In this document: positions 1-47,952 of the stretch, piece by piece
Position numbering within the stretch: the stretch's first letter is position 1
Layout of the letters: every line of letters starts with the position of its first letter
Origin: Catajapyx aquilonaris
Taxonomy: Eukaryota
Assembly: GCA_000934665.2 (NCBI GenBank)
Contig: KZ538162.1
Span: 62,001 to 109,952, forward strand
Direction: 5' to 3'
Length of the DNA stretch: 47,952 nucleotides
Notes under the pieces: generated by a model
The model's database searches: none
Told to the model about the DNA's origin: nothing
Seen by the model: the letters and a program-made list of their open reading frames with translations, nothing else
Position numbers and translations under genes: made by a program

Positions 1-3000
1 AATAGGCGACTGGCAGTCGTTTGGCCCGTCAGAAATTGGCGGCGTGCAGCCAGGAGGCAATCTCTCCCTAGCCCTTTGGCAGGGGCCTAGAGGCCTTTTC
101 TCTGATGAGAGATGGTGCACTGCAGCCAGCTAATTACTTCCTTACAAGTACATGTTTTGCATATTGTCCTCCCTAAGCCTCCATATGGGGACCGTTTTGC
201 TGGCCAATCACTCCGGAACAAATCGATCTACTACGTTAAAGGTCTCCAGGAATTCCAAGCTTGCCAAACTCGACTCCAGCTTTATTTTACCAGTCTATTG
301 ACGCTTTTTTTTGTGCGCATAGTGCATATGCAGGTCCCACATTTTACATGTGAATATACTCTAACCAATCCGAACATGCAATGGGCTCCTGCTTTATAGC
401 CATGCATCGATGACAAGAAAGCCAACGCCCCCCGGAAAGAATATTCCCATGTTGCAATTTGCTGCACCTGAACCGCATTGAAACAAGGCCTCTGCACGCT
501 ACATAACCTGCCATCAAATCTGCTCTAACTCACACACGCCACGTGCCAATCAACAATGACTAATTTGGCCGACACCAGCATCAAGCACCTCCCCGCGTGA
601 GAAAAAACTTCCATCCTGAAAAGTGTCCGAAGAGTGGACAGTGGAAAAGCAACTTTCAGGGCACGCCCCGTTTCCCCAGCTGAAAACCTGCGCTGCTCAT
701 TAACCGGCTCATAAGTGAGGTTATAGAGGCCACAATTAGTGCGGACCTCCCGTCAGGCACTTCATTGTTTTATTCCTGGACGCCAGAGCCCTGCGAGTCT
801 ATTGCTAGGGGTCCGCGCCGACTCTGTTTAACTTCATTACCTTGATGAATACCCCCTCCCCCCCAACCCACATCCCCCCCCCACCTTCCCCCTATCCGAA
901 AAGGGATGAAACAAAAGAGCCGCACTTGTAATAATATTTCATTCGACAGTGAACGCCGAGGAGGCCCCGCTGAAAAGTCACTGCTCATCGGGGGAATACT
1001 CTGATCAAACTTTCGACTGGTATAATCGAATTACCCTCACCGAGTAATTGGCCCCAAACCAGTTTGCATCAATCGCCACTCTTAGACGCCGCTCAAAATT
1101 TTGCTGACCCCAAATGGTGTGGACTATAGTTCGTCTATAGGTGGGGGGAAAAAATGGTGGAGTTTACTTTGGTGTCTCCGTTTTCCTAGCGGAGCAATCG
1201 ATGACCATATGACATCCGAGTCTCACTTGGTCCCCTTCACCAGACTGAGGTTTAGGAGGGAGAGGGCTACTTGTGTACATTTGGCCGGGTCAAACTACAT
1301 CCCTTTTGTTTGCACAATGGCCCTCCGAAAACCTCATCTAAGCCAAGTCCTTTTAAGTGCCTTTTTGGCAAATATATAGAGGCGGGGAAGGTCATATTAT
1401 GGACGTAAAAATTGAGATCCCCCTTCTGCAGGACATGTGTGGGTACTGGTTCCCACAGTACTGTTACATTTTAACCGTCGTGTTTTTTTGTGTGTGATTG
1501 TCGCCAAGTGGCACTTACTCTACCGGAAAGTCCCGGCTCCTGTGGTCCTTTTCTTCCTTCTCTTCACCCCGGACATGCAATTTCACGCATAGATCCAGCC
1601 GGCACTACAGGCCGTCCCAGAAATAATACCCGTGAGGTCGGGTAGGGTAGAGAAAAGGACTCCAAAGTACTAAATCCCATTCGTCATTCCTGGTGGATCA
1701 ATGTGACCTAGCCTCCAGACAGACAGATGCACCGCTTCTTTTCCATGTTTTGTCTCCGTTTGCCACCAGATTAGGACGACCCGGTTCTAACCATTTTTTT
1801 TTTCATCCAACCCGTTCTATACCTTTTAATGTCTCTGCCCGAGCGATTAAATCCCATTGTTGCCAAAGGGGAAAGACAGCGGAGTAAAAAAAATAAATGC
1901 TTTTCTAAAAGCTCGGTGTGTGTTTGGGATCAAGAGCAAGATTGATTGCCAAGCTCCTGTTGTTGTAGGTCTGCTCTGTACAGGGTCCTCTAGCAGACAC
2001 CATTTCTGTCGCAAACCTCCCGGCAAATTACCTTGTCATTGTGGCACAACATGGGGGGAGGGGGACTCACTGATGCTTACACTCGTTTTCTTTTCCAGAT
2101 GATTTCCTTTGAACAGGAAAAGTAGGCTCTTGGGGACAACCTGAAAAGCTTGTAAGCCCTCCATGTGCAGGCTATACATAATACTATTCGTGCAAGCAAA
2201 TCCTTGGGGCTATTTGGACAACACGACCTCCCTACGGATTTTATAATGTCACGACAACGGGTACAGTGTCTCCTGACCAACTTTAGGGGGGCGACAACCA
2301 CCATACTTAGTCATGAGAAGAAAGTTTAATCACGGTAATGCGTCCACTACTTGTTTGTTTCGTTACGACGGAGAAAATCTAGCAAAGGAGTGGAGGAGTG
2401 GGGAGGGAGACTACAGGAAATTGCCTAAATTACTCTATTTGAAACTCAACTTTGCGGGCTCATTTTGCACGCGAGGTCTCTNNNNCCCCCCCCCCCCCTC
2501 CACCTCCCAAAAGTTGATTCATAAATGCGGCTGTTGGCGATTCATATGGTTTCTGGCTTGCTCTCCATGTACGACATTACTGAATCAATTACGGAAATTT
2601 TGGTGGCTGAAAATAAACTTTCAAAACTTGATAAAATCACGAGGGGGCTATATAAAACTTGCAAACATTTCTTAGGGAGGGCTTAAATGCTAAAAATCTG
2701 TCCATTGAATTCGCACTCGGTTTGCGTGAGGAAAATTTGTACAGGTTTTTTTTTCAGATTTTGCTGTCATTAACCGTCAAATAGTATCCTTAGTTTTTGT
2801 CCACACTACTGAAGGGATTAAAGAATGGAATATAGGGAAGCGAATTAAACGTGCCCTTCGCTCTCTATAGCGCTTCCCTGGCTCTATTTTTCTTACACTA
2901 TTTTCCTACTTGAGGCAATTTGCCTATCCCAATATTTACTGTTTACTCAGACCACAAACCGATCTATTTTAAAGTGTATAGTATATTAAGAGTGCATGGC

Positions 3001-3230
3001 TCCCTCCTTTAAATTATACCCTGGAACCTAAAACATTCTGGTTGGCATCTATCAATTCCTAGATTGAAATTATATTCATACAGCCACTATGTAGTCAACT
3101 TTACAGTAAAAAGGACGGTAAGGAGAAGGGAAGAAAAAAAAAGGGCCAAGACCCAAAATCAACTTGTATAAACATGGAGGAAATCGATTAGAGATTGGAA
3201 AGTTTCAAAATTGCCCCGACAGAAACTTAC

Positions 3231-3243
3231 AAGGAGGAGGGAA
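3231..3243 (-). other. Candidate 13-nt microexon
   Basis: Minus strand reads cttaac-ttttttgccctcttc-tag|TTCCCTCCTCCTT|gtaagt: branch-point-like motif, pyrimidine tract, TAG acceptor and consensus GTAAGT donor. No transcript evidence. Confidence 0.25.
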
Positions 3244-3606
3244 CTAGAAGAGGGCAAAAAAGTTAAGCACAACCAACTTTCCTATTGTCGAAACTCTGTG
3301 CCGAAATGAGGAAGCAGAAAGGAAGAGGTAGGTGGGTGGGTGGGTTTTGGCCAGGGTGGGGGGTAGGAGTGGAAACGGAACTACTCTATCACACGACAAG
3401 GTTGCCAAGTTCTAGCCGATGCATTTCCTCCCCGTTTCATATTATTAGCAGGAAAAAGTTTAATCCAAGTAGGTAACTAGTTCACCAGAATAAAATAATG
3501 TTAGGATGATGCACATTAGAATGAATTTTGATATACCCTAATTATTTTGGTGTCACCTGTGCATCTACTATATGGGGGTGTAAGCTAGTTGTAAAATATG
3601 TTGTTA

Positions 3607-3886
3607 CTCTCCGATTCACATAAGAGTGAACCTTTTTGGATATCCATACGCACGAAAGTAGTGCCCACCATGCCGGGCCCTACCGCTCCTCACAACAAAA
3701 TGTGTAGTTTGTGTATCTCTGCAGCTACCGCATGGGCTGCCCATGATAATTAGGCATTCGAATTACATGTACCAACACTGTTTCTTCGAGAAAGCCAGAG
3801 ATACCGGGGACTAATTTTGCGGCGCCCCACCGACCCCTCGGGCGTATGGATATCCAAAAAGGTTCACTCTTATGTGAATCGGAGAG
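3607..3886. mobile_element. Non-autonomous DNA transposon (MITE), Tc1/mariner-type, 280 bp
   Basis: Perfect 45-bp terminal inverted repeats: 3607-3651 CTCTCCGATTCACATAAGAGTGAACCTTTTTGGATATCCATACGC, and its reverse complement at 3842-3886. TA lies on both sides (3605-3606, 3887-3888), the Tc1/mariner target-site duplication. No ORF inside. Confidence 0.9.
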
Positions 3887-6800
3887 TAGATGTCGTGGAT
3901 GCAAGGGGTGGACTTCGGAAAAGTCTTTGAGATGTATGACTCTGTACAGGAGTAGCCAGAGACGAGGCTAGTCTAATAAATTGGTTGTTGAACTGGAGAG
4001 ATTACCTAAGGAGGTCAGTTATCACAAACCGTACCGAGACCTTCAGAGACCTGCAGTGAAATTTCGCACGTTTGCACATACAGACGACATTGCCTCGACT
4101 TCCGAACCATTTTACGAGCAACGGGCACGGGCCAAAAGCAAACCAATAGCAGAACTTTATATTGTGGCGGGGGGCCGTAGATTTAACCGATAAGTCTCTA
4201 ATTGCAGTCATAAACCGACTCTGGGATATCCTCTACCTATAGCGGAAGAGAGGTCGGCTGAATATCGGTCGAAACAAAGCTGCTTTGCAATCGGGGGATA
4301 ATGTAGGCGATTCACTCCAAGCTCATCGACGTGCTGGGAATAGCGTTACACAGTACCCCATCCCCAAAAATTATACATATTTTTTACCACCCCCTCCCCC
4401 CTCCCCTTTGCCGAGAGTAGAGCGATGAGAATATTGACACGCGCCCGTGGGAAAAAAATGGCAGAACTTTCAATCTGGAAATCGGTCAGATTTGCATAAT
4501 TATTACCGAGCGCACATTTTGGCAACTTTCAACTTGCTTGCATTTGCACAAAAAAAAAACCCTTCCCGTTGCAGCAGGACTGGTATATACATATTTTGAG
4601 CTCCCAAGAGAATGGACAGTAATCCAAAAGGCGGCTTCCTTCATCCATCACTGCGCCGAATTGCACTTGTATTTCTTCGTTTCCCTTGACGCGGCTCAGC
4701 ATCTCATCCTTTCCTTCCAAAAAGCCACCGGCATCGAGTTGGAGTCCAAAGAGTACTGCAGCACTGCTTCTTCCTTCCTTCTTACTTTTTTTTTTCTTCT
4801 TCCCCATCTTCCTTCTCTCTCTTGGCGGTAGTCCGACTCGTCAAGATGAGTGATTAGATTGTAAAAACCTTTGGGATTATACGCCTCCGATTGGGATTAT
4901 GCCGTCCGAGCCCCTTTCCTCCCCATCTCCTCGTGATTAAAGGTAGCCTCCTGGAGGCCCAAGGAAGAAGAGAAAAAGAGAGACAAGTCTGGTGCTGCNN
5001 NNNNNNNNNNNNAAAAAAAAGGAGATTCTCTTCTTCCTTCTTCTTTTCTTCCCAAAGAAATCGAAGTGACAGCGCCTCTTCAAGCGCTGCAAACGGGGCG
5101 TCGAGGAATCTCTTTGATACCAACCTAGTTGAATTACCCCACCGAGTGTATCCCATTAGAGTTGCAAAGCCTTAGGCCTCGTTTATGGAAGCGACCGGGC
5201 AAAAGGTGGGCGGTAGGGGGGAAAAGCAGAGGATCGATCAGGTTCAAACTCCAAAACGACAATAGAATTAATTTGCCGCTTTTGTAACAAATTAATTCCA
5301 TTCCAAACAGTTCCCTCTCTCCACCATCTCTTTCCGTATACTTTCATTACAGAAAAGCTCCCCAGATTTTGAGGGAGGTCGACGACGTCTCCAGCCACCG
5401 TCAGCAGATCCCAATCGTCGGAAGGGATGCGCCAGACCATTCAAATGAAAATCGGACACGGGATGGGGCCAAGAAGGAGAGGCATTCACGTGGAGAGAGA
5501 TACCTCCTTCTCCGGAATCCTCCCCCATTCCTCCCAGCCTCCGGGTTCCAAAACTTCATCCCCCTGCTGGCTTTCCATGTTATCTCCTCTGCAGGCAGAC
5601 GGAGAGTCCCCCGGATGCTGGGGGTAAAAAAGTTAGGGATGGAAAGATGTGTGGGGAGTAGGGGGTGGTGGTGGGGACCTCAAGAAGCTCGCCTGAATTT
5701 GCAGACCGGGGAATGAAATTAAATGGCGCCCAGGGCTGCGCATGTGTCAGCCCCTTCAAGATACTTCCCTCCAGGAGATGGATGTGAGAGACTCTATATC
5801 CTGACAATGTCCGAGGGCACCAACTGCAAGTATTACGGTGGTGTAAAACCGAATTTTTTTCGCTAAAAAAAACGGATCGTAAACTGCATTCACGTGCAGT
5901 GAAAAAATCGAATGAGCGCTCCCCGTTTTTAATTGCACCATATATCATCATTTATAGCGTAACGAAACTGCGGGTTATGAATTTAATAATTCAACCCCGA
6001 GCTGGCTCCTCTGAAACGATGCCTTTGAGAAAACGTGTCCACTTTGGTACTGAAGCAATCCTGCTTGTCAATACTAGGTTCTCACTGCCTACCAGGGGCA
6101 ACACCCTGAGAAACACTAGCCCGGACAGCTAATATAATCTTCCCTTTTATCTGGAGGAAAGGTCCAGGATCTCTGTCTTGTTGGACCCTATTTTTTTTCT
6201 TCGTCTTACCCAGAGCTTTCCAATCAGACACGACACCAGTCAAGTTCCACAAAAAATGGTCAAAAACTATCAGGTGAAACTATGAGGCGGCTCATGGTGT
6301 GAAAGCGGTGCCAAAAAAAGCGGCACATTCCTTCCTGACTGGATGTGTAGACAAAGACTGATAATGGTAATAAATGTGCCGAAATGCCTGTCAGCCCGTT
6401 ATTGCCCCGTCATACTAACAACCTTATCTCTGAAACGAGCCGACTTGCTGCTAATTAGCAAATCTTTCATGTTGGGAAGCGATGAGGAGGACCTTGCCGA
6501 AGCAATTTGGCTTAAATATACGGCAAGGCAGCTAGGGGTCGTGGCCAAAATAACGCCGTCGGGAGGACCCCTAAGTAAAGCGGGATATATCTCCATCAAG
6601 CTTGCTGGCGTCACCATTCATCAAGCAATCAGTAAGAGTGTTTCTTGTTTTCCAAGGGAGGTGCTTTTAAGCTAGTCTGGTGCTTCACAATCCCCTATTG
6701 ACTAAGAAACGAAACTTTGGCAACTGTCTCATTCAGGAAAATTAGCAAACTCCCGCTTCATTTGCAGACGGAATTTGCAAATGCTCAAAATGCCATGTCA

Positions 6801-7178
6801 ATTTCTATCATTCCTAATTGGATGACCAAGGCCAGGTATATGTTCCTTACCGATCCGGTCGTTAAAGTCGCCCATGAATTTTCGAATCCTGACACCTAAG
6901 AATGTCCGGTATGTCACCGGTTCCGTGAGGCCTTCTAACATGCCCCTACTTGATCGCGCAAGAAATGCACTTTGCTTCCAAGCAAGCCAGCAACGAAAAG
7001 ACAAATTGTGACGGCCGCCACCTTTATTTCACTTGGAAAGGATTTCCAGGAAAGCTTTTCCGGGCCTGCTTGTAGGCCATTACAAAAGGGCGGGATCCCA
7101 CGTAAATGCGCGCTTTTGTGCCATCATCTGTATTCAGTACCACGTGGAGTTGGCGTGACTAATGCTCCATCGAGCTAG

Positions 7179-7193
7179 GAAGAAGAAGAAGAA
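7179..7193. repeat. (GAA)5 microsatellite
   Basis: Read directly from the sequence. Confidence 0.85.
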
Positions 7194-9840
7194 GCTCAAC
7201 CGTCATCTTTACGGCATCTTCTCTGGAGGCTCTCAACGGAAGCATCACGGAGAAAGGTAAAAGGGTCTCTCTTCGGCCTCCCAAAGATAAGCCACACGTA
7301 AAGAAACTTCGCCTGGACTTTGGGAGACGAAACGGTCCCTAGAGGAAGCGCATCTCCGCGACCATTTGATACCCTCAGCGAGTCCAAACAACCCAAAACG
7401 ATATTGGGACCGATGGCCTTCCATTTCACCTGGCTTGTGGTAGAGGCCATTCGACCACAATCACCAAGCTGGCCCACTGCCTGACCAAAGAATTCAGACC
7501 TTTTGGCTTCTTTCCCGTTTCAAAATGGCGGGGGTGGGGATTGACACTTGTCACAACCCTTGCTGCTACTTTGCTCATTATGACTCCCCAACTTTGTACC
7601 TGGCGTGACTGGGTTACATGTTTCTTCTGGCGCATAATTTACCTGCTGTCCCAGCAGGAGAGGGAAAAGAGGGGGGGTTTTTCCCTCGTTATTCTCTTAT
7701 CCGTCCCCCAATATGTGTAATTTGAGCTCGTATTGTTCAGTGCGTTGCGCCCGGATGGCATTGATCAACGTCCATCAGTTTTTCCGGACGCCCAAGGGAC
7801 GTGGGATTTTTGGTGTGCTATTACAGGAACCAGGAAATAAAAGGTGTGTCATAGAACGCCTCTGCATACCTGTAATGCGGTACTGAACTGTTTATCCATT
7901 TTGTCATTTTTCTCCCTCTGGGAAAAATAAGCTGCCAACAGTGGTGCCTCCCAATCTACTGGTGCAAATTACAACGTCCATTCACCGTTAGTGGCAGAAT
8001 AATTCAGACATATATGCAAGAAGTTGAGAAAAATTACTAATATTCCTACATCATGTAGTCTGCTTATTAGCACTATCGAAAGGGCCGCTATTTGCACTAC
8101 CTTCCTTCGTGCAAATTATGTTTCGCATATACACTCCCATTATTCACTCTGGCTGCACTCACTTTCATGCACAAAAAACTACCACATATCCCCAGCAAAT
8201 CATTCAGCTATCCCAAACCGCCCCGAGTATTCACAAAATCAGTCAACCCACTCATGAAGCGATTCAAATGAAAATTTTCCCTGACACACGAAAGTGCATA
8301 TATAACTCAATGCTGATTCCAATAGCGAGCCAGCAGGCCAACGTTACCTTTTGGACAACACAAATGCCCAAAACTACATGTCACTATCGACCCGTTGTGC
8401 TCGTGACAGTGGTCATAACAAATTGCACCCCACATGTCAAGCAGTATTACCATTTAATTCTATGTATGAACAATATAATTTTGAACACCCACCCAATGCC
8501 AGTCACCACCATAAACAAATACTGAAAAGGTGCAAAAAATTTTTTTTACAATTTTGGCAAAAGGGGTGTCCAGATCTTCCTAGATCTCCCCCACAAAATG
8601 CAAGTCCTGCGGGCGGTCCCTAATAAAGGGGTGGGGAAAGCTGTCAGTTCCCCCTTCGTGTGGGGTCGAGCCCCCAAACCCACGGGAGACCGCCCGGGTA
8701 CAGACGTCGGTTCAAGGGAGCACGACGCGCGCCTGTCATTAAGACCTAATCCAATTACCACATCGCGTTTCGGGGAAAAGGTTGCAGGCGGAGGGGAAAA
8801 ACTGGACAAAAGCCCAACGAAATTGCGTCGGACTCGATGAACGTCAGTCGCTTGAGTTTCTTCTGCTGGACCCTAGTGCTGTAAACACACTGTTCAAGGC
8901 GAAGATGTAAGTGGAAGAATTGAATTCGGACAATTCAGCTTTGTCATGAGTTTAGCATAAGCCAGCTGGGGCACTCTTTTTTGCTTATTATGCTAACCAG
9001 CAATAGAATCGACAAAAAAAGATGGCTTACGAAAATTAAATGTCGCATATGGCGTTGACAGCGTTTTTCTAAATAAAAAAGAAGGGTCGTTTTAATACCA
9101 GAAGCCATTACAGGAATTACCCTGACTGGAAAGAGAAATTAGCGGCCATGTCTTATTGATCTGGACAGTATATCTTCTCTTGTTCCTCCTCCATGTGCTC
9201 ATCGCAGCCATTAGCGGAAAGGCCAAATATTAGGTTTTTGTGATTGCCGAGTGACTTCATAGGGGGCAAGGATGGGTCTAGATTAGTGGAGGGGAGGAAA
9301 ATTTTCTAGTGGTTGGGGGTATTTCGGCCCCGATTATGATCATCTGTGCTCCAGGGAGATGTGTGGATTTTCGTAGATTGGCATTTTTTTTATATACGTG
9401 CCTGATGGGGAAAATTCCCCCACCGATAATAGAAAATTTGGCAGATTCATTTCCCCTAGCCAATTACCGTAATGAGTCAAAATTTACTGCCGTGACCCAA
9501 TGCTGAAAGTCCAAAGATGTTGGCGGAAATGGGCTTTTTGTGACGGTTTCGATTCGATTACGTCGAGTCAATACCTTTAGGCTGTACAAAGATAGGTGCG
9601 GTAAATCTGAATTAGTGCCGTGTTTGATCGCGAGATTTGTGCATCACACTAATCAGCTCGTTCGATACATCAAACACGTAAAGTCAGTGCCGAGTTGATT
9701 AAAGCGCACACAACATAGGTATTTTTCATATACGTCGTACAGATGTCGGTGCTTAATTATAACTACGACGTCAAACGCCTGGATCTGAAGGATTCTGATT
9801 GAAATTGTCTCTCCTGGGGTTTGGTATAGCCTAAAATACG

Positions 9841-9899
9841 GACCGTTTGTGTGACCGTTAGAAATTTTGACAGTTGGACCGTTTGGCCGTTTGACCGTT
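9841..9899. promoter_or_regulatory. Cluster of six GACCGTT-like motifs (Myb/Ovo-type AACGG sites)
   Basis: GACCGTT at 9841, 9853, 9877 and 9893, with variants GACAGTT (9869) and GGCCGTT (9885). The last four have an exact 8-bp period. The reverse complement includes CAACGG, TAACGG and CAACTG, which match the Myb YAACKG consensus. Confidence 0.4.
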
Positions 9900-10101
9900 G
9901 GACAAGGGGGTGCAGCGTGGCTGTGCACAAGCCAGCGGCGATTGGACACGAGGTAGATAGCAAGGAAAAGGCCCGGTTTTTACAGATAATTTGTCAGGGG
10001 CAACAGAGCGGGACGTTGACCACCACGAGGCAATATTGAGAATGAAAGCAAAATCCCGAGAAGAAAGGGGGGAGTTGAGTGGAGAGGTTGGGTAAAAAAA
10101 A

Positions 10102-10290
10102 AGAATGGTGGCAAGCTTCCAGGCTTATATATATCTGGGCATAGCCGCGTCCTCTGCACTCCCAATAGCTTTCTTCTCGGCTCCCTCTTGCGCCATGTGA
10201 TTTCAATCGCACCCATTTATCTTGGTCGGCGGCCGCCATGCCCTTTCCCTGTCAGATATCGCCCGCCCCAGCGATTAATGTTCCAATATT
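10102..10290 (-). promoter_or_regulatory. Candidate Pol II promoter A (TATA + Inr + CCAAT + GC box)
   Basis: Minus-strand TATATAAG (10124-10131) with a perfect Inr CCATTCT (A at 10106) about 25 nt downstream. CCAAT at 10162-10166 and 10283-10287, GC box CGCCCGCCCC at ~10260-10269, and local CpG enrichment. Confidence 0.55.
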
Positions 10291-11282
10291 CACTGCTGAT
10301 CAGACCTTTTTTATGGCGTGGTGTAGAGGGAGGGTAGGTAGGGTTGGTGGGGAGGAAAAAGCCGACCCTCCCTTTTGCTTGCCGGCACCCATCTTCATAC
10401 GGCCTTTTGGCCTAGGTTCTGGCCTGGGCTGAAATTGTCTCACCTTCTTTACGGCCCTCGGCGCGGGGTTTTTACAGCGTTTGGGCCCGACCTCCGATGT
10501 ACGTCACGGCCCGAAAGTGTGGCCGCAGGAGGAAATGACTTTTACAGCCTAACTAAAGTCCACTTGCCCCATTTCGAGTCGCTACGTGAAAATGATATTG
10601 GAAGTATCTCGCGCGATAACCGAATTTTCCGCCGCACGAATCATCTGGGGAGGGGTGCTGCTGGGCGCCATCGGGGGAAATTTCTCAAGACATTTCCCCC
10701 CTCTTCAACCTTCCCCCCTCTCCTTCTCTTGCTACTTTGGCTGCTGTTGCCTGTTAATTCGTGACATTTGGGCCTAATTGAATATCTCGCGCTTTGATTC
10801 CGAGCTTCTTTCTCAATTTGGGGAAACGATCCCAAGGCAGGCGTTTCGACGCTCTGACGTTGAGTCTTTGAGCCTCGGTCGTGTCATCGTATACTTGCGC
10901 ACGATGGCCGTTCTTCCCGTCTAATGCCTGCCAACGAATATCCCCAGCGGAGGAGCCTTCTCTCACGTGTATTCATAGAAATTACTTGGAATGAGGAACG
11001 CTCATAATTAAGAAACTTTGTTAACTTCCACCCCTCCTTCCTATTAAAATTCACAACCGGAACTTATAAGTTGAAGAAGGCAGAGGAGAAACCTTCGGAA
11101 AGACCCTCACGGGCATCACAACACAAGACCCTTCGCTTCATGAAAGAAGAGCGGGAAGAAAAAATGAAGTTTTCAACCCTCACCCAAAAACTTCCCCACC
11201 TCTGAATTTTCATATTTACCACCAGAAGCCTTTTTATGTACACTCTTCTGAGCCCACTCCACCCTTGCGAATCTGGGGGGGG

Positions 11283-11312
11283 NNNNNNNNNNNNNNNNNN
11301 NNNNNNNNNNNN
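11283..11312. other. Assembly gap (largest of six: 2482-2485, 4999-5012, 11283-11312, 22126-22148, 32396-32397, 43042)
   Basis: N runs, each next to a poly-G, poly-C or poly-A homopolymer. Confidence 0.99.
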
Positions 11313-12389
11313 CTGCATTTAATCCGGTTGCCCTGCACTGACACTCTTGGCAGGTATTACTTCGCTAAACCCGACTCTGCACGATGAGCAGGTAAATCCT
11401 ACTCGGTTTCTTTTACAATTTCTTCCGCAGTTCTCTACTTTGTTCGACCTAAAGCAGAATAAATGTTCCAATTGTATCCCGACTTGGTATCCAGACTTGG
11501 ACAATCGTTATTAAAATCTAATCATGATATTGAAAATCTGCATGCATGTGTATTATCTTTTTTAAAAACTGTTCCAGTGTTTTCATTTTCTGCTAGGTTT
11601 GTCAGAAACTTTCTCGCTAAAAACTTTCAGCTACACTGTAGTAAACAATAGGTCCTCGCAAAAAAAAGGTAATGCTCTGCACAAAATGCGTAATAAAAAA
11701 TTACGATTATGTTCGTCTGCAGAATTTCCGCTGATATCATAAAGCGAGTCCGAGAGTGAGTGTCTGTAGGGAGAGCTATACATGCTGATATAAAGCGTGG
11801 GTCGAAAGTCGGATGTTTACTGGCAGACTCGTGTCTTCTTCGACTTTTGCATTATTCTCTCGTTTTACAGTCCCTACTCTTTGTTTTTGACTCTTTAGAA
11901 ATACAGTACTTGATTTTAGCTTGGTTTTCCATTTTGGGTGCAAAATGCCGTGACAAAAGTTCATTCCTCTACTTTTGCATACGGCCTAAGTATACTGCAA
12001 TGGGTGACCATGGCAGCGACTGATTATTCCGAATGTGTCGAGAACTCTAAGGAGCTCGACTTGGTTAGCAGCCTATTTGCTGCACGCGCTCGTTTCATTC
12101 ACGAAAAATACTCCTAGGCAGGTTTTATCACTTGACAGTAATTCTTGCTTTGGGGGGGGCAGACACTGAGCAATTTGAGTTTTTGTATTGTAAAAAAAGT
12201 CACATGATTGCATGTCTTGTGCATTTCCTTTTCTGCTTGGCATCCTGGAAGTGCTTCGAATCGGAAAATTCCAAGGAAATTGCAATTCCATCATATCGGT
12301 GCAATACATTCCCCTTGGTGAAACGGCCAACAATTGCCATTCATCTGCAGTGCACAAGAAGAGCAAAAGAGCGGCCTCTCCTTCTTTGT

Positions 12390-12475
12390 CAATGGAGAAT
12401 GGCGGCGCAGCTAGGCTTTTATAGATCGGCAATTCTCGAGAGGAGGAAGCAAGCGCATGCTGCAGCCATCCAATC
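12390..12475 (-). promoter_or_regulatory. Candidate Pol II promoter B (TATA + Inr + CCAAT)
   Basis: Minus-strand consensus TATAAAAG (12416-12423). Inr-like CCATTCT (A at 12400) and CCATTG (A at 12393, 30 nt from the TATA start). CCAAT at 12470-12474 (about -75 to -80). Partial NRF1-like GCGCATGC at 12453-12460. Confidence 0.6.
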
Positions 12476-13702
12476 TGTAAAGCCCTCCTCTTCTTGGGCT
12501 CACAAAAGCGGAATCCCCCTGAGGACATGGTCCAGCCCCGGTATTTTTCTTGACGGCGATGAATGTCTGATTGATGACACTCCATTTGCTTTTGCAGGAA
12601 GCCCCTCGTCCTCCTACCCCACCCTCCACCCTCTTAAAAATAAAGAAAATAAAGTAAAAAAAAAACGAAGGAAACATTGGCGGTTACGAGGACTCTCCTA
12701 TTCCTTACTAGGCTTTTTCTACACTCCCCAACTCTTCTCATGTCTTGACTTATATGAGAGATGTGTCTGTGACGGCTCAGCGTTTTCCTCTGTCTCGCTC
12801 TGATAACTTCTCCTGGAGCTGCTGGAAACCCAAGGAAGCCAGCAGACAGCAAGGTCAATTTAATGCCACGACTAGATCTTCAAAATGAAATTAATGCCAA
12901 GACGCCATCCAGCTTTTTGGCTCTGAGGAACAAACGCTTGATTTTTGCTAGTGGTGCAAAATACAGAATGAAATCCAAGGTGGTCCAATCAGCTGTCATT
13001 TTTTTGCGATATGAAAATCGTAGTTCAAATATTATTCTGTCAGTGTGAGACCCATGAGGGGAGAGCCAGAGGAAATCAGGGCATGCAGGAGCGCCCAAAA
13101 TCAGCAGGAAAAGCAGACCCCTCCCACTTTTGGCACAACACTATACATTTGTTGGAGTGGCCAAGAGCAGCAGTACGGGGTGAGGGTGGGCACATTTGCA
13201 TGGTAAATGAAGCGTGTGTGACGATGAGGACGGAGGAGCGACTCCTAATAATGAAGCTGATGAGTCGATTTTACATAGAGCTCCGAGCAGGGAAATTGGG
13301 CGTAATATTTTCCACTCCAACTAGAGTTAATGGTTCTCATAAATAAAAGCTGCGTGGTGTGGTGATTCGGATCTCTGGCGACAGTGGTTTGACCCTAAAA
13401 ACAGAGGTCGACCCCGCGCGCGGTGACAAAATTTGCGGGGGTAGTTAAAGTTGTGAAAGGGGCGTTTCACGTGCCTTATCTGCGGTACCCAAATCCGAAA
13501 GACGAGCCAACTAATGTCGCGGAAAATTATCCTACCCCTTGGCTATCGCCTGAGAGTATGGACAGGTAAAAGGCAACGGTTAAAATTACACGGATCATTT
13601 GACAACTAGAATATCTTTGGGGGTCGTCACGGAGGCTAATGCCAACACTAGCCATTAATGTGAGCACTACCAGCCATAAAATGAGGAAATGACAACACTT
13701 AC

Positions 13703-13729
13703 ACCAGTTTCCCAGACCATGGATCTCAC
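13703..13729 (-). other. Candidate 27-nt recursive-splicing (ratchet) microexon
   Basis: Minus strand: poly-T run + catctcggcc + cag|GTGAGATCCATGGTCTGGGAAACTGGT|gtaagt. The exon itself begins with a 5' splice-site consensus (GTGAGA) and ends at GTAAGT. Length is a multiple of 3. Confidence 0.4.
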
Positions 13730-16271
13730 CTGGGCCGAGATGAAAAAAAAAAAAACTAAAGGCAATCAACTTGATCGAGTCCACTTTGCTTCGTAGTAAA
13801 AACTAATATGAGGATTTTCAAGTCGTAAAAACCGACCTGGCGTTCTTGCTCGATATACCGGTGCTAACTCATATAAACTGGGAGCAGTTGACATCCAGAT
13901 GCCATTAATTTTTTGTCGATGTCAAAATGCTGTACAATGAACCGATTTTGTTATTGTTGTCCTTCCAGCAGGCGCACGAGACCCTGTCAGTAGTTTTCTT
14001 CTGACACAATATTGGTTCACCACTCAGCATCGCACGGCATACTGATACACACTGTAAACAATACTACTGGCGATGGCGGGAAAAAAATCTAGTGAAAATA
14101 GGATTTCTCGCAAAAAAAAAATCCATAGTGCCAATTGTTTTGCAGTATATTAATGACATGAAATAGGGTACTAATTTGTGCCAGTATTAATGATTCGGAA
14201 GGTACTTAACTCGACATATATAGGCCCATCATAATTTGTCATGCTGCGAATGTAACGTTTACACCTCATGATTTCTTGTTACAATACAGTCGGTCAGTTT
14301 ATTTAGAAGAGTAATTTCGCATGTATAAGTACGTGTGTGTGGCTAGACTCTAATTGACTGTAGCTATTACTACAAGCTTCAATGTTGATCTGGTAATAGG
14401 CCTTGATGCAGGCTACAGTTTCATAATATCAAAAAAAAGGCACTGCGTGCTGTCTACACCATTTGCAATTAGTCCTAATAGGCACTGTTAGATGACACCT
14501 GCAAATTAGTACAGCCTACCATTAGCAAATGCTAAAATGAGTCACTTACAGTATATCAATGCATTATACATCGAGAGGAATGGCTATAGTGTGTGTGGCA
14601 CATAGGCCCTACTGTACGCACAGTACTTTTTATTTGAACTGTGCTCTTCTATAGCCCCTTTTAAAGGCAGGTGCAATATTGTGATGAGTTATGTAGACGC
14701 CCTATGCCATTCATATCCTCATATAAAACAGAACTTGATGTAAATTAGTTTAAAGACCCCCATAACGTACAAAATCCTGCCAAAATCTCCGAACAAGCCA
14801 GTGCGTCTCCCCAATCTCATTTCCATAGATGTCTGCAGACACAAAAACGGAAATATACAAGAGCGACTGTCATTTTAACAAATCAATAGTCTGACGAGAG
14901 CGAAATGGCGAGGGTGCAAAGGAATGCAAAGTCCGTGTGATTTTTTTTAAATGAAAAAGGAAGTCTGAGCTATATTACCGCCTGTAAAAAAAAAACTTGG
15001 AAATCAATATGTAAATCTCCGTGATTCCTGTTTATTAGAAACCGTAACACGTCCGTCGCATTTACTGCCATGTAGCACAAACAAGACTCCGGAATAAAAA
15101 GGGGGCGTAAAATACACTTCCAAGTGCTAGAATCGCTACGAAGATGCTTTACATCTTGACAGAAACCGAGTGATGTATAGCTTCCCATTTACATCCAAAA
15201 TTATGCGCACCTGTACGTTTTACGTTTCTAGACCTATCGCCCAATACATACAGTATATTCGTGCTCAGCTGCCCATCAAAACCGCTTACGTGAACCGCCA
15301 GCAACTTTGATGGTCTCACCCACTCAACTTAGAGGTTCACCCCAGCTGCTGCCTCCTCTTATATCCCATCGCTATTACCGTTACAATGAAGCTAGCAAAA
15401 GGGAAGGTTTAAGTATGTTGGGAGGTCAAGACGCTGAAAGTTGGCCAGAATGATCCATCATAGTGTCATCCACCTTTTTTTTCTCTATTTTCTTACACCA
15501 ATTTTTTTTTTCCCAACCTTTTCCTACCTCCTTATCGGTGTCTCCGACTTCCCTTAGACATCTTGAAATTGCACATTATTCTAATCAGAAACGACGACAT
15601 TAGGAGCCTTAATTGCTGAACGGTCAATTCCAGCGCGCACTTTCACGCGCCGGAGAAGGCGGAAATAATTTCACGGAAAACTGAGTTTTGGCCCCCCCGG
15701 TTTTTTGTAAAATAAAAAAAAACCTTACAAGCCCTAGAGGTAACTGAGGAAGGATTCTGCAGTTGGTCAACTTCGATATTCTGGAAGCGAAAAATGCCGG
15801 GTCGGATGAGCACGTAACACCGATCCTTGTCCGGCTGGAGGCAGCCAGACAGATTGCTTTTCGCGTCTCCTATTTCTGATCAAGCCTCCTAGTCAGTTTG
15901 ACACAACCGGAGGACAAGCACTCGACCAGCATTCGTTTTCAGAAGAAGAAAAAAAAAATCTCTAGTTTTTTTTCTAGTGGTGGTCAAGCCGAATATCTGA
16001 GTAGAGAGCAAGCTTCATCCCGGCAGGTAGGAGATAAAATTAACACCTCTAGCACAGCGCCACTTTATGACGCTTTATGAGCAATATTGGACATCGTTCC
16101 CGGGGGCCCTTGGCGGTTTCCAGCCTAAGAAGGGAAAATGCTGGCTTCCAAATAGCGGGAAAAGTTGTGCCGGACCCAACCTCCATGAAATAGAGAGTTT
16201 GTAATAACCGCGAGGAAGTTCTGAGAGCGTGATTTTTTTTTCTCATTTTCGGTCAACTCAAGGGCACTCAC

Positions 16272-16301
16272 TGTTTGCGACTCCAATCACGTGAGCCTTA
16301 C
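16272..16301 (-). other. Candidate 30-nt recursive-splicing (ratchet) microexon
   Basis: Minus strand: ctcaatattaat-gcttcttttttctgtctttc-cag|GTAAGGCTCACGTGATTGGAGTCGCAAACA|gtgagt. A strong acceptor directly abuts GTAAG, with a consensus downstream donor. Length is a multiple of 3, and only the phase-1 frame is open (KAHVIGVAN). Confidence 0.5.
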
Positions 16302-19300
16302 CTGGAAAGACAGAAAAAAGAAGCATTAATATTGAGCATGGTAATCGAAAGGCAACAAGACAATAAATCCTAGTGCGGCAACTTTACGAGCCACAAACTG
16401 CATGGTTACAGCCCAAATTGAATATCCGTGGTCGTATTGCGAATCTATCATTCTCAAAGCCAGAACCAATTTCAGGTTAAGACTAAAAATTACAGTTATT
16501 TTGCGAAATTGAAAATTTTTGCCATCACACGCAATGTTTCTTATTTATGGGTATACCTTGTACAGTATAATGGTTAGTGATGAAAAAAAAAATGGTCTGA
16601 AGCAAGAGGTATCCCCATTCCATCCCGCTATTGTGACGTGCATACTTCTCCCAAGCACTTTAGTTGTCGCGCATTGTTTCACAGTATCGCTCCTGCATTC
16701 AAGCCTGCGAGCGCAACACTGCTGGCCCGCCTTTGTTTGTGAATCCAGCAGCAGCATTTTCCCCGTCGAATCTAGTACCAGCACACTACACCTCTGAGGA
16801 TACTAATCCATATGGCTCCCACCACATTTTATTGGGCACGTCTCTTGCATTGTAGCTAAACATCACCTTCTGGACCTGCGCTAAAGCATGGTAAAAAAAA
16901 TGGCGGTCGGATGTAGGTCGCTGCCGGACACACACATCCCCCCAAAAAAGAGAGAACTGTAGAAACCAATTCCAGTGGTGACTCCAGGGAATCAGGGGGT
17001 GTATACGGTAAGAGCAAAGTGATGCCGGTTGGGAGAGCTTTGTCAAAATGGCGTGGCTCTTGGTTACGATTTTTCCCAAGGCTCGTCACCCCCGGAGGGA
17101 AGATGGCGGATGTCCCCGGATGGTGCAAAACCAGTGTACCTGCCCCTGCGCTCTGGTACATCCCTGGGGCTGTCAATCTAAAAGGTCAGCCTAGCATATG
17201 CGTCGGCTCACAAATGGCATGCTGGGGATGGAGGAAGGCACAGGAAATTGGCTCTTCCTTCCTCAGAGTCAAAAATAAAAGTGGAGGAATTTTCTTGCCG
17301 TTCAGGGATGAAATGAGGAACCAGACCAAATGCACTCGGGGAAACTAACTTTTATGCTCCAGATGGTCCAAGGTCCAAAAAAAAAAAAAAACAGAACTAA
17401 ATCAGTGTGGTATGGCCGGAGGTGGCACCGTGACCAGTTGGGATGCGGTTATAGTATTTTCCTCAACTTGTATCAATCACGGTTGGCCTCTCTCAAGAAT
17501 TCCTTTATTACAGTAGGTCACGACTTGGAAGCCACTCCATTTGCAGCACGACACGACCCACTTGATGACTCTCATGCATACGCAAGAAGGTTTCCATTAC
17601 GCCAAGAAGACACTGACGACCCTGGGCCATACCGTCTTGTAGTACCTCTCCAGTCCCATTAATCACTGCCTATTCCGCCGATTATTGGACACGCGAGCTT
17701 GGCGATGACCTCGGCCACGCTTCCGTCTGCCATATCTTTCAGGTCACAACCTAGCGGAAGCAGTGCCAAGCCAGGTTCATTAAGTAGTGTGGGGGCCTTA
17801 ATCCACGCAAAAATCCAGACGCGCCGCAACATATTATCACGAAAACTTGATGGCCGCGATTACCCATTCTCCGGCCGTCCTCTTTATTAATAAAGTTTCA
17901 AAGCGTCCATTGCTGTTCATAATCTCACGCTGTCGTAAACGAACAATGAATTACTTAACCACTGAGGGACACAAACCGGCCTCAATTTCATTACACTGCT
18001 TAGAAACAACCTATACCTTTCAAATCCTCGTAGTGTCCAAAGGACATTTCGATTTCCTGTCCAGTCCACTGTTTAGAGACTTTAGACCACCAAACTTTAA
18101 CAATCTGAATGTTTCCTATATAATCAACGGATTAACATTGGTTCTTGGGCCTATGGTGGGGGGATACCACGCCTTGGGAGCACTTTCTGACCCCCATGTG
18201 GAGAAGCCTGGACACCCCGTTGGGAAGCTGCTCATTTTCACCCTGCAGCCGATGTCATTACGGCCAGACTCTGTGTCAGACTGCTGGAGAAGAGTCAGAA
18301 GGGGGTCCACCAGTCCCTCTCGGCCTCCTAGGAATACAGCTGACAGCATCTCCCATCCATCTCTGCGGGGCTTTTCAGACCATATGTTAGCCCTATAGCA
18401 AAGCCACTAAGTATGCCGTGTGATTGACTCCAACTTGCGTTGCAGGGTGTCCACAACGTACGTGTTCAATCGCACGTAAATTAAATAAATCTGCTTTTTT
18501 TTCCTCTCTCTCTCTCTCTTGAAGATTATATCTAGGTGGCCCCTTTGGACGGATGGAATGTCAAACGGCACGACGGGAGAAGGTTACACCGTCTAAAAAA
18601 AATGGTAAAAATGGCCGTTGCCTGGTGGGAAGTCTGGCAAGTTGCGTGTCGCCATGATAATGGAAATTTATTTACCGGAATAAATTACCACTATCGAAAG
18701 CCAGCTCCACATGCTAGACTTTTGCTGCAATTCCTGTCGAAAATCTATCGCCCTGGCAATGCCTTAGGGGGGGGGGGGAGTTGGAACTACCGGGGGGGTC
18801 ATGAATGATGGCAGCTTCTTCCGCTTCCGCTTTGTAAACACGGGACCTTCGCCAGGACCCAGTTTGAAACTGGGTTCAACACACAAAAAAACCCTCCACA
18901 CTTCTACAGCTACATTACACACAACACTCGCAATTTTGACCACTTGTCCCCCTCCCACTGAGAGCCTGGCCTCAGCTATGCCATGGCCCCAATCCTAATC
19001 GAGCGCTGTACCATAGAATGGGTATGGTGATAGTGACTGTGATGCTGGTTTTTGGAGGGCAGAACACAGCAAACGACTCTGCAGCTTCAAGCTCTTCTCT
19101 TTGCGAATTCCATTCTCCAAGCTTGAAAATCAATACTGAGCTGCTTCACCCCCCCCCCCTCCCTACCATCTCTTGGAAATCAGCCTACAACGCCAACCAG
19201 CATAAAAGAGGTGGAGGAAAGGGTGAGGTGGAGATGGTGTGGAATCCTCTTCATTCAGAATTGCCTAGCTGCTTCATACAAAGTCGGAAAGAGAGGGAGG

Positions 19301-21000
19301 GGGGGGGGGATACAGGCACGTAGTATAAGATCGTCCTGCCTATTGGAGCTTAGGTTTCAGATTACTATGATGTGATACAGGGGATTTTACAAAATGTGGA
19401 ATTGTTTTCTTGGGGATGAGCTAACAATAGGTTTCAAATTGGGCTTTTTTTGTGTGAACGGCTTAGCAGGCTTGAATAACTAATAAAAAATTCAAGAGAG
19501 GATTCAGGTTTATTCAATATGGATTTTGGAATTCAATTAGGTACTGTATGCTTGAGAGATACATTTCCAGAGGGCGATTGCTTTTCATATAATTAATATT
19601 ATGTCAAATATTAATTATGCAGGAATAACATAGTCTTAATCCGGAAGTCCAGCGGAATGGCCAAATTAGCCGTTATATCTTGATTATAGCTATAAAATAG
19701 GATATGGTGCATTTTCATTGTGAAGGCAATTTTTCTCGTGTTTTATAGAGAAGACGGTATTAAATTTTTTCTACAGCCGGATACAGGCATTTTGAATAAA
19801 ATTTAACAAATGTCGAGCATGTCATCTGTCTCTTACGATTATTAAGGTTCAATTGCTTTTCACCGCCTACGAAACATTATCAGAATTAATATTATTAGTT
19901 TGAGACAGAGAATTGCTCATTTGAGGCATGCCTAAAACTTTCTGGAAACCCCACATATAGCCTATGCATACTGTAAGCTTATATAACACGCATCTATTTT
20001 TTTTCCTACTCCCACGTTTGACACTATGACATATAGCCCAAGTAGCATATGCAGTCCTGTTACAGTGAGGCTGGGTTGTTTGAAAGTTGCAACACCTGGG
20101 AATATAATTATAGTATTACTCTCTCTTTTCTGCGGTAAGGTACTATAGTCCGATATAGGACTAGAGCCAGCAGCTAGCACACACTCTACAGTATAGTCTC
20201 CACTATATACTGTTCAATTGCTTAACCAAATCATTGGACTCTGCAAGTATTTATAAACTCTGCGACTTTTATGACGCAATTCCCCAATATCTACTCCCCA
20301 CTTACTCCGTTACTCGTTATAAATATTCAAAACACGCCATTGGACAGAACGACTAGCCTCAATATTCAAACATTTTGGAGCCCATTACATAGGTCTTCTA
20401 GCATGGGTCTCCAGTGTGAAATGCGAATTGGGTAAAACCAATTTTGGCAAATAGAATTTTGATAAGTAGTCCATTACAATGCCGTAATATGCGCTTTGTT
20501 TGGTCATTTTACACACCGTATAGCTGCATACATACCCGTTACCGCCCAGTGACTAGAGCCATTAGTTGTTATTGTGTTTTCCTGATTGCACCCCCATATA
20601 TTTGCCACCACCAGCATACCGGACCCAAAAAATATCACTTCATGCCCTTCATATTTAAAGCATCAGGCAGCCGGACACACCGTCGCGTCGGACCCGGATT
20701 TACAGCAGTGGTGTCCAAGCCTTGTTTTATCACGCCCGTATATAGGCATCAAGGCAAAGGCCGGCCAGCTAAAACCCCGAGTCCGCACTAATGGAACGAC
20801 TTATTTGACCCTCTGAATCAAGCTCCAAGTGGGAAGTGCTGGAGGTTCTTGCGAATTAATTTCTCCATTTCAGCATGCAAGTTAGGAGCAACTGTATGCG
20901 CACCAGCATTATAGCACATTTGAAAGAGCACTGACGATAGAAACCCATCCTGGTGTGTGCAGGGATTGTAAAGGATTATGTCCTCCCTAATATATAGACA

Positions 21001-21018
21001 CAACAACAACAACAACAA
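21001..21018. repeat. (CAA)6 microsatellite
   Basis: Read directly from the sequence. Confidence 0.85.
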
Positions 21019-22090
21019 AAAAGTGCACGCACATCGATCCTGCTCAAGTTATACTCTACATGTCAGGGGAGACTAAAAAGAGATTATTTTGCGTCCCACA
21101 ATGAGATGTCTCTATACAGGTCATAATTGCAACCGGGGTGCAGAGCTATTCAGCCGGCCGTACTTCGTGTTCTACAGCATTACCTCATGTTGGGGGCTAT
21201 CTATCATCCCCTTTCAGAATAATCCCCTCTCCCTGTACCTAGCAATGCGAATCGCACAAGTCAATTTAGTTGACAAAAGGATCACGTCCCGTGAATGCCC
21301 GGCCTAGTGTCAGCTTTCTTTCCGACGGTTTCGCACGAAACAATGAAAAATTGTATCGGCTAATCTTGGAACATATCGAGCTTTTTGTAAGAAATGGGGT
21401 AAACACTGGGCTAATGTTTCCCCTTGAAAAAAAAACTACAAATGAAAAAAAGTGCAAATTTGATGGGTAAAAGGCTCTAGTGTTTGGGCCCAGCTCTGGG
21501 CTCCCCTCACCGATTATCCCCATCCAGGGTCATATAGAGGGGGCTTTTGGGAGGACTCGGATGGCCCGGCGCCATACATTACTCTAAATTATTACCACGG
21601 CGCTTCAACTTTTGGAATTTGTGTTGCAATGACGCTAGTGAACTCGCGCGCGCAGGAAACTTGACAGCAATCGCGATAATTATAGGGGCAAATCCGGGCC
21701 GGGGGGTGGGGGTAGGGGCTGAGGGGAATGATAATTACGGTGAGTCCAACCTGCCCACGAGGATCCGGGCTGTTGCCCCCAACGCTTACCCCACTTTTCG
21801 GTGGGGGCATCCCAAGCATCCTCTGATTGCACACTCTGCCACCACCGCCGCCGCCGTACAGTACATACACACATCCCCCTCCCACACCCAAAATCCCCCG
21901 CCCCAATTCATTTGCAACGCATGCACTCAGACTGACACGTTGATTGTTTATATTAGGCTTATTGCATTCTGTTATTCGTCATTTAGTCCGCGGTCACTTC
22001 ACCGCATCAAACATGTAAACACAGCAAGTGACTGCATGTTTTAACAACGTCATGGGGCAAAATGTCGAACATTGGTTTGGATCGCCATTT

Positions 22091-22125
<35 letters not shown>

Positions 22126-22335
22126 NNNNNNNNNNNNNNNNNNNNNNNGGGTCCAGCCTTCAGAAAACAATCGGTTTGGAGAATCCCGTCAGTTATTTGT
22201 CATCGCCTACAAGGAGCAGTGGAACGCATTAGCGGATGGTTTTATCTGGCCTGTAAATAGAAAGCAGCTCCAGGCTTTCCGGTGAACTTGTGCGCGAATG
22301 GAATACTGAACGTGGCCCGGTGGTGGGGCGTGGAA

Positions 22336-22363
22336 GAAGGAAGGAAGGAAGGAAGGAAGGAAG
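22336..22363. repeat. (GAAG)7 microsatellite
   Basis: Read directly from the sequence. Confidence 0.9.
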
Positions 22364-23239
22364 AGGTTCTTGAATGAATCCCCCCTCACATACCCCACCC
22401 ACCCAGCCGACTCCAGGCCACGGAAATCGAAATCAATTTCAGAGGAGGGGAAAAGGAATCGTGAGGTAGGATTACCCTTTCAACCATCTTCCCATGATGA
22501 ACTCGGCCAGAAGAAGGTGAAGTACAAGCCAAACATTATCCCAAGTGGCCATCCCTGCACCCGGCAGGACACCCCTGGCTTGATTCCTCGGCCGTACTCC
22601 CCGGCCGCGGCCTAGCCTGAATATATCAGTTTCTGAGAGAACCTTTTGGGGAATCCTGTCTAATTACGATTACCAGGGCAGGACAAGCAAAGCCGTAGGA
22701 AAACAATCACGTATCTTCCCTGCCTGCCGGCCTTTCGATGGCAGGAAAAATCGATTTAGGAGCGTCTATCCATGCAGAAGCAGGAGAGGATGCTACTTGA
22801 TTAAACCGCTGCTGCGGTTCAACTACCTTATCTGGCGAGAGCGCCGGTAATTAACTGTCAATTCTAATGACGAACGGGAGTAAGCAAGATGCATCAGCCT
22901 CACCAGCACGCGATTCCCAACCATCCAAATTTACGACGGCATTCAAAGCCAACGCTGGAGGCCTAACCACTGGTGTTCCGGAGTCAAGAAAACTTTTTTT
23001 AGGCGCCTACTGAAAGCAGAGCATTGTAGAGATCCTCTGGAGAACAGGACACTTTGTTACCGGTATTTTTCTCCCGCAGGCTCCGGACTCAACTAACCTA
23101 CTCGCGTACTGCATGTTGACAAGTTGCTAATGAGAGGAGGAACTTTGCGGAATTGAAGCTATTCGTCACGCATGGAAATGACTGTCCGATTAGCATCGGG
23201 TTGGTGGGAAGCCGGTCTTTAAGACACTTCTTCGGTCAA

Positions 23240-23352
23240 CATAATGATTAATGCGTCCGAGGATCCCCCCGTGAGCCTCCACTTCATCAGTCTATGTGTT
23301 TAATTAATGAGCCTTATTAATTTCATTACCTCTCCGCCAGGCTAAATAATTT
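23240..23352. promoter_or_regulatory. Dense homeodomain-site (TAAT/ATTA) cluster, candidate enhancer core
   Basis: ataatgattaatg...tttaattaatgagccttattaatttcattacc...taaataattt packs many overlapping TAAT/ATTA cores into ~110 bp of otherwise GC-balanced sequence. More cores lie in the flanks (22660, 22848, 23503, 23566, 23757). Confidence 0.4.
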
Positions 23353-24109
23353 CCCCGGCTTGACACCGCCGAGCGGCAATTCTCAAACTGCCACGACTAA
23401 CTGTTTTGGGTCTCATCAAGTCCATTCTGAGCGGCAATAACTGTTGCACTGCTAGAGTACAAGGTAGTAATTCACACAATTCCGAACCCCCACCATTGGA
23501 GCTAATGAAACATAAGCTTTCCGGACGCATTAACAAGGCGATTTGAGCCGGGCATAGTTGCAGCCTAATGCCAGGAAGCACTTGCCACAGATATGCTCCC
23601 AACTGTAAACGCGCTTTCTACAACCTGCACAGGTTCATAAAGGAATACTCGGTGCAAATCCTATTATCCCTCAGGTTAGCATCAGTACGTGCAGCAGTGA
23701 ATTGGTCGGAGGAAAAGAAGCGTTTATGGCCATGCACTAATATAACCTCCAAGGGTTTAATTAGGCGAGTGACGGCCAAGCTTAAGCTGTAATCGTGCCA
23801 CCGCAAGAGGGGGCAATGTTCGTCTCTTTACAGCCCAGTTGAAGAACAAGTTGATTCCTCCTCAACTTGTAGCAGCACCCGGGCCAATTTCCTCCGGGAC
23901 GACATGATAGCTTCCTAACCATTGTGAACGACTCCCTTCCTTGGGTCTCTCCCTCCCTCCCTACCCTTCTCCCCACCTCCAATCTTCCTTCCATCCACGC
24001 TTCTGCGCTGCCACTACTACTACACTGTTACCTACTTCCATTTCCTGCAGATACTTCAACTTGCCACTGCTGTTTATACAGTTCCCTTACTCTGGCGAAA
24101 CCTTGGGGA

Positions 24110-24130
24110 GAGGAGGAGGAGGAGGAGGAG
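24110..24130. repeat. (GAG)7 microsatellite
   Basis: Read directly from the sequence. It explains the poly-Glu and poly-Gly runs in the overlapping spurious ORFs. Confidence 0.9.
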
Positions 24131-27100
24131 GAAGGACCCAGCTCCGGCCTGTTGATTCAGACATAACTGCCAAGTCAAAGTTCTCTACGGCTTCCGAAAC
24201 GTTTCTTGGATCACTAGACTAATATTTGCATTCTGCCAAGGACAAAGCATCGCGATAACACTTATGAAGCGAACCATCTCTAAGAGCCACTGCTGCCTGC
24301 TGAATAAAAACCAGGGAGGAGGACCTTCCAAACATTCCGGTTATAACTCTTTTCACGGCTCTTTTTAACCGGGTCCTAAAACTCCACTTGGAAGCGATAC
24401 AAGGCTCGCTTCTAGGCCATTCCCCTGCTACTGCTACTACTGCCCCTCTCCTCAACTTGGCTCCTTTTTCCGTCCTCTCTCGATATGGAGGAAAGAGCTG
24501 GTAATTAAACAGTCCAACGAACAGTGCTTCCACTTTCCAGTGGTTACTGCGTGCCGACCACAAATGATTCAGTTTGTCTGTTTCAAAAGCGCCTTCCCCG
24601 CACTGCCCCCAACCACAACCGTAGGGATGAGCATGGAGATTCGCCGAGGAAACAGAGGCTCGCTCAGACAATACGAATGGCAGTGCATCCGACTGGAACA
24701 CAGAATGCTCCCGTACCCAGCATCCCAATACACTACATTTTTCAAGGATACACTTTTTGGGGGGAGGGTTATTAACATTTTTGGAAGTGTAAGGTCGTGA
24801 AGAGAGGAAGCAGCTATAAACACGAAGGCCTCTGGGAAGTGGAAAGCACACTTGCGCCTTCTTTTTCCCCAAGAAAATTCGCTATTACTACACCGTCTGG
24901 GAAGCAAGCTTGTAGTTCAAGTGCACGAAAAAGTGCAAGTCGAGAGTCGTTACGCTGTTATTTTCCCACACAATATTGCCACCAAACACGCAGGGTCTTT
25001 ATCTCCCGAAGTTAATCCCATAATATGTTCCGTTACTTAATTTCCGTCTAAACACCCTCCGAGATATCTGCAGACTTAGGCCCGAGTTTACGGCACTTTA
25101 CAGTTTTCATGCCACGGGGTAGATACGCTTCTCGTGGGAGTAAAATACAAAGGACAATACTCGTAAAATGCGGAGTATATTACTTGTATACAGTCAGCAT
25201 GCACTGTAGTCCGTTTATCTATCCCCGAAATGCAGGTTCAACAAACCTGTACAGTAAACTTGATCATCTTGCATGTGTATGGTCAGTGTGGCCAAGTCGG
25301 AATCTTGCTCATTGCTCAGGTACAGTGTTGGACATTAATCGCGTCATACTGCTTGCGACATTTTTTTTGATGCGGCAGAAGTGCAAATCAAAGTGGTAGA
25401 GTGTGAGCCTTGCGTGTAAGAAGAGGAAGGCCTTGAGTGACGTCACCGGCTGTGGGGACAATGGAGCCAGTGACGTCCCCCAAGGGCTATCATTTCTTAC
25501 TCGCACGGCTCGCACTCTATCACTTCGATTTACACGTCTGCCGCATCGGGAAATGTCGCTAGCAGTATGATGGAATTAATGTCCAGCACTGTACTATACA
25601 CAGGACAAAATTATGTGATCGCCTGTTCCCATATTACTACAGTTCTAACATTGTTTCTTGTTGGTCGAAATAGTTGCTAGTTTTCACCCTCTAGAAAGAA
25701 AATCCTGCTTTTTTCCCCCCGTTTTTTTGTTTTGCTTTTTTTGAGGTCGTTCTTAACCTGCTCACTGGCCCAAAAAGTGCCCCCTCGCAGCCCTGAAACT
25801 GCAATCAGGCGAGACAATCGTCGATCTGCAGCTCGCCTGGGACTCCGTAAATTTCGGAGGTAAACACACTGCACCTGAGGTGGTGGCATTAAGCCGGCGC
25901 ACACAGCTACTTTTACTCCAAATGCACGGCTCAAATGCAGAGCATGTAATCAGGCGCAAAGATAAATACGAGGAATTAAATCTATATGGCGAAGGCAGCC
26001 AGAGGAGATCCGAGGGCGAAAACCCGGGGCCAAAGGGACACCACAGGGGACCACTCCGGGGAGTGTTTGTCGATCGAAGCCCCCGGAATTAGTAGGCTAG
26101 TCCGGCACATGGACCTAAATTCCAGTCTCTCTGGCACACAAGCTCACACCCTGGTTTTCCGCTCGGAAAACCCGGCGGCCAAGTGAGCGCGGCATCGCCC
26201 TAAACTTTGCATGTCATATTATAGCCCCCTCCCCCCCCCCCTGCCCACCCCCTTTTACTCTAAGGGTTCGGTCAGAGCGTTAAATCTGATTGCAAATGTC
26301 CTCCCCCGTCCGGACGCATCACATACAATCAATATGGCGAGGAATCACGTGACTCTCGATGAGTCCTTGCACGCCATGTGATATGCAACTGGGGCATAAA
26401 TGTCATGACCTGATGCCAGATTGGGCCAAGAGGTATGTGTCCAGGTTGTCCCGTTTGTTTATGACATCCAAAAAACCCATACACGGAATGTGCGTTAGAG
26501 GACAACCTTTAGGTGGCTTAGGAATTAAAAATTATGTATAGTCAAATGATGACCCATCTTCTGCAGAAATGGGTTTTTCCTCCGGACACTACAAGCTAAG
26601 AGGATAAGAGCTTCCTGGACTTAATTACCCTGACTTCTCGCGGGAGTTTTTCATTTTCTTCGGTCATGCTTCGCGTCGCTTGCTTTATTCTACACTCATA
26701 ACTCATAACAATGCAAAAAGGACCAACCGGAGGAAGGTGATTTAAAATGATAACTAGTACCAACGGAAAAGTCGGATGAGAGCCCAAAATTTGTTGGGTG
26801 TTATAATCAACTGTGGTGATTGATTTCTAGAGAAGCTCACTTGGTAGGCCATGGACCCTTCCTAGCTATAGCATCTACAATTTGCGGCTGGAATTTACGT
26901 CGTCCGAGGGGGGCGCCCCTGAAAAAAAGCCATTTCAAGTGTGCGACGCTGCCGTCACCCAAATTTGATCGAATTTGGAGTCTTTTGGCGACAAAAGGCG
27001 CTGAAGGGCACACGCCCGCTGGTGGGTCCTGATACGATTTATTCCCAAATAAAGCAGAGTGACATGTGCGTCTGACAGCCGTAAAGTCCGGTCCCAAGAA

Positions 27101-27629
27101 TTTTTCCGAATTTTGGCACCCCAAAAATGGTCAGCCAACTCGCTTTCCCCAGATTCTCTCTTTATAGGTCCAATTTGTCCTCCCAGGGTTTTTTTGTTGT
27201 TTTTTTGTTCCCACAGTGCGTTCCCACATTTTCCGCTCTGGAATTTCCAGTCCATCTGCTGCACGGGATGACCTAGTCCTATCCCCCCAAAAAATCCCGA
27301 CTCAAATCGCACCAACTCATCTCTATCAAGGTTGGACGTTACAGGCACGTCCTCCATTTCAAATCATAGCTGGTCCTCCACTGCACCTCAATTACACACG
27401 ACCCATACCCTTCAAATATGAGCTCCAACATTGCATTCCTCCCTCTAAAAACATGTCTGTCTGCACATCAACACTGCCAGAAGCTCGAGCAGTGCTAACT
27501 ATTTTGTGTGACATATGCATATAGTGGGGTATCCATTTGTTTGAAATATCCCCTGGACCCTGGAAAGTACTGCATGGGATTTTGTAGAGTTGCCAGACGC
27601 AAATGGAACCTGAAATTCTCACCTGGCAT

Positions 27630-27687
27630 ATGTACACTCTTAACCATTTACCCTCTCTAGAGAAGGTAAATGGTTAAGAGTGTACAT
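27630..27687. repeat. 58-bp loop-less palindrome (one mismatch)
   Basis: ATGTACACTCTTAACCATTTACC-c-TCTCTAGAGA-a-GGTAAATGGTTAAGAGTGTACAT. Confidence 0.95.
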
Positions 27688-29380
27688 TTTTCTCCATGGT
27701 AAACATAAGGGGGCTTATATGAACCAAATTAGGCCCACTATAGGCTAGAATTCCAATAGTGTATATAGTCGAATGATCAGGAATGGAAAGTGGGGTGTGG
27801 GAGGGTTATTTTTTATCTCCTTCCACCTTGTCCTAGACTGGATCTGCCATCGCGAGTGACATTCGCCACTAACTCTCGCGCGGAAGAGTCGCAGCCATTT
27901 GACTCCGGGACGGTAGTGGAAGATAAGGGACTCTGCGAATAGGCCACCTACCCCCACCCCCTTCTTCTTACTTGTTCGCCTTGGCCCACCACTAAATCAA
28001 ATCCACGCTCCAATCCCCCCTTTTTCCTTACTCTTCTCCCGGAAATTGACAAGAGAAGCTTCCCCGCTCGAGGGGTCCAAACCACAAGCCTTCTTTCCAA
28101 TGGAGCACCTAATGATTCACTTTCATCCAGATCGGAACTGAAGATGAATATTGCGAATGGACTCCCCAAATGAAATTTCACCACCTATTTTTACAGGTAC
28201 GTCCCCCCCTCTTCCGACCTTAGTTCACAATGGTGCTAGCAAAATAGCAATTAGGGAGCGATACCAGCACCGGCTCATTCAAAAATAAATCGGGGGGAGT
28301 CATCCAAAAAGTTTTGCTAGGGCTTATACGTGGTGCTCAACGACTATCGTCCAATTCCCCTAGCCTGAGCCTCCTGGGCCGCATTTTCCAAAGCGCATTT
28401 GGGAACCCCAGGTTCCACCAATTTGCCCAGTTATTCTGGCGGGGAGGTTAGGCGCTTGATGAGGGACTCTACCCTTCCCTTTTGTTTAACGTGCTAACCA
28501 ATCTGGCTGCCAAGACAAATATTTTAATGAAATACGGCGCGCGGTTTTGATAATTGGGTTTCTGTATACCGGACTCCCCGGAGTACTTCATGCATGTATG
28601 CTGCTCTAGGAGCGAGGGGATATCCGGAATAAGTGGGAGCGAAAACTATGGGCCCAGGTTACCGTATAAGCAACAAGATTTGTCCTTGTAATCCCTTATA
28701 ATCACAGGCTACCTGTGAGTAGTAATCCAATCATGCCCGCAAGAAGTACATGGTGAAACACAAAGTGAATCCAATTACACCTGGGAAATTGATCCCCACC
28801 TCTGTACAAAATAATCCAAAAGTTGCTCTTTTGCGCAAGTACCCAGCACTTAATAAGGTGCACAAATATGCACAGGGAATATTTTACAAACTGAACAAAG
28901 TACTTGAAGCCTATGTTGGAATTTTCCGAGCTAGCTTGTGAATATGCACCTAATAGGCTATTAATGTAAATGTGCACTGTAACAGTGTTACGCGTGTTTG
29001 ATTACATTAGCAATCCAGATGGTTTTTCCCCCACATGGGTTGAAAAAGGTTAGTTGAAAAAAAAATATTTTGGACGCACATTCCATTTTTTATTTATTTT
29101 TTACAAATGCACTTCAGATCTAGCCAGCTTGTTATTCATATATGGACGGATAAGCATGCTACAGTTAAATGCGTCATGTTCCCAGTGATTCACAGCCCCA
29201 CTTGAAACCAACTGGTATGTGCATGAAATGTAGCATACAAATATGCTAATATTTGGCTCTAAAATAAGTAAATAACCATATATAATGCGCGGTATTATTA
29301 TGCGTGAATCATGATAACAACAACAATGGATTATAGTAAATGGAAGGACCATGAGTAAGAATATATAATTATATCCATAG

Positions 29381-29439
29381 TCCAACCAAAAAATACACAT
29401 GCCAATAATTATTATTGGCATGTGTATTTTTTGGTTGGA
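29381..29439. repeat. 59-bp perfect palindrome (29-bp arms, 1-nt centre)
   Basis: TCCAACCAAAAAATACACATGCCAATAAT-t-ATTATTGGCATGTGTATTTTTTGGTTGGA. Confidence 0.95.
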
Positions 29440-32400
29440 TTATTATGGACAATAAATGCCTGCATTAATGCTCATTACGATTGAAGCATATGTGCTACCG
29501 GTGTCACTTGAATTTTCTTGCATCCTCCCCCATATTTAATAATTCAAACGTGGCTTATCCCAAGTTGAAGCGGCTCTGCAACGTTCCTTTCCAGCCTCCC
29601 AAAACAGCCTCCCAATCAAAAACCAGTTCCGACGCCACAGGTTGCACGTCATAATAGATATAAGCCCATACAGGATAGGACTTTGAAGTTTGTATTGCAC
29701 ACGGAGGAGACCACCGCGCACAGGCTAGAATACTAAAGCAGCTTCCAATCCACTGCCAAGTCTTGTGTCTGAACCATCTATATACATACACACACCGTGA
29801 AACTAATACAAATTCAATCCCGACCTCCTCTTTTTTTTTACCTAAATGGAAAAAGCCTGTATGCGTAATAATGCACTCTGAGACGAAAAAGCAAAAGTTG
29901 AGCGCCCAAGTCATTTCACCTTGATGCAATTGTCCTGATTTGAAGGAGGCCACCGTCCCACGCGACTCGTTCTTGCTTTTCGCCAAAGCATATATACCCT
30001 CGTCTTACTAGGTTGCCTGCTTCCGCCGACAAGACGGGAGACGCACCACTTTGCATGGAAATGTTGCGAAACCAAGACTCCCAACTTTGTCATTAAAACT
30101 CCTTCCGATTCTTTCAGAAGAAGAAAAGAGGTAGGAGAAAGAAGGATGAAAGTGAGACTCTTTCCTTGAATTTAAGAGAGTCGTATACGAGTGCATTAGC
30201 ACCCTCTAGGCTGCCAAAGTCACACAAAAAAGTAGGAGTCTGATTAGCGATAGGAATGTGTGGAAGTCTTAAAAAAAATTGTGAGGCTATAGGTGGTAAA
30301 AGTCCACATGGCAACCGCCATCAGACAAGTTTACAGAACCGCTCCAACACCACCATTTCCCCTAATTAAAACAACCCTGAACCTGGCCCCAAGCCCGTGC
30401 CCAATGAAACAGAGCCTAAAGGCATCTCTGTCGATGTTTCATCCCAACACCTGGGCCTAATGAACATGGGAGGCACCATTCATCAAAAAAGCACGATATT
30501 ACTTACTTTTTCTAACCATTTTTTTGATACAAAGACGTTTGGAAAATAGTCCTCCGCCCCTCCCCCGCCAGCTACATGAAAAACGTGTCTCAGTTCCGGG
30601 GTGATTAACAGTCTAGAATCTGATGAGCTAGCCTAGGGCATATCCATTCAACCAATTTTCACTCTATCAATTACAATCAGGCTCAGAAAATTTACCGCAT
30701 TCAAAAATAGCGCCTAATCCTAATTACAAGCGTCAAGATGGAGATGCTAGCTTGTTGACCCCCAGAGGGGTAGGTGGAAGTAACAAAAAGAGATCCTCCA
30801 GCAGGGCGATAATGAGATGGCCAAAGGACCCGGCCGTACGAGACCAATTACTACATCATAAATGGCTACCTTTATCCCAACTGCCCACCTATACTCACCC
30901 TTCCCTCTCGCTGTTCATTATGCAGATGGGAAGCTCGCAGGCTTTGACTCTAGGGCGGGCTTGAGCCTACTCAAAAGCCCCGAGGTCTGTTCACCCCCTC
31001 CTACCCACCCTCTACGGTTACGCTCTGCTCAACACGTAGCTTGATCAAAAGGTTAAGCCAAAACAGGGTTCAAATCAGCAAGCAACATAATATACGCACT
31101 CCTACACAACACCTCAATATATAAGATATTTTTAGGAACCAGAAAAAGCACTAATTACATGTCCAAACCCTAGAACCCAATACTCTAATGGGCAATTCCC
31201 AACCGGAAATTTACGACTCCCAATAAGATCTTTCCCCCTCCCCCAAAAACACAAAGTGGCCCCCATGTGCCTCCGCACGCGCAAATGAAACTTCCCGCCA
31301 ACTGAGGAGTAAATATAAGCAGTTGTGTCGGCACAATGCGCTGTATTTACCCAGCGATTCATGGTTTTGTTCCCTCCAGTTCTTGGGCCATGCGTCTGCA
31401 GACTTCTCAAACACAATTTGAGAGGGGGGGAGGGGGGGGAGGAGCTCATTTATGTCCCAGGCCGACTAGTCTTCATTATGCGACCCCCCTGACTTATATG
31501 TATAGGGGGATGGGGGGTTTGAATATACTGGAGGGGTCACTCTGGACCACGTGTGGAGATGCCTTGGAGGAAAAGTTATGGGGGACCTCCCAGCAGGCCA
31601 ATTGCAAGTGGAGGAACTGGCGGAACATGGCTCCAGCTTCATTGTGCTCTTTTAACTAATGTTTCCTCATTCATTCTGGAGTTATATGGGCGCACATGTG
31701 AGATGATAGAGATATCACTCGCAACCATTTACACGTGTTCCATTCGAGGGTTTAGCAGCAGATGGTTCGTGCGACATAAATATTCAACCCCCCTCTTTTT
31801 TAAAATAAAAAAATGACAAACAAAGTGTATTTTAACCCCCCCCTCGCCTTTGTGTGCTTGAAGGACTATGGCTGTAGAGTGTAATGTTCCTGACGGCATT
31901 GCGGTTGAAACAGAAACTAAACTCTCCGCAACTAATAATTGAATATGAAATGTTATCCCATGGCTGTTGGAATTCTGGAAAATATGACCAGAATGGGGTA
32001 AAGCTGGCAGCCTTGTGGCTGCTTACTTCAGTTACACCAAAAGTCAATAAATTCACTAAACATATTTGTTTGCTCTCTGTTTAATGTATGATCCTCCTAC
32101 TCCCAGGTGCAGTATTTATCTACACTGTATGGCAGCACGGCTTTTCCGCAGTTTATTTTTAATCAGCCAGTTTCGCACTTGCGGCCTGAGGGATGAAAGG
32201 GTAATCATGACTAAGTTAAGTAATCCCTCGGTCGAGTGATGACTTTTTCATTCGGCCAGAAGGGAGGTGGCAACACCACCCTTTTTCCCTTCCCATGATA
32301 AAAAATAGTCACATATTACTACCGACAGTAGATGCAGCAGGAATTAGTACCCGGATTGGTCCCAGCATTCCTGAACAGGGGGGGGGGGGGGGGGGNNGGG

Positions 32401-35400
32401 GCTAATCCAAAATTAGGGTCATTATAATTCCCGAGCTATTTTTCCGCACAAAAGCCGGGTGGAAATGAGTTATTTAAGTGGTCCGGACACATGTGCTGCA
32501 CATGCCAAGAGGGAGTCAGTGAGTACTCAAATGTGAAAGACGAGACGGGCTTTGTGAAATGCTCTGGGTGGAATCTTGGGAGGGAATAAAGGGATTCTAC
32601 CAAGCTGGCCCTGTTCCTTTCCATTCATGCTGGAAGGCACGTGGTTCCACGGGCTAATTATGGTCCCGGGTTGAGATTACACCATGCCTGAATTATTAAC
32701 CTTCGGAGCAGTGCATTAGCGCTTCCCAGTCAGAGGAGAAACGCATAAACTGACATTCTATATACAGTGCTCTCTAGCCGACACCCTTTCTTTGCCCAAT
32801 TTCCTACAGTTGATTAAACACACGCTCTTCCGTCATATCAGTCCCCCTCTTCGCATTCCGGGAGACAGATTCCTCACCAGGAGCATATTAGCTGTCACCC
32901 CTGGGCCCAAACTAGCCGACAATTCCCACATGTCACACAACACCCTACCACAACCCATGTGATGGCTCGTCTTCCCCACCTAGATGTCCCCTCTTCGCCA
33001 TCTCCTGAAAGCTCTTCCGTTTCTCACCAAACCACTGGCTGGCCCCTTCCCCACCCTGCTTTTGGCTTTTTCCCCGGACCTACCTCATAAATCTCAAATC
33101 TTTTGACAGTCCCTCCTGCACCATCCTCCCTAGCTTCGTCGCTATGGATACACACTTTTCCACCTTCCAAAAACCCCTCCTGCACAACCCCTTTTTGTCA
33201 CAAATTAATTTTTTTCCAAACACTCCAACAGATGAAAACAAATGGAAAAGCTGAAGTGGTCCTCCCTGGATACCATCGCGGACAATCCCTATCATCTCTC
33301 CCGGTCCATTTAGGAAAGGTGGAACCGGCTTGAATTGCAGCCAGGCTTGGGAAAATCGGTGGACCAAAGTCTGGTTGGCAAAGGCGCTGGAGAAAAGATA
33401 GGCGGAATCGAGGAGACACCGGCCAATTCCATCGCTGTGGGAAATCATTTCGGGGGTTCCCCGATAGGTCCTCCCCCATCTCCCCCTACCATTGTCACTA
33501 ACGGACGATAGGATCCACTCTCCAATCCATTAGGGCTGGGGTCCGATGGGGGCCCTCAGGGGAGCCTTAAAATTATCAATTATTAGCCTGGGAGCTTGGT
33601 GGGCCGGCTGCAAAACCCGGACCCAGGCAAATGACTTTCCGCCACGTCTTCTCTTTCTCCCGGAGCAATTATTCACCGGCTAGCCAATGTCCGCCTCGCC
33701 AAGCACTCTAGGGCACTGCCTTTCTCGTATTAATTATCCACCTAATCGCCACAGGTGCTTTCAGAGTCAGCCCTGTGATGAATTTTCGGCTATAGGTCCG
33801 CCCCCTCACCTATAGCCAAAGCCTATAATGCCATCGATGAGGTAGTCAGCCTGAATGCGGTGTATTATGTCAACAATATCGCCGGCTTTTTATGTACTAA
33901 ATGCTGGGGCCGGAGGAACCTGATGGATTTGGCTGCGCTGCTTGGGAAGATGTATTTTGCATAACCGTAAAATAGCAGCGGTATTGAACTGCTTTCGCAC
34001 TGATGACTGCAATTGGAAAACTATAGTTGGCTCATACGTAAACAGAATCGGGGGCTGCTGAATTCGGTCTCTTGTCGTCAACCCTACTGTGTATATGTTT
34101 TTAAACAGTTCACTTCATGGGACCAGACACTGGTGAGATGGCTTTTAAAATAGAGTCACTAGTCTTGGGACACATTACCATAAAAATTCCACGAGTCCCC
34201 CCTCTCACACGCTTTCCTATAGCAATGTTTGGTCGGTATAAGCTAGGCAGCTTCCCCTGGACGCACCCTTCTTTCAAGTGGAAATGAAATAAAGCGCATT
34301 AGTGACATCCCTCTCCCGCCATATAAAACGCAATTGACGCAGGTTACAAGATTACTAGCATTGTCGGAAAAGGGAGGGGATCCAACCCCATTCTCTCCAC
34401 GCCACTCTTCCCACTTCGGCATGCATGTGTCCCAAATGTCAACTCTCATTCGTAATCAGTGTGAATCTGTCCAAAGCTGTGAACGTGTGACAACTCCCAG
34501 ATTTTCATACAGCCGTGTACATGTATATTTGGAGAAAATACAATAGAGTAACTCATGGGTGTCCAGCCAACTCTCCAAACTTTCCTTCTTCAGTATGCCC
34601 TCCACCATCTTCATCGATAGTATCCAGCCCCGTCAGCAGGGATGGCGACCGGAGACCGGAACTAAACCCAGCTTGAAGCAGGACCTACCAACTGGGCGTG
34701 TGTGATGAAAGTTTTGGTCCCCTTTTGAGAGAAGGTGGCGAACACAAGCCCCGAGTGTCCTAGCTTCGTCCCAGTTCCAATCCCAAACACGATGGCTTGT
34801 AAAGTTGGCGGACCGGCGGCTGTCTAGGCACCCAGGGGGAGAACCCATCCAGAGGAGAATTTCGATTTTGTCCTCCCATAGTCTCTCCCGCGCCTCCCAC
34901 CTCGCCAACCTCACCGGGTTTGGGTAAACAGTAGAACAAAATGAAAGCTTTATTGAAGTTGTCGACACGAAAAGAATAGTAAACATTCCTGTCCCCCGAC
35001 GAATATTTTCCGCCCGTTTGCCTTCGGAAAGGAGGAGTCGTTGGCGATAAAATCCAACTTGGCGACCCAAGAAGACGACCAGAAAAAAAATAGAAGAAGC
35101 CAGCTCTTTCACCACCAGCCTTTAAAATTACTGCTGCGACAAAAGAAGTCTACTGGCGCCTTTAAACTTTTCTCCTTCTTCCACCCAACTATTAAAGTAC
35201 CCGAGTAAGTCTCGCTCGTTGCAATTCCCTTGTGTCGTTCGTGCACAGAACTGAACCCTCTCCTTAAAAAAAGTGGTTATGATCCTCTTTCGTGATCCCT
35301 TACGCTATGCAAATAGGATGTGCGAGTTCCCTAACCTCCACTATTGTTATAATCAGACTATTTAAAAAAAAACCAGTGTGACTGTCCGATTTTGCAGTTG

Positions 35401-38244
35401 GAAAACCCACATCAATTTCGCAATACCAATGAATTGCACGTGGTGGTCGGTCGGTGATCCAAAACATCCACCGGAACCACCTAATCGATTTTCACCTATC
35501 TGAATGACCAGTATACGACTACACGGTTAGAATCGGGGCCGGCTCAGTGGTTACATACGTGTAAGGATACTAACCAAAATATTATTAAAATATATTTTTT
35601 TTTGCAAAATATCATAAGATGGCATGGAGGAAAACCGTGTCAGAGCATACAAGCGGCTTGATCGGGAAACTCATTTCCTCTCCACTATGCAAACCGACGT
35701 CCCGAAAGAGGAAATGGAGCGCCCAGTGACGAGTTGAAATTGAGTTACTGACGTTGGTCATATAGACGCAGTGCAAAATTAAACAGGCTGGGCCTACGCC
35801 CATAAACCATTGTGAAGGGAGAACCTTTTGTATAACCATATAAAAAAAAGTGTACGAGAGGGGATCATAATTATTCGGCAGACCGTTGTTTGGTTTACTA
35901 CAAACCACGTTGACGGCTTATAGGTACAACATATAGTACCACCCCTTTTCGAGCTGGTTCTAGGAACGAAAGCAGCTCCAGGGGACACAAAGTGCTTTCC
36001 AAAACGGACTCTAGCAGTTCCAGAGACGACCATGCGTGCAACGTAACAAAGATGGCTCGCGGCAAACCAAACTTATTCTTTCCATTTCGGTTTTTTTTTT
36101 TTTTCTACTGCCGTCTCTCGCTGCACTTTTTTTTTAGACGATGGTCCCTAAAAGAGCTGGAGGGAAGAGGATAAGCTTCCAAATTCAATAAAAGTTTTGG
36201 AACTAAGCTTCACCTAGCTGCTGTAAAAAAAAAAAGCGGTCAGAGGCAACCAAAAAGAGTCAAGTTATTTGTTATCCGTTGTGGTTGACTGTAACAAAAG
36301 TCGGCAAAATGCCTGAACAGCACGTTTCACTTTGCAAATTCAGTTTTCCCACCGGTGACCATATGAAAAGCAATACCGTGCATGACAAATGACTGGACAG
36401 GTCCGACTATGAAAATAAAATACGACCACTAATGGTACATAAAAATGAAGTCGTAAAAGTCGCGTCGAGTCCAAGCTCACTCTCTCTCGCCATTTTTTTT
36501 TTTTTACATGGGGGTTGAAAATCGTCAAAAAAGTTACAAACTCCCACCTACGGTGTGTGACCCAATATGCGGCTGGGTGTGACAATGATTACGAAAGCGA
36601 TTACAGCGTCGTCAACCCTCAAAAAAAGAGAGAAAAGAGTACCACAACATGTAACCTGGGGAGGGTCGAAAGACCCTAGGGGCAAGGTCCAAAATATGAG
36701 CAAGGAAGGATGCAAAAACGCATTTCGCCAACGTCGTCTGTCGATCATAAAAAAAACGAGGAAGGGAAGAAAAATCTCATAAAATCGATCGGCTGTCAGC
36801 GTGTAAAAATCATGCCATCAGCAACTTTGAGACCATCTCGTGAAAAAAAAAAAACCCTAGAATATTCTGGGAGGGCCTAACAGTGCACAGCCACAGGAAT
36901 ACGCCCTTCGTCTTGAAGGAAGGCAAAGTGATATTAGTCAAGTGCCGAGATTGACAAGCATCTGCCACTGATTTCTCTGGTGCCGTAGCTACGAAAAATA
37001 ATCTGCCAGTCAGCTTCATTCACGTCACTCACCTTTCATAGCCAACAAATGTGCTTAGGCAAACTTTTTTAGGCTATGTTCAAGCATCCAGGTTACATAC
37101 GTTATGTGCTTGTGTAATTGTGCAAAAAATTTGCTCTTATCGCTGCATACACCAGTGGCTTGGCTGGCCTGTACCTTTGTTATCAAAACTGCAGCGGTTA
37201 GTGTCCAGCAAAGATAAGGCTGGACATACATATGCCATGTGTTTCATCATACAGGAAGCTGAACGCTGAAGGCTCATTTTATGTAGATATATCCCCCCCC
37301 CCCCCAAATTCAGCTGGTAACATTATGAAACACCCTGTACACTCTGTCAGCATTGACCTGTCAAATTGGGCCCAACTTTTTTTTTTCCAGTTCTTTATCC
37401 TGGAGCCAGGTAGCGTCGCGAAAAAGTTGGAAGAAAACGGTCGGGCGTTTGTCACACCGGCTGCAGGAGAAACAGTCCTCCGGGTTGACTCTTTGGAAAA
37501 GAACCACTAATAAAAACAGGTTCTCCATCACTTTCAGGCGTTCCCGAAGCTGCACAACTCGGCAGCAAGTTGACACCAGAATCGAATCCGGAGAGAAACG
37601 TCAAAGAGTCTTGGAAAGGAAGGGATGAGCGCTTTATGTGCAATTTGTGCCCTCCCCTTGGCCTGACGTCTTTTGAAGGCCTGGACGTGACGCCCAAGAA
37701 ATGTCCTCAAGCACACGTCACCCGATGGTGCAACACAAAAATGGCCAAACTCCGTATATTTCCCATATTTTTTTTTTTGTTCAAAGACTGTCAGCAATGC
37801 GCAAAAACGTACATAGAGTTTCCCGGAGCTAGAAAACTGATTTCCGGCAATTTCCATCAAAAGTTGAAAAGGAGGGCACCCCTCCCTCCACCCCCCTAGA
37901 AACTTATTGTACATGACGGTTGTCAATTTCGGCGCGAAAGATGACGACGCTTCAGATTCGGCCGAGGCGCGTGCTGAGAAAAGAAGGACGCCCCAAAAAA
38001 GGCCTACTTTACATGGGAATGGCAGCCGTGCTTCCAAGTGCAATATTAACTCGCGGGCGCCCAGAAAAGAAAAAGGGTCCCCCGGATGGAAGCCATTTCC
38101 ATGCCTGGTGCACCTAGAGTTCACTATTTGCGCGCCTACCCCCCCTTTCCTTTAAAAAAAAATGGGGAGAAAAAGGAGGAACGGCAGCAATATGCAAATG
38201 CTTCGTGTATGCGTGTATAAAGTAAACTGGGCGAGATTGCAAGA

Positions 38245-38278
38245 GACCGGCAGGACCGTTATAACGGTCCTGCCGGTC
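38245..38278. repeat. 34-bp perfect palindrome
   Basis: GACCGGCAGGACCGTTA|TAACGGTCCTGCCGGTC, with no spacer. Confidence 0.95.
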
Positions 38279-41200
38279 GCCATCTTGACAAAATTGGGGA
38301 CCCAAGCTTCCTAGTCCAATAGGCTCGAGTTATGACCGTTGGTGCTATTAATGACACGTTCGGCTGTTGCTCTTTTCATATTTCGACTAGATTAACCCGT
38401 TTATGTTATGCTGACTGCTCAACTGCGTTTGACACCTTCATTGTTTTTCCCCAAACTGACAAGTCCAAAACGCGCGGACATTTTTTTTTTTTGGGAGGGT
38501 TACTGTGGGGGTGGGGGTGGGATAGAAATGGTTTTGCATCGGGCCGTCACGGATAAATCTGATTTCAGTCTATTTTGCAGCTGCACAAAATTGTGTGTCG
38601 GCCACACATGTTAATACTGTCGAGAATGGTGGAAAAATTCATTGCTTTATTGACTCCCATAATCCCCCCCGTCCGCAGCTCTCTATTCTATTTTTTTTTC
38701 CAGTCCAAACGAGTCGGCCACATGTGTTTACTGCCCCGATCAACTCGACTCGATTATCCGCTTTCGTTGCACGACCTTAATTGCACGACCTTTGACCCAC
38801 CGTTGCCCATCCCGCACCTGAAGAATCCTCCCACAACTTTTTCCATCCTGGCGTGGGAACGTGCTCTTCTTCCGTGCTGCATGCCCTCCTTCTGGTGCAC
38901 CGTCTGAGGCTGTTGGCCCTGTAGACGTGGTCCGAAAATCCCAGACTCGACACGTCTATTACGAATTCAAGTCGCAGGGCCTTCCACGGATAGGCATTTA
39001 CATTTAAGAGCCTCCTCTGCTGACACGCTGGGGTCATCGTTGGGGACCTCTTTTTCTGCTTTTAGACTCATGTTTACTGCTATTCCGTGCCAGAAATCAA
39101 GTTGCACCAGTACAATTCATCAACAGACCAAAAATGTGTGCAATGATATTTCTCATGAACTGCGAGGAAGTTCTTATTATACGGCTGTTGGGTTCATGAA
39201 AATTGTGGCGGATAGCGGATCGTGTTTTCTGGCAAGGAACGTTGCACCCTCATTAGCTCGAGGCTACTTTCTGACCACTTTTTATGCATGGGGAAAGCCA
39301 TATGGTACCATCCCCAGCTAAAAATTTTCGGACCGCAATGTCACACCTGAAGACCAGTTACGCCTGATAACACCAGAGGTTCCTCAAATAAACCAAACCA
39401 AATCTGTAACCAGAGATCCGAATCGTTTCACTGGAGATGATAACATACGCAACTAAAACCAAGTTCTAACCATTGTAAACAAGTGTTAATAAGAATCCTA
39501 GTTCATTCTCGCGAAATTTTTTGTCACCTAAAAATGCGGAGTCATAAACACCCTATAACACTCTGCATTGCATCCAGTCGGAAAGGAACATCAAAAGCCC
39601 CGCTCTTTCCCTGCCACTCTTTAGATTTAGCATAACTCACAGTTGCGACGACAGAAACATGTATAGACACCTCTGAAACAAAAATGTTCAATCCATATGG
39701 TACGCAAACCTCCCGCATTTCCAAAAAAAATTCTAAACTCATTTCCCTAGCCCATTTCCAAAGACGTTGACGTGAAAAATAAAGAATCTCGGAAAAAAAT
39801 CTCCCCAAAAAAACCTATTAAAATGTTGTAAAAGTGTCTTGTGTGTGATTTCCCATTGCGAGCATAAAGTAGCATGCATGATTGAAGTTCCATTTCGGAG
39901 GTCTCCCAGACTGGTAAAAAATAATACTTGATCCGAGCGGGCACGTCAGGAGGTGGAAAAGTCAGAGAAAAAGATTCTTTTTTCTTTTTCTCCCAAGAAA
40001 TTTTCCCCTTCTTGCAAAGACGAGGTTTGTTCCCCAACCGCGACGTCCATAATGGAAATGTGTCACTTGACGGAGTGACAGGAAAAATAGCAGATTATAG
40101 ACTGTCGGCACCAGCAACCTCGACAGAATGATGATTCATTTATGCAGAACACTCCTTGCACATGCAATATTCTGCTTGATGCCCTCTCTTCGTACAATAG
40201 CCACGTAACAGAAGATGGTCGAAGCAACTTAGGCAAGTCACCGACTCCCGGAGTCTACGTAATTGCTTCATCTATGTAGAGCTGAAGCCTGAAAGGTGGC
40301 GAGATAATTTGTGTTATTGTTGCCAGACGCAAGCGAAATGGCTCTGCACCTGTAGAGACCCCCGACTCATAATAACGTGTACAGTGTCAGCGAAACAGGA
40401 GCCACCTTTATCCCAACCTTCTGAAGAAAACACCTAACAAAAGACCAGGTCTGAAAAAGCAAAAAAAAAAAAAGGAACTCTCGACAGCTAATTAAAAATT
40501 AAGGTTCTAACAAATTTTTACTCAGTAGTCTACAAATGAGTGTTTTGACGCACTTCTTCGGACCCAAAACTGGCCTATATCTCCTGCCGCCACAAATATG
40601 CCGTCAGCCCAGCGAATGGCCCAAGTAATAATCCAATATGGCGTAATAACTGGGCGAATGAGATTCGTTAACCAATCTGCTGTAGCCAGAGGCCCTATAG
40701 CCGTATCCATAACCGCAGGACGCAGTGGGTTAGCCCGTGTGTAGACACCAACGTTGTTTTAATTCCATTATCATCCTCCGGCTTCCTGATCGCCCAGACA
40801 ACTCTGGCCACTTTTTAAAGAAGAATCCCATAGGAAGCCACCTTTAAAAAAAAAGAAGTGTTCCATAGAAAAGTGTCTCATAGGAGGCCAACTTTTTCAC
40901 ACGTTACAGAAATAGCAGCATTGTCAACCCATTTATTGGCGCATATATACGATTACCTTGTCCGCGTGTGTTTGAACAATGTATCAAACCTGCATGTGGC
41001 TTTTTTGTAGGTCTGGTCTAGCATTGGTTTCTCTGCCCTAGAAATGTTTGCATTATCGATTCGACGGACGCAAGGTAACGATTACCTAAATCATTCTGTC
41101 CACTTGGCGACATGCGCGTGTTCCTCTCCACTTTTACTTATTTCCTTCTTGTCTATTTTTGGCGCGGCCTTCCGTTAGATGTACAGTGCCCTCTCAGGAA

Positions 41201-44200
41201 GTTCAATTAAAGTAACCACAGGTCTGCCTGAAGTCAAGGGCTTATTTTTCACTTTGCCCGACCCGAAAATTACTGGGTTTCGAACCTCGTCTCATTCCCA
41301 CGAACAATTTAAGCAAAGCAACGCCCCATTATGCCCCGTTTAAACGGGTAAGACATGGCCAACAATTTGTTTTCGCCAATATGCACTTGAATCAACTGGG
41401 ACAATGGAATGTTGAAAAACCAGATCAGAAACTGGATACAGTTCATTAGAATGCACTGTTTCACTCTTTTTTTTATATATATACACTTTTTATTTGATTT
41501 TCCTTCGCATGCGTGAAGCACGTTCCAGTGTTTGTCGATGCAGAAGCGTCGCGTCGTGCCGCAAATGGGTGGACCTCTGCCTTGATAAAAAGCGGAAGGA
41601 ACTTCTCTATTCACGCGATGCAAAAACCGCAAGAGTATCCAATCACTGCAGACCTTTTTTGACTCATAAGAGGACACGTTCCTTTTTTTTTTTTTTTAAC
41701 TCTCCTTCCTTGATATTTCATCTACACGCTCTAAATTGGCTCACATTTACTCGCACGCTCATTATGGAAATCCTGCTGCAAGGAAGACTAGTAATTTCTG
41801 AGGACAAGAAGAGAGGGAATGCCTTCCCTTTAAAAACTTTGCCAAACCCCCACACAAGACTCGGAAAATTCTACTCACGAATCCGTCGGAGGACAAACGC
41901 GCCCTAACGAAACCTATTGTGCATTCATAGAAATAGGAACCATCCATCAAATCTGTCCGGACGCATTGAAAAATTACATATAACAAATTCATACTTTTTT
42001 GCTAAATTTATGACTTGCAGGGAAAGCGAAAAAAAGGGAGGGTGGGGGAGAGAACTGAGGCCTCCCCATTGGTGACCAGGAACAACCATCAACTTTTATG
42101 CCTGCCCATAATCTCCATTTCTGGCAGTAAACTCATCCGAAAAAGTTTGTATGCAAACGTACTCGAACGATAAGCCTCTGAGGAGGCACGTATAGCCTGC
42201 GGAAAGAGTCGTTTTCTTTGCCAAGCATGAATTCTTAATAAGCACTCCTATACCTGGGGTTCTTGAATAACACCCAACTTCTCAATCGGGGTATCTTGTA
42301 ATGCAACATTATAATCATTGACCACCACACGAAGTAATAAGCAGTGCAATGCTCCACCTCAGGCAGAAGCTCACACACTTGATTACAAGGGAGACGTGCA
42401 GATACGGTCTGCTTCATTGAATCACGAAAGGACCCCTGGGTATATTGCAGGCGCATATTAAAACCCCGGCTGAGCTACGGGAAAAAAATGGCAGGTACAC
42501 AATGCATACAAGGGGGTATTGTGATACACAATATTTCAAGTCGGGGGTGTAGGAATTTCCACCCCCGAAAATGGCGGTATATCGGCTTTAAAAGGGCGGT
42601 TAGTGTATATTCCGGACTAGGGATACCCCCTCCCGTAATTCATTGGTCGCATCACAAATTAAGGATCAAATGGGATCATTTCCCAACACTGATCACTTCG
42701 GACAATGGTGCAACCTATTTTATCGCGGCTTTAACCAGGCCATTTCCATGAAGCGACGCGACATAGGACAGCGACATGGACTCTTTTTGAGTTTTTTTTT
42801 TTTTTTTGGTGGGGGGTGGGGGGTATGTCCCCCTTACAAAATGTCAATACTTGCACTTGCATTATTTATTTGCGGGACGGTCATCAGAAGAGCTTTTGCT
42901 CCAGGATGTACCTGTGCCTCAGTTGCGGGCTTGTCCTCCAACAGAATCGACGTCCATTTTCCAGAGTGTAAACACAATTGCACAAACCAGACTGGAAATC
43001 GAAATGCCCACTCGACCCAACTTGAAGAGTATCCAACATGGNGGGGGGGGGGAGTGTAATCCAGGTCGACATAATTATCGGCAGGTAGTGATGAGTGTGT
43101 TTGACACAAAATGCATAATTAATGTACTCTAAACTTTTTTATAGGTTATAGGCTGCCAATATCCGAATCAACTGTCAGCCATTCAGTTTTGCAGTACATA
43201 CCGGTACGTTGTTTTTTTTTTAATGCCAAATGTTCGCCCTATAGCAATTTAGAAATCGTGGCTTCAAGCGTATGATTTCCATACAGTGTCGTATAACGAC
43301 GTTATGCAAAAGCTACAATCGCACTAAAAATAGGCACGAGTTTTTCAATACCAAGCAATAAATTGTGTAAACATTATCTTTGCCATCTTTTTTTTTTTTA
43401 AAAAAAAGCCTTTGAAGCAGTCGGCAGGCTATAAATCAGCTGATTACAGTCGTCTACAAATTTTCAACTTGTTCTCTGCTCCGATAATGCCGTCCAAAGC
43501 ACTCACATTAAGAGGAAAAATGAGCTCCTTCCTCCTCGAGATGTGCGGTTGAAACCATTGTCAAGTTGCGCCTAGTCAAGAAACCTTGCCAAGTTTGATT
43601 TTACAGCAATCTCGACCTCAACCACCCCAAAAAAGATAATTTCCCTCGGAAGTAAGGGGGCAAGGGCCTGCACCCGTCCCATCTGGACTATACTCCAAAA
43701 GACTGGACTCGTTTTTCAAAAGTTGTCCTGAAAACTATCCCGATATTTCAGCAAAGTGCAGATAACCATTTTTTTTTTTTTTTTGTAAAGTTTGACACAA
43801 ATTATGACAAAGGGGCTGTCTAACGATGCTCATTTCTGGCATATTCTTTCGGTTAATTGCAAGTGTCAGCCGGGCTGTGTTACTACAGGTTATAAAATAA
43901 TGCTATCAACTCCTAAGCACCATTATAGCTACTAGTGATTACAAAAATAACCTGCAGATATATCCATTTTCCCTAGTGACCGTTGCTAATAAGCCTACCA
44001 AATTCCACGATACCATAAAAACTACCTTTATCACCTACCGCCTTCACACACTATTACCCCCACAACTTTTTTTTCAAAGTTTCAACTATTATTCCCCAGT
44101 GTCACGCAATGCACCCGGGTGGTCCGGTTGACCTTCCGTCCCCCCCCCCCCCAAATAAAAAAAACAAACAAACAAACAGGACAGTTCCCTACCTGCAGAA

Positions 44201-45022
44201 GTGAAGATAACAGCAGCCAGACCCAACACCACAATCCACTGCAACTTGGACATCATCAGGTCAGCAAAAAGGTCGGTCTTGTCGAAAATCTAAATATCGC
44301 CACAAGTGTCACTTGGCGCCACTTGAGAATCCAAACAAGCACGACAAAATTTGAGAATTGGAGGGTGGTTAACCCGACAGGTGGGTAAAAGGTGCGAAGA
44401 TTTTTCTATTTCCCGCGTCGCCGAGTCAACTGGATACGAGAGAGAATAAGGGAGCTCTATACTGGGTCTGAAGCCCGATGAACTCTGCGGGCTTTTCGGG
44501 TTTGGTGTGCGCGGTGCACGCCGTTTCTCCCTTGCCTGGGCCCGCCTTTACACATACTCCGGGGCCGCTGGTTCATCGGTGACGCTGCTGTGACGTTGCG
44601 CCTGTTTTCGGCAATCAAAAGCGGCTTGGGGATTGGGCCATAAGGACGGTACCGTGGAGTTGCCAGTCTTTTCCACCCACACTGATCGATGGGATTGGTG
44701 GCCACCACTTCGGTCATTATGTTAGAGGAAAGTGGGATTTCGAACGGTTATGTAGAACAGTGGGGTTTGACCGAGTGTGCGGTGGGTAGAGTCACGTGGA
44801 TGCTCATTTGATAATAAGATAATGGAATTTAGATATGAAAGTGATGATGAGCAATCATATATTATGATACAGGGTGTTGCCTGTAATTTGGGACAGACTT
44901 CTAGGGAAGCGGTTCCCAACCTGGGGGTCTCGACCCCCAAAGGGGTTGCGAAGCCTTTTCCGGGGGGTCGCGCGTGGCCGCGGTAATTTTTGTAAATTAA
45001 AAAAATTACTAAATTTTTTATA

Positions 45023-45352
45023 CATGGTGTATCGTCTTTTTTGTCCGAACAGTTATCGGAAAATTGCGCGTAGCTGCTACTTTTTAACCAGTGACTTGCA
45101 ACCGGTGATTTGTTGGAGGAATGGGGAATGGGGAAAAAGAGGGTCACACATCCCATGGCATGTGTGACCCTCTTTTTTCCAGGCTTGACCCTCAATTTTT
45201 AGCGGGCAGCAGGTATGCCACTTCAACCTACGATTCGCAGGGAATATTCCCCGTTCCTCCGAAAAATCACCGTTTGCATTTCACTGCTTAAAAAGTAGCA
45301 GCTACGCGCAATTTTCCGATAACTGTTCGGACAAAAAAGATGAGACACCATG
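45023..45352. mobile_element. Inner Tc1/mariner-type MITE (330 bp) nested in the hAT element
   Basis: About 107-bp imperfect TIRs (45023-45129 vs 45246-45352). It begins CATGGTGT and ends ACACCATG, flanked by TA (45021-45022, 45353-45354). A long perfect block, CTTTTTTGTCCGAACAGTTATCGGAAAATTGCGCGTAGCTGCTACTTTTTAA, is mirrored on the right. Confidence 0.9.
45134..45177. repeat. 44-bp loop-less palindrome (one mismatch) inside the inner MITE
   Basis: AAAAAGAGGGTCACACAT-c-CCATGG-c-ATGTGTGACCCTCTTTTT. Confidence 0.9.
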
Positions 45353-46227
45353 TATATTATCTGCGATCACCTGACTAGGTTTCAGATTTTTTTTTTGGTA
45401 TATTCGAAGGGGTCGGTGCAATACTGCCCTAACACTCCCAAACTTGATTTTGAGAAAACTGTAGTTGAAAGTTTGAGAGGCCATATACTTGTACATCCCA
45501 TAATTATACCGTGAGGCCCTCCTCCTCAATATCCGCTGGCAACCCCATATCTGTTTGGGAAACGCCGTGCTGTGAAGATGATTACGATGAAAAAATATAT
45601 TACTAAAATTAAAAATTAAAATCAATTTTTTTAAATAGGCAATTTCATCGCGAAGGGTTTTTTCAACACCTACTAACACTCGGGGGAGGAGGGAGGGGTC
45701 GCAGGTTACTTGACTATATCATAAAAGGGGGTCGCGACTCGAAAAAGGTTGGGAACCACTGTTCTAGGGTGTGTAGGGGCTGCATAGGGAAGCAATTTGA
45801 GATTGGACACCCATGGTCGGAAACCCATCCCAAAGGAGCTAGAAAGTCTCAAAGGTCCCTTGACATCCCATTATTGTAACAATATTAATGTTGTTTTATT
45901 CCATTGTGCTCCTTGTTTAGTTGTTATAAATAATTTCGTTCAATAATTGCATAATTGTTACAATAATGGGATTTTGAAGGCCCTGTGTAGCGCCGCGCCG
46001 TCGCGTCGCGTCGGGATGAGTTTCCGACCATGATGGGTGTCCCATCTCAAATTGGTTCTCTAGGCATCTCATACACACCCTAGCAGCCTGTCTCGATTTA
46101 CAGGAAACACCCTGGTATAATTTTCATCAAAAACAAACATTCACACCCCCGAGCACAATAAAGTACAAACACCGAATAAACCGAACAGGTACCGGTACTG
46201 GTACACTGGTTACTAAGGAAAATACTG

Positions 46228-46305
46228 CCATCCTATGATTTCGTCTCTGCAAGGATTATTAGTGTTGGCACCAAACAAAATCCTTGCTGAGATGAAATCA
46301 GATGG
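46228..46305 (+). other. 78-nt imperfect hairpin (pre-miRNA-sized, or a tiny palindromic repeat)
   Basis: Arm TGATTTCGTCTCTGCAAGGATT (46236-46257) pairs with AATCCTTGCTGAGATGAAATCA (46279-46300), with one G-U and one U-U. Basal CCATC/GATGG extension and a 21-nt loop. Confidence 0.6.
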
Positions 46306-46738
46306 TCAACAATATAGCTATAAGTCCGAATTATTGCTCTGAGCAAACAACTAGCGGGCCTGTTACGGAATGGATTCGGTTTTTTTCGGTGCTGTGTGGC
46401 TCAGATGATCCTTGTGGTACGGTACTTGACAAGAAACAGCATGTCAAGACTTGAAATGCAAAACGATCAGAGTCACAATCAAGTTATAGGCATAAACGAA
46501 GGTTTGAAGTTAGAATTTCATTGGACAATGTATTTTCAAACCTTTATGTGCGGAACTATTGCGCCAGAAGACCTTAGCTAATATACTTTTCGTAACTATG
46601 CGCCTACTGTCCACTGAGCAAGATACAGTTGGTTATGTATCATAGTGACAACAACAATCACATTGTTGAAGAATCAGCTGGGGTTGTCAAAACAATCTGC
46701 ATTCTTGGCGATCATTCTACAGCCGTCGGGTCACGAAA

Positions 46739-47172
46739 ATGCCGCTCCCAAATTCTTCCGTAGAACTAGCTGTGTGTGGTTTTCTAACCAGTTTTTTAAT
46801 CCACATGGTTTGTGCCATAGCAACCACAAAGTTCCAGACAAACCCAGAAACACAGCCTGACGAGACGGTACCAGAACCTGAGACTGCGGACTTTATACCA
46901 CAACCTGGGACTTCTGACGAGACGGTGCTACAGCCTACGACTTCTGACGAGACGGTGCTACAGCCTACGACTTCTGACGAGACGGTGCTACAGCCTACGA
47001 CTACTGAAGACATGGTGACAGAAGATGAGGAATCAGAATACCCCAGTTTCGCTGACGTAGACGTATCAATGACTGCATACTACTCTGTGTACGATCATGA
47101 TGGAAATACAGAATACTTCACCGTGTCTGAAGACGAATGTGACAGCATATCCAGTGACATGACAGACATACG
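46739..47172 (+). CDS. Probable first coding exon of a secreted or cell-surface protein with signal peptide and mucin-like Thr/Pro/acidic repeat (unknown family)
   Basis: ATG has A at -3 (gaaaATG). The N-terminal hydrophobic stretch LAVCGFLTSFLIHMVCAIA is followed by an in-frame 10-aa repeat TTSDETVLQP and an acidic, protein-like segment. Likely donor CG|GTATGT at 47172/47173; unspliced, the ORF would end at 47209. A possible acceptor TTCTACAG lies just upstream at ~46722. Confidence 0.7.
46909..47002 (+). repeat. Coding minisatellite, 30-bp unit x3 perfect plus degenerate flanking copies
   Basis: GACTTCTGACGAGACGGTGCTACAGCCTAC occurs at 46909, 46939 and 46969. Diverged copies lie at ~46850-46908, with a partial copy after 46998. 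Confidence 0.95.
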
Positions 47173-47952
47173 GTATGTGACAATTAACGTAGTATTGTCA
47201 AGTATGTAATATTAGGAGTCTCTTTGACAGAGACTGCAGTTTATAAGCACCCACAATATATTTAACTCCCAAAGTCAACCGAGGCGAAATGTCTTTACCT
47301 CGCCGTGTTTGCAAATTCTATTTTACATCTGTGACCAATACAGTATTCATAGCAATAAACCATTCCGCCTCACTGCATGGCTGCGAGTTGTTTTCTTTTT
47401 AAATATTACTTCACAGCACATTTTCAAGTGTGAAATTCAGTTTCGATTCGAGCCCGAGGTTAACTGGCATAAAAAATTTCAGACGCGACAAAAATGGGAA
47501 CTACACTTTGAACTATGTTACAAAACCTGACCTAAATAAAGCAGCATATGTTATTAATTCAGCAATTTCACTACAACAGCTCTAATTATGCAGTAGGGGC
47601 AAGAGCCCTGCAGTGTTCTTGCCTGACACAAATTGTAAACAATGTAGTTGGCGGTATTACTACATACCATTATTAATCAGGAACCCCAAAGTATTAAAGC
47701 AACAAGTGCAGTCCTCCTACTGTTTTACAAAATCCTCCCCTTCAACTTTGCAGCTGTAGCCCTTCCACCCTGAAACTTTTCGACAAACTTCTGTTGGATA
47801 ATGCTGTACACGTGTAACAGTTTGCATTTCTCAAGCTAAACACACACAAAAAATCGTTCAGGTATAGATTCCTGTTGATTCAGCCGGGTAGAATCAAGTA
47901 AAAATGAATGAAAAATTATCCATGTTTGACTGCATTGATTGGGAAAATATAA

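Follow-up and report, generated by a model that had tools for sequence, protein, structure and literature searches.

Recursive splicing (RS) is experimentally documented almost only in Drosophila and vertebrates in the accounts given by PMC8605326 and PMC6224609, where RS of expressed RS-exons is reported as validated for Ubx only. The Drosophila Ubx microexons m1 and m2 (Hatton et al. 1998, as described in PMC8605326) are two short exons of 51 nt each, a multiple of 3, within a Hox-gene intron of ~73 kb. Each starts with a donor that is regenerated on ligation, and whether the exon is kept or skipped depends on which donor is used, the regenerated or the downstream one. Drosophila ratchet points with cryptic RS-exons (Burnette 2005, Duff 2015, Joseph 2018; PMC8605326, 10.1101/006163) are described as having a long pyrimidine tract, a CAG/GTRAG junction (the slash marks the splice site throughout), a donor <100 nt downstream and a ratchet donor predicted to be the stronger one, all within long introns. 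According to PMC8605326, these cryptic exons are ~50 nt long, do not as a rule keep the frame and never appear in mRNA; for Bx and kuz, changing the GT with which the exon starts is reported there to raise inclusion sharply. Ultraconservation of the junction is given as a hallmark of fly ratchet points (PMC8605326, 10.1101/006163), and the reported fly RS segments span 2,596-63,580 bp with a median of 16,368 bp (Duff preprint, 10.1101/006163).

In vertebrates, both cryptic RS-exons (Sibley 2015) and annotated RS-exons repressed by the exon junction complex (EJC; Blazquez 2018, PMC6224609) are known. As described there, the exon is defined first, the donor is regenerated at the exon-exon junction, and donor strength and repression decide the outcome; the annotated RS-exons are usually normal-sized and constitutive. 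About 3.4% of human exons have RS junctions (4,631 RS vs 130,410 non-RS), the share of donor-regenerating exons in sea urchin is similar, and most such exons of deuterostomes are included because the EJC silences the donor (PMC6224609). A GT start alone is therefore no proof of recursion, since donor regeneration occurs at ~3.4% of ordinary human exons. Very short symmetric exons and long introns are also described for the schistosome micro-exon genes (MEGs), which have a secreted product, many microexons in a row and introns that reach ~5 kb (10.1101/2023.06.21.545858).

Here we describe two minus-strand microexon candidates, A and B, in the genome of Catajapyx aquilonaris. Among the described systems, the pair looks most like Ubx m1/m2 because both A and B are in frame.

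Gene content of the analysed window

The analysed window is a stretch of 47,952 nt of Catajapyx aquilonaris (GCA_000934665.2, contig KZ538162.1, positions 62,001-109,952 of the forward strand). Its CpG observed/expected ratio is 0.75, dissimilar to that of a vertebrate genome. When all 315 stop-to-stop ORFs of >=60 aa were scanned against Pfam (ORFs of 42-59 aa were left out), no recognisable coding exon was found, and there was no homeobox among these ORFs. The PH_20 match was below threshold (17.6 bits vs a cutoff of 27). A Toxin_11 match in the minus-strand ORF 285-524 (17.2 bits vs a cutoff of 25) was dismissed because the ORF has no convincing cysteine framework. Rfam and tRNA scans of the window yielded no RNA family and no tRNA. 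As none of the 315 ORFs holds a Pfam-recognisable coding exon, any gene in the window has to be pieced together from short segments only.

Two candidate microexons that begin with a donor

The initial annotation had pointed to two minus-strand Yn-CAG/GT sites ~2.6 kb apart, each with a GTRAGT donor 30 or 27 nt further on, and direct reading of the sequence bore this out. The 3' splice region of A (16302..16329, minus strand) reads cttcttttttctgtctttcCAG/GTAAGG. It consists of a 19/20 pyrimidine tract followed by CAG (AG at 16303-16302), preceded by a branch-point-like TTAAT whose A at 16326 lies 24 nt from the AG, and the next 66 nt upstream of this AG are free of another AG. With a score of 12.8, the acceptor of A is the top one on both strands of the whole window under our rough scoring. 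Microexon A itself (16272..16301, minus strand, 30 nt, first bases GTAAGG) is the top-scoring candidate exon of the window and is open in phase 1 only, with the peptide (x)KAHVIGVAN. The GTAAGG at its start is a candidate regenerated donor once ligated. The downstream donor of A (16266..16271, minus strand), ACA/GTGAGT, combines a consensus intronic half with a poor exonic half.

Microexon B (13703..13729, minus strand, 27 nt, first bases GTGAGA) follows a 3' splice region (13730..13768, minus strand) that reads T13-catctcggccCAG/GTGAGA. Its acceptor (AG at 13731-13730, score 8.1) has a 17/20 pyrimidine tract, and TTGAT, with its A at 13766, may be the branch-point-like element. B is open in phase 1, where it reads (S)EIHGLGNW, and in phase 0. 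Its downstream donor (13697..13702, minus strand) is GGT/GTAAGT, so that the exonic halves are poor in both downstream donors (ACA of A, GGT of B).

The two microexons lie on a common strand, 2,572 nt apart, and each length (30 and 27 nt) is a multiple of 3. Translation confirmed the proposed open join in phase 1, KAHVIGVAN-SEIHGLGNW, with A+GT (Ser) as the bridging codon. A and B are thus tandem, frame-preserving, donor-starting microexons, which is the structure that characterises Ubx m1/m2. Neither site falls within the repeats of the window. Duplication of one exon from the other was also considered and rejected, as the alignment of the two is weak (2 of 10 columns invariant) and shows no sign of duplicates.

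A putative first coding exon and a putative long intron

A long-intron minus-strand gene had been suggested for this region. A signal-peptide-like exon, located 27.9 kb upstream of A, and a minus-strand skew confined to the DNA downstream of that exon lend this some support. The putative first coding exon (44193..44256, minus strand) begins with ATG ATG, would encode the signal-peptide-like sequence MMSKLQWIVVLGLAAVIFTSA, and terminates in GCAG in phase 1. TATTTA is found ~35 nt upstream of its ATG. This exon was the sole match on both strands to a stringent signal-peptide-plus-donor filter, which was matched in 1 of 150 simulated windows and had been devised only after the candidate had been seen. 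Its donor (44187..44192, minus strand; CAG/GTAGGG) has a rough score of 5.4, a level that 10 of the 2,791 minus-strand GT sites reach. The phase 1 end is the phase needed by both A and B, a match that amounts to a 1-in-3 coincidence.

If the exon is real, it lies 27.9 kb from A, and the whole intron would be at least 30.5 kb long; the cryptic RS-exons of vertebrates lie in introns of more than 100 kb. G>C skew on the minus strand amounts to 0.073 (z 8.3) over 16302-44192 and to -0.022 upstream of 44257, and it peaks between exon 44256-44193 and exon A.

Proposed competition between regenerated and downstream donors

Ligation to a first exon ending in CAG would recreate CAG/GTAAGG at A and CAG/GTGAGA at B. 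Scored with a rough donor matrix, and on the assumption of the upstream CAG end of the putative exon 1, the predicted regenerated donors would exceed the downstream ones (7.7 vs 2.7 for A; 7.0 vs 1.7 for B). The same rough matrix would place both regenerated donors in the top four of the 2,791 minus-strand GT sites, and the junction formed after exon A, ACA/GTGAGA, scores only 1.1. A ratchet donor stronger than the RS-exon donor is what is reported for RS sites (PMC8605326; PMC6224609).

The initial reading of the two sites as ratchet points with RS-exons agrees, at the level of sequence, with the definition given in PMC8605326: Yn-CAG and GTRAG are juxtaposed, and a second donor follows <100 nt downstream (+30 and +27). 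A and B are well-formed sequence candidates for RS-exons. The explanation that we favour, tentatively, is that both are spliceosome-recognised microexons of one minus-strand gene with functional regenerated donors, that is, an RS-exon pair of the Ubx type.

For such a pair the motifs, their uniqueness in the window and the reading frames are shown, whereas exon 1, the succession of splicing steps, the prevailing donor and any expression are inferred. Transcription would start near 44.3 kb on the minus strand, and exon 1 (44256-44193) would encode the signal peptide and end with CAG in phase 1. Exon definition would come first, the strong pyrimidine tract and CAG being paired with the consensus GTRAGT 27-30 nt downstream. 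Exon 1 would then be ligated to A, 27.9 kb on, recreating CAG/GTAAGG in competition with ACA/GTGAGT; the first outscores the second on the rough matrix, and most transcripts would re-splice and lose A. The choice would be repeated at B, 2.6 kb further, between CAG/GTGAGA and GGT/GTAAGT. With this successive re-splicing at A and B, an intron 30.5 kb or more in length would be removed stepwise. Where a downstream donor wins, an in-frame insertion of 10 or 9 residues would be placed just after the signal-peptide cleavage site.

Several points count against this explanation. Neither peptide was found in the searched protein collections, the scanned ORFs hold no Pfam-recognisable coding exon, and donor-regenerating exons of deuterostomes are mostly just included. 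A and B keep the frame, whereas the cryptic RS-exons of flies usually do not, and out-of-frame or stop-containing content of the cryptic fly type is found in neither A nor B. The A-B segment of ~2.6 kb is within the fly range, close to its minimum, and ranks with the very shortest RS segments known.

A serious rival, which we consider somewhat unlikely, is that A and B belong to the ordinary coding microexons, whether constitutive or cassette, and that their regenerated donors stay silent, for example through masking by the EJC, with no recursion at all. Their GT starts would then merely reflect the codons, which are xGT-AAG for A (Gly-Lys when it follows exon 1) and AGT-GAG for B (Ser-Glu). 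Lengths that are multiples of 3 and a common open phase are cassette-like and atypical of cryptic RS-exons as characterised in PMC8605326, the weak exonic halves ACA and GGT of the downstream donors fit coding constraint, and the ~3.4% of human exons that regenerate a donor are mostly constitutively included (PMC6224609). The predicted strength of the regenerated donors among minus-strand GT sites speaks against this rival, together with the coincidence of two adjacent GTRAG starts, which at 3.4% each would be about 1 in 1,000 (arithmetic from the counts in PMC6224609).

Ordinary coding microexons are also disfavoured by the protein searches, as neither the A nor the B peptide was found in any protein of the searched collections. 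When the A/B ORF-context alignment was compared with longer proteins, 23 candidates were obtained, none with E<=10, and the exon B ORF gave no candidate among near-length proteins. The search of representatives with the A/B ORF-context alignment gave one match, P0001, which was discarded because it is repetitive and matches the intron-derived columns 3-31 only. A metagenome scan with a degenerate pattern of the exon A peptide returned 12 loci, ten from one low-GC repeat family and two of high GC. All 12 were judged unrelated to A, none having AG/GT flanks, and no orthologous A/B locus was found among them.

Chance occurrence and other exon-like units

Over the two strands of the 47,952-nt window, a regular expression that required a GTRAGT 6-80 nt after AGGTRAG matched A and B only. 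AGGTRAG occurs 0 times on the plus and 6 times on the minus strand of the window, and GTRAGT 6 and 15 times, respectively (21 in the 95.9 kb of both strands); a GTRAGT lies within 30 nt of each of the two best ratchet-like junctions. The AG/GT overlap had been claimed to set A and B apart, and they do rank first and second of 331 AG/GT junctions (152 plus, 179 minus) by rough acceptor-plus-donor score, with 15.7 and 10.4 against 8.5 and 8.2 for the next best. In Markov simulations (400 windows per order, >=15/20 upstream pyrimidines required), the composite pattern appeared in 4/400 windows at order 1 and 3/400 at order 3. Two sites were thus observed where ~0.01 is expected per window, for a pattern picked post hoc, by eye, from a scan of many windows. 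Among the decoys, the reversed window gave 0 matches and the complement-only window 1 match (12/20 tract). Since ~0.01 such sites are expected per window, the architecture of A and B is unlikely to have arisen by chance.

Plain acceptor-donor pairs behaved differently. They had been said to occur by chance, and the simulations agree, giving 1.2-2.0 such units per strand. Two examples had been offered; the plus-strand pair at 8877-8906 stood, with a 14/20 tract, while for the minus-strand one we found the GTGAGT donor at 39640 and no acceptor passing the tract filters. The minus strand has four plain exon-like units and the plus strand 0, an excess that is not significant, as 38 and 62 of 400 simulations reach four. 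Symmetric microexons rise above chance in two cases only, A and B.

Two further minus-strand units fit the phase chain after A and B, neither of them above chance. One is a possible exon of 13 nt (3231..3243, ctag/TTCCCTCCTCCTT/gtaagt), which would lead from phase 1 to phase 2. The other is a possible exon of 82 nt (534..615, ttcag/G ATG GAA...TGT/gtgagt) whose sole open frame fits phase 2 entry; a protein search with its ORF context gave three candidates, none with E<=10. The unit 40450-40406 has a strong acceptor but was rejected for its weak donor and incompatible frame, and the strong minus-strand donors 37032 and 27622 were set aside for want of a usable acceptor upstream. The donor at 27622 adjoins a palindrome.

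It is improbable that A and B are pseudo-exons, splice-like motifs of non-coding DNA that arose by chance or through decay and are ignored by the spliceosome. In favour of this reading, neither a gene nor an RNA family or tRNA was recognised in the window, plain acceptor-donor pairs are frequent, and two composite matches, at ~5e-5 per window (Poisson estimate), would turn up somewhere in a large scan. The excess of the composite pattern argues against pseudo-exons, as do the common strand, the 2.6 kb spacing, the lengths in multiples of 3, the same open phase, an acceptor of A that is the best of both strands, and the compatible signal-peptide-like exon with its strand skew. Paired alternative 5' splice sites that terminate larger upstream exons, with spacings of 30 and 27 nt, are very improbable: both spacings keep the frame, which stays open over the 81 nt before 16301 and the 72 nt before 13729, but the 19/20 pyrimidine tract, the T13 run and the CAG directly upstream are acceptor anatomy rather than coding sequence, and no filter-passing acceptor lies farther upstream.

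Comparison with known systems and significance

With Ubx m1/m2 the pair shares two short multiple-of-3 microexons in what would be a long intron, a donor at each exon start that is predicted to be regenerated on ligation, and a proposed choice between inclusion and skipping by regenerated versus downstream donor (PMC8605326). It differs in exon length (30 and 27 nt here, 51 nt each there) and in gene context, as A and B follow a signal-peptide-like exon in a window without a homeobox, whereas Ubx is a Hox gene. Re-splicing is proven for Ubx (PMC8605326) and predicted here from sequence.

The cryptic RS-exons of Drosophila are matched in the long pyrimidine tract, the CAG/GTRAG junction, the close downstream donor, the predicted stronger ratchet donor and, if exon 1 is real, the long intron; A and B are shorter and in frame. 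What is proposed here shares with vertebrate RS-exons the exon-definition-first mechanism, the donor regenerated at the exon-exon junction and an outcome that would depend on donor strength and repression, and A and B are unlike the normal-sized, constitutive exons that are usual among the annotated ones. The schistosome MEGs are similar in their very short symmetric exons and, if the signal peptide is real, in a secreted product and in long introns between the exons; the present locus has two microexons rather than a run of many, and a putative intron stretch of 27.9 kb. To our knowledge, a GT start is not a known feature of MEGs.

It is doubtful, on present evidence, that the locus holds an Ubx-like switch outside arthropods and vertebrates, in which two tandem RS-microexons directly after a signal-peptide exon would allow 30 kb or more of intron to be removed in ratchet steps and, through donor competition, 0, 9, 10 or 19 residues to be added in frame at the mature N-terminus of a secreted protein outside the known families. 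If it does, the Ubx-type use of ratchet donors, joining isoform choice to intron removal, would be more widespread among invertebrates, and A and B, 2.6 kb apart, would offer a compact natural substrate for studies of donor competition.

Sites A and B

When the minus strand was read directly, the architecture described in the initial annotation (pyrimidine tract and CAG joined to GTRAG, then a GTRAGT donor) was recovered at both positions. At site A, a candidate microexon at 16301-16272, a 19/20 pyrimidine tract and CAG precede GTAAGG at 16301, and GTGAGT lies 30 nt on, at 16271. Site B (13729-13703) has a T13 run and ...ggccCAG before GTGAGA at 13729, and GTAAGT 27 nt on, at 13702. The two are 2,572 nt apart on the same strand, both have lengths in multiples of 3 and they share an open phase. 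The phase 1 reading also held: exon A encodes KAHVIGVAN and exon B encodes EIHGLGNW, with an AGT (Ser) codon made across the join. Only phase 1 is open in exon A, and phase 1 and one other are open in exon B. Neither site lies inside a repeat in the window.

Sites A and B are the only places on either strand of the window where AGGTRAG has a GTRAGT 6-80 nt further on (GTRAGT count 6 on the plus and 15 on the minus strand). When all 331 AG|GT junctions were scored as acceptor plus donor, using a rough matrix, A and B ranked first and second (15.7 and 10.4; next 8.5 and 8.2), and the best acceptor on either strand was that of site A. With a minimum of 15/20 pyrimidines required, the pattern appeared in 4 of 400 windows simulated with an order-1 Markov model and 3 of 400 with order-3, a rate of about 0.01 per window versus the two observed, with tracts of 19/20 and 17/20. 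The reversed decoy gave no match and the complement-only decoy gave one, with a 12/20 tract. As a sequence pattern, sites A and B are confirmed and chance is an unlikely source. Plain acceptor-donor pairs do arise by chance, as had been cautioned (1.2-2.0 per strand in simulations). Four such pairs were found on the minus strand versus none on the plus strand, an excess equalled in 38/400 and 62/400 simulations, and they are uninformative.

Composition and surroundings

The window resembles invertebrate non-coding DNA, with GC of 41-50 % (2-kb bins) and a CpG o/e of 0.75. Among its 315 ORFs of 60 aa or more, none had a Pfam domain above cutoff, and no Rfam family or tRNA was found. Six N runs totalling 74 bases (2482-2485, 4999-5012, 11283-11312, 22126-22148, 32396-32397 and 43042), which are gaps or masked stretches, are clear of A and B. 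Four palindromes of 34 to 281 nt (25320-25594, 27630-27687, 29377-29443 and 38245-38278; 79-100 % self-matching) look like hairpin or MITE-like elements. Two inverted pairs are foldback or terminal-inverted-repeat-like structures: 45019-45129 and 45246-45356 (111-nt arms, 92 % identical, 116 nt apart), and 45764-45831/46013-46083. The plus strand has no AGGTRAG, against six on the minus strand and 9-10 in the reversed and complement-only decoys, an apparent depletion of strong donor motifs.

A 179-aa open frame on the plus strand (46670-47206) contains tandem acidic repeats of about 10 residues (TSDETVLQPT), with DNA copies at 46900-46957 and 46960-47017 that are 88 % identical. It had no Pfam match and may be an exon of an adjoining plus-strand gene.

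Putative first exon and strand skew

On the minus strand, 44256-44193 holds a frame opened by ATGATG that encodes MMSKLQWIVVLGLAAVIFTSA, which is signal-peptide-like (basic start, hydrophobic core and small-residue end). It ends in CAG|GTAGGG with one base over (phase 1), and a TATTTA precedes its ATG by about 35 nt. A stringent signal-peptide and donor filter matched this exon solely on both strands and 1 of 150 simulated windows, a significance that is overstated because the filter was written after the candidate had been seen. Exon A needs the phase that this exon leaves, a 1-in-3 coincidence. A secreted-protein gene outside the recognised families probably begins in the region 44187-44300.

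Upstream of 44257 (44257-47952) the minus strand has a G>C skew of -0.022. Across 16302-44192 the value is 0.073 (z 8.3), between A and B 0.055 and below B 0.031. The strand asymmetry changes at the putative gene start. Such skew is a mark of transcription in mammals. Read in this way here, it would agree with a minus-strand transcription unit beginning at the putative exon 1.

Downstream, two small exon-like units of 13 nt (3243-3231) and 82 nt (615-534), both on the minus strand, would extend the reading frame from B. Their fit has about a 15 % chance of coincidence, units of this kind readily arise by chance, and they are leads only. Protein searches with the A/B peptides and a further candidate exon returned no matching protein. 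A metagenome scan with the exon A peptide gave 12 loci, all unrelated.

Proposed splicing of A and B

Published recursive sites consist of a tandem acceptor|donor and a short exon of about 50 nt set by a downstream donor (PMC8605326, in excerpt), and at sequence level A and B appear to match this definition in every respect. Fly cryptic RS-exons (exons that start with a donor regenerated on ligation to the upstream exon) are described in that excerpt as generally out of frame. In contrast, A and B are in frame and so fit the expressed type, of which Ubx m1/m2 is the example, with its two microexons of 51 nt inside an intron of about 73 kb (PMC8605326, in excerpt). The A-B spacing of 2.6 kb is at the very bottom of the fly segment range (2,596-63,580 bp, median 16,368 bp, in introns of 11.3-132.7 kb; 10.1101/006163, in excerpt). 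The placing of symmetric microexons behind a signal-peptide exon is also reminiscent of schistosome micro-exon genes (10.1101/2023.06.21.545858, in excerpt), although just two microexons exceed chance here.

A and B might instead be ordinary coding microexons that are not re-spliced and whose codons happen to begin GT-AAG and GT-GAG. Donor regeneration is counted at 4,631 out of 135,041 human exon junctions (3.4 %), with a similar share in sea urchin, and most exons of this sort are just included, their donor being masked by the exon junction complex (PMC6224609, in excerpt). Two consecutive GT-start microexons would happen by coincidence in roughly 1 case in 1,000. We regard this explanation as a serious competitor, less probable than a functional RS-exon pair. 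Chance motifs or pseudo-exons are less probable still: the pattern was chosen by eye among many windows, which our estimate allows for, but two were seen where about 0.01 is expected, with common strand, spacing, multiples of 3 and open phase. Pairs of alternative 5' splice sites are very improbable.

If A and B are recursively spliced, as initially proposed, joining exon 1 to A would give CAG|GTAAGG and joining it to B would give CAG|GTGAGA. On the rough matrix these regenerated donors score 7.7 and 7.0, within the top four of 2,791 minus-strand GT sites, and the downstream donors ACA|GTGAGT and GGT|GTAAGT score 2.7 and 1.7. Skipping by re-splicing is favoured in flies and mammals when the ratchet donor exceeds the RS-exon donor in strength, and inclusion results when the ratchet donor is weakened (PMC8605326 and PMC6224609, in excerpt). 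Under this rule, the stronger regenerated donors predict stepwise intron removal. The junction of A with B (ACA|GTGAGA) has a score of just 1.1, and B would therefore tend to stay once A is included. We infer every step beyond the motifs themselves. That A and B are a functional RS-exon pair is a serious possibility, a little short of an even chance, and the recursive-splicing interpretation is plausible, somewhat strengthened by its context, and unproven. The intron, 30.5 kb or longer, would come out as segments of 27.9 kb, 2.6 kb and further pieces, with the optional in-frame addition of 10 and/or 9 residues directly after the signal peptide.
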